From Squalus acanthias (lineage: Eukaryota), in contig CM059432.1 of NCBI GenBank assembly GCA_030390025.1, positions 30,382,001-30,446,000 of the forward strand: a stretch of 64,000 nucleotides of DNA, read 5' to 3'. The notes beneath the pieces are model-generated. The model did no database searches. It had not been told where the DNA came from and worked only from the letters and a program-made list of their open reading frames with translations. The position numbers and the translations under genes were made by a program. Below are positions 1 to 64,000 of this stretch, in pieces; positions within the stretch are counted from its first letter, which is position 1, and each line of letters opens with the position of its first letter.

Positions 1-1678
1 TGACTAGAGGTGCGGCTAGTTCTGGAGCGCAAGTTTTCAACACGACAGCCGGGATGTTGTCTGAGCCCCACAGCCTTTGCTGTATCCAGTGCTCTCAGCT
101 GTTTCTTGATATCACGTGGAGTGAATCTAATTGGCTGAATACTGGCTTCTGTGATGGTGGGGACCTCAGGAGGAGGCCGATATGGATCATCCACTCAGCA
201 CTTCTGGCTGGAGACAGTTGCAAACGCTTCAACCTTGTCTTTTGCACTCACGTGCTGGGCTCCACCATCATTTAGGATGGGGATATTCACAGAGCCTCCT
301 CCTCCTCCTGTTAGTTGTTTAATTGTCCACCACCATTCACGACTGGATGTGGCTGGACTGCAGAGCTTTGATGTGATCCGTTGATTGTGGGATCACTTAG
401 CTCTGTCTATAGCATGCTGCTTCACTGATTAGCATGCATGTAGTCCTGTGTTGTAGCTTCCCTAGGTTGGCACCTCATTTTTAGGTACACTTGCTGCTGC
501 TCCTGGCATGCTCTTCTGCACTCCTCATTGAACCAGGGTTGGTCCCCTGGTTTGATGGTAATGGTAGAGTGAGGGATATGCTGGGCCATGAGGTTACAAA
601 TTGTGGTGGATTCAATTCTGCTGCTGCTGATGGCCCACAGCGCCTCATGGATGCCCGGTTTTGAGCTGCTAGATCTGTTCTGAATCTATTCCATTTAGCA
701 CGGTGGTAGTGCCACACAACACGATGGAGGGTGTCCTTAGTGTGAAGACGGGTCTACATCTCCACAAGGATTCTACAGTGGTCACTGCTACCAATGCTGT
801 CATGGACAGATGGATCTGCGACAGGTAGATTGGTGAGGACGAGGTCAAGTAGGTTTTTCCCTCGTGTTGGTTCTCTCACCACCTCTCGCAGGCCCAGTCT
901 CGCAACTATGCCCTTTAGGACGCGGCCAGCTCAGTTAGTAATGGTGCTGCTAAGCCACTCTTGGTGATGGACATCGAAATCCTCCACCCAGAGTACATTC
1001 TATGCCCTTGCTACCATCAATGCTTTTTCCAAGTGGTGTTCAACATGGAGGAGTACTGATTCATCAGCTGAGAGAGGGCAGTAGGTGGTAATCAGCAGGG
1101 GGTTTCCTTGCCCATGCTTGACCTGAAGCCATAAGACTTCATGGGGTCCGGAGTCAATGTTGAGGACTCCCAGGGCCACTCCCTCCCGACTGTAAAGCAC
1201 TGTGCCGCCACCTCTGGTGGGTCTGTCCTGCCGGTGGGACAGGACATACCCAGGGATGGTGATGGAGGAGTTTGGGACATTGGCTGAAAGGTATGATTCT
1301 GTGAGTACGACTGTGTCAGGCTGTTGCTTGACTAGTCTGTGGGACAGCTCTCCCAATTTTGGCACAAGTCCCCAGATGTTGGTGAGGAGGACTTTGTAGG
1401 GTCGACTGTGCTGGGTGTGCCGTTGTCATGACCGAAGCCGATGGCAGGTGGTCCGTCTGGTTTTATTCTTCTTATTGTTTTTCGCAGCGTTTTTTTTACT
1501 ACTGAGTGGCTTGCTAGGCCATTTCATAAGGCAGTTAAGAGTCAACCATATTGCTGTGGGTCTGGAGTCACATATAGGCCAGACCAGGTAAGGACTGCAG
1601 ATTTCCTTCCCATTAGTGAACCAGATGGGTTTTTATGACAATCTGATAGTTTCATGGTATCACCATAACTGAAACTAA
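1..1678 (-). mobile_element. 5' part of a CR1/L2-group (Crack-like) LINE, 'family X': APE endonuclease region plus short 5' leader
   Basis: ORF 1000-1365 (PKLGELSHRLVKQQPDTVVLTESYL...RQDRPTRGGG) has APE motifs; collinear with the copy at 39070-40250. Confidence 0.88.
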
Positions 1679-2478
1679 GGGCTGGATTTTGTCAATGGGG
1701 AGCTTTTGGAGGCGGGACTCCCACTTGTCGGGTTTCAGTCCCGCCTCCATCAACTTCTGGCCAACCCATGCTATTTTCCCTTGATTGACCTTGTTAAGCC
1801 CACCCAGCGGGCTTAGCAGGCCAATTAAGGGAAAGTCGGTTACAGAGAATGTCAGTGGATGACGTTCCATCTGTCAAAAATTTTTGACAGATGAATTGTC
1901 ATCGTTTGACAGCTCTGTGAAGACCTCATCAAACACTGACATTCTCTGTAGTTTGATGAGGTCTTGAATTCAAGACTCATCAAACCTCTTTCTTTAGCAG
2001 AAATTAGATGGTTGCTGCATTGAAGAATGCAACGGCCATCTGTCATCTCTGCCGCGGAGGTCCGAGACTCCGCATCCTCAACTCTTGAAGCCTGCAGGAA
2101 GAAACAAAGGTAAGTAAACTTTTTCTAACACTTTCCACTGACCTCACATACTCACCTCTCCACACTTGCACCCATCACTTACCTTCACAGCCCACTTTTG
2201 CACCCCGCAGACCCCCGCAGACCCACTGCTTGCCTCGGTGACCCTGGCAGGGTTCACAGCCTTCGGGAAGCCCGCACTTGTGTGGGTAAAATGGGGATAA
2301 TCCTCTTATCTGCCTGTTAACTACCTGTTAACAGGCAGTTAAGTGGCTGTAATCCCCTTCCCGCCTCCAAGGAGACGGGACCCAGTGCTGGTCAGCTACC
2401 CGCCTCCTGGCAAGATGGCACGGAGGTAGGTTGGGGGCGGGATGGGCACCCGCCCCCAGATTCTGCCATTTTCCCGGG
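1679..2478. mobile_element. Harbinger-type non-autonomous element, right TIR lost
   Basis: Begins TAA|GGGCTGGATTTT, the same TIR as 40878; CCCGCCTCC subterminal motifs; interrupts the family X leader. Confidence 0.65.
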
Positions 2479-2518
2479 ATTACTAGTCCAGTAACATAAC
2501 CACTATGCTACCGTTCCC
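2479..2518 (-). mobile_element. tRNA-like head remnant (A box) of the family X LINE
   Basis: Reverse complement GGTAGCATAGTGGTTATGTTACTGGACTAGTAA; matches 44010-44050. Confidence 0.65.
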
Positions 2519-2572
2519 TTTTTGCAGTGATGTAAGCAAAATTGACGCCGAGCCAAAAAAGGGAGAGATTAG

Positions 2573-3792
2573 GGCCTAGAAATTGGGCCAGTTACTGCCA
2601 CCCGTTAGCGGCAGAATCCTCAAAAAAAATGGTGGCCGCCGCTCTAATGCCCACCTCTGGCATGGGACACGGGCGCCGATATTTTGCTGAGGGCCATAGC
2701 ACTGCCGTTAGCAGCGCTGGCCCTGACATGCAAATATGGAGAGCGTGACATCTGTCAGCGTACAACACCGACTTAACGCCACACTCTGCGAACCTGGACC
2801 TTTGCGTTGAGTTGGTCCTATGCTTGCTCTGAAAAGCGAGCGTGCAGCAGACTGACAGAGACGCTGTCAGCACTTCTTAAATGGATACACACATCTTTCA
2901 GGTAAGTTTGCATTTCAGCTTTTGCAGTGTTTATTTCACTATTTTATTGTAGGAATGGGAGGTGTGCCTCGTGTTTGGTACAGATTGTTGGTAGGTGAGT
3001 GATTGGCGGGGTGCGGGGGGGGGGCGAGGGGGTGTGCATTGAGCAGCGTGCGAGGCTAGAGGCGCAGTTGGTAGGAGACGGCTTTTGAAGATCCATTCAC
3101 TGACCTTGAACACTGTTTTGAGGTCATGAAGCTTCTTTGGGCACTGGAGCCACGTCGTGGGGGCAACACTGTGGCATTGACGACCTCGATGATCTGGTCC
3201 CACCTCCTTCTTTCTGGAGGGCCTCCTGGTCCCTGTGGTTTGAGGACCTCTCTTGCAATGTTGACCCCCTGCACAAAGGTGGAGTGCTGCAGTGCGAGAC
3301 CCTGGGTGCCCTTCGCTGGCTTGCTGAGCCATTTGTGTTAGTGCTGAAGCACTTTTCCCATTTTTTAGGTGCGGAAGGCAATTCAGCTTCAAGAGCTGAA
3401 GACTGCTATTTGGAAATTCTTTTTAATTTTAATTTTTTTTTCAGAAGACATTGAGCTCTAAGAGCTAAAAACTGCCTATTTTTAAAAGATTTAAAAAATC
3501 TTTTTCATTTTAGAAGGCAGTTCTCCTTTCAGGGACCGCACTGCTTTCTAAAATGACAGCCTTGCTTTAAGAGAAGGCTGTTTTTGCTGCAATGTCGCTA
3601 CGGCCACGCTACATTGGGCCTCCTGCTGAGACTACCGCCAGGAAAACCGGCCTTGCACAGTGAGTTTAGCGCTGCGCTATTTAGCAAGCAGCATCAGTAT
3701 ACCAGTGCTGCCAGGGCCATTAATTTCAGCGTCCGTTAACTGCGGCCTACGGTGCCACTGGTGGGTTTCCAGTGCTCTCGAATTTCTAGGCC
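2573..3792 (-). mobile_element. Non-autonomous Harbinger carrying a decayed Myb/SANT exon
   Basis: TIR GGCCTAGAAATT/AATTTCTAGGCC, TSD TAG/TAG; minus-strand frameshifted peptides RRWDQIIEVVNAT and TTWLQCPKKLHDLK; splits an L2 3' end. Confidence 0.8.
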
Positions 3793-3795
3793 TAG

Positions 3796-4030
3796 GAGTG
3801 GTGGGCAAAAGCTTGATTGAAGAGGTTGTTTTTAACAAGGGTCTAACAGAAGGAGTGGGAGGTGGAGAGGCTGAGGGATTTAGGGGAGGAACCTAGCCAC
3901 AGTCGCCAATGGGGGAGCAAAAGGCGGAAGGCATGCACAAGAAGTCAGAAAGAGGAATGGGGAGTTTGAGGGGCAGGTTGTAGGGTTAGGAGGGCTTATG
4001 GACTGATTCAGACAAGGATATGAATTTTAC
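3796..4030 (-). mobile_element. Decayed L2 LINE 3' fragment (continues from 2525-2572)
   Basis: Collinear with the L2 3' end at 44820-45140. Confidence 0.6.
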
Positions 4031-4402
4031 ATTTGCCTTATTCTTTCACCACAGAGTGCTCACACCTAGTCACCAATGTGCATGCTGGGAGTGTTCTCCA
4101 CAGTGTGCTCACACCTAGTCACGAAACTGCATGCAATGACATACTAGTGAGTTCCCTAGGCTACAGCACAGTTCAGTTAATCTCATCACTAGCACTGGGT
4201 GAAGCTAACGCTAGAAAAAGAGTTCTGTAACACAGAATATGATGTAGTATATTTATAGTGCTGTTATGAACAGCTGAAAATTCTGTTGTAACTTGTCAAT
4301 CGATAGCTCATTTTGGAAACAGATATTAAGATGGATTGTGTCACAGTTGCAGTTTTATGGATGGTAACCAAGGCTTTTGATTCTGTTATCCACAATAAGC
4401 TT

Positions 4403-5145
4403 AAGTGTGCCAGTGCAGCCTTCGGTCGCCTGAGGAAGAGAGTGTTTGAAGACCAGGACCTCAAACCCGGCACCAAGCTCATGGTCTACAGAGCAGTAGT
4501 GATACCCGCCCTGCTGTATGCCTCAGAGACATGGACCATGTACAGCAGGCACCTCAAAGCACTGGAGAGGTACCACCAACGCTGCCTCCGCAAGATCCTG
4601 CAAATCCATTGGCAGGATAGGCGCACCAACGTCAGTGTTCTCGCTCAGGCCAACATCCCCAGCATCGAAGCTTTGACCACGCTCGATCAGCTCCGATGGA
4701 CGGGTCACGTCGTCCGCATGCCCGATACGAGACTCCCAAAACAAGTGCTCTACTCAGAGCTCCAACACGGCAAGGTGCCCAGGTGGGCAGAGGAAACGCT
4801 TCAAAGTCATCCTCAAAGCCGCCTTGAAAAAGTGTAACATCCCCACCGACACCTGGGAATCCCTGGCCCAAGACCGTACAAAGTGTAGGAGAAGCATCCG
4901 GGAAGGCGCCGAATACCTCGAGTCTCTTCGCCGGGAGCAAGCGGAAGCCAAGCGCAAACAGCGGAAGGAGTGCACATCAACCCAAGCACCCCACCCACCC
5001 GCCCCTTCAACCACCGTCTTTCCCAACTGTGACAGAGACTGTAGGTCCCGCATTGGACTCGTCAGTCACCTGAGAACTCATTTTTAATGTGGAAGCAAGT
5101 CATCTTCAGTTCCGAGGGACTGCCTAAGAAGAAGAAGAAGAAGAA
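4403..5145 (+). mobile_element. RTE-clade LINE, 5'-truncated 3' end
   Basis: ASAAFGRLRKRVF...LLYASETW...LRWTGHVVRMPDTRLPKQ; terminal C2H2-like remnant; (AAG)n tail. Confidence 0.9.
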
Positions 5146-5716
5146 TGGTTGCCAAACTACAAAGGGCTCATTTCGCCTCTATGTGCAGCGTCACCAGTCT
5201 ACAGTCAGATGCAACGGCAAGCACACAAACTGGGATCAATCAGGCATCCCATTCACCGTATGTGAATCTTGGGTGCCTGCTGATTGTGGGAGCATTCATG
5301 ATAGCATAGGATCAGAGGTCACAAAACAATGCGTGAGAAAGAGAGTGAGAGAAATGACTTGAACCTGGGGAACTTCCACAATTTGTGGTGCTGCTGATGA
5401 ACCTGATAAAGCCAGAACGATGGCCAGTGTCAGAAGTGGAGCTGTCACACTGGTGCTATTAGGGAGGGGGGAGGAAAAAGAGATGCTTCTGAGCTTGAAG
5501 TTAAATGCATTTAATTGGATTTTCACAGAGCTTCTATTGCTTCTTATCTAGGCTGTAAGACTAAGGTGAATCCCGACCGAAGCATAGGTTGGGAGTTTGC
5601 AAGATTTAGTTTGCAAAGCAGACTCTGCATTCATCCCAAATTATGTGCAATTCAAACATCCTTTTAGGGCAGTAAATGAAGAGTGGGTGAATGCAAATAT
5701 CAAACTACATGCTCCA

Positions 5717-7270
5717 ATAAAAACAGAAAATTGTGGAAACACTCAGCAGGTGAGCCAGCATCTGTGGAGCGCACAGCCAAGTTAACGTTTTGGGAATATA
5801 ACCCTTCATCTGAACAAGAAACAATTACAGATTTACAGCAGTTGAAAAGGAACAGATCGAAGGGAAGGGGAGGAAAATATCACACACACGAGAGAAAAGT
5901 AGAATAACCTGAAAAGAAGCTTAAATCAAAGGCAGGAGATGGTTAAATGATTGAAGTGATATTAGCATGAGACAATAGGAAGATGCATAATAAAATAAAG
6001 TGAAGACATTTAAGAGACATAAGAATTGCTCGATGAATAGAGACCGAGGTCCATCTGGTTCGCCTTCTAGCATCCTGGTAGTCGCATGATTCAATGATAA
6101 TGGTGTTGTTGACTAATTATAGCAATCAATCTCTATCAATTAGTTGACAATAGAGCCAGACATGAGGTGAGGAAAACCCCAGTGGTGGCGAGCTCTGGGA
6201 ACCACAGGTCCAAAATCACCTGTTCCTCCCAAGCTTGCGATAGTGACAGAGGGAATGTGTGAATTGCTGAGGTGTTCAGGGCGGTAAGACGGATCTGAAA
6301 TTTAAACAGGAGAAGCTGATAAAGTGGCAAAAGTTAGGGTCTGACGTTATTAAAGTCAATATTAAGACCAGAGGTCTGCAAATTGCCTAATAGGTTTGCA
6401 TTGAGCTTCGGGCAACACGGTGGCATAGTGGTTAGCACTGGTACCTCACAGCGCCAGGGACCCGGGTTCGAATCTGACCTCGGGTGACTGTCTGTGTGGA
6501 GTTTGCACATTCTCCCAGTGTCTGCGTGGGTTTCCTCCGGGTGCTCCGGTTTCCTCCCACAGTCCAAAAATGTGCGGGTTAGGTTGATATGGCTATGATA
6601 AATTGACCCTTAGTGTTAGGGGGGTATTAAATATGTGGGGTTATGGGGATAGGATATGTTAGGGGGAATTAAATACGTGGGGTTACGGGGGTAGGGTGGG
6701 ATATGTGTACTGTGGGGATTAAAGCAGGGACAGGGTACTGGATTTGGATGATCAGCCATGATCGTATTGAATGGTGGAGCAGGCTCGACGGGCCGAATGG
6801 CCTACTCCTGCTCCTAGATTCTATGTTTCTATGTTTCATTGAAACAGTATAGAAGGTCAAAGATGGAGAGATCAGAATGGATGTGGACGGGGAATTGAAG
6901 TAGCAAGCAACAAGGAGCTTGGGGTCGAACTTACGGACATAATGGAGAAATTTGACAAAGTGGTGACAAATTCTGCATTTGCTCTCCCCAGCATAGAGGA
7001 GACCGCACTGTGAACAGCAAATGTGGTTAGTAAGTTGGAGGAAATACACCTAAATTGCTGTTTCACAAGGCAGAAGTATTTGACCTTGGACAGTAGTGTG
7101 AGAGGAGGTGAATGGGCAGGGACTGCATCTCATACATTTTCACAGGAAAGTGTGAGGGGAAGAACAGTGGTCAGGGTTGTGGAAGAGTGAACTAGGGTGT
7201 CATGGAGAGAATGGTCCCTTTGGAAAGAAGAGAGGGGAGGGGAAGGAAAGATGCATTTAGTGGTAGACTT
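5717..7270 (-). mobile_element. Decayed Penelope-like element (GIY-YIG end plus pLTR), interrupted
   Basis: ORF 6669-7049 ICCSQCGLLYAGESKCR...LLVACYFNSP is GIY-YIG-like; pLTR with a degenerate hammerhead at 5780-5815; homologous to 18258-18837. Confidence 0.75.
6410..6837 (+). mobile_element. HE1-like V-SINE with CR1-derived tail
   Basis: A box TGGCATAGTGG, B box GGTTCGAATC, V domain TGTGTGGAGTTTGCACATTCTCCC...GGGTTTCCTCCGGGTGCTCCGGTTTCCTCCCACA, CR1 3'UTR and TTCTATGT tail. Confidence 0.9.
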
Positions 7271-7419
7271 CTCATTAGTTTGGTTTGGAGACAGTGAAAT
7301 GTGGTGGTGACTACCTGCACATGTCAGATAACTGGCTGACCAAAAAAGAGCTGCCGGCTAATCTAAGGGTCTTTTCTCTATGGACTTGCGTTTACTAAAC
7401 CACCTTTTACTTTTCCTGT

Positions 7420-7812
7420 CAGTCTTCTCTATTATTCCCCTACTGTCCGATTCTCGATGAGATACTCTTTCACAGGCACCAGTAGCTCTTCAATATACCA
7501 CTCAAGTGCCCATTCTTCATTTATGAGCTTAGGCAGTGTCAGCAGCTATTTGACTATGATGGGCAGCATCACTGATACAGCCTGATCCTGTCTTCACCCA
7601 ATGTTCACGTAAATACAGTTTCCAGCAGGGGTCAATGGATAGTGATCAGGAGCAGGAACTGTGGCTGATTTCCCCCTCCCCACTCCCTTAGGATCTAGAG
7701 ACCATCACGGCCACCAAGTTGAGATCACCTAACCCAACACACAGACCCAGAACCAAACCGGGGACCTTCCTAGTCTGTATGGCTGAGTAACACAGCAGAC
7801 AGTGCACTGAGT
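7420..7812 (-). mobile_element. Old tRNA-derived SINE (putative)
   Basis: Reverse complement head CTCAGCCATACAGACTAGGAAGGTCCCCGGTTTG is tRNA-like. Confidence 0.45.
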
Positions 7813-8399
7813 AAATCAGAGATAAAGTTGGCTGGGATCTTCCTCCCATCTCTCTGGGTTAGAGTCAAACACAGGTCTCAGAATGATCAGTGCTCTTTAT
7901 CACAGAGTCTGCTTCAAATACTTTTTGCTTTATTAAAATGACAGATGGCCATCTGTGTTTAATTTCTCTCTTAGACAAATATTATGAGCCGTCTAATAAA
8001 ACCAAAGGTCCCGCAATTTCCCATTGATTTCTTATCACTCAGTTTAAGTGGTCCCAAGGCAGTGTTTATACTCAATTCACACACTCATGGAAACATCCAT
8101 GATTAACTGCCAGTCAAAGCGATTAATCAATTAACATTCATTATAGACTTTACAAGCATTACAGTTTTTCAATTATTGCTCAGCAGCTGTGAGGAGGCCC
8201 ATCTGCTACAAAATTCATAACGTCCCTGTCCACTTGCACTCAACTGCTGTTTATTTGTCTGCAATGAATATGAGTAAAGAAAGGGAGTGCGGAAAACCGA
8301 AGGCACTTCTCCAGACTGAGAATTCATAACTGCTGCCAGCACTAAGCAGAATTCCTCCCTTTATTTCCTTTTGAAAGCTTTAGTTCCATTTCTGTTAAA

Positions 8400-8790
8400 T
8401 CACTCCCCCGCCCCCACTGGACAATGCTACGCCCTCCCCACCCCCACCCCCCGGCCAACTATAACTCCCCCAGGCCAACACTACATCCCCCCTCACCCAC
8501 CTGCCCCCAGCCAGCTCTATCCCCCACCCTGCCCCTCTCCCAGCCAATGATCGCTTCTCTCAGGCCAATGCTACATTCACCCCCCCCCCACCCCAACCAA
8601 CGCTATCACCCCACCACTTCCAACGCTACCACCCTCCCAGCCACCACTAACTTCCCCACCCCCCCACCAGTCAATGATCACTTCCCCTCCCCCCACCGGC
8701 CAACCATCACTTCCTCTGACCAACAATCGCTCCCCACCGGCCAACCATCGCCTCCGGCCAGAGTCCCAATCACCTATGCTTCCTCACTTA
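8400..8790. repeat. C-rich low-complexity tract
   Basis: Runs of C interspersed with recurring CCAAC/GGCCAA units. Confidence 0.7.
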
Positions 8791-8934
8791 CCTGAAAGCC
8801 ACTGCAACGCAAGCAGTGACTTGATCTTCATTGACAATTCTCTGTCAGCTCTGTTGAGATGAGGCCCAATATCAGGAGTGCCTCGGGCCTTATCATTCAG
8901 GCGCTGAGAATGAAACCTTCGCGCAGCTGAATCA

Positions 8935-9215
8935 TCTCCGAGTCCCCAACATCAACATCCTGGGGGTCGCCAATGCCATTGACCAGTAACTCAACTGGAC
9001 CAGCCACATAATTGCTGTGGCTACTCGGCTGGGTATTCTGTGGTGAGTGTCTCACCTCCTGTCTCCCCAAACCCTCTCCACCACCTACAAGGCACACTTC
9101 AGCAGTGTGTTGGAATACTCTCCACTTGCCTGGATGCATGCAGCTGCAATAACACTCAAGAAGCTCGACACCATCTACAGGATGCACGGCAGCAACTCGC
9201 CAAGGCTTCTTTGAC
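8935..9215 (+). mobile_element. Family X LINE RT C-terminal fragment
   Basis: Reverse complement matches 11800-12145. Confidence 0.75.
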
Positions 9216-9725
9216 GCCCAGATCCCACAAACAGCAATGAAGCAAATGACCAGCAAATCTATTTTTGGTGGTACTGATTGAGGGGCAAATGTTGGCCAGC
9301 ACCCTGCTCATTTAAATAGTGTCGTGGAATCTTTAATAACCCCCAGAACTGGGAGACAGGGCCTCAGTTTAACATCTTTGAGTAAATGTCCAATCCACAA
9401 TCTCAGTGGGAAACTATACTCGAAGGAAGCATGTTTTAAGAATTGGTGCAGTTCTGTAGCTTTATCTCTGACCCACATTCCTTTCGAACTGGTTGCCGAC
9501 TGGAAGTGCAGGATCAGTAAATTTAACTCTCAATTCATATAGCCTCTTACTGCCGAATCCCCCCTCCCACCTGGCGGCCAGGTAGTGGATCGGGCTGGGT
9601 TCGGAGAAAATGTATGGAAATAAATCAGCAATGCCTTGACCTTTAAGTTACGTCCGAGTGCGTCACCCGCTTCAGGTCTCACAGTCACCATTCCCGCCCA
9701 CCCCCCCAATTAAAATCGGGACCAT

Positions 9726-10105
9726 AAGGTCATGGGTTCAAGCCCCACTTCAAGGATTTGAGCACATAATCTAGGCTGACACTTCAGTACAGTACTGAGG
9801 GAGTGCTGTACTGTTGGGGGTGCCGTCTTTCAGATAAGATGTTAAACTGAGGCCCTTGTCTACCCTCTCAGGTGGACATAAAAGATCCCTGAGCACTATT
9901 TTAAAGAAGAGCAGGGGCATTCTGCCAGTGTCCTAGCCAATAGTCCCTCAACCAACATCATTAAAACAGATTATCTGGTCATTATCACATTACTGTTTGG
10001 GGGTCCTTGCTGTGTTTCCCTACATTACAACAGTAGCTACACATCAAAAGTATTTCATGAGCTGTGAAGTGCTTTGGGATGACCTGAGATCGTGAAATGC
10101 GTTTC
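9726..10105 (+). mobile_element. SacSINE1-like Deu-SINE
   Basis: B box GGTTCAAGCCC, Deu-like core GATGTTAAACTGAGGCCC...AAAAGATCCC, L2-like tail; same family as 58311-58768. Confidence 0.8.
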
Positions 10106-10151
10106 TTTATCCAAAACGCTTGGCTGCTTCCCTGAGAGCTACCAAAACTGA

Positions 10152-10992
10152 TGGGAGGGATTAGGTTTAACCCCAAAAAACAGGTGGGTTGGGGTCGGGT
10201 GGGAGGTTAACGTGTTAAAAATCTGAATCTCCACCCCAACCCCCCTCCAACCTGCCCACTTCCTGTTTTAACGGCGACGAGATGGGGGGGCGGATGCCCA
10301 ACCCGCTCCCAGGAGGCGGGTTGGCACTTTAAAAATTATAATGAGGCTGCGTGCCTCATTTTGAAGCTCCATTTTAAATTTAACTCTGGCTGACTGGGTT
10401 TCCTGGGCCTCGGGGAACCCACCAGCTAAAGGAAGGCGAGGACTGCTGGATCCAGGAGGTAAGTGCCTTGCCTTTCACTGGATCCAGCGTAACTGCCTTG
10501 CCAACCCCCCGTGATCAGAACCCCCCCCACCCTAACCTTTCTAATCTCCCTTGACCTCCCCACACGGGGCCTCCAACTTCTCCCCAACCCACCCTCACGA
10601 GGTCTCCGATCTCCAATCCCCCCCTCCGGCGTCCGATACCCGGCCCCTGACCCCCCCTACAACCTCCAACCTTCCGACCCCCTGCAACCTCCATCCTTCT
10701 GACCCCCTCTGACGATCTCCAGCCTTCTAACCACCCTTGCCATCCCTCTCTCCCTCCCTCCTCTCTGTGGCCTGGTGCTGCAGGCCTACCCGCCCGATAG
10801 CCAGCCAACCTCTCCATCTGGCTGGCTATCGGGCAGAAAACAGAGAAGCAAAATATTATTCAGGTCTTGTCATTAAATTCGGCAGGACCTGAAGGAAACC
10901 CGTTCTTCCAGGTTTTCCGAATGCAATCAAGCCCCACCACCCTCCCCCCACCTCTGCCACTCTCAACCCGCCTCCAAGTTAAAATTCTGGCC
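10152..10992. mobile_element. Harbinger-type MITE (degenerate left TIR)
   Basis: Right end GTTAAAATTCTGGCC|TAG; CCCGCC subterminal motifs; C-rich core. Confidence 0.5.
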
Positions 10993-13510
10993 TAGGAGCT
11001 CCTGTGGAATCATGACTAGTGAAATGGTTAAACGGTAGCGTGATTCTCCACTGAGTAATTGCTTGAGAACTCTTGACACTCTTAAACACATATGACTGGA
11101 GAATGAACTAGAAGAGATGTGATGTGACTGTTTCATTACTGCTTGACTGACACAAGAGAACGTTAGTCTCTTCATGTGTAAGAGTAGTTGACAGGTCACA
11201 ATGTATTGCTCTGATGGATGATAAACTATTCCATTTTAGTTCATTGGAACATTGCTGTTTCTGAAATTGATTCATTTGCTCTTATAAAGCACAAATTAAA
11301 AAAAAAATATCACAGCCGTTCACATCTCACCATTGTAACTGTGCTCACTATTATTTCCCAGAATGTAGGTGAGATTCCTACTCTATCTCATATTGCTTGA
11401 GAGAGCGGTATTGGCCTGGGAGAACTCTCTGCTAGCGCCATGTTATTTTTAACATTGATTCAAAACCATCAACACAGGTAGGTGGGACCTCAGGTTCAGA
11501 TTTTTTTTAAATTCATTCCTGCGATGTGGGCGCCGCGCATTTATCGCTCATCCCTAATTGCCCTTGAGAAGGTGGTGGTGAAGGTACTCCCATAGTGCTG
11601 TTTGGGAGGGAGTTCCAGGATTTTGACCCAGCGACTATGAAGGAACGGCAATATATTTCCAAGTCAGGATGGTGTGTGACTTGGAGGGGAACTTGGAGGT
11701 GATGGTGTTCCCATGTGCCTGCTGCCCTTGTCCTTCTCGGTGGAAGAGGTCATGGGTTTGGGAGGTGCTGTTGAAGAACCCTTAGCAAGTTGCTGCATTG
11801 CATCTTGTAGATGGAACACACTGCAGCCACGGTGCACCAATGGTGGAGGGAGTGAATGTTTACGGTGGTGGATGGGGTGTCAATCAAGCGGGCTGCTTTG
11901 TGCTGGATGGTGTTGAGCTTCTTGACTGTTGTTGGAGCTGCACTCATCCAGACAAGTGGAAAGTATTCCATCACACTCCTGACTTGTGCCTTGTAGATGG
12001 TGGAAAGGCTTTGAGGAGTCAGGAGGTGAGACACTCGCAGCAGAATACCCAGCCTCTGACCTGCTCTTGTGGCCACATTATTTATGTAGCTGGTCCAGTT
12101 AAGTTTCTGGTCAATGGTGACCCCCAGGATGTTGATGGTGGGGGATTTGATGATGGTAATGCCATTGAATGACAAGGGGCGGTGGTTAGACTCTCGCTTG
12201 TTGGAGATAGTCATTGCCTGGCACTTGTGTGGCGAGAATGTTACTTGCCACTTATATTATTGCGAATGGAACTGAACACTGTGCAATCATCAGCGAACAT
12301 CCCCACTTCTGATCTTATGATGAAGGGAAGGTCATTGATGAAGCCGCTGAAGATGGTTGGGCCTAGGACAGTGCTCTGAGGAACTCCTGCAGCGATGTCC
12401 TGGGGTTGAGATGATTAGCCTCCAACAACCACAACCATCTTCCTTTGTGCTAGGTATGACTCCAGCCAGTGGAGAGTTTCTCCCCTGATTCCCATTAACT
12501 CTAGGGCTCCTTGATGCCACCAAGAGCAGCGGAGCATAAAGCAGCGGGGGAAACAGACCCGACCTGATTGGAGACACCAGGCGCGGCGGAACCGTTAACG
12601 ATTTCCCCCCAAAAAATGAAGATTGACACCACAGGTCAGCAGGTAGGTGATTGATTGGTAGTATTAAGGTTTTTTTTCTCTCTAACCTAGGATAGTGGTT
12701 TAAACTTGTTGTGGGAAACTATAACTGCATTAAATTTATAGCTTAACTAGTTAAACTATTTAATATAACTATAAATAATCGTTGAATAAAGACTTTAACT
12801 AATTAAATAAATAACATAAGGCTAGTCTAAGATATGGCAGGGCAGGTTGTGTGTCTGGACTGCAGTATGTGGGAGTTTGTGGATGGCAAACATGTCTGCA
12901 GGAGATGTCTCCATCTCGAATCTCTCTGGCTCAGTGTCATTGAGCTGGAGTGCGAGTTGGAGACACTCCGACACATGAGGGAGGAGGATGAATTTCTGGA
13001 CAGTTTTATCCAGAAAACAGTCACACCCCAGAGGAAAGCACAGGTTCAGGAAGGGGAGGGTGTGACTGCTAGGGAGCCGGGTAGCAGGGACTTACAAGAG
13101 GTTGCGAAGGAGGTCCTGCAGACACTGGTCCTGTCCAACAGGTACGATGTACTCGCTACCTGTGAGGACAAGGAGAAAGACTGCAGGGAGGACAGCCACA
13201 ATGCAGACCAAGGCACCGTGGCTCAGAAGGCTGTCCAAGAGGTGGGGGGGGGAGAGCAGAATAGAAATGTGGTAGTGATCGGGGACTCTATAATTAGGGA
13301 GATAGATAGCATCCTCTGCAGCCATGAACAGGATTCCCGAAGGGTGTGTTGCTTATCCGGTGCCAGGGTAAGGGATATCTCAAGGTGGCTGGAACTTGGA
13401 AAGGGAGGGGGTAAATTCAGTTGTCATGGTCCATGTTGGAACAAACGACATAGGTAGGAACAGGGAGGAGGTCCTGCTGAAAGAGTTTCAGGAGATAGGT
13501 TCTAAATTAA

Positions 13511-16500
13511 AACATAGAAACATAGAAACATAGAAGATAGGAGCAGGAGTAGGCCATTCGGCCCCTCTAGCCTGCTCCGCCATTCAATGCGATCATGGCT
13601 GATCATCCAAATTCAGAACCCTGTCCCTGCTTTCTCCCCATATCCCTTGATCTCTTTAGCCTTAAGAAATATATCCAACTCCTTCTTGAATATATTTAAT
13701 GAATTGGCCACTACTGCCTTTTGTGGTAGAGTATTCCACAGGTTCACCACTCTCTGGGTGAAGAAATTCCTCCTCATCTCAGTCCTAAATGGCTTACCCC
13801 TTATCCTTAGACTGTGACCCCTGGTTCTGGACTCCCCCGCCATCGGGAACATCCTTCCTGCATCTAGTCTGTCCAGTCCTTTCAGAATTTTATAAGTTTC
13901 AATGAGATCCCCTCTCATTCTTCTAAACTCCAGCGAGTATAAGCCCAATCGACCCAATCTCTCCTCATATGTCATTCCTGCCATCCCAGGTATCAGCCTG
14001 GTGAATCTTCGCTGAACTCCTTCCATGGCAAGAACCTCCTTCCTCAGATAAGGCGACCAAAACTGCACACAATACTCAAGATGTGGTCTCACCAAGGCCC
14101 TGTACAACTGCAGCAAGACATCCTTGTTCCTGTACTCAAACCCTCTCGCTACGAAGGCCAACATACCATTTGCCTTCTTAACCGCCTGCTGCACCTGCAT
14201 GCTTACCTTCAGCGACTGGTGCACAAGGACACCCAGGTCTCGTTGCACTTCCCCTTCTCCCAATCTATTGCCATTCAGATAATAATCTGCCTTCCTGTTT
14301 TTGACACCAAAGTGGATAACCTCGCATTTATCCACGTTATATTGCATCTGCCATGCTTCTGCCCAATCACCCAACCTGTCCAAATCATCCTGGAGTTTCT
14401 TGGCATCCTCCTCACAGCACACATGCCCACCCAGCTTTGTGTCATCTGCAAACTTGGAGATATTACATCTAGTTCCCTTGTCTAGATCATTAATATATAT
14501 TGTGAATAGCTGGGGTCCAAGGACCGATCCCTGCGGTACCCCACTAGTCACTGCCTGCCACTCGGAAAAAGACCCGTTTATTCCAACTCTTTGCTTTCTG
14601 TCTGCCAACCAGTTCTCTATCCAAGTCAATACCTTGCCCCCAATCCCATGTGCCTTAACTTTGCATGCTAATCTCTTATGCGGGACCTTATCGAAAGCCT
14701 TTTGAAAGTCCAAATACATCACATCCACTGGTTCTCCCTTATCTATTTTCCCAGTAACATCCTCAAAAAATTGCAGTAGATTAGTCAAGCATGATTTACC
14801 TTTTGTAAATCCGTGTTGACTTTGTCCGATCCTGTCACTGTTTTCCAAGTGCTCTGCTATTACATCTTTTATAATGGACTCTAGCATTTTCCCCACTACC
14901 GATGTCAGGCTTACTGGTCTGTAATTCCTCGTTTTCTCTCTACCACCTTTTTTGAATAGTGGGGTAACATTAGCTACCCTCCAATCCATGGGTATTGTTC
15001 CAGATTCCATCGAATGTTGGAAGATGATCAGCAATGCATCTACTATTTCTAGGGCCACTTTCTTAAGTACCCTAGGATGTAGATTATCAGGCCCTGGGGA
15101 TTTATCGGCCTTCAATCCCGCCAATTTCCCTAACACCATTTCCCTACAAATACTGATTTCTTTCAGTTCCTCCCTTTCATCAGACCCTATGTTCCCCAAC
15201 ATCTCTGGGAGGTTATTTGTGTCCTCCTTTGTGAAGACAGAACCAAAATATGTATTTAATTGGTCTGCCATTTCTTTGTTCCCCATTATAAGTTCCCCTG
15301 ATTCTGACTGCAAGGGACCTACGCTTGACTTCACCAATCTTTTTCTCTTCACATATCTATAAAAGCTTTTACAGTCAGTTTTTATGTTCCCTGAAAGCTT
15401 CCTCTCATATTCTATTTTCCCCTTCTTAATTAATCCCTTTGTCCTCCTTTGTTGAATCGTAAACTGCTCCCAATCCTCAGGTTTACTGCTTTTTCTGGCC
15501 AATTTATATGTCCTCTCCTTGGATCTTATGCTATCCCTAATTTCCCTTGTTAGCCACGGTTGAGTCACCTTTTTTGTTTTATTCTTATGCCAAACTGGGA
15601 TGAACAAATTCTGTAGTTCATCCATGCGGTCTTTGAATGTTTGCCATTGTCTATCCACCGTCAACCCTTTGAGTGACATTCCCCAATCAATCCTACCCAA
15701 CTCGCGCCTCATACCATTGTAGTTTCCTTTATTTAAATTCAGGACCCTAGTCTCTGAGTCAACTACTTCACTCTCCATCTTAATGAAGAATTCTATCATA
15801 TTATGATCGCTCCGACCCAAGGGGCCTCGCACAACAAGATTGCTAATTAATCCTTTCTCATTACATAATACCCAGTCTAAGATGGCCTGCTCTCTGGTTG
15901 GTTCCTCGACATATTGGTCCAGGAAACCATCCCGTAAACACTCCAGGAATTCCTCCTCCACAGTATTGTTACTAATTTGGTTAGCCCAATCTATATGTAG
16001 ATTAAAGTCACCCATGATGACTGCTGTGCCCTTATTGCACGCTTCTCTAATTTCCCTTTTAATGCATCCCCAACCTCCGCATTACTGTTTGGAGGTCTAT
16101 ATACCACTCCCACTAACGTTTTCTGCCCCTTGGTATTTCTCAGTTCTACCCATACAGATTCCACATCATCAGAGCTAATATCCTTCCTTACAATTGTGTT
16201 AATCCCCTCTTTAACCAGCAATGCTACGCCACCTCCCTTTCCTTTTTGCCTATCTTTCCTAAATATTGAATACCCCTGGATGTTGAGTTCCCAGCCTTGG
16301 CCACCCTGGAGCCATGTTTCCGTAATCCCAATTAAATCATATTCGTTTACCTCTATTTGCGCAGCTAATTCATCCACCTTATTCCGAATGCTCCTCGCAT
16401 TAAGACACAAAGCCTTCAGGCTTGTTTTTTTAATGCTCTTACACCTATTAGAATTATTATTTACTGTGGCCATGTTTGATTTAAACCGTTGATTTCTCTG

Positions 16501-17275
16501 ACTGCCACTTTTGTTTTTCTCCTTCCTATCTTTTGCTATTATCCTTGTTTCCCTTTCCTCTGTCTCCCTGCTCAGGTTCCCAACCCCCTGCCATTTTAGT
16601 TTAAACCCTTGCCCAGAGCACTAGCAAACACTCCCCCTAGGACATCGGTCCTGGCCCTGCACAGGTGCAAACCATCGGTTTGTACTGGTCCCACCTCCCC
16701 CAGAACCGGTTCCAATGTCCCAGGAATTTGAATCCCTCCCCCTTGCACCATTCCTCTAGCCATGTATTCATCTGAAATATCCTTCTATTTCTACTCTGAC
16801 TAGCACGTGGCACTGGTAGCAATCCGGAGATTACTACCTTTGAGGTCCTATTTTTTAATTTACCTCCTAACTCCCTATATTCAGCTTTTAGGACCTCATC
16901 CCCTTATTTACCTATATCGTTGGTACCTATATGCACCACGACAACTGGCTGTTCACCCTCCCCCTCCAAAATGTTCTGCAGCCGCTCTGAGACATCCTTG
17001 ACCCTTGCACCAGGGAGGCAACACACCATCCTGGAGTCTCGTTTGTGGCCGCAGAAATGCCTATCTATTCCCCTTGCAATAGAATCCCCTATCACTATAG
17101 CTCTACCCCTCTTTTTCCTCCCGTCCTGTGCAGCAGAGCCACCCCTGGTGCCAGGAAGTTGGCTGCTGCTGCCTTCCTCTGATAAGCCATCCCCCCCAAC
17201 AGCATTCAAAGTGGTATATCTGTTTGAGAGGGGGATGTCCACAGGGGACTCCTGCACTACCTGCCTGTGCCTGCC
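13511..17275 (-). mobile_element. Young CR1 LINE, 5'-truncated within ORF1
   Basis: (TTTCTATG)n tail; ORF2 near intact; ORF1 esterase motifs VIGDSIARG and HIGTNDIG. Confidence 0.95.
13613..16473 (-). pseudogene. CR1 ORF2 APE-RT with a single apparent frameshift near 16060
   Basis: 160-aa APE start (LCLNARSIRNK, GITETW) plus 800-aa ORF (MGDFN, SDH, YRPVSLTS, GVPQGSVLGP, FADD). Confidence 0.93.
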
Positions 17276-18257
17276 AGGACCTCGAGGGTAATAATCTCTG
17301 GGTTATTGCCCGAGCCACATGCAAATTAGCATAGAAGCAGACAGATCAGGAGAATTAATACGTGGCTGGTGTGGGAAAGAGGGGTTCCTTGTCATGGGAC
17401 ACTGGCACCAGTTCTGTGACAGGAAGGAGCTGTACCGAAGGGACGGGCTCCACCTGAACCGGGATGGGACCTGTGTCCTAGCAGAAAGGGTAAATAGGGA
17501 TGTGGCAAAGGTTTTAAACTAGTAAGAAGGGGGGAGGGATCTACAAGAAACGTAAGCAGTCTAAATATAAACAAAACAGGAAAAGTGAACATAGGAAAGA
17601 ATAAAGTAAGGGAGGACTTTGACGGCAACTGAGCAAATAGAGTTCTAGAACAGGAGTCTAAAAAGAAAGTTAAACATAAAGTGAGAGGAAATCCTATTAA
17701 AAATGAGTTAAATTGTCTGTACAGCAATGCGCACAGTGTCCAAAATAATACAGGGGAGCTGGAGGCAATCATGCATTGGGAGGAACCAGACATAGTAAGG
17801 ATTACTGAGACATGGCTACAGAAAAATCAGGACTGGGAATTAAACATCGCAGGGTATAACATATTTAGAAAAGATAGAGATGGAAAAAAGGGAGGTGGAA
17901 TAGCTGTACTTATTAGGGATAACATAATGGCAGTAGAAAAAATGGACATAGATATCAGCAAGACAAAAATAGAATCCATATGGACAGAAATAAAAGATAA
18001 TAAAGGATCAATCACACTAATAGGCGTAGTCTACAGACCACCTAATAATGGAAGGGAGGTGGAGGAAGAACTATACAGAGAAATTAGAGAAATGAGTAAA
18101 AAACATAGAATAATAATCATGGGGGATTTCAACTATCCCAATATTAATTGGACAGAAGAGGTAGGTAAAGGGGATAAGGGAATGGAGTTCCTACAATGTC
18201 TACAGGACTCCTTCTAACCCAATATGTAAAAAGCCCAACTAGGGAGGATTCACTAAT

Positions 18258-18837
18258 AAAAATGGAAAATGCTGGAAATACTCAGCAGGTCAGGCATCAT
18301 CTGTGGAGAGAGAAACAGAGTTAATGTTTCAGGTCGCTGACCCTTCATCAGAACTGGAAAAAGCTGGAGATGTAACAGATTTTAAGCAAGTGTAGGGGCA
18401 GGGAAGGGAGGAGGGGAGGACAGAACAAAGGGGAAGGTCTGTGATAGGATGGAAGGCAGGAGAGATTTAGAGACATTAAGAGAGATTAAGAGATGGTGCA
18501 AGACAAAAGGAGATGGTAATGGAACAAGTTAAGAAACAAAAGATGGTTCTAGAGAAGTGTAAATGGCACTGGCAGAATGAAAGACAGCTGCCATGTGGGA
18601 GAGAGAAAAAAATAAATGGAAAAAAAAGGGTAGGGGCAGAGGTTATGGTCTGAAATTGTTGAACTCTATGTTGAGTCCAGAAGGCTGTAAAGTGCCTAAT
18701 TGAAAGATGAGGTGCTGTTCCTCGAGCTTACATTGAGCTATATTGGAACAGTGTAAGAGGCCGAGGACGGTGAGGTCTGAGTGGGAGTGGAGCGGAGAAT
18801 TAAAGTGACAGGCTCGGGGTCACCCTTACAGACTAAA
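18258..18837 (-). mobile_element. 5'-truncated Penelope-like element
   Basis: pLTR with hammerhead core; GIY-YIG C-terminal remnant homologous to 6280-6900; CACTAAT at both junctions. Confidence 0.78.
18319..18357 (-). ncRNA. Minimal hammerhead ribozyme motif in a Penelope pLTR
   Basis: Reverse complement CUGAUGA-A-GGGUC-agc-GACCU-GAAAC. Confidence 0.7.
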
Positions 18838-20294
18838 CACTAATGAGACTCCATGGATGAATAAAGACATAAGGAAACAATTGAGGGTAAGGAAAGAGGC
18901 ATACATTAAGTACATAGACAGCAGAGGAGTGAATACGAAGGGATTAGGAGAGAAGTCAAAAAAACAATTAGGAAGGCAAGGAGGAACTATGAAATTAAAT
19001 TATCAAGGAACATAAAACAAACTAGTAAAATATTTTACAGGCACATCATTAAAAAAGGAAGGTTGATATGGGAATAGGGCCATTAAAGGATGGACAGGAC
19101 AATACCACAGGTAACGATAGGGAGATGGCAGAATATTAAATCTTTATTTAGCTTCAGTATTTACCAGGGAAATAGAACAGGTGGACATGACATTGGATGA
19201 TGAGATGAGTAATGAGATAAGTGCATTTAAAATAAAAAAAAGGGGCTATATTAAATAAACTAATCAAACTCAAAGAGGATAAAACCCCTGGTCCGGGTGG
19301 ATTGCATCCACGCATTTTAAAATAATCTAGGGAAGAGATAGCAGAGGCATTACTACACATATTTAATAATTCGTCAGAAAAAGGTGTAGTGCCAGAGGAC
19401 TGGCGGATATCTAACGTAACACCTATATTTAAGAAGGGGGATAGAACATGCCCAGGGAATTATAGACCAGTCAGCTTAACATCGGTGGTAGGAAAAATAA
19501 TGGAATCCCTAATAAAGGAGAGAATAGAAGAACATCTAGAAACGAAAAGTATAATAATGAATAGTCAGCATAGATTTCAAAAGGGAAAATCTTGCTTGAC
19601 CAACCTTATTGAATTTTTTGAAGAGGTAACAGAGAAAGTAGACAATGGTAATGCATTAGATGTTATTTATCTAGATTTTCAAAAGACCTTCGATAAGGTA
19701 CCCCATAATAGACTAATGAATAAGGTCAGAGAATGCAGAGTCAGGGGACAAGTAGCAGAATGGATTGCTAACTGGCTTCAAGACAGAAAGCAGGGAGTGG
19801 GAATAAAGGGTAGCTATGCACAGTGGCAGAAGGTGGGTAGTGGTGTTCCACAAGGATCAGTGCTGGGACCACTGCTGTTCACAATTTACATAAACGATTT
19901 AGACTTTGGAATCAAAAACACAATTTCTATATTTGCAGATGATACCAAATTGGGTGGGATAGTCAATACTGAGGAGGACTGCAACAAATTACAGGAGGAC
20001 ATTAATAAAGTTGCAGAATGGGCAAATAATTGGCAAATGAAGTTCAACACAGACAAATGTGAGGTATTACATTTTGGTAGGAAGAATAGGGAGGTCACTT
20101 ATCACTTGAAAGGTGGGGTAGAGGAACAAAGGGATCTCGGAGTACAAATACACAAATCACTAAAAGTTGCGCCACAGGTTAGCAAGGCCATTAAAAATGC
20201 AAACCAATCACTCGGGTTTATTTCTAGAGGGATAGAATTGAAAAGTAGGGAAGTTATGCAAAGCTGTATCGAACCTTGGTTAGACCACACTTAG

Positions 20295-21185
20295 GGGTAA
20301 AAATTCACTTGGTTGCGCCACCCGTTAGCGCCTTAAGAGGGCGCTAATGGGGCGCAAAGCCGCTAATGCCAGGGCGCAGCGATGTTTGCGCCGCTCGAGA
20401 ACTTAACTTGAGATTGTGCGGCGGCGCTAAAACTTACCGCTGCGACCACCTGCGCGCGCAGATTGTGACGTCATTCCATGGTGCAACGCCCTTGGGGCAC
20501 CCCGTAGCGGAAATTGAGTGGCGCCCCCTGCCTTACCGCCTGGCGCTTCCAACGACCAGAAGACTGGAACGCTATCAATCGCTGTGGGGCTGGGGGGGGC
20601 GCTATTTAAAGGGGGCCTCTTCCTGTCTTTTATTGTTGGTGGCATTTTTGAACTACGCATTCTGAGAGAGAGAGGGAGAGACTTCTGGAGAGATTCAACG
20701 TTGTGTGAAGGAGTTTTGGGTACTGAGCAGCACTTTGCAGGTTCATTTTGATTTGCCATTCCTTGTATCGATTTAGCAGAGACCGTGGGAGCTGCACTCT
20801 GAGCTCTTTGCCTGGTGCTCTCCATTGTTCTTTCCAGCACATTTGATGTGCAAGTCTCTCCAGGCCGAGATTCAAGGCAGCAATGAACAGGATGTGGATG
20901 GAAAGCAAGATTAACCATCCCCTTTAAGAACTGGCCCGTGCCATTGTGTGTGTGTTCCATTGCTGACTGACATTACATGAGCTTCGCCAGCGCTCCGAGT
21001 TAGCGCCTCACTGCTCGGCCTTTGCGCCTTAAGAGAGGTGTGCAGCGCCTGCTTTAGCGCTCCACTCACCTCCCGGGGCGGTAAAAGTGAAGTTTCCCGT
21101 CAGTGCCGATAATTAGCGCCAGGCGCTAATATTTGCGTCCGGACGATATTTGCGCCCGAAATGGGGCGCGACCTAATTTCTACCC
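20295..21185. mobile_element. GC-rich Harbinger-type MITE
   Basis: TIR GGGTAAAAATT/AATTTCTACCC; splits CR1 CACTTAG|AGTATTG; TAGCGCC subterminal repeats. Confidence 0.8.
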
Positions 21186-24100
21186 AGAGTATTGTGTGCA
21201 GTTCTGGTCGCCATATTATAAAAAGGATATAGAGACACTGGAGAGGGTGCAGAGAAAATTTCCAAGGATGATACCAGAAATGTGAGGGTATACATATCAG
21301 GAAAGGATAAACAGGCTGGGTCTAGTTTCTCTTGAAAAAAGAAGGCTTAGGGGTGACCTAATAGAGGTCTTTAAAATTATGAAAGGTTTTGATAGAGTGG
21401 ATACAGAGAGCATGTTTCCACTTGTGGGGAAGAGCATAACTAGAGGCCATCAATATAAGATAGTCACCAAGAAATCCAATAAGGAATTCAGAAGAATCTT
21501 CTTTACCCAAAGAGTGGTGAGAATGTGGATCTCGCTACCACAGGGAGTGGTTGAAGCGAATAGTATAGATGCATTTAAGGGGAGGCTGGACAAACATATG
21601 AGGGAGAAGTGAATAGAGGGTTATGCTGATAGATTTAGATGAGGAAAGACGAGAGGAGGCTCGAGTGGAGCATAAACACTGGCATGGACTTGTTGGGCCG
21701 AATGGCCTGTTTCTGGCCATATATCCTATGTAATCCTATGTAATCCACACTCAGTTAAATGCTGCCTTGATGTCAGGGGCAGTCACTCTCACCTCACCTC
21801 TGGAATTCAGCTCTTTTGTCCATGTTTGGACCAAGGCTGTAATGGGGTCTGGAGCCGAGTGGTCCTGCCGGAACCCAAAATGAGCATCGCTGAGCAGGTT
21901 ATCAGTGAGTAAATGCCGTTTGATAGCACTGTCGATGACACCTTCCATCACTTTGCTGATGATTGAGAGTAGACTGATGGGGCGGTAATTGGCGGGATTG
22001 GATTTGTCCTCCTTTTGTGGACTGTTTTACCTGGGCAGTTTTCCACATTGTCAGATAAATGCCAGTGTTGTAGCTGTACTGGAGCAGCTTGGTTCGAGGC
22101 GCAGCTAGTTCTGGAGCACAAGTCTTCAGCACAACAGCCGGGATGTTGTCGGGGCCCACAGCCTTTGCTGTATCCAGTGCGCTCAGCCATTTCTTACTAT
22201 CACATGGAGTGAATCGAATTGGCTGAAGACTGGCTTCTGTGATGGTGGGGACCTCAGGAGGAGGCCGATATGAATCATCCACTCGGCACTTCTTGCTGAA
22301 GATGGTTGTAAACACTTTAGCCTTGTCTTTTGTACTGGCTCTGCCATCATTGAGGATGGGGATATTCATGGAGTGTCCTCCTCCCGTTAGTTGTTTAATT
22401 GTCCACCACCATTCACAACAGGATGCGGCAGGACTGCAGAGCTTTGATCTGATCTGTTGATTAAACCACCGTTGTCTCCCTCAATAGATGCACGCATTGC
22501 CTTTACAGAAGCTGAACTGCTACCTTTCAGCCTCTGCTAAGCATTACTATCTCAGCAAACACTATTCATACCAAGGACAATTTACATTGTGCTAACTACA
22601 TCAATGATCAGCTTTAAGCCCTGTACTTCCCCTTTCTATGATATTCTTGTCCTACTATGTAACCTAAGACTGCTTCCTAACTGGGAGGAGTAACTGTAGT
22701 GGCAGGTTGTTGTTGGGTGCTCAGATCCTATTGGGATAGTTGCGGCCTTGAACCTCTGGGTACATTTTATGGGATGTCTCTGCAGCAGCTGGAGCCATGC
22801 TTGACCATGCAGCAGCAGTAAGCATCGGCCCCTTCCCTGGCATTGCATCAAGCTTTTGAGGGGCCTAGCTGAGCGAACACCCTGACAGGAAGCCGCTTCA
22901 TTGAATCCTTATCTTGCCAAGCCTCTAGTTGACCACCCCAGCTGCATGACCGTGATCTGCATGACAGCAGTCAGTAGGGTGTCTGCAATGTGAGTTAATT
23001 CTGTTGTAATTGCTCTTTGCAGCCAATCTGTCAAATACAGCAGTGACAGGTTGCTGTAAATGGATGGCCAAGGTCTCGACACCACCAGTTACCACGTTCA
23101 TGAGAGCATGTTATTCTGCTCTTGCTCCCTCTACATTCTGGGGCTCCCCTGCAGATGGCCTTGCAGTTTCCATTCATTCCATAGCACTTCACATTTCAGT
23201 AAATCCCTCGTGCATGACTGAAGTGATGTCAAAGTTGCACTGCTGCACACTGTCTGCCAACTGCTGTGGGTTGCCCACTACAGACTGAAAGATCATGGAA
23301 AATGCCTCCTGCTCTTAAATTAACTGCATTCTAAATGCAGGCTTAGTAGGATACTAATTTATTGCCCATACAGCAGGTAAATGCCTGGGCCCTCACCTTG
23401 GCCACATCTTTCCTCTTCCTAGTCAGTCATATGCACTGCTTTCTCCTCACTTGTGACTCGCCTGATGCACTCATTGCCTACATTTTCTGGGGTGCTTCAT
23501 CATCTTGGGAAGAACTTACAGGAAGAGAAAGGGAAGAAGGTTTACAGTGCATCCCCAAGACAATGGATTCGATTTTGCCAGACCCGAGGAGGTGGGATTG
23601 GAGGCATGTGAGGTGTTAAAATCGTAAACAAATGGCGGGCGGCTCTGATCCCGCCTCCAGCCCGCCTCCAAGCAATTTTCCCAGAATCGGGGTTTCAGAC
23701 CCAGTTTCCATCCCGCCTCCAAGAGGTGGGATAGGCCCTTAAGGCCCTTAACAACCAGTTCATTGCCTCTGTAATCCCATTTTGAGAGGCCTTTCTGATT
23801 TTAACACATTTCCCCCATCCTGCACGTCTCCTCTGGAACACGCCAGTTAATTCTGGTGGCCTCACAAGTGGATTGCTTACTAACAGCTGCAGCTCCACCA
23901 TTAAAAATGAGTTTTCACCAATTATCATTTGCAGGTGGCAGAACTTTGTTGTCTTAGGTCTGGGGGAACTTTTAGCAGGCATACTCATTGTTGTGGAAGT
24001 TTGGAGCCTGACACCCATCTCCAGTGTGACCTCCTGGGAAACCCCTCTCCCCACCTTGACTGAGTGTTTCCTCAACTGAGGCATATACTAGAAGCATGGG

Positions 24101-24563
24101 AACCATTTATTTCCTTTCCTCCTGGACGTCAGATTCAGACGAAGACCAGCCGTGGCAGCAGCAGAACCATGAACAACAGCAGCACCAACAGCAGCAGCAA
24201 CAACAGGAGCGCCAAGCTGCTGCTCACCCACCTGAAGCTGCACAGGCCAGAAGGCGCCAGCGCGCGACCACATTGCTGCCCGGGATGTAAGGGACGCACA
24301 CATGTTGGCCAGATTTGCTTAGCCTGCACAATCAAACACTTTTGCCTCGCACCTTCTTACCAGACCATCGACAATGGACAAGAACCTGCAGATTCCTATC
24401 ACTCTGACCACCATACTAACAATTGCAAGTCGCTCTAAGCCCTCAATGTGGAAGTCCCATTAGCGAAATGACACAGGCCACAACTTCAACAGTTTGCCAT
24501 CAGAATTTTTTTTATCACAACAAGCAACTGATGGCATTTCAAAAATAAACACAACATAACACC

Positions 24564-24990
24564 TGTAAGGTTTCCAAAATTTTGCAGATCCCCAAAAACC
24601 TAAGGAAAAAGGACTGTGGAACTACCTCAGAGGGATAAAAATGCATTTGGGCCTAACCTAAGGAATTTAAGATCAAAACCCAAGTTTTGGCATTTTAAAA
24701 CTATGTCTGGGCCTGTAAAGGGACAAGGAGTGGGTTCGACCTCTGTAAAAGCAGTTTTGGTTATTGCAGTTAATTGCACTGTGTTCCCCACCTTTAGAGT
24801 GTTAAGAGTGTTGTCATTTGTGTTTTACCTTTTGAATAAAGATTGAAGTTCTTTTCATCAAACTCAGTTGTCTGCTGCACCTTTTGTCACAACCCCCAAA
24901 TAAGTCCAAGGTCTAGAACCAAGGGAGTGGGAGCGATTCGAACCGCTCAGAAGTCAGAGGTGAAGCTGACACAAACCATCACCCCCTACA
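24564..24990 (+). mobile_element. Putative solo LTR
   Basis: TGTAAG...CCTACA termini, AATAAA at about 24835, imperfect CACC/ACCC flanks; interrupts Harbinger 3' sequence. Confidence 0.5.
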
Positions 24991-25023
24991 ACCCAAGTGA
25001 CTACCCTTGTGACTACTTGTGCA

Positions 25024-26985
25024 TTACGTTCCTCTTATGCGTGCTCCTACGTGGTGCTTCCCCTGTGGCTTCAGCAGATGCGGAGGCCCCTTGCTCACTT
25101 TCTTGCTGCTCCTGTCTCGACACCTTTGGCAGCCATCCTCTGGGTTGCGAACCTGTGAGGTCTCGGCAACAGTCTGCTGCTCCTGCAGCTGTGTAGGGGA
25201 TGAGACGCCCATCTCAGTTGGGTGAGGACTCTGGTGGGACTCTGACCGAGGGCTTTGCAGTGGCATGGTCATGTGAGCGCTTGGAGCGGAGCCCCCACTT
25301 CCTTGTTGTCTGCCACCAACATCCCTCTCATGGGTCAGCCCCACTTCAGAGCTAGCAAGTGGCTTGACAGCACCTTGCTGCACTTCAGGGAGGCCATGAG
25401 GACCCATTTCTGCACTGGAAGTCCTACTCCAGAGGACTTTCATGAAGGTCTGGTTTCTATGCTCAATAGCTGACCATCGCTCCTCAAGAGATGCCAGTCT
25501 ATTCTGAACAATGACCATGTTTTCAACACTCTGGCGACTTAGCTCCTCCATGGCCGTAGCCATCCTCTCCTCTACCATAGCCATTCTTTCCACAGGAGGT
25601 TGCCATCCTTTCCGTGGTGATGCGTTCATGTGCCAATGCCTCCACAGAGGCTCTGCTCATGTTCACAATGGACTCCTCCATTCGCTCCACACTCGCAGCG
25701 ACCCTGGGGACAAACCTGCCAGAGACTCCTGTACCTGTTCCTGGAGTTCCAGCACCGCTCTCCTTCTGGATGGACCCAGAGGCACAGGGTCGACATGCAG
25801 CTGAGCCGACCTGGCAGAGTCCTGCGCCCTCCGACGAGGACTCTCCACTGCTGTCCCTGTCTCCACCATCTGCTGATGCTCACTTGTGAGCTGTGATACA
25901 CCAGGTGCCAACACTACTCTATCTCGCGAAGGTCCCGCCGAGGTGTGAGTGTCTGCGCTGGTGCTGGGTGCACTGAATTCTGCTGACGCTGCGCCCTCAG
26001 AGGTTGCAGCTTCCTCTGAGGAGTCTTGAAGCTCAGGCTGTTCCTCCTGGACAGTGGGGACGGGGGCTGTCGATGGTCCTGTGGGAGAGTAAAGGAAAGA
26101 GTTAGAGATGTGAGGTAAAGGTTGCATGCACATTGAATTGTGCAGATGATCATAAGTCAATCTGTTAGAGCATCAGAATCATTATCAGTCACTCATGCAA
26201 TGTCAATGAGAGAGATGCCAAACTATTCTGTCACCAGCTTGCTGTGATGCGCCCGTCTGTCCGTCCCCCACTTGCGAATCTTCCTCGACACCGGCGATTT
26301 CCAGGGCCGCCTCCTCCGAGGTGGTGAGCTGGGTAACTGAGGGTGGCCCTCCTCCTGTCCTCGCTCTTTCCCTCTTATTCTGGGCTCTCTTTTCCTGCAA
26401 TGAGGGACACAAGTGGAGTTTGAGTGAGAATGAAGGAGTGAGTGTAGAGAAGCATAGCATAGATGCTTAGAAGGAGACAAAGGGCCCTCCCTGTGTGTTG
26501 TAAGTTGTTGTCATTGCATCACAGCGATAGGGAGTGTGAGGGCTGCATGGTCGAATAGTTAAGTGAATGTGACCATAGAGAGAGAGGGAATGGGTAAGGA
26601 TGCAGGGATGTAAGTGTCAAGTGGGATGTGGAGGAAGAGGTTGGCAAAGCAGAGTGCTGGTGAGGAGGGGCGATGGGGATCAGATTGAGGGTGATGGGAA
26701 AGTCATACTCACTTTTCCTGTGCGGAGAAGGTCATGAAACCTCTTCCTGCACTGCAGCCAGGTTCTGCGGCACATAGAGATTGAGTTGACCTCCTGGGCC
26801 ACTTTCATCTACACAGCTTTAGTCTGCTGGGGAGGCTTTTTCCTCCCTGAGGAAGGGAAGAGCACCTCCTTATTTGATCTTGCTCCCTCCACCAGAGCTT
26901 GGAGGGAGGCCTCATCGAACCTTGGAGCACACTTTGGCCTACTGCTGGACATAGTTGCTGAATGAAGCGATCACAACAATGGGCA
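25024..26985 (-). pseudogene. Harbinger Myb/SANT (MSANTD/NAIF1-like) gene, 3 exons, frameshifted
   Basis: Exon 1 ends 26713 (RRTWLQCRKRFHDLLRTGK|GTGAGT); exon 2 26394-26235 (EKRAQNKRERARTGGGPP); exon 3 starts 26078; canonical GT-AG with compatible phases. Confidence 0.78.
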
Positions 26986-29179
26986 TAAATTTTAAAGTCT
27001 CCAGAAGAAGCAAGGCTGCTTGCAGGCCTTAAATCCAGCAGCATTGATGACGTCATCGGAGGTGACTTTCTGTATGGAAAGACTCATTGGGCCAGGGGTT
27101 TCCACACACTGGAAATCAAGTGCCCAATTAGGGCAAAATCGCAATTTTTTCCCACTTCACATCGGAGTCGGGGCCCTGACACGAAAACCACCTGACACGC
27201 CCCAGCCCGTCCCCAATGGCAAAATCGAGCCCAAGGTCTTCAAAGATAGGTGTTATCAGAAGACACTTTCATGCATCTGCTTTGCAAATATAGTCCCTCC
27301 TGTGAGAATTAAGGAAGTGAGTTGGTGAAAGAAGAAGAAGAATAAATGGAGGATACTTTCTTGGTGCTCACACCACATCACCCGTGTCAATCCATCCATA
27401 GATACATGGTCAAGAGCCAGTGCCATGTCGCTACTGGTAGAGCTGCAATAGCACAGGTTGAGTGAAGCACTGTTCTGCACTAACTCGGTCTTTCTCTGGA
27501 CCTTAAGCCCAAGTCTTCTCTTCCTCCTACAATCTGCAGCCTTTTCTTTGACACTGTTTTTGACTTCAGTGGTTCCTACACTGTGGGCCCGGGCCCTGTA
27601 CCTCAGTCTCTCAATTATAAAGAAAAGCAGGTGCAGAAAAAAGTAGATTAAAATCCAAGGTGTTGTTGATAAAATGATTTGATTTAATCTTGGTATCCAC
27701 AGTTTTGAAAATAAAACGGTATCTGTCTATTTATCTATTAATCTATCCATGCATTTGTGTATATCTGTGTCTCAGTCTGTTCTAATCTATTCATCTCTCC
27801 AATATTAAACTTACTTACATCAATGTCACCTCCACAATACACTTTTTCATCTTTAATGGAGATGACAATATTGGGAACAGGCAGCATTGTAAAAAAAAAG
27901 AAATAGTTTTAGGATAATGTCACTCCAAGATCCACATTTTAGTATATTTTCCCAATTGGAAGTAAAATTTACATCTAAGGGAGAGACGTCCGACTCCTGT
28001 CCACCCGTTTCTCACCTGAAAAACGGGCAACCTGCAGTTGATTGTCTTACGGGGGTCATGTGCGTCCATTTGCCGACCTGAATCAACTTTGCCCAAACCA
28101 GGTGGGAGGCTATTTATTTATGAGAATTGGGGTCCTACGCTTGTTGTGGGTCCCCAATTGCAACTTCCAAAGAGAAATGGGCAGAGCATGCACAGTGCAT
28201 GGCAGTCCCATTTCTCCAGGCATTGAGAGGCCTAATCGGTGGTCCTTAAAGCCTCTCCAAAAGGTAAGTTTATGGGGGTTTTCTACTGAAAGATTTTTGT
28301 GGGGTCAGGAGGAGCAGGAGTGTTCCGCCGGGGGTCAAAAAAACCTTCCGGACTTCGGCCGGCACGTTCTTGTCCAACCTTCCGGCATCCATTCCGTCCC
28401 CTCCCCCCCACCGCCCCCCCAAGAATTGCCGGACCTGCCAGCCAGCTCATTTTTCACCAAGGGAAACCAGTGAGCTTCAGCGTGGCGCCTGTTCAGAGCC
28501 TGCAGCTGGCCGACTGCCACGTTGGACGAATGCTGCAGGCACATACATCACCGTATTTCCACCATAACACAATGTCTTCCCTTAACTTTCAGCTATTTTG
28601 ATTCAAAATACATGGACTGAGGACGATCATTAAAATAAGGAAGGGGCAAGTTAGAAGATTTTTTTTCTCACAGAAGGGTACTAAGACATGGAATGCTTCA
28701 CCATAACTAGTTATTAAGACAGAGGACCTGAAATTCCACAAGGGTTTTTTCCTACCATCTATAATACGTATAATTATCTGAATAGAAAGTAAACACTGCC
28801 CTTGACAGTTAAAACAGAGTTGAAATTACATGATTGTAGACTATGACAGGCTATTATAATGTTGTTATGTGTAAAATATATGTGTTAAATTTGAAAATGG
28901 CTGGAGTGAGCAAAGAGGATGTAATTTACTCCAAGATTTAAGATAACAACCTACACAAAACAGCTATTGGACATGACGAGAAGGATGCCCATGTGAGGGG
29001 AATTCTTCCGGCTCGCAGGATCACTTCCATGACTCGGGTGGGCAGGGACCGTGAGGGTTTGACAACATGGGATGTCCCCAGTCCCCTGCTGGGATCCCAC
29101 CTCCCGTGATTGTTCTACTCAGGCTTAACACCCATGTGGACTGCTCTCACACATTTTGTGTGAGAAGCTAATTTAAAAA

Positions 29180-29585
29180 GAATGAGAGGGGATCTCATTG
29201 AAACTTAAAAAATTCTAACAGGACTAGACAGGCTAGATGCAGGAAGGCTGTTCCCGATGGCGGGAGAGTCCAGAACCAGGGGTCACAGTCTAAGGATAAA
29301 GGGTAAGCCATTTCGGACTGAGATGAGGAGGAATTTCTTCACCCAGAGAGTGGTGAACCTGTGCAATTCTCTACCACACAAGGCAGTTGAGGCCAAATCA
29401 TTAAATATATTCAAGAAGGAGTTAGATATATTTCTTAAGGCTAAAGGGATCAAGGGATATGGGGAGAAAGCAGGGACAGGGTACTGAATTTGGATGATCA
29501 GCCATGATCTCATTGAATGGCGGAACAGGCTTGAAGGGCCGAATGGCCTACTCCTGCTCCTATCTTCTATGTTTCTATGTTTCTA
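29180..29585 (+). mobile_element. CR1 3' end, same subfamily as 13511-17275
   Basis: MAGESRTRGHSLRIKG...GYGEKAGTG; TTCTATGT tail. Confidence 0.9.
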
Positions 29586-29970
29586 AACATTTAAATATGC
29601 AAATTATACATGTAAATGTGAGTGCACGTGCTTTTCTGCCATTCAAGGAAGTATGCAGTGCACTCAGCTCACCCATCTGCAGTGGGTGTAGAATAGAGCT
29701 TTCTGCAAAAAGATCCTGGAGGAGCAAAGTCATTTTTATGATTTTTTATTCTTTCTCAATGCTTCTTGATTACTGTGGTTTTTTGAATGTTCTATTTGCT
29801 GTTTCCAGTTTTCTTGGCTTTTCTTTGCTCACGTTTCTTTTTGGCATCAAAAACATGGCTGGAATGTTTCTCTGGATACATAAGTATCTGAATAGTACGA
29901 ACAATGATGAACATCCAGCCTGTCCCACACAACTGCAATTCCTGTGCATCACAATATATCCATTCCCCAC

Positions 29971-30124
29971 CAATGTTCCCGGTAAGCTGTGCGGCCGCGC
30001 AGTGCTCCAGGGACTCCACACAGCCAGCTTGCCGACTTTTCAATGAGAAAAATCGTGCATGCATGCTATTTTGAGTGGCCCGCGCAGCCCTGCATGGCGC
30101 TGAACAAAATTACAGGGAACATTG
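29971..30124. mobile_element. 154-bp hAT-type MITE
   Basis: TIR CAATGTTCCC/GGGAACATTG; perfect 8-bp TSD TTCCCCAC. Confidence 0.85.
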
Positions 30125-30135
30125 TTCCCCACCCC

Positions 30136-30844
30136 ACCCAGAAGTCATGTAATCTCCCGGGAGAGGCTAACGGGGCGCTAACGGGCGCAAAGCAACTAGC
30201 GCCCGGGCGTGGCGCCGCCAACGCCTCCTGCGAAATTCAGCGGGAGGTTAGAGGCGGCAGTAACCGGTAGCGCCCTGCGGCGCAGCGCTGCCGGCGATGA
30301 CGTCATCGCCATGCGCAGTGCCCCGCTCGCGCCCCGTCCGCGATCTTCGGGAGCGCCCCCCTGACTTACCGCCGGATGCTATGTCCGACGGGGTCAGGGG
30401 GGCCTACCTGCGGCTGGGGAGACGCTATTTAAAGGCGAGGTGCGAGGCGGCCATTTTTGTTGCTGGCCGCCTGCCAGCACCTGCCTCCGCTCCCGTCCCC
30501 GTGCTCCTTACCCGCCCCCCCCCACGGCGTGCCAGCTGCGTTCCATGAGCCCTGCACTTCTCTTTTGTGCCGGGCTCTTTTGCCGACACTCCCGATCCCC
30601 GGGGACCCATCTGGGCCCCGGGTCACGCTGCGCAAGGCCCCTCCCCTTTAAGAAGGGGAAGAAGGCCTGCAATGCCGCGGCGCTATGTGGCACTGTGGCA
30701 TGTAGCGCCGCAATATTCCCTCGCAGTGCCCCAAGAGGGAGGCGGGCGCTTCCAGTTGTGCCCCGCTTCCCTTTTGGGGCGCTACCACTCAATTTCCGTC
30801 ACGGAGGCACTAATTTTTCCGGGGCGCTACTCAATTTTTAGCCC
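30136..30844. mobile_element. CpG-rich Harbinger-type MITE
   Basis: Right end GGGGCGCTACTCAATTTTTAGCCC; GGGGCGCTA repeats shared with 20295 and 34593. Confidence 0.6.
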
Positions 30845-31199
30845 ATAAAGTCCCAGGCCATTTAGGGAAAAAACATCTGGAAAATTCCTCTCCGACCCTC
30901 TTAGGCGATTGTAACTAGTCCAGGAGACCACTCTGGCCCTGATTAATGTCGTACCTTTCATGCGAGGTGATCGTTCCAGCCAGAAACAGGTCCAGCTCTC
31001 ACTTGAAGGAAGTCAGCAAAGCAGTGTTCACTGCATAATGTCTGCAAAGTTCCCATGAAGTCGATTGTGACTGAAGCACTTACAAGAATTCAACAGAACA
31101 GGATGATGATAAAAGAAGATCAGACAAGAAAAAGGACCATCACAGTACAGATGTTCACTCATCATTGAGAGAAACTAGCCATCTTACTAAAGCTACAGA

Positions 31200-32000
31200 G
31201 TCTCATGTTTTTTGGCAAGAGGATTTAAAATTAATCACTGGTGTTTCTTTCATTGAAGTGATACAAGATGAAAGAAGGCATGCCAGGGAGATCAGCATGC
31301 ACCCAAGGTAAGCCATTACATCAGCAACAGTACCAACAGGTCTTGCCACACATACCTGGCAATGACCGAGGATAGCTACACTTGCAGGGTCTGGGTCAGC
31401 GCAAAGCCAGTTGCACAGCTTTGCTATCGTCTGCAAGAACACCTGTAGCTAACCTCAAACAAAGGAGAAACACTGCCTGTGCTATCATAATGCGGAGATG
31501 CCGGTGTTGGACTGGGGTGGACAAAAGTGAGAACTTTTGTGCGACTTCTCACTTTTGTGCTATCATAGGCATCATCTACAGAAACAGCCAATGTGTTGCG
31601 CACACATGTATCAAGCAGGTGACTGATGCATTGGTCAGCATTGGCCAGCATTTTCATCTCCTTTCCCACCACGTAGCAACAGGCGCGTGAAAGAGCTACC
31701 CAATGTCACTGCAATCTTTTCTTAAAGTGGGAGGTCATTGATGGCAGTAATGTGGCCGTTTAGTCTGTAGGGTGCTGTTCCTCCTCTGACACCACCACTT
31801 GCTCCTTCTCTCCTGTGTACCTGGTACTACCTTCTCAACCTTAATAATTACATCCTCCAGGATATGCGCAGCTGTGCTGGTGCTTGCAAACATGGGTGAG
31901 AGGAATGTGCAGTATTGCGTGGTGCTGTCTTGTCCTGGACCACTGGCAGTACTGGCAGGCACCTGCTCCAGCCCTATAAATGACAAAAAAAAGCAAATGT
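31200..32000 (-). mobile_element. Old remnant of a Harbinger Myb/SANT gene last exon
   Basis: ASTSTAAHILEDVI resembles TSSDTKTAHVLEDSI at about 59250-59290. Confidence 0.4.
31490..31555. mobile_element. 66-bp micro-Penelope insertion
   Basis: ATGCGGAGATGCCGGTGTTGGACTGGGGTGGACAAAA end shared with 53721; 12-bp TSD TGTGCTATCATA. Confidence 0.8.
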
Positions 32001-32114
32001 TGGCTAAAGACACATCTTCTACTGGAACTCACAATACCAAGTATTAACTGTACATGATGCTTATGTGGCTGTGTGTAGGTCTGTATGGGAGTGAGAAACG
32101 GAATTAGACATAAG

Positions 32115-32877
32115 GGGCCAGAAATTCGGCTCTCCGGTTTCCTGCGGGTGCAAGCATCGCGCGCGTACTTGCCTACCGCGCCTGCAGTTGTGCTTTGGGC
32201 CCACGAGGACGTCGGCTCCTGGGCCTCCTCCAGCTGCCGGCGCGCAGTGCTTGCGTATCCCAGGGGCGCAGTTAATTCGAAGCGTCCCCTGGGATCACGT
32301 GGGCCATGGAGAGCCAATCCTAGCAGGGCATTTTCATTCATAGATTTGACAGGAAGACCTGTCAAATCTATGAATAGAGATCGGCCCCAAAACCACACTT
32401 AAAATTCAAATAAATTTTTAAAAAAATCACATTTTAGAAATAACTATAAGTTACATAAATTAACTACTTTAAACAAAAATTTAAATTTTTGAAAAAATTA
32501 GTTGTACTTTTTAACGGTGCTCAAAATAAACTTACCTTTCTTTAAAGTATCTAAAAAAGATAAACCTGTTGAAAAAATGTTTAAATTGTAATTAATTAAC
32601 CACTTAACTTGTTAAAAACAGGCCTTGCGCCTCCTTTTTAAAAGTGCAGCTTTTCCATACTTACCCTCCTGGAGAAACCTGAAAAACCCCCCGAAGTTCG
32701 CTGCGTGCGCGCAGCCTCTCCCGCGCACGCGTTCGACTTCTGAACCCCTCCCTTCAAGGGAACGGAAGTTCCGGTTTCCCGCGCATGCGCAGTGCATGCA
32801 GGAAACCGACACTTCAGGTGGCCTTACGGGTGAGTACACAGCACGTACTCACCCGACAAGAGCCGAATTTCTGGCCC
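32115..32877. mobile_element. Harbinger-type MITE with AT-rich core
   Basis: Perfect 19-bp TIR GGGCCAGAAATTCGGCTCT; TSD AAG/AAG. Confidence 0.9.
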
Positions 32878-33534
32878 AAGATTTGGACAACTTGTTAACT
32901 TGTCCATTCTTTACACAGATGCTGACTGACCTGCTATGTGTTTCCAGCATTTTCTCTTTTTGGTTTCAGCACTTAGAAATACATTGGTTCATGAAGGATA
33001 GTCAGTTGGATTTGAAGAAGGCAAATCATGTTTGTCAAATTTAATAGGCCTTGAAATTGCTTATTGTTTTCAGTATTTCTGGGGTCTAAAATTGAGACAC
33101 CTCCATATCTTGGCTTGCAAATTGTGGTGGAAACCATTTCTGCTGGTCTTCCGCCCCCAAAATCATTACATCCGAGTTTGCAATCGTTTTTTGAGTCTTT
33201 CCTCAAATCCCCCATGGTGCTTATTTAAATATATCAAATTGAGGGCCAGTGGCATTGCCACAGGAAATTCCAGAAGTTATGTTCTGAGTTTTTTAGGGCA
33301 TTCCTTTTGTCCGGATCATCTGAGACAGGCAGAAGTGAGGAACTTGTGAGCCTGAGGAACTATGAATATTTATCTATGGAATATTGGAGCTGGGAAATAG
33401 GTTTTTGAGTTTTTTTCATAGACATGGGCTGGAACCTGTCAGGGGCAAAAGACACCCGGAATTCCCGTCCAAAACTCCACCCGCCTCCCCCCTCCCCCCG
33501 CCTACGTAACCCTCCCCTGTTAATATCCAGGCCA

Positions 33535-33856
33535 GAGAGAGTGTTTCCACTTGTAGGGAAGAGCAAAACTAGAGTCCATCAATATAAGGTAGTCACTAAG
33601 AAATCAAATAGGAAGTAGAAACTTCTTTACCCAGAGAGTGGTGAGAATGTGGAACTCGCTACCACAGGGAGTATTTGAGGTGAATAGTATCGATGCATTT
33701 AAGAGGAAGCTAGACAAGCGTATGAGGGAGAAGGGAATAGAAGGTTAGGCTGATAGAGTTAGATGAGGAAAGGCTCGAGTGGAGCATAAACACCGACATG
33801 GACTGGTTGGGCCGAATGGCCTTTTTCCGTGCTGTATATTCTATGTAATTCTGTGT
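33535..33856 (+). mobile_element. CR1 3' fragment (subfamily of 12521-21744)
   Basis: Matches 21410-21744. Confidence 0.85.
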
Positions 33857-33894
33857 AAGTTATGCCACCAGGTTATTTCAGGCAGGCACGGGGT

Positions 33895-35010
33895 ATCTGT
33901 GTCCTTTGGTTACTGACCCTTCTGCTATTGGAAACTTTCTCCTATTTTCTCTATCAAAACTTTTCATGATTTTGAACACCTCTATCAAATCTCATCTTAA
34001 CCTTCTCTGCTCTAAGGACAACAGCCCCAGCTTCTCCAGTCTCTCCACATAACTGAAGTCCCTCATTCCTGGTACCATTCTAGTAAATTTCTTCTGCACT
34101 CTCTCTAAAGCCTTGACATCCTTCCAAAAGTGTGGCACCCAGAATTGAACACAATACTCCAGCTGAGGCCTAACCAATGTTTTATGAAGGTTTAGCATAA
34201 CTGCCTTGCTTTTGTACTCTATATGCCTCTATTAATAAAGCCAAGGATCCCATATGCTTTTCAACAGCCGTCTCAACTTGTCCTGCCACCATCAAAGATT
34301 TGTGTACATACCCCCAGGTCTCTCTGTTCCTGCACCCCCTTTAAAATTGTACCATTTAGTTCATATTGCCTCTCCTCATTCTTCCTACAAAAATGTATCA
34401 CTTCATACTTCTCTGCGTTAAATTTCATCTGCCATGTGTCCGCCCATTTCACCAGTCTGTCTGTGTCCTTCTGAAGTCTGTTACTATCCTCCTCATTGTT
34501 TACTACATTTCTGAGTTCGTGTCAGCTGCAAACTTAGAAATTATGCCCTGTATATCCAAGTCAGGGTCATTAATATATATCGAAAAGAGCAGGGGGGCTA
34601 AATTCGGTTGATTTGCGCCGCCCATTAGCACCCTAAGAGGGCACTAACAGGGCGCAAATCAACCAGCGCCTGGGTGCGGCATCGCTAACGCCTCCCGCGA
34701 AAGGGGGCGCTACCCAATTTTTACCCCCAGTTGTCCTAATACCTACCCCTGGGGAACACCATGTATACTTCCCTCCCAGTCTGAAAAACAACCGTTCACC
34801 ATTACTCTTTGCTTTCTGTCCCTTACCCAATTTCGTATCCACACTGCCACTGCCTCTTTAATACCTTGGGCTTTAATTTTGCTAACAAGTGGTACTTTGT
34901 CAAACAGCTTTTGAAAGTCCATATACACAACATCAACTGCACCACGCTCATCAACTCTCTCTGTTACTTCATCAAAGAACTGAATCAAGGTAGTCAAAGA
35001 TGATTTGTCA
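33895..35010 (-). mobile_element. CR1 RT fragment
   Basis: MDFQKLFDKVP, GVPQG, LEYCVQFW. Confidence 0.85.
34593..34727. mobile_element. 135-bp Harbinger MITE
   Basis: GGGGGCTAAATT/AATTTTTACCCC ends, TSD CAG/CAG; related to 20295-21185. Confidence 0.8.
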
Positions 35011-35173
35011 TCTCCAGACTTTGGGACGACCTGAGGTCATGAATAAATGCAAGTTCTTTCTTTAATTAGCAACAATGAAAACATGTACATCTCAGTCAGT
35101 ATTCACAATCTGAAGTGAAGACAATCCAAATTCCAAATGTAATTCTACGACTACGGTGCATCCTGAGGTCGAG

Positions 35174-36449
35174 AACATAAGAACATAAGGAATAGGAGCA
35201 GGAGTAGGCCATTTGGCCCTTCGAGCCTGCTCCGCCATTCAATAAGATCATGGCTGATCTTCTACCTCATCTCCACTTTCCTGAACGATACCCATATCCC
35301 TTGATTCCCTTAATATTCAAAAATCTATCGATCTCTGTCTTGAATATACTCAATACTGAGCCTCCACAGCCCTCTGAGGTAGAGAATTCCAAAGATTCAC
35401 CACCCTCTGAGTGAAAACATTTCTCCTCATCTCAGTCCTAAATGGCCGACCCCTTATTCTGAGACTGTGACCCCTGGTTCTAGACTCCCCAGCCAGGGGG
35501 AACATCCTCCCTGCATCTACCCTGTCAAGCCCTGTAAGTATTTTGTATGTTTCAATGAGATCACCTCTCATTCTTCTAAACTCTAGAGAATATAGGTCTA
35601 GTCTACTCAATCTGTCCTCATAGGACAATCCCCCCATCCCAGGAACCAGTCTGGTGAACCTTCGTTGCACTCCCTCTATGGCAAGTATATCCTTCCTTAG
35701 GTAAGGAGACCTAAACTGTACACAATACTCCAGGTGTGGTCTCACCAGGGCTCTATATAATTGCAGTAAGACGTCTTTACTCTTATCTGATACGAGACTC
35801 CCAAAACAAGCGCTCTACTCGGAGCTCCGACACGGCAAGAGAGCCCCAGGTGGGCAGAGGAAACGCTTCAAGGACACCCTCAAAGCCTCCTTGAAAAAGT
35901 GTAACATCCCCACCGACACCTTGAAATCCCTGGCCCAAGATCGCACAAAGTGGAGGAGAAGCATCCGGGAAGGCGCCGAACACCTCGAGTCTCTTCGCCG
36001 GGAGCAAGCGGAAGCCAAGCGCAGGCAGCGCAAGGAGCGCACGTCAACCCAAGCACCCCACCCACCTGCTCCTTCAACCACCATCTGCCCCACCTGTGAC
36101 AGAGACTGTAGGTCCCGCATTGGACTCCTCAGTCAACTGCAAACTCATTTTTAATGTGGAAGCAAGTCATCCTCGGTTCCGAGGGACTGCCTAAGAAGAA
36201 GAAAATATAATTGCAGTAAGACGTCTTTACTCTTATACTCAAATCCCCTTGTAATAAAGGCCAACATACCATTTGCTTTCCTAATTGCTTGCTGTACCTG
36301 CATGTTAACTTTCAGTGATTCGTGTACAAGGACACCCAGGTCCCTCTGAACACCAACATTTCCCAATCTCTTACCATTTAAAAAATATTCTGCTTTTCTA
36401 TTTTTCCTACCAAAGTGGATAACTTCACATTTCTCCACATTATATTCCA
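35174..36449 (-). mobile_element. CR1 3' fragment interrupted by RTE
   Basis: ORFs 35350-35745 and 36151-36450; (TTCTTATG)n tail. Confidence 0.9.
35787..36204 (+). mobile_element. 5'-truncated RTE LINE with 32-bp TSD
   Basis: Homologous to 4721-5135; CPTC...H zinc-finger-like end; AAG tail; TSD 35755-35786 = 36205-36236. Confidence 0.92.
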
Positions 36450-38967
36450 ATATTTGTGCCTGGCGCTATTTTTTTCAACTTTGAAAAGTTAGTGCCCCAA
36501 ACGGGGCGTCACCGAATTTCTCCCCCTTAGTGTCAGAATTTGAATAAGAAAGCTCAGAAATGGAGAGAAGATGCTACACTGTAAACATTAGAAAAAAAAG
36601 GATGATTGTATTCAAGGTTGTAAACAGTAGAAGAGTTTGAATGACATTCAAACTCTTTGGTGTTCAGCCAACTGTTATTCTCTATATAATAGATTTGCAA
36701 TTAACTGCTGTTTTCTGTCGTTTAAAGTGGAGAGAGACATTTGTCTATTCAGCTGAACTGAATGCAGGCAATGCAATGTTTCATTGGGCTCCTATCATCT
36801 GTATTTAAAAGGTTTTAACCTTCAATGGAGAGTCATTACTTTATGGCAGGCACTTTCCTTGAATGTTTGATACTTGATGATTGTATAGAAGCATTCTACC
36901 TAAAATGGAACAAATCAGACAAACTCTCCCACACACACACACTCATAAAGTGTGATTGATTTTCTCACTATTGTGATTGAAATGTTACATTTCCTGAATC
37001 TGTGCTCAGCATCAATTCTTACAGCAGCACATCCTTTCTCTCAGTTCTTTTCGGGCCTATAATTAAAGAGGTAATTGCTTATTTTTTCAACTAATTATAA
37101 TAATAGCTGTACACAACTTCTACTGTAATATTAATATCTGTACGCTGTACGATTCAAATTAAACTGTGATACAGTAAAAAAATCATTTAAATGTGTTAAT
37201 ATCATACAGTGCAAGTTCTCACGTTTAAATCCACTTTTATGAGCAACCAGAGAAAAAAAGCGCAATTAAGCTTTTTAGTTAAGGCATCACAGTTTTTTAA
37301 AATTTGTTCCTGGGATGTGGGCGTCGTTGGCAAGGCCAGCATTTATTGCCCAACCCTAACTGCCCTTGAGAAGGTGGTGGTGAGCCACCTTCTTCAACCG
37401 CTGCAGTCCGTGTGGTGAAGGTACTCCCACAGTGCTGTTAAGGAGGGAGTTCAAGGATTTTGACCCGGTGACGATGAAGGAACGGCAATATATTTCCAAG
37501 TTAGGATGGTGTGTGACTTGGAGGGGAATTGGATGTGGTGGTGTTCCCATGCGCCTGCTGCCCTTGTCCTTCTAGGTGGAAGAGGTCGCAGGTTTGGGAG
37601 GTGCTGTCGAAGAAGCCTCGGCGATTTGCTGCAGTGCATCTTGTAGATGGTGCACACTGCAGCCACGGTGCACCAATGGTAGAGGGAGTGAATGTTTAAT
37701 GTGGTGGATGGGATGCCAAGCAAGCGGGCTGCTTTGTCCTGAATAGTTTCGAGCTTCTTGAGTGTTGTTGGAGCTGCACTCATCCAGGCAAGTGGAGAGT
37801 ATTCCATCACACTCCTGACTTGTGCCTTGTAGATGGTGGAAAGGCTTTGGGGAGTCAGAAGGGGAGACACTCATCGCCGAATACCCAGCATCTGATCTGC
37901 TATTGTAGCCACACTATTTAAGTGGCTGGTCCAGTTAAGTTTTTGGTCAATGGTGACCCCCAGGATGTTGATGGTGGGGGATTTGGCATTGTTAATCCCG
38001 TTGAATGTCAAGGGGCAGTGGTTAGACGCTCGATTGTTGGAGATAGCCATTGCCTGGCACTTGTGTGGCGCGAAGGTTACTTGCCACTTATCAGCCCAAG
38101 CCTGAACGTTGTCCAGGTCTTGCTGCATGCGGGCATAGACTACTTCATTATCTGAGGAGTTGCGAATGGAACTGAACACTGTGTAATCATCAGTGAACAT
38201 TCCCACTTCTGACCTTATGTTGGAGGGAAGGTCACTGATGAAGCAACTGAAGTTGGTTGGGCCTAGGACACTGCCCTGAGGAACTCCTGCAGCGATGTCC
38301 TGGGGCTGAGATGATTGAACTCCAACCACCACAACCACCTTCCTTTGTGCTAGATATGACTCCAGCCAGTGGGGAGTTTTCTCCTTGATTCCATTGACTT
38401 CAATTTTACGAGGGCTCCTTGATGCCACACTCGGTCAAATGTTACCTTGATGTCAAGGGGCGGTCTCTCTCACCTCACCTCTGGAATTCAGCTCTTTTGT
38501 CCATGTTTGGACTCAGGCTGTAATGAGGTCTGGAGCTGAGTGATCCTGGCAGAACCCAAACTAAGCATCAATGAGCAAGTTATGGTGAGGAAGTGCCACT
38601 TGATAGCACTGTCGATGACACCTTCCATCACTTTGCCAATGATTGAGAGTAAACTGATGGGGCGGTATTTGGCCGGATTGGATTTGTCCTACTTTTTGTG
38701 GACAGGACATACCTGGGCAGTTTTCCACATTATCGGGTAGATGCCAGTGTTGTAGCTGTACTGGAACAGCTTGGCTAGAGGCACGGCTAATTCTGGAGCA
38801 TAAGTCTTCAGCGTGACAGCCGGGATGTTGTCAGGGCACTCAGCTGTTCCTTGATATCACGTGGAGTGAATTGAATTGGCTGAAGACTGGCTTCTGTGTT
38901 GGTGGGGATGTCAGGAGGAGGCCGAGATGGATCATCCACTCGGCACTTCTTGCTGAAGATGGTTGGA

Positions 38968-39032
38968 AATAGAAACATAGAAACATAGAAAATAGGTACA
39001 GGAGTAGACCATTCGGTCCTTCGAGCCTGCTT
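38968..39032 (-). mobile_element. Ultra-short CR1 3' tail insertion
   Basis: AGAAACATAGAAACATAG plus GGAGTAGACCATTCGG stem-loop only. Confidence 0.75.
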
Positions 39033-40877
39033 CAAACTTGTCTTTTGCACGCACGTGCTGGGTTCCACCATCAATCAGGATGGGGATATTCATGGAGCCT
39101 CCTTCTCCCGTTAGTTGTTTAATTGTCTACCACCATTCATGACTGGATGTGGCAGAACTGCAGAGCTTTGATCTGCACTCCTCATTGAACCAGGGTTGGT
39201 TCCCTGGCTTGACGGTAATGGTAAAGTGAGGGATATGCCGGGCCATGAGGTTACAGATTGTGGTGTAATACAATTCTGCTGCTGCTGATGGCTCACAGCG
39301 CCTCATGGAAGCACAGTTTTGAGCTGCTAGATCTGTTCTGAATCTATCCCATTTAGCATGTGGTAGTGCCACACATCACGATAGAGGGTCCTAAGTGTGA
39401 AGACGGGACTTCGTCTCCACAAGAACTGTGCAGTGGTCAGTCCTACCAATACTGTCATGGATAGATGCATCTACGACAGGTAAATTAGTGAGGATGAGGT
39501 CAAGTAGGTTTTTCCCTTGTGTTGGTTCTCTCACCACCTGCCGCAGGCCCACTTTGGCTGTTATGTCCTTCAGGACTCAGTCAGCTCGGTCAGTAGTGGT
39601 GCTACCGAGCCACTCTTGGTGATGGACATTGAAATCCTCCATCCAGAGTGCATTCTGTGCCCTTGCTACCCTCAGTGCTTCTTCAACTGGTGTTCAACAT
39701 GGAGGAGTACTGATTCATCAGCTGAGGGAGGGAGGGTGGTAGGTAGTAATCAGCCGGAGGTTTCCTTGCCCATGCTTGACCTGAAGCCATGAGACTTCAT
39801 GCGGTCCGGAGTCAATGTTGAGGACTCCCAGGTTCACTCCCTCCTGATTGCTTACCACTGTGCCCTACCAGTGGGACAGGACATACCCAGGGATGGCGAT
39901 GGAGGAGTCTGGGACATTGGCTGGAAGGTATGATTCTGTGAGTATGACTATGTCGGGCTGTTGCTTGACTAGTCTGTGCGACAGCTCTCCCAATTTTGGC
40001 ACAAGTCCCCAGATGTTAGTGAGGAAGACTTTGCAGCGTCGACTGGGCTGGGTGTGCCATTGTCATGTCCGAAGCCGGTGCCTAGGTCGATGCCAGATGG
40101 TCCGTCCAGTTTTATTCTTATTATTGTTTTTTGTAGTGGTTGGTATAAGTGAGTGGCTTGCTGGGCCATTTAAGAGAGCAGTTAAGAGTCAACCACATTG
40201 CTGGAGTCACATATAGGCCAGACCAGGTAAGGACGGCAGATTAGTGAACCATAGAGTCATAGAATCATAGAATCATAGAAAGGTTACAGCACAGAAGGAG
40301 GCCATTCGGCCCGTCGAGCCCATGCCGGCTCTCTGCAAGAGCACTTCAGCTAGTCCCACTCCCCCGCCCTTTCCCCATAGCCCTGCAGAATTTTTTCCTT
40401 CAGGTACTTGTCCAATTCCCTTTTGAAAGTCACGATTGAATCTGCCTCCACCACCCTTGCAGGCAGTGCATTCCGGATTCTAACCACTCGCTGCGTAAAA
40501 AAGTTTTTCCTCATGTCACCTTTGGTTCTTTTACCAATCACCTTAAATCTGTGTCCTCTGGTTCTCGACCCTTACACTAATAGGAACAGTTTCTCTCTAT
40601 CTACTCTGTCTAGTCCCCTCATGATTTTGAACACCTCTATCAAATCTCCTCTCAATCTTCTTTGCTCCAAGGAGAATAACACCAGCTTCTCCAGTCTATC
40701 AATGTAACTGAAGTCCCTTATCCCTGGAATCAATCTCGTAAATCTTTTCTGCACCCTCTCTAAGGCCTTCACATCCTTCCTAAAGTGCGGTGCCCAGAAT
40801 TGAATACAATACTCCAGTTGAGGCTGAACCAGTGTTTTATAAAGGTTCATCATAACTTCCTTGCTTTTGTACTCTAT

Positions 40878-41554
40878 GGGCTGGATTTTCATTGACCTGT
40901 GGAGGCGGGTTTGGAGGCGTGTGGGGGGTTAAATTGCGAAAAGTGGCGGGCGGGCACAAGTCCGCCTCCATCCCGCCTCCACGCAATTTTCATTAAATCG
41001 TGTCTGCTGGTCCCGACTCCGTCCCGCCTTTAAGAGATGGGATAGGCTGTTAAGGCCCTTAACAAGCACTAAATTGGCTCTATAATGCCATTTTGAAAGG
41101 CCTTTGTGATTTTAACCCTTGTTCTACGTGAAGCACGCCTGTTCTGAACCACGATTGTGAAACCTGGCGGTAACACATTTCGAAAGCTGACTATCAGCTG
41201 CAGGTCCACTATTACAACGGAGTAGTAGTAGTAGTCGGAAAAATCTCTGGGAGCAGACGTAGGGCTGCTGCTGCTCATTTTGCCTTCAGTCTCTCTCTCT
41301 CTCTCATTTTGCATCCTCTCACAGCAAAGGCCAGGCAGTCTCTGAAGACCTTCAATGCAGCAGCAATGATGACATCATCAGAGGCGACTTTCAGACTGAA
41401 AACACTAATTGGTTTAGGGGTTCCCACATGCTGGAACTCAATTGCCCAATTAGGTGAAATTTGCATCAATCTCCCACATCCAATTGCAGTTGGGTGGATA
41501 ACACGAAAAGTGGATGACACGACCCCAACCCGCCCCAGTATCAAAATCCAGCCC
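40878..41554. mobile_element. Harbinger MITE
   Basis: Perfect TIR GGGCTGGATTTT/AAAATCCAGCCC; TSD TAT/TAT. Confidence 0.92.
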
Positions 41555-42005
41555 TATGCCTCTATTTATGAATCCCAGGATCCCGTATGCTTTTTTAAGC
41601 ACTTTCTCAACCTGTCCTGCCATCTCAATGATTTGTGCACATATACCCCCAGGTCTCTCTGTTCGTGCATCCCCTTTAGAATTGTACCATTTAGTTTATA
41701 TTGCCTCTCCTCGTTCTTCCTACCAAAATGTATCACTTTGTACTTTTCTGCATTAAATTTCATCTGCCACACGTCCACTCATTTCACCAGCCTGTCTGTG
41801 TCTTCCTGAAGTCTATCACTATCCTCACTGTTCACTATGCTTCCAAGTTTTGTGTCATCTGCAAATTTTGAAATTGTACCCTCTACTCCCAAGTCCAAGT
41901 CATTAATATATATCAAGAAAAGCAGTGGTCCTAGTACCAACCCCTGGGGAACACCACTGTATACCTTCCTCCAGTCCGAAAAACAACCGTTCACCACTAC
42001 TCTCT

Positions 42006-42749
42006 GGCCCAGAAATTGATCTCGCTCTGTTCCCGCGGGGGTAAGCCTTCCCCGCGATGTCTCACCTCGCTTATGCTTTTTCTGATCCAGCTCGCACGAA
42101 CTTGATGTTCCAGACATCAGCTGTGCTGGGCTTGCGTATCCCAGCGGCGCAGTTAATTCGTGCGAGCTGTGGGATCACGTGACTCAGTTAGAGCCAATGG
42201 CAGCACACCATCTTCCATTCATAAGTCTCACAGCATGGCTGTGAGACTTATGAATCTTACACCCCCCCAAAATAACAGCTAAACCTCAATTAAATTTTTT
42301 AAAAAAACCATCACATTAATAAAATAAGTATAGTTAATTAAATTAACCATTTTAAATAAAAAATTAAATTTTTGAAAAAATTTAAAATCTTTTAAAAAGT
42401 TATAAAAATAAACTTACCTGTCTTTAAAGTCTATAAAAAAGATATACCTGTAAAAAAAAATTCAAAAAAATACTTAATTCACTACTTACCTTCTTAAAAG
42501 CGGGTCTTACTCCTCCTTTTTACATTTCCAAAATCTTCCCTACTTACCTGCGCGTCCAAAGCATGACGTGCACAGCGTGCGCGCAGCCTGTAGCGCGCAC
42601 GCGATGCACTCAGGCCCCGCCCCCTTTTCGGAAGAGCAATTGCCGGTTTTCAGCGCATGCGCAGGGCATGCAGAAAACCGGCAATTGGAGTGGGAATACG
42701 CGAGAGTACGCAGTGCGTACTCTCGCGTCCCGGGATCAATTTTCGGCCC
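42006..42749. mobile_element. Harbinger-type MITE related to 32115-32877
   Basis: GGCCCAGAAATTGATC / GATCAATTTTCGGCCC; same internal layout. Confidence 0.82.
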
Positions 42750-44050
42750 ATTGTTTCCTGTCACTTAGCCAATTTCGTATCCATGGTGCCACTGTCCCTT
42801 TTATGGAATGGGCTTCAACTTTGCTGGTCAGCCTATTATGTGGCACTTTATCAAACGCCTTTTGGAAGTCCATATACACCACGTCAAACGCATTGCCTTC
42901 ATCAACCCTCTCTGTTACCTCATCAAAAAACTTGATCCAGTTAGTTAACAAATCCGTGCTGGCTTTCCTTAATTAATCCACACTTGTCCAAGTGACTGTT
43001 AACTCTTTCACTATGACTTTGGCAGCATCTTCTTCCTTGGTGAAGACAGATGTAAAGTACTCATTTAGTACCTCAGCCATACCCTTTGCCTCCATGCGTA
43101 GGTCTCCTTGTTGGTCCCTAATCGGCCCCACCCCTCCTCTTACTACCCATTTATTATTTATATGCCTATAGAAGACTTTTGAATTTCCTTTTATGTTAGC
43201 TGCCAATCTATTCTCATACTCACTCTTTGCCCCTTTTATTTTCTTTTTCACTTCCCCTCTGAACTTTCTTTATTCAGCCTGATTCTCACTTGTATTCTCA
43301 ACCTGACATCTGTCATACGCTCCTTTTTCTGTTTCATCTTTCTATCTCTTTCATCATCCAGGGAGCTCTGGCATTAGTTGCCCTACCTTTCCCCCTTGTG
43401 GGACTGTACCTCAACTGTACCTGAACCATCTCCTCTTTAAAGGCAGTCCATTGTTCGATTACAGTTTTGCCTGCCAATCTTTGATTCCAATTTACCCGGG
43501 CCAGATCCATTCTCAACCCACTGAAATTTGCCTTCCTCCAATCAAGTAATTTTACTCTAGATTGCTCGCTGTCCTTTTCCATAGCTAACTTAAACTGTTA
43601 TGATACTATGATCACTGTTCCCTAAATGTTCCCCTACTGACACTTGCTCCACTTGACCCACTTCATTCCCCAGAACCAGATACAGCAATGCCTCCTTCCT
43701 CATTGGGTCGGAAACATACTGATTAAGAAAGATCTCCTGAACACACTTCAGAAATTCTTCCTCATCTCTGCCCTTTACACTATTACTATCCCAGTCTATA
43801 TTAGGATAATTGAAGTCCCCCATCATTACTACTCTATAGTTCTTGCACCTCTCTGTAATTTGAGTTTTCTCAACAATCCAATAGTTTCATCAACACCATT
43901 ACTGATACTAGCTTTTTATTCAAAATTTATTTAATTAACTCAATTTAAATTCCCCATCTGCTGTGGTGGGATTTGAATTGATATTTCTGGATCATTAGTC
44001 CAGACCTCTGGATTGCTAGTCCAGTAACATAACCACTATGCTGCCATACC

Positions 44051-44730
44051 ATTTTTTTCAACATCAAATCATACATGAGCAAAAATTGTCTTTAACTTAA
44101 CATCGGCAAAACTGAATCCAGCCTGATCGGCTCCCAGCAAAAACTCTGCACCCTGGAGTCTGATTACATCCCCCTCCTTGACTGTTTGCTCAGGATGAAC
44201 CTAATGGTTGTTTACCTCTGTGTCCAGTTTGACTCTGAGCTAAGCTTCAAACTTCACATCATAGCAACCATCAAGACCACCTGTTTCCCATCTGCCATCA
44301 TTACTTTCCTTGCTGGTCTCTCAAGTTCCACCCTTCAGAAACTGCAATGCATTCAAAGCTCTGCCAACTGCATTCTATCCCACATTAGATCCTGCAACGC
44401 AAGTCCTTGCCAACCACCATTGTCTCCCCATCCCTAAATGCATCAAATTCAAAATCCATGTCCTTGTTTACAAGTCCCATCACGGCCTCCTTCCTCTTCA
44501 CCTCTACAAATACATCCAGCCCTGCCTCCCAGTTCGTATCCTCTGCTTTTACAGCTCTGGCCTTCCTTGAATTCCTCCCACCATTCCTACTCTACCTTCA
44601 GCAGCTTTGACTCTGCAGTCTAGAATGCTCTCCTTAAATCTTTCTAACTCTGTTCCTTCCTTCAAAAGCCTCCTCAAAACCTACCACTTTGACCTTGTCT
44701 CCAGTCACCTCACCTAATCTTTCTCTAATC
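44051..44730 (+). mobile_element. Decayed L2 3' region
   Basis: LQCIQSSA, IKFKIHVLVYKSHHGLLP, CTTCAAAAGCCTCCTCAAAACC. Confidence 0.7.
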
Positions 44731-44741
44731 GCTGATTGAAT

Positions 44742-45295
44742 AGCAACAACAACTTGTATTTATATAGCGCCTTTAACATAGTAAAATGTCCCAAGGCGCT
44801 TCACAGGAGTATTATAAGACAAAAAAATTGACACCGAGTCACAGAACGAGAAATTAGGGCAGATGACCAAAACCTTGGTCAAAGAGGTAGGTTTTAAGGA
44901 GCGTCTTAAAGGAGGAAAGAGAGGTAGTGAGGTGGAGAGGTTTAGGCAGGGAATTCCAGAGCTTAGGGCCTAGTCAACAGAAGGCACGGCTACCAATGGT
45001 TGAGCGATTATAATCAGGGATGCTCAAGAGGGCAGAATTAGAGGAGCGCAGATATCTCAGGAGGTTGTGGGGCTGGAGGAGATTACAGAGATAGGGAGGG
45101 GAGAGGCCATGGAGGGATTTGAAAACAAGGATGAGAATTTTGAAATGGAGGCGTTGCTTAACCAGGAGCCAATGTAGGTCAGCGAGCACAGGGGTGATGG
45201 GCGAATGGGACTTGGTGCGAGTTAGGACACGGGCAGCCGAGTTTTGGATGACCTCAAGTTTCCGTAGGGTAGAACGTGAGAGGCTAGCCAGGAAT
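44742..45295 (-). mobile_element. L2 LINE 3' end
   Basis: LADLHWLLVKQRLHFKILILVFKSLHGLSPPYL; GGCGCTATATAAATACAAG(TTG)n tail. Confidence 0.9.
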
Positions 45296-45354
45296 GGAGA
45301 GAAGATTTAACACTGTATTCATTGGAACAAAATTGTTGCCTCTAGTCACAACCA

Positions 45355-45765
45355 GTGTGGCTAAGTGGTAGCACTCTTGCTTCTGAGTCAGGGTTCAATC
45401 CTCCCTCTTGGACTTGAGTATATAATGTTGGTTGACACTTCAGTGCAGCCACAGAGAGTGCTGCATTCTTGGCAGTGCTATCTTTCTGATGCGATGCTGT
45501 AACAAGGCCCTGCCTGTTCAGATGGATGTTAAAGGTTCCACTACACTTTTTCACAGGAGAGCAAGGAGTTCTCCTGGTGTCTTGGACAACATTCATCCCT
45601 CAACCAAAACAGATTAACTGGTCATTTAACTTGTGGGACTTTACTGCAAGCAAATTAGCTGCTGAGCTTGGCTGCAAACCTACACTTCAGAAATAATTCA
45701 TTGGCTGAGAAATAATTTGGGATGTCTTGAGAATGTGAAAGGTGCTATATAAATGCAAGTTCTTT
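45355..45765 (+). mobile_element. SacSINE1-like Deu-SINE
   Basis: A box TGGCTAAGTGG, B box GGTTCAATCC, L2-like tail GGTGCTATATAAATGCAAG. Confidence 0.75.
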
Positions 45766-46593
45766 TTAAAGATGCTGTAAAATTGCTGAGTTATCTCATT
45801 GTTTTCTACTCTTTAGCTTTGCCCCCCCCCTCGTGCCTATCCAAAAAAAGACAGACAGACTATCTGTTACCAAAGCTGTGACCAATTCAATTCTCAGCTC
45901 TGTAACCAGCCAATAATAGGCATATAGAGGCAGCCTGAAGCACCTAACCTCTGCTCAGCATCACTGTCTGACGGCATGACCAAGATCATAAACTCACCGT
46001 GTGAAAATTCATAGGTAGAAAAAGTCACTGTTCCTGTTCCATTTTGCACTCAATATTTTTCTGTCTTTCTTAGAAAGCAGAAGCTATCAGCTGAAGGCAT
46101 GGCTCCTAAATCCAATGGCAGACTCCCAGGTTAAAAAGAGAAAGTACTGGAAAACACAATGGGTGAAAAATTCGGCTCCGTAGCACCTCATTTTTTCGGC
46201 GCTATGGGTGCCGTTTTATGTCAAAAATGGTGCCCACACCATGCACGCACACTTCTGGTGCGTGCCGCGACGCACGCCATCATAGTGAGAGCGGTAGGGC
46301 GGCGTTAGGAGCGGCACCGGAAGTATGCAGAGTGCGAAGATCGTGATGTCAATCAGGGTGCAACTGTCTTAACCTCGCACAGCTGAACATGCAGTCAACA
46401 TCAGCAAGGACCCCCCACCAACGCTATTTAAAGGGATCAGCAACCACTCTAAAGTTAGTTGCTGATTAATTTCTACTGGCTCTGTGTAAGTTTGTGGAAG
46501 TGTTTGGAGCTTTCCAGAGTTGTTTAAAGTTGGTGAGGTGACAGGGAGTGGTGCTGCGGGAGAAGGTCCTGTTCAGACCACTTGCTCCCAGTC

Positions 46594-49292
46594 ATGGGTG
46601 CTCTAGTTGTCATCCCCCTTGGCCTGCAGCATGACAGGGAGATGGAGCAGAGGCTGCAAAGAAGAGGACAAGCTGCTCACAGAGGGAGGTGGAGAAGGGG
46701 GAAAAGGTCTCTCAGCAGGAGACCTTACCTACCTAGGGCCTTCCGAGAGCAATTCTCTTACATCAGCCTGAGCCAGGAGCAGTGTGTGAGGAGTCTGCGC
46801 TTTACAAAGGAGGAGCTGTCAGATCTCTGCCGCCTTTTGCAACCAGTCCTGCAGCCTCACAGCAGGGCAAGGAAAATAATTCCAGTGGCTGTGAAGGTGA
46901 CCATGGCCATGAATTTCTTCGATTCGGGATCCTTCCAGGCTGGAGCAGGCAACATCTGTAACATCTCCCAGTTCGCCGTCCACTGCTGCATAAAAGAGGT
47001 GACAGACGCTCTTTATGCCAGGAGAGATTACTTCATTGTCTTCATTGTCTGAACAGAGAGAAGCAGGCAGAGCATGCACGTGGCTTTGTCAGGATAGCGG
47101 GCTTTCATAAGAACATAAGAACATAAGAAATAGGAGCAGGAGTAGACCAATCGGCCCCTCGAGCCTGCTCCGCCATTCAATGAGATCATGGCTGATCTGA
47201 TCCAACCTCAACTCTAAAGAACACAAGAAGTAGGAGCAGGACCAGGCCACTCGGCCCCTGGGCCCGCTCCGCCACCCACAGGGCCTTGACCGATCTGAAC
47301 TCAAACTCATGTCCAATTTCCAGCCCGCTCCCCGTAACCCCTGATTCCCTTTACTTCTAGGAAACGGTCTATTTCTGTTTTAAATTTATTTAATGAAGTA
47401 GCTTCCACAGCTTCCTAGGGTAGCAAATTCCACAGACCCACTACCCTCTGAGTGAAAAAGTTTCTCCTCATCTCAGTTTTGAAAGAGGAGCCCCTTATTC
47501 TAAGATTATGTCCCCTAGTTCTAGTTTCACCCATCATTGGGAACATCCTCACCGCGTCCACCCGATCAAGCCCCTTCACAATCTTATATGTTTCAATAAG
47601 ATCGCCTCTCATTCTTCTGAACTCCAATGAGTAGAGTCCCAATCTACTCAACCTCTCCTCGTATGTCCACCCCCTCATCCCCGGAATTAACCGAGTGAAC
47701 CTTCTTTGTACTGCCTCGAGAGCAAGTATGTCTTTTCTTAAGTATGGACACCAAAACTGTATGCAGTACTCCAGGTGCGGTCTCACCAATACCCTATACA
47801 ACTGCATCAATACCTCCCTGTTTTTATATTCTATCCCCCTAGCAATAAAAGCCAACATTCCATTGGCTTTCTTGATCACCTGCTGCACCTGCATACTAAC
47901 TTTTTGATTTTCTTGCACCAAGACCCCCAGATCCCTTTGTACTGCAGTACTTTCCAGTTTCTCGCCATTAAGATAATAACTTGCTCTCTGATTTTTCCTG
48001 CCAAAGTGCATAACCTCACATTTTCCAATATTGTATTGCATCTGCCAAATCTCTGCCCACTCACCCAGCCTGTCTATATCCCCTTGTAGGTTTTTTATGT
48101 CCTCCTCACTCTCTACTTTCCCTCCCATCTTTGTATCATCTGCAAACTTTGATATGTTACACTCGGTCCCCTCCTCCAAATCGTTAATATAGATTGTAAA
48201 GAGTTGGGGACCCAGCACCGACCCCTGCGGAACACCACTGGCTACTGGTTGCCAGTCCGAGAATGAACCATTTATCCCAACTCTCTGCTTCCTGTTAGAT
48301 AACCAATCCTCCACCCATGCCAGAATATTACCCCCAATCCAGTGATTTTTATCTTGAGTAATAATCTTTTATGTGGCACCTTGTCGAATGCCTTCTGGAA
48401 GTCTAAATACACTACATCCACTGGTTCCCCTTTATCCACCCTGTACGTTATGTCCTCAAAGAACTCGAGCAAATTTGTCAGACATGACTTCCCCTTCATA
48501 AAGCCATGCTGACTTTGTCCTATTAAATTATGTTTATCTAAATGTTCCGTTACTGTCTCCTTAATAATAGACTCCAAAATTTTACCCACCACAGATGTTA
48601 GACTAACTGGTCTATAATTTCCAGCCTTCTGCCTACAACCCATGGTGCAGGGCGCCATCGACTGCACTCGTGTGGCTTTGCGGGCACCGCATCTAAATGC
48701 TTAGATGTACCGCAACCGCAAAGGTTTCCACTCACACTTGGTGTGTGACTATGCTCAGCATATTGTGATGGTGAATGCCCAGTATCCTGGCAGCAGTCCT
48801 GATGCTTTTATTCTGCGCCAGTCCGCTATTCCCTCAGTCTTTGTGCCACCACGTCAAACCAGAGGCTGGCTGCTGGGCGACAAGGGCTATCCCTTGACCA
48901 CCTGGCTCATGACTTTGCTCCACAACCCAAGCACATGTGACCAGTATGCGTACAATGAGAGCCATGCTGCCACACAAAACATTATAGAGCAGAGCATTGG
49001 GGTGCTGAAGCAAAGGTTCCGCTGCCTGGACTGCTCTGGAGGAGCCCTGCAGTACTCACCAGAGCGTGTCTTAAGATTCGTTGTGGTCTGCTGCATGCTC
49101 CACAACCTCGCCATCATAAGGGCACAGCCCTTGCCAGCAAGCATATGGCGACCAGCTGAGGAGGAGGAGAAAGAGGAGGAGAAGGAGGATGAGGATGTGG
49201 AGAAGGAGGAAGTGGAACGGAGGAAGCAACCCAGACAGCCCTTTTTTGCCCGGGCTGTCTGTGATCAACTCATCCGACTGCGGTTCCAGTGA
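46594..49292 (+). pseudogene. HARBI1-like DDE transposase split by a CR1
   Basis: LRFTKE, FFDSGSFQ, GAIDC, YRNRKGFHS, YPGS, GDKGY, IEQSIGVLKQRFRCL, CCMLHN. Confidence 0.92.
47106..48638 (-). mobile_element. 5'-truncated CR1 inserted in the transposase
   Basis: RT ORFs 47415-48314 and 48272-48630; (TTCTTATG)n tail. Confidence 0.93.
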
Positions 49293-50244
49293 ACGCAACC
49301 CCAATTTCACATTCAACAATAGTCCCACACCTTACCATCCCTCTGATACGGATCATCACAGCGTCCTCTTGGCCACAATGCTGAAATGAAAGCCACCACA
49401 AAAGAAACATTCTAAATCAACGATATACATCAATCCGTCCAATATTACAAAAAAAGTCAACTAATCACACTTGTGCATTCCCTTAGTGCCTGTCTTCCAT
49501 ATACCTATGCCTGTCCTACGAAGTGCTACCCCAGTAGCTGCACCATGGCTGGTGGAAGGCTGCTGACCTTCAGTGGGGGAGACTTCAGATGGCCTTGCAG
49601 GATGACCTCAAGCAGCTGTGGGCATCACCTCGGCATGGGCAGCAGCGGTCTTGGCTGGCTGACTGACGGGCAACAGCAAGGGCACTAGCGGAGTGGCAGG
49701 GGTCGGAGGACGAATGCTGTCATCCTGAGAGAGGACAGCGGGTTTATGCTCCATGGAGCCACTGCCACTTACCCGGGGCGGCGCCTCAGCAATCCTAGTA
49801 ATCTGTTGGAGGACAAGTTGCTGGACTGCTGTGTTACCCTGCAAGCCCCTTTCCACACTGATAAACGCAGCCATGATGGCAGCAGTCTAAGATGTTGGGT
49901 CACTTCTACCTATGCTGCAGTGGAAGCTGCAACCATCAGGCCTTGTATCATGTTTGGGTCCACAAGTGTGGTAATGGAGTTGGCCATCAATTCAGTATGG
50001 AAATCATGGGCTCCAAGCTCTGTGCAAGGTTGATGCCGGACTTCAAAAAGCACTTCTTCACACAAGGAGTGATTTAATATCTCATATTGTCTTGTGAGTG
50101 TGGGGGATAAAATTCTGGATTCATTCAGGGTAAGTTTCTGTGGATGGATGAGGTAGATGGGCCGAATGGCCTACTTCATCTGAACGTACCTTTGTGAAGT
50201 GGGGGTAATTTTCTCTGCTCGCTGTGTGTTGCAAGAAAATGCAA

Positions 50245-50650
50245 AGAAAAGAAAGACTTGCATTTATATAGTGCCTTTCATGACCTCAGGACTTATTTTG
50301 TATTGAGGTATTAAATCACTCCTGTGTGAAGAAGTGCCTTTTTATCACCTGCTCATCCACTGTAACCAATGTGAAATTTTTGGTGCAGTATCAGGAGAAG
50401 ACAAGTACCAAAATAAGACTACGAGAATTTTATTACTGTTGGCGAGACCTCAGTCCCAAAGCACTTTACAGCCAATGAATTATTTTTGAAGTATAGTCAC
50501 TGTTGTAATATAGGAAATGCGGCAGCCAATTTTCGCACAGCAGGCTCCCACAAACAGCAATGTGATAATGATCAGATAATCCGTTTTATTGATGTTAATT
50601 CTTATATAAATATTGGCCAATACACCGGGGATAACTCCCCTGCTCTTCTT
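50245..50650 (-). mobile_element. Interrupted Deu-SINE 3' part
   Basis: Matches 58311-58555. Confidence 0.7.
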
Positions 50651-50734
50651 TGAAATGGATGATTTCCCTTGTAACTTCTAGTGAAATCGTAAACATGTTC
50701 TTTTTGAACGTGGTCATGATTTCACTAGAAATAT

Positions 50735-51016
50735 GGATAGTGAACAGTGAGGAGGAAAGTGATAGACTTCAGGAAGACATCGACAGGCTGGCGAAATGGG
50801 CGGACACGTGCCAGATGAAATTTAACGCAGAAAATTGTGAAGTGATATATTTTGGCAGAAAGAATGAGGAGAGGACATATAAACTAAATGGTACAATCCT
50901 AAAGGGGTGCACGAACAGAGAGACCTAGGGGTATGTGTGCACAAATTGTTGAAGGTGGCAGGGCAGGTTGAGAAAGCAGTTAAAAAGGCTTACGGGTTCC
51001 TGGGCTTCATAAATAG
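50735..51016 (+). mobile_element. CR1 RT fragment
   Basis: VNSEEESDRLQEDIDRLAKWAD...KFNAE. Confidence 0.85.
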
Positions 51017-51104
51017 AAATGAGAAGTCGCACAACACCAGGTTATAGTCCAACAGATTTATTTAAAATTACAAGCTTTCGGAGCTGTCGCCCCTTCCTCA
51101 GGTA
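51017..51104 (-). mobile_element. Penelope pLTR fragment with hammerhead
   Basis: Essentially identical to 53756-53843. Confidence 0.85.
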
Positions 51105-52645
51105 GAGTCACAGTAACGCGTCATCAGCCGGTTTCCTTAAAGGGACCATGGCCAACATTCTTTTGACATTTGTGTTGTCAGTGTTCTACAGCATTGAGGT
51201 GCTGCAAACACTGACAATCACTGCACAGAGGTGTGGGGCTGCACTGAGGTTCTCCCATGACTCCCTCCATATGCTTATGGAGGGAGTCACAGCACGCAGG
51301 GAGGTCCTCTTCCCTTCCAATGGGCGGAAGAGACCTCCCCAGGAGACCAAAACAGCCTGGTTGCACATTGCACAGGAAGGCACAAGCAGGGATGTGGTCA
51401 GGAGGACCTGGGTGCAGTGGCGCAAACATTTCAATGATCTCATTAGATCACGAAAGTACAAAGCCACACTCAACCTCATCCTGCTGTGTCTCTCATCACA
51501 TCCCCATCACTCTGCCTTCTCTACCCTACTCCCACACATCCTTACTCACATCAACTTACCTTGCACCTCCACCCATCCCTCTCTATCTACATTATCACTT
51601 CCCCATCAAAATGGCCACCCCCCACACTCACCCTCATCCTAGTGCAATCATACCAACTAACAACACACAAGGGTAGCCACTTGGGTGCTTTATCCAATGT
51701 TTATGTAAAGTTTCTGTTAATGTGCTGTCAAATATTGAAATCTTTATTTTCAACACTTTGCGTTCTTGGACAGATTTGTGTGCACCTTTGGAAGTGGCTT
51801 GGTGAGTTGCAGTGAGTGGTGAGACATAACGGTACCCCCCGCAATGGTGATGCATGTGAAAGGAATGGCTTGGTCATTGTAGGGATGCTTTATGATGTTG
51901 GTGTGGGGTGGTGCCAACCTGGCTCATCATGTGGCAGCCAGGGTGTACAGCGTAAAGTTAAGTAAATCTGGCCATAATGAGGCCATCCCTGGCCTCCCGG
52001 GCAGCAATGTGCTCGGGTGCTGATGCCCTCCGTCCTGTGCAGCATCAGGTGATTGTGGAGAAGTTTGGTGTTGTTGTTGGTGTTGCTGGTGTGCCTGGTG
52101 CTGCTGGTGTTGGGGCTGATCGTGGTCCGATTTTGAGGAACAAGGTGAGACAGTATAAAGGGCACCCATGCTGATGGAAGAGATGGCAGGTCAAGTACAG
52201 ATGACAGAAGCGATCTGTCAATGGTGGGAGAGGTAATGAGGTGAGACTGGATGGAGACTTGTGGAAAGACTTGCAGCATGGTGAATCTGTTGTGGAAATG
52301 CAGTGAGGAACAGCTTGTGGCTGAGGGAAGTGATCTCTGTCAGGTGGGAGCTTTTACTGTACATTTGAAGTGGTCAAAGAATCAGCTGGAGCAATGGCCA
52401 CTGAACTCCCACCTCAGGTTGACAGACGTGGTCACCGAACAGTGTGGTTCCCGTGGCCATGAAGTTAAAGTTAAAAAGCAAGGTAAAAAAGCCTGTTAAG
52501 GGTCTGGTAAGTACATTATAGTTAGTTTAATTGGGTCGCCCGCCGCTGCCTGTCAGGTCTGCTGAGCGCTGACAGACCAAACATTGGGAAAGGCACATTG
52601 CGGCAGATTGACAGCGGGTTCCTGACACCCCAGAAAATTCCGGCC
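51105..52645. mobile_element. Harbinger derivative: Myb/SANT exon 1 (+) and transposase N/C stub (-)
   Basis: RFSHDSLHMLMEGVTARREVLFP...AWLHIA...RRTWVQWRKHFNDL; end AAAATTCCGGCC. Confidence 0.78.
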
Positions 52646-53421
52646 ATCATTGCAGTCCCAAAAATGCTCATTTTATTCCAGAGTCCAGAGGGTGTATTTT
52701 TTGAACATAGTTTGTGGGTGTTACTTTAAGTTGGGTTCATTTTGCACTTTTCAATGTTCGGGCTGGTTTTGACTGCTCGAAGTGCAATCAAGCAAAATTG
52801 AAAGCATTTCACACATTTCAATCACAAATGAACTCAATTTTGAACTTTGTGGTTATTTTTGCATTTACAACTCAGGAGAGGACTGGCCTTTACAGTGCAA
52901 ATGATTACAGTGTCACTGACAGATGAAAAACAGATGAACATTCACAACAACAGGGAGAGGAGCACAGACAGCCAACTGTTGTACTTATCTTCATAATGTG
53001 TGTGGGAGAACAGACCACTGAATAAATCTTTCTAATTCAGCTGTGCCCCAGTTAATGCTCTGAATATTGACCCGGATTTTACTGTGAGCGGCGAAGGAAC
53101 AGCTTTTGCCGTTCACCTCGTGTACAGTTGCCCACAGACTTTTAACAGGCTTGTCAACGGAGATTTTGGACTGGATTTTGTCTTGGGGTCGGGTTGGGGT
53201 TGTGTTACCCACATTTCGTGTTGCCCCCTCGACTCCAGATTAATGTGGATGAATGATGCAATTTTCACTTAATTGGGTAATTGAGTTCCAGCATGTGGGA
53301 ACCCATGAACCAATTAGTGGTTTGAGTCTGAAAGTCGCCTCTGATGATGTCATCATTGCAGGTCAGAGACTGACTGCCTGGCTTTTGGTGTGAGAGGACC
53401 TGGCTGCAAAATGAGCAGCAT

Positions 53422-53458
53422 CAGAGAGAGAGAGCGAGAGAGAGAGAGAAAAGATGAG

Positions 53459-53488
<30 letters not shown>
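53422..53488. repeat. (GA)n microsatellite
   Basis: Direct inspection. Confidence 0.9.
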
Positions 53489-53492
<4 letters not shown>

Positions 53493-53718
53493 AATCTGAA
53501 GACATTCAATGCAGCAGCATCAGAGGCGACTTTCAGACCTAATACTACTACTACCTTCATCACATCGCCATTGTAATAGTGGACCTGCAGCTGATAGTCA
53601 GCTATCCACTTGTGCTCCCGCCAGGTTTCACTGGCGTGTTTCATATCAGGCGTACTTCATGTCAGAAAAGGGTTAAACTAGCTAAAACGTTTCAAAATGG
53701 CATTACAGAGCCAATTTA

Positions 53719-54220
53719 TGATGCGGAGATGCCGGCGTTGGACTGGGGTGGACAAAAATGAGAAGTCGCACAACACCAGGTTATAGTCCAACAGATTTAT
53801 TTAAAATTACAAGCTTTCGGAGCTGTCGCCCCTTCCTCAGGTAAAGTTACAATGAGTGAATCTACAATATTTCACAGTATATAAACACAGAGACTGCAGA
53901 GATACAATCTTTGAGGGAAGGTGTCCTTAAAACAAAGACACACCAAGAGCAAAAAAAAAACAACTGCAGACAGCAGGATTTGACACGTTGGACCCCCTGT
54001 AACACATCTCATTGTCTTGGCTGTGCTCTTGATGTGTCTTTGATGTAAGGACACCTTCCCTCAAAGATTGTATCTCTGCAGTCTCTGTGTTTATATACTG
54101 TGAAATATTGTAGATTCACTCATTGTAACTTTACCTGAGGAAGGGGTGACAGCTCCGAAAGCTTGTAATTTTAAATAAATCTGTTGGACTATAACCTGGT
54201 GTTGTGCGACTTCTCATTTT
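53719..54220. mobile_element. Non-coding Penelope foldback insertion
   Basis: About 197-bp inverted arms 53755-53951 / 54024-54220; 12-bp TSD AGAGCCAATTTA. Confidence 0.88.
54131..54168 (+). ncRNA. Minimal type I hammerhead ribozyme (antisense twin at about 53807-53844)
   Basis: UUAC-CUGAGGA-A-GGGGU-gaca-GCUCC-GAA-AGCU-U-GUAA: core, stem II, palindromic stem III, stem I UUAC/GUAA. Confidence 0.75.
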
Positions 54221-55734
54221 AGAGCCAATTTAGGGATAGTTAAGAGCGTTAATGGCCTCTCGCGCCTCTTGGAGGCGGGACGGAGTCGGGAACCCCGCGA
54301 CCCATTTTGTCAAAATTGCGTGGAGGCGTGTTGGAGTCGGGACCCCCGAATCTGCTACTTTAACCCCCCACATGCCTCCAAACCCGACTCCACGGGTCAT
54401 TCAAAATCCAGCCCTTCCTCTCTACTGGTGTCTTTTTGAACTTGGTGCCCTCTAAAGGGTATCTGTGGCAACTGTACACAGCAGGGAGGCTGTTCAACCA
54501 ATCAAATTGAAAAATTGAAGAAATTGACACACATAGACAGCAAAGCAGGAAGTAAAAAACAGGAAATATAAATTACATTTAAATCATTGTACAGGAAGTG
54601 AAATAAAGGTTGGGACATAGGAGTAAGGGAGAAACATTAAATAGAAAAACAGAGTTTGTAATTTAAAAAAAAATCTGTAACAGAATGTTTAGGGTAACCT
54701 ATTTGCAGCTTATGAGGGACGAGAGAGGAAGGTTCATCGGAATATATTTGCACAAATAAAAAAGGTTTGGCTGCACCAAAGACATTGGTTGGATGGTAGA
54801 ACCAGGAGTGGGGTCAGACAATAAGCTTTCTCTTAGATTTTATCCAGGAGTGAGGGAGGTGTTAGGTGCAGCCTCCTCAGATTTGGAAGCAGCATTTAAG
54901 TCATTGATGCTTATTAGAAAGTAACAACTTGTTGGCGAGGAAGAAAAATGTTAACGCAAAAGAGAAAAACAACCTTCTTGGAGGCATCTATGGGCATGGA
55001 TGACATGTGGGAGTTCCATTTGAGGTCAAAGTGAGAATGTGAGACCAAGACTGTGGCTAGATGAAGAAAGACTAAGGGTGGAGCCAGCAAAGGTTGTGGT
55101 GGTTGTTGGTCATACCTGTGAAATTGGGCATGCAGGAACTGTGCTTATTGAGGAATTAAAAGACTAAATCATTTGTGTGCATTTTTCAATATTTTGTATT
55201 TATTTTGTGCAACAGATAGGGGGTGTGAAATTGGGCTCGGTAGCACCTGTTTTTTTGGTGCTATGAAAGCCCGTACGGTTTCAAAACGGCATCCGCAGCC
55301 CGTGTGCACATTCCTGACACAAAGCGTGCTGGACACCATCTTGGTAAATGGGTTAGCGCGCGAGTACTTAATGTTCACCGGAGATATGTAGAGCAGGCAG
55401 TTCATGACGTCAATCAGCCCGCAACACGATTTGACACCAACACCGCCATTTTGGAGCTCCACGCTGCAACCAACGCTTTATCTTAACCTCGCATAGCTGA
55501 AGACACATTAAGCAGCATGATGGACCCCCCCAACAGTACTATTTTAATGGGATCATCAACTACTTACAGATTAGTTGCTGGTTGATTTCTTCTGGCTGTT
55601 GCTACAATTCTATACATTTTTGGTGCTTTCTATAGTTGTTTGAAGTTTCAAACGTCTACACAGAGCGGTGTGGCAGATGCTGAAGAACTTCTTGCTGACT
55701 TCAAGGCTTCTGCACAAACCAGTTTCTCCCAGAC

Positions 55735-56515
55735 ATGGGTGCACTAGTAGGCCTTCCTCTTGGAATCGAGCATGACTGGGAAAATGAGCAGAGGATATGC
55801 AGAGCAGGACAAGCTGCTAGAAAAGGGAGGAAGGGGAGAAGGGCTCTCAGCAGGAGGCCATATCTGCCCAGGGTGTACAGTGAGCAATTCTCCTACCTGA
55901 ACCTCAGCGACGATCAATGTTTAAGACGTCTGCGCTTCACTAAGGAAGTGGTCACTGAAATCTGCCACCTGCTGCAGCCACAACTCCAACATCAGAGCAG
56001 GGCAAGGACCGCATTGCCAGTGGCTGTGAACTTTGTGTCTGGCTCCTTCCTGGCTGGTGCTGGAGATATTAGCAACATCTCGCAGTTTGCAGTCCACTGT
56101 TGCATAAGGGAAGTCACTGAGGCTCTCTATTCAAAGAAACATTACTTCATTTCATTCCCTCTTGCCAGAGAGAAGCAGGCAGAGCAAACACAAGGGTTTG
56201 CAAGGTTTGTAGTCTTCCCAATGGTGCAGGGTGCCATTGACTGCATGAACATTGCTTCGCGGTCGCTGCATGTCAACTCTGCCATGTACCGGAGCCGAAA
56301 GGGATTTCATTCCCTCAACGTCCAGTTAAAGTGTAACCATAGGCAGCGCATCATGCAGGTCAGTGCCCGGTATCCTGGCAGCAGTCATGATGCCTTCGTT
56401 CAGCGGCAGTCTGCTGTGCCAGCTGTATTTCAGCCACAACAGCAAACCAAAGGGTGGCTACTGGGCGACAAGGGCTATCCGCTGACGACATGGTTCATGA
56501 CTCTGGTTCACAACC
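55735..56515 (+). pseudogene. HARBI1-like transposase with C-terminal part deleted
   Basis: Open frame with GAIDC, YPGSSHD, GDKGY; jumps to 3'UTR sequence before the catalytic Glu. Confidence 0.9.
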
Positions 56516-56788
56516 TACTAATCACCCTTGTGCATTCTCTTAGTGCCTGTCTTCCGTGTGCCTCTGCCTGTCCTAGTGCTCCTACGCAGTGCTACCCCAG
56601 TGGCTGCAGCATGGCTGGTGGAAGGCTGCTGACTTTGCAGATGGCCTTGGAGGACGACATTGAGCAGCTCTGGGCCTAGAAGGCCTGGCTGTAGACTACA
56701 ACATTTCAGCATGAGTGGCAGCCATCTGGGATGGCTGTCTGACAGGCAACAGCAAGGACACTGGCGGAGTGACAGGGGTAGGCTCATG

Positions 56789-57591
56789 TGTAGGATAGGG
56801 TGTATTTGTATGATTTAGTAAAACATTTTTGTATAACTATAATATGTGAAATCGTATGTTAAAAGCCTAAAAGCCTGTATAAAATGGCGAATGGCTGAGA
56901 GAAAAGCAGGATGGGAAATTGTGCTAACCTGACTGAAACTCGCTCTGTTTGCAATTACTGAAGTAATGGACTGTAATGCTAAGTTTATGGAGACTATCAG
57001 GACGTGGTATTCAGTAATGTGATAGAAAAGAGATAAGAGTTGGAGAAGAGAGAGAGATAAGAGAAGTACCCCTCAGTGATACTACTATAAAATGGACAAA
57101 TTGTTTAGACAACATCTTGGGAAATGGTCTTTGGAAAGAGAATATCTAAAGTTAAAAGGGCCCTTTGATATGCACAAAGCGAGTCCGAGTGGGATCAACA
57201 AGGTCGTAAAACATGTACCAGGTGTCGGATAGCTGTTTGCAGTCACGTAGGAAGAGGGAAAAAGGTGTATAAAGATACGGATCTTGAACACTGAAGGCAG
57301 CGTGAACCAGAGTTGAAGAAGCTTCAGTCGACAGAACACAGCAAGAAACCAGAGAAGCGAGCTTCAGTCGAGAGAAGACAGCAAGAGAAGAAAGAGACCG
57401 TGCCACAGTCGCTCGGAAGGAACGCCGAGCTCAAACAAACAAGACTGTGACTATCTCCTTGTTAAGTATTACTTCTTTGTACTGGATGTTTAATGCTTAA
57501 TAAACCTGTTTTACTGATACACAATATACCTGTACCCAGAGTGGTTTGTGTAGTCACGGACAAATTATTATAAGAGCTTTTGGAAACTACA
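56789..57591 (+). mobile_element. 5' LTR of an LTR retroelement/ERV
   Basis: TGTAG...CTACA inverted termini; TATAAA at about 57268; AATAAA at about 57499; followed by a PBS. Confidence 0.85.
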
Positions 57592-57594
57592 ATT

Positions 57595-57612
57595 TGGCGT
57601 CCAACGTGAGGC
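57595..57612 (+). promoter_or_regulatory. Primer binding site, tRNA-Lys1,2 type
   Basis: TGGCGTCCAACGTGAGGC versus canonical TGGCGCCCAACGTGGGGC (2 mismatches). Confidence 0.85.
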
Positions 57613-57750
57613 TGTGACTATTAACTGAAACCAGGTCTATTGTGCATAAAGCAGACATTTGGATTTTCACTTGGTTTTTGTCTGATCAACGAGGATCCTC
57701 GTGGAAAGTTAGGTTTTCTAACAGATAGTGTCTCTTTAACGTACAAAAGA

Positions 57751-58220
57751 ATGTCGAGTGAGAATTTTCTTGTAGATTATAAAGCGAAGTTAATGAAGAA
57801 GTGCGATGAGGCCAGTTACAGATGTTAGTAGAATGTCTAACAAAGGATGTGAAGGTACTTTTCGAGGACGTTGTGGCGTTCATTGAAAGACAAGTTAAGG
57901 AAAAGAAATTGAAGCCAGATAGGGTAGCGCAGCTAATGGCCTATGCCGCAGTGTATTGTGTAGAACAAGATAAAGAAACCTTCCTAGAGATGGAAGATGA
58001 ACAGGATAAATTAGAAAAAGACAAACTACGGCTTATAGAAGAGAATCTAACATTACAGGGTGAGAAATTAAAATGGGAAAAAGAAGCTGTAGAATTAAAC
58101 AATGAACAAGAAGTCCTTCAAGGACAAATCGGTGCTGCAACAGCAATAATACAACAGCAGAGTATTAATGCAGTTCATGCCGGCGCTGCAATACAGAATC
58201 TTGAGGAGGCTAAAAGCCAA
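57751..58220 (+). pseudogene. Truncated gag-like ORF with coiled coil
   Basis: First ORF after the PBS; one frameshift near 57825; E/K/L heptad-rich. Confidence 0.6.
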
Positions 58221-58310
58221 ATCCTGAGAGATGACAGCAGATTTGTGCTCCATGGAGCCACTGCCACTCTCCTGGGGCGGCACCGCAGCAATCCTAGTAA
58301 TCTGTTGGAG

Positions 58311-58768
58311 AAAAGAAGAAGTCTTGCATTTATATAGCGCCTTTCATGACCACCGGACGTCTCAAAGCGCTTTACAGCCAATGAAGTACTTTTTGGAGTG
58401 TAGTCACTGTTGTAATGTGAGAAACGCAGCAGCCAATTTGCGCACAGCAAGGTCCCATAAACAGCAATGTGATAATGACCAGATGATCTGTTTTTGTTAT
58501 GTTGGTTTAGGGATAAATATTGGCCAGGACACCGAGGATAACTCCCCTGCTCTTTGAAATAGTGCCATGGGATCTTTTACGTCCAACTGAGAGAGCAGAC
58601 GGGGCCTCGGTTTAACGTCTCATCTGAAAGAGGGCACCTCCAATAGTGCGGCACTCCCTCAGCACTGCACTGGAGTGTCAGCCTAGCTTTATGTGCTCAA
58701 GTCCCTGGAGTGGGACTTGAACCCACAACCTTCTGACTCAGTAGGTGAGTGTGCTACCAACTGAGCCA
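58311..58768 (-). mobile_element. Full-length SacSINE1-like Deu-SINE
   Basis: Reverse complement TGGCTCAGTTGG A box, GGTTCAAGTCC B box, Deu-like core, L2-like tail. Confidence 0.88.
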
Positions 58769-61499
58769 TGATGGCTGCAGTTGAAGCTTGCATGACAGCA
58801 TTCTGAGCTTGCATGGCAACACTCAGACTTTTGGTGGAATCTGCTTCTGCTCCAATGGAAGCTGAGACATTGGCCATCAGACGCTGCATCATGGTTGGGG
58901 TCACAAGTATGCTGATGGATTTGGTTACCAGTTCCATGCTGGAAAGGATGGGCTCCAAGCTCTGCTCAAAGCGCTGTGCCAAGTTGGTGCCAGACTCCTC
59001 CATGTTCCTTGACATTGAACGCAGGCTTTCTGGCAGGCTTCCCAATGCACCAAGCATTTCGATGTGTATACCCATCAGCCTTTTCCTGTAGCCTAGCCCA
59101 TCAAAGTCCTCATTTGAGTCCTCTGCAGCAAAACTCATGTGCGACCTCACCCTCCGGCAAGCCAGCGCCTATGCTATCCTTGCTTCCTGGCCTGGTTGCA
59201 TTGCACTTATGCCCGGTGTCTCACCACGTGCAGACCCCGCCTCTATGCTATCCTCTAAGACATGCGCAGTTTTAGTATCTGAGCTGGTGGCTGCGAGTGT
59301 GAAATCAAGCGACGGTGTGTCTTGATCATCACTGTCTTCTTGCTCTTCCTCCACTGCATGGTCAGGTTGCACTTCTTGGGTATTTGAAAGGAAAAAGGTA
59401 CAAGGGTAAGGCTGTGGTGAGGGGAGAGGGGAAAGTAAGAAATGCATAGTTATATCATCTGCAGCTTGTAAGTCAGAAAAGATTGTGGGATGAGGGGGAT
59501 GTGGGATGTGAGAATGAGGATTAGCTATGAGGATACCATCAACTTCAATGGATTCAGCCCCGCCGGTGGCCACGGCCTCAGCAATGGCCCTTCCGCTAAT
59601 GGCCAGCACTGTCTCCTCCATGGGGTTTAGAACATACAGGTGCGCCACTCCCCCTCCGGTTAGTTCCAGTTGTGCACCACCTTCTCCTCCAAGAGAGAGG
59701 GAAGTGTGTTAGTGAATGTAATGCAGTATGTTTGGGTGATGTGGCTGTCATGGTTGAATAGTTGGCAGTGTGTTCAAGCTGTGAGATGTGGATGTGTGGC
59801 TTGCACCAGTGCTAAGTGTGTGAGGGTGAGGTGAGATATATTAATGTTATGTATGAGTACTGATTGACAGAGATTGTTGGTAGGTGAGTGATGGGGGTGT
59901 GGTGAACTGAGCAGTGGCTGAGGCCAGTGGTGTAATTGATAGGATATACATTTTAAGATGCATTCACTGACCTTGACCACTCATGTGAGGTCATTAAACT
60001 TCTTGTGGCGCTGCATCCAGGTCCTCGAGCTAAACTCCTGGTATTTACCTCCGTGGTTATCTGTTCCCACTGCCTTCTCATTGTGTGTCTGAAGGGCCTC
60101 CTACCCCCCCTACGGATACAGGATATCTCTCCTCCTTTCCACCTCCTCCAACAAAACCTTCAGTGCAGCGTCGAAAAATCTTGGTGTACGCTCTCTCCAT
60201 GGTCAGCTAATTGTTCTTTGTTGCATAGCACTAATCCGAATGATGTCATCACCTCCAGCAGCCACGATGCACCTTCCCTTTAAGAGGTGCAGGCTAGCTT
60301 TAAGTAGTGCTAGCAAGTAATGATATTGGGCCTCCTGCTGATACATGCAGTCAATGAGCAGCACAGTTAGCTCTAGCTGCATGCAACAATCGATAATGAG
60401 CAGGCAGCACGAAGATGGTGTGCTGCCAGCATTACATTGAACGGGCACGGAGTATTTGTGCATCGCGATCCCTGCGCCCGTTCTCGGGGGCTATCCAATT
60501 TAGCCCCAAGTAAGTATATTTCAATGTTAGTCTTGTTTAGCTGGATGTTTTGTCCAGAAATCCATCACCATGTTCAGAGTTCCTAAACCAAACTTGATGT
60601 GGGGAACATGGGCAAGAGATCTTCTCATCACCGGGGCTTGATCTGCATGTTTAAAGAACGGGACCGTCAGCTTGGGGCAAGTGTCCTTGTTGCCTGCAAC
60701 TTAAAATTGCAGTTGGTCAGATCGGGGCAGGAAAGAACTGGCTAAGTCCCCCGTTTACTGCTCACCCTGACCCCCCGCCTGGTTTCTGGCAGGCGGGGAG
60801 AGTTAAATCAAGGCCTCAGATACTGAGAACAGACAAAGAGGTAGAAAGTGTCTCTAAGGTCTAATGTCATGCTGCTGTGGGCTCCACAGTCTCCTCACTG
60901 AAATCTCCACACTTGTAATGTCCCACTTGCCAAGAACACAGTATTATCTGCAGCATCATTTGGCTGCTCCTCTGTAAAGCTCGCCAAGCCACAAAGGCCT
61001 TTTGTACTGTGATTTACTTAAACAGCTTCCCAGCCACATCTCATCCCTATCCAGCTTGGGAAATCAGTACCAGAACCAGCATTTGTAAAAAGTTCCATTC
61101 TGGTAACATGTCCGCTCATCAAAAAGTCTGCAATTAAAATTAGACACGGGGGTAAAATGCAGAAAAGGACGGGCATGTTGCAAAAATAGAGAGTCCTTGC
61201 AATAAGCCATCAAAATTAGTAAAGTGAGTTCAAGCTCAAATAAATCTGTATTTGGATTTCATTTGCTGACCTACTCAATGACAATTAGATTTAATGGATT
61301 ATTGCACAAATTCACATTTTTTTTCAGGCTAGGGCAAACCATTTCATGTCTACTCAATTAGCATCAGGGTTACGATCACTTAACCTATTGCTACCAAATT
61401 CCCTTCTGTGCGATTCAATGCAGGCATTGACCAGATCCGGGAACCTGATAAAATAGCACAAGAAAATTGATAGAAAGAAAGGCAGCAAGGGAGGAAAGA

Positions 61500-61782
61500 T
61501 GGACTTGCATTTATCTAGCACCTTTCAAATCCTCAGGACATCCGAAAGCCAATGAAGTACTTTTTTGAAGAGTAGTCACTGTTGTGGAGGCAAACATGGC
61601 AGCCAGCTTGTGTGCAGCAAGATCCCACAAACAGCAATGAGATAATGGACAAAATAATCTGTTCTTAGTGATGTTGATTGAGGATAAATGTTGGCTATGA
61701 CACCGAGAGAACTACCCTGATCTTCTAAATAGTGCCGTGGGATCTTTTCTGTCCACCTGAGAGGGTGGCTGGGGACTCAGTT
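61500..61782 (-). mobile_element. Deu-SINE 3' part
   Basis: Matches 58321-58612. Confidence 0.75.
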
Positions 61783-62551
61783 TCCTTCCTTTCTTCTTTT
61801 CTTTACAAAAGCAACAGTTACCTTACTTCCTAAGTTCATAGAGCAAATGCACTTTGAGATGGTTTAACGCCAAAGGCAAATATTTATTATTATATAATGC
61901 CATAGTAGAGACCCCTAGCAACACATCTTTAAACCAGCATATAATTAAAATCACAAGTCCTGCCCACACCATAAAAAAGTGGCTTGAGGGTTGATTGGGA
62001 CCATATACATATTAAATGATAGCTAATGTTTTATTACACTCATTTAAATTCTATTGGCGAAAAGCTTGACTCCGTAGTGCCTGAGTTTTCGGCGCTACGG
62101 GTGCCGTTTTGTGCCAAAAATGGTGTCTGTGCCGCGCAGACACACTTCTGGTGCGTGCCGCGCCAGACACCATCTTGGTGAGGGCAATAGGGCGGGCGTT
62201 AGGAGCGTGCGCCAGAAGTATGCAGAGTGCGCAGTTCATGACATCAATCAGCATGCAACGCTGAAGTGACTCCAGTACTGCCAATTTCATCGTTAACACT
62301 GGAGCTAACCTCGCACAGCTGAACATGCGTTCAGCATCAGCAAGGACTCCCCACCAGCATTATTTAAAGGGATCAGCAACCACTCTCAGGTTAGTTGCTG
62401 ATTAATGTCCACTGGCTCTGTGTAAGTTTGTGGAACTCTTTGGAGCTTTCTAGAGTTGTTTAAAGTTGGTGAGGTGATGGAGTGGTGCTGCAAGTGGAGA
62501 AGGCTTTGCTTCTGACTTTAAGGTTTCTAGTTAGACCACTTGCTCCCAATC

Positions 62552-63585
62552 ATGGGTGCTGTAGTTGTCATCCCCCTTGGACTGCAGCATGACAGGGAGA
62601 TGGAGCAGAGGCAGCAAAGAAGAGAACAAGCTGTTCGCAGAGAGAGGAGGAAGGGGAGAAGGGCTCTCAGCAGGAGGCCCTACCCACCTAGGGTCTTCCG
62701 AGAGCAATTCTCTTACCTCAGCCTAAGCCAGGAGCAGTGTGTGAGGTGTCTGCGCTTTACGAAGGAGGTGTTCACAGAACTCAGCCACCTCTCGCAACCA
62801 GACCTGTAGCCTCACGCCAGGGCAAGGGCAGCATTGCCAATGGCTGTGAAGGTGACCATGGCCTAGAAATTCATCGCGTTGGGATCCTTCCAGGCTGGAG
62901 CAGGCGACATCTGTAACATCTCTCAGTTCGCCATCCACTGCTGCATAAAAGAGGTGACAGACGCTCTTTATGCCAGGAGAGGGGCCTTCATTGTCTTCTC
63001 TCTGAACAGAGAGAAGCAGGCAGAGCGTGCATGTGGCTTTGTCAGGACAGCGAGCTTAGCGATAGGGTGCCATCGACTGCACGCACGTGGCTATGCGGGT
63101 ACCGCAACTCAGCTGTGATGTACTGCAACCGCAAAAGTTTCCACTCACTGAATGTGCACTTGGTGTGTGACCATTCTCGGCATATCATGATGGTGAATGC
63201 CCGATATCCTGGCAGAAGTCATGATGCTTTTATTCTGTGCCAGTCCGTTGTTCCCTCAGTCTTTGAGTCACCAAGGCAAACCAGGGGCGACAAGGGCTAT
63301 CCCATAACCACCTGGTTTATGACTCCGCTCCGCAACCCAACCACACGTGGCCAGTATGCGTACAATGAGAGCCATGCTGCCACATGAAACATCATAGAGC
63401 AGAGCATTGGGATGCTGAAGCAATGGTTCCGCTGCCTGGACCGCTCTGGAGGAACACTGCAGTACTCACCAGAGGGCGTCTCAAGATTCGTCGTGGTCTG
63501 CTGCATGCTCCACAGCCTTGCCATCAGGAGGGCGCAGCCCTTGCCACCAGGCATATGGCGACCAGCTGAGGAGATGAAGGAAGAG

Positions 63586-63620
<35 letters not shown>

Positions 63621-63771
63621 GGAGGAGGAGGAGGAGGAGGAAGAGGAGGAGGAGGACGAAGAGGAGGAGGAGGAAGCGGAAGAGGAGGAAGCAGAAGGGA
63701 GGAGGCAACCCAGACAGCCCCTTTCTGACCGGGCTGTCCGTAATCGACTCATTCAACTGCGGCACCAGTGA
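62552..63771 (+). pseudogene. HARBI1-like transposase pseudogene with poly-Glu expansion
   Basis: GSFQAG, YCNRKSFHSLNV, YPGRSHD, GDKGY, LKQWFRCL, CCMLHS; several stops and frameshifts. Confidence 0.92.
63572..63692 (+). repeat. (GAG/GAA)n repeat
   Basis: Direct inspection; encodes a long Glu run. Confidence 0.95.
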
Positions 63772-64000
63772 ACGTAACCCCAATTCCACATTCACCTCAC
63801 CATCCCTCTGATAGGGACCATCACAGCATCCTCTTGACCACAATGCTGAAATGAAAGCCACCATCAAATATAAACATTCCAAATCAACATTATACAGCAA
63901 TCCATCAAATATTTTATAAAAAGTCAACTAATCACACTTGTGCATTCCCTTAGTGCCTGTCTTCCATTTGCCTTTGCCTGTCCTAATGCTCCTATGAAGT

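Follow-up and report, generated by a model that had tools for sequence, protein, structure and literature searches.

The segment at positions 43861-44050 of the window, by which we mean the entire 64,000 nt of Squalus acanthias DNA analysed here, belongs to a LINE with one APE-RT ORF and forms its tRNA-like 5' end; the copy is split by a nested CR1 element. We identify the element to which it belongs as a dead and decayed copy of an abundant elasmobranch family, the Zenon LINEs of the CR1 group. When active, such an element was likely transcribed from end to end by RNA polymerase III (henceforth Pol III); its transcript was likely translated with neither a cap nor an AUG. Drive by Pol III is supported indirectly, by the geometry of the 5' end, the avoidance of T-runs relative to control elements and the retention of the head in five shark and ray species. 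The Zenon family and its loss of ORF1 are already known, as documented in parts of PMC13343379 and PMC6740152; a variant with a Pol III-type design was not found described within the reach of our literature search. The copies and fragments of the family in the window, with their parts and the insertions that split them, are as follows (family positions are those of the genome-wide consensus):

43861-44051, reverse strand: 5' end of copy 2, i.e. the tRNA-like head (family about 1-95) and the start of the leader (to 191); 86% identical to the consensus over 7-191 and recovered by the head search.
44033-44043, reverse strand: A box of copy 2 (consensus start: position 9), from the sequence and the Rfam tRNA alignment of locus L017.
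43987-44024, reverse strand: two hairpin arms of copy 2, one anticodon-arm-like and a look-alike where a long variable arm would be, from the sequence, the Rfam alignment and paired changes seen by eye in the second arm of other sharks.
43969-43979, reverse strand: B-box-like word, decayed in copy 2, from the sequence and the consensus.
40252-43860, reverse strand: nested 5'-truncated CR1 splitting copy 2, so labelled by eye from its tail repeat and APE motif.
40134-40174, reverse strand: decayed anticodon-like hairpin of copy 2 and its codon-like triplet, ahead of the ORF, from the sequence and the family profile.
37293-40242, reverse strand: body of copy 2, with the remaining leader, broken APE-RT ORF (APE start near 40029), 3' hairpin region and A-tail; 89-92% identical to the consensus, with Pfam APE and RVT_1 matches on locus L055.
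2477-2518, reverse strand: first 42 nt of the head of copy 1 (A box and half of the first arm), matching consensus 1-42; 43-141 are gone.
1679-2476, no strand assigned: insert splitting copy 1, its left end matching the inverted repeat at 40879, from the sequence.
1485-1527, reverse strand: anticodon-like hairpin of copy 1 with an intact loop, and codon-like triplet (1486-1488), from the sequence.
1-1677, reverse strand: body of copy 1, from leader position 142 through the APE (start near 1392) and off the window edge; 91.8% identical to consensus 142-1833.
11496-12520, reverse strand: fragment of a further family member, truncated at its 5' side to RT and tail, from consensus comparison.
21745-22480, reverse strand: internal fragment of the same family, from consensus comparison.

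In copy 2 the window positions 44045-43861 correspond to family 7-191 and the remainder of the family to 40242-37302, with the A box, both look-alike arms and the B-box-like word together spanning 44043-43969; the nested CR1 in turn contains two inserts with terminal inverted repeats, at about 40879-41556 and 42007-42750. The original prediction of a tRNA-like head in two independent copies is confirmed, although copy 1 is missing family 43-141, second arm and B box included, beside an insert. The two copies are about 85% identical and have unrelated flanks, indicating that they did not arise by local segmental duplication. Many other short inserts with terminal inverted repeats are present in the window, as are fragments at 46537-47052, 48705-49292, 55699-56679 and 62917-63387 that, from their motifs, we take to be of Harbinger-type transposases, and a 175-aa frame with a coiled-coil-like stretch on the forward strand (57810-58337), perhaps a gag-like fragment. 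A long CR1 on the reverse strand (12831-16620), with an 822-aa open stretch and an upstream ORF1 of esterase-type appearance (motif by eye), served as a control.

To establish where elements of this family begin, 69 genomic loci were chosen by their APE region and not by the head, 39 of them through DNA and 30 through peptide matches, with three near-duplicate pairs included. Of these, 31 begin at family positions 1-5, that is no more than 5 nt from the first base of the head; 36 begin within 1-30, four within 31-95 and 29 further in. The 38 starts other than those at 1-5 are scattered over 7-435, and all of these loci are collinear with the same leader. Neither an ORF1 nor an alternative 5' end was seen among the 69 loci, in line with the absence of ORF1 originally claimed, and no copy was found to reach past the head. 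Upstream flanks are common only to the three duplicate pairs and, over about 90 nt, to one further pair. A 3,305-nt consensus was built from 37 of the 39 DNA-anchored loci; its single frame, 973 codons from stop to stop, carries the APE and RT domains (Pfam). The family is thus 3.3 kb long, and not 3.1 kb as first reconstructed, and its leader has 443 nt. None of the 39 loci retains an intact ORF, the longest reaching 799 aa. A-runs of 4-12 nt are present at 81 of 90 tails; terminators behind the A-tail are not enriched (7/81 vs 87/729 windows). Target-site duplications are absent: a repeat of at least 7 nt was found in none of 28 complete elements, just as for shuffled pairs.

A first look at the genome gave 3,806 candidates for the head, and a search with the first 34 APE residues gave 17,076, of which all 150 that were scored are identical; with such numbers the observation is not due to chance. 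Leader-to-APE contigs were also recovered from six organisms, although contigs cannot show starts and no single one of them ran from the head to the APE. These data bear on the explanation that the two parts are mere neighbors, with SINEs having landed upstream of truncated LINEs, or the result of a local duplication. The abundance of a short form (16 of 29 head-anchored loci) speaks for it; it is refuted by the mapping of 5' ends at the 69 APE-anchored loci, and we give it practically no credence, as one and the same head-leader-APE junction, uninterrupted by any SINE tail, recurs at dozens of loci dispersed over the genome; it is also seen in the consensuses published for five species (in the part of the supplement covering their first 400 nt) and in the leader-to-APE contigs of the six organisms. 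The dispersed loci with this single junction bear out the original view of a propagating, head-bearing LINE family devoid of ORF1.

Several further observations on the genomic copies were made. Three loci (L016, L038 and L282) form an older-looking subfamily with a different A-rich spacer, which is open and in frame in L016 and L282. About 18 near-identical copies of one family fragment lie on unplaced contigs and chromosome ends (G000 C2462, C3666, C13:100.47-100.54 Mb, C11:126-194 kb, C19:713 kb and others), likely in a subtelomeric or tandem repeat. Pieces 72-84% identical to the Zenon ORF are also present in three annotated shark proteins (P0001, aldo-keto reductase-like; P0007, sushi/vWF-like; P0009, LRRC32-like), representing either exonized fragments or gene-model errors.

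The host genome of 3.7 Gb is repeat-rich and its repeats match shark families. In the published sections consulted, Zenon elements are described from sharks, rays, coelacanth and hagfish as always lacking ORF1 and as the sole CR1-group elements with a poly-A tail (Stuart et al. 2026, PMC13343379). The family analysed here likewise has a single ORF with APE and RT, no ORF1 and a poly-A tail, and its first 400 nt, compared by eye, agree nearly letter for letter with SquAca_Zenon-1, one of three published dogfish consensuses (SquAca_Zenon-1 to -3) in the supplement of that paper; the latter has 3,314 nt, as against 3,305 nt plus tail here, and is likewise without ORF1 and with a poly-A tail. The top matches that bear a name are one moth and one lancelet protein. 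Given that absence of ORF1 is normal for Zenon elements in the relevant parts of PMC13343379 and PMC6740152, it is not the novel part of the present findings. What was found here, and is not in the parts of PMC13343379 examined, is the head, the T-run avoidance, the missing AUG and the short forms; the main text of that paper gave no matches for tRNA, promoter or polymerase III. Our literature search, with Repbase, Dfam, SINEBase and most subscription journals beyond its reach, recovered no paper on a Pol III-driven or tRNA-headed Zenon. The lepidopteran Zenon and Persaeus elements, as described in sections of PMC6740152, resemble the dogfish family in their single APE-RT ORF, length of about 3.3 kb, poly-A tail and repeated internal-deletion derivatives; Persaeus differs in being stated there to have neither tRNA homology nor a Pol III promoter.

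The tRNA likeness of the head is weak by Rfam. ARAGORN reported no tRNA within the 64-kb window, and the Rfam tRNA model matched the head in one of four loci, with a score under the cut-off (23.8 bits vs 29, E 0.32). The best local match among eight tRNA types from fetched loci, Ser having been chosen on purpose, is tRNA-Ser(AGA) with a z of 4.8, closely followed by Cys with 4.2, so that Ser is no more than a candidate donor type. In the same genome tRNA genes are found in tandem arrays with a period near 1.7-1.8 kb (G000 C889, C2208 and C29), with Ser-AGA on C889 by motif and Lys-TTT dominant among the others. The fixed 5' end of the family lies 8 nt ahead of the A box, a spacing typical of tRNA-derived SINEs. 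Two other accounts of the head were discarded: processing of the 5' end in the manner of RNase P is unlikely, as by eye the acceptor stem is unpaired, and as shuffled sequences fold just as well as the head (z -0.13), and a MetaSINE, with its 66-bp Meta domain after the head, is rejected, since two alignments of bivalve MetaSINEs, inspected by eye, do not resemble the sequence.

Comparison by eye with the first 400 nt of the consensuses in the PMC13343379 supplement showed that all seven elasmobranch Zenon consensuses, from five species, open with the head and its A and B boxes, while the head is absent from the three hagfish and coelacanth consensuses over the same stretch. The B box is textbook in three of the seven elasmobranch rows and degenerate in one, and in these rows both boxes are kept over the five species with the stretch between them diverged. 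In the rows of that supplement the sequence of the second arm varies from one species to the next, with changes that come in pairs, so its look-alike "duplication" is peculiar to this lineage. Among 22 metagenome relatives with an APE start (of 80 fetched), which are only 24-37% identical to the Zenon studied here, a simple pattern search over 1.2 kb detected A plus B boxes in none, and the leader motif gave no matches in viral and prokaryote contigs.

The family consensus is free of internal Pol III terminators of four or more Ts: it contains no TTTT in its 3,305 nt, where 3.9 would be expected (P 0.016; P 0.012 under a codon model), and seven TTT against 19.9 expected, a number as low as which was seen in none of 2,000 shuffles. 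Runs of A, C and G are near expectation, the depletion being limited to T-runs, and none of the non-canonical terminator patterns tested was found. Across Zenon copies, 59 TTTT were counted against 362 expected, a ratio of 0.16 (258 kb in 192 pieces, which are not independent counts). By comparison, CR1 controls in the same genome have TTTT at 1.3-2.1 times expectation, and an L2 control is at 1.0 times (142 vs 141 expected in 29 copies); two L2 pieces had at first look shown 2 vs 7 TTTT, which the 29-copy sample did not bear out. Related metagenome ORFs hold 7-30 TTTT in 19 of 19 cases. The phenylalanine content of the Zenon ORF, 1.8%, is lower than in any of 101 similarly long relatives, whose minimum is 2.3% and median 4.4%. 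Such a depletion of T-runs and phenylalanine would be the expected trace of selection against termination by Pol III. Against Pol III, the sense strand is T-poor (19-20%), and another cause may account for that.

One objection is that the family is an ordinary Zenon LINE transcribed by Pol II, in which the head is a captured-SINE relic or a Pol II promoter and the missing T-runs reflect base composition. In its favor, the absence of TTTT has a P of 0.11 when the codon usage of the element itself is held fixed in synonymous shuffles, an AATAAA-like word overlaps the tail, and some SINE or Pol III promoters also drive Pol II; moreover, the relevant part of PMC10886601 has Pol II as the polymerase of non-LTR elements. 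Yet it sits badly with the A and B boxes being kept in the published rows of five species despite the diverged stretch between them, with a depletion confined to T-runs and unseen in L2, CR1 and the 19 relatives, and it leaves the missing AUG unexplained. We consider it distinctly improbable, and full-length Zenon RNA was probably made by Pol III, whichever RNA gives rise to the protein. TFIIIC would then bind the A and B boxes of the head, and Pol III would run through 3.3 kb owing to the lack of an internal terminator. Against this, the weak processivity of Pol III is argued to limit such elements to about 1.3 kb (Kojima 2024); in its favor, Pol III transcripts are said to need no ORF1 (PMC2666806). 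With no ORF1 involved, the Zenon protein would copy the RNA that encodes it through target-primed reverse transcription. Right before the A-tail there is also a T-run of one to five letters that varies between copies (e.g. 37293-37305; L125-L153), with at least two Ts in 12 of 31 unselected tails, as against 3/46 and 2/56 at internal T-A boundaries; this could stem from Pol III U-ends that were later A-tailed or from slippage at a longer run, and was given no weight.

The translation of such an RNA poses a problem of its own, since the ORF of the consensus has no in-frame Met until some 250 residues in, past the start of the APE, and an in-frame AUG upstream of the APE is found in only 8 of 52 copies. 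The possible start is bounded by an in-frame stop at 327-329. Upstream of it a stem (298-323) presents a 7-nt loop, four letters of which can pair with 336-339, where a codon-like triplet lies in the APE frame 6 nt past the stop. Both the loop and the triplet are conserved, by eye, across the five species in the PMC13343379 supplement. Of 53 copies here, 37 have an intact triplet region, and 38 have the triplet in frame with the APE. The A-rich spacer that follows has 18 nt here and, by eye in the published rows, in three species and 15 in one; upstream of the triplet, an indel of 1 nt is tolerated in one species. In the spiny-dogfish row as published the spacer is 17 nt, 1 nt shorter, which would break the APE frame. 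In-frame indels in dead copies are mostly slips of 3- or 6-nt repeats and were not counted as selection. The pairing itself comprises 4 bp, is invariant and without covariation, and has a chance rate of 2-5%. Leader folding is no better than that of shuffles, Rfam gave no IRES match, and a coarse test for a PKII/PKIII fold returned a helix list of simple hairpins only.

We propose that ribosomes would load near family 330-356 and that the frame is possibly set by pairing of the anticodon-like hairpin with the next in-frame triplet, this being the least certain step; as a start device the pairing is a weakly supported lead. The parallel is with the type 6 intergenic IRES of dicistroviruses, where, in the sections of PMC10516663 and PMC3517527 consulted, an AUG-less start follows an anticodon-like loop able to pair with a codon-like triplet, with about 160 nt conserved upstream. 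Zenon differs in that it shows, in its sequence, the 4-bp PKI-like pairing only, with no nested PKII/PKIII. A start mechanism akin to the intergenic IRES in the Zenon leader appears doubtful to us.

A second objection concerns the source of the protein. Pol III might make only the RNA that is copied, with the protein coming from rarer Pol II transcripts (through host read-through or a Pol II start) by way of the AUG at 358, followed by a -1 frameshift or by re-initiation after the 48-codon ORF that this AUG opens. This would explain the 5' end and the T-run avoidance equally well, and the AUG, though out of frame, has a good context, follows an A-rich stretch and is present in six of the seven elasmobranch rows of the published supplement; furthermore, Pol III RNAs are as a rule untranslated, according to parts of PMC2666806. 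It fits poorly with ATA standing at 358 in 23 of 57 copies here, some only 0.6-1% diverged, and with the lack of a tandem slippery heptamer by eye. Furthermore, a number of the differences between species in this stretch leave the protein of the APE frame unaltered but would alter that of the AUG frame (e.g. three letters at one site, all coding for Arg), and supply in trans would forfeit the cis advantage. We regard this division of labor between polymerases as unlikely, and rather favor that the protein was made from the same Pol III RNA with no AUG used.

The head-anchored loci further link this LINE to SINE-like elements. Among 29 others of this kind, 11 extend into the ORF, two are interrupted and 16 join the leader (at 285-344) directly to the last 90-135 nt. 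These 16 have the organization of tRNA-derived SINEs, with an A/B-box head (of weak tRNA likeness by Rfam), no coding capacity and a LINE-derived 3' end. Several of the leader-tail junctions recur, one of them where both sides share a short word, and different junctions are seen in contigs from other organisms, which suggests that the short forms arose by repeated internal deletions of the head-bearing LINE; alternatively, they may be nested deletions of one older SINE. The short forms have the look of deletions; capture of a SINE by the LINE and excision of the SINE-sized forms from a head-bearing LINE are both plausible. Internal deletions would yield SINE-sized passengers that keep the promoter and the tail. 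In the part of PMC5786205 consulted, tRNA-derived SINEs with LINE tails, including bipartite RTE- and Vingi-derived ones, consist of an A/B-box head, a body and a LINE 3' end, which the short forms fit exactly; the difference is that here the partner that codes for protein itself begins with this head and body.

Precedents for Pol III promoters derived from small RNAs in non-SINE retroelements are the TRIMp3 elements Cassandra, Helenus and Ajax; as described in passages of PMC10886601, these differ in being short, non-coding LTR elements whose autonomous partners are expected to use Pol II. The working rule, as given in parts of the same source, assigns LINEs to Pol II and SINEs to Pol III, the latter polymerase being thought unfit for long coding RNA. 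Taken to its extreme, the present case might represent an autonomous retrotransposon wholly outside the mRNA system, with a 3.3-kb uncapped Pol III RNA, a tRNA-mimicking pseudoknot that, in the dicistrovirus manner, loads ribosomes with neither AUG nor initiator tRNA, and true SINEs spawned by single internal deletions, a combination that we hold to be improbable as a whole. A shark and ray family purged of T-runs across its reading frame, down to its phenylalanine content, is nevertheless a candidate natural exception to the Pol II rule. PMC3894237 raises IRESs of the dicistrovirus kind in non-LTR elements as a hypothesis only, and the question it poses, the translation of an uncapped, AUG-less retrotransposon RNA, becomes testable with Zenon, as do the possible one-step origin of SINEs, through deletions in a LINE that bears a head, and the ability of a Pol III RNA to encode an enzyme in an animal. 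If true, a protein-coding element would be made by a polymerase thought to serve non-coding RNAs only.
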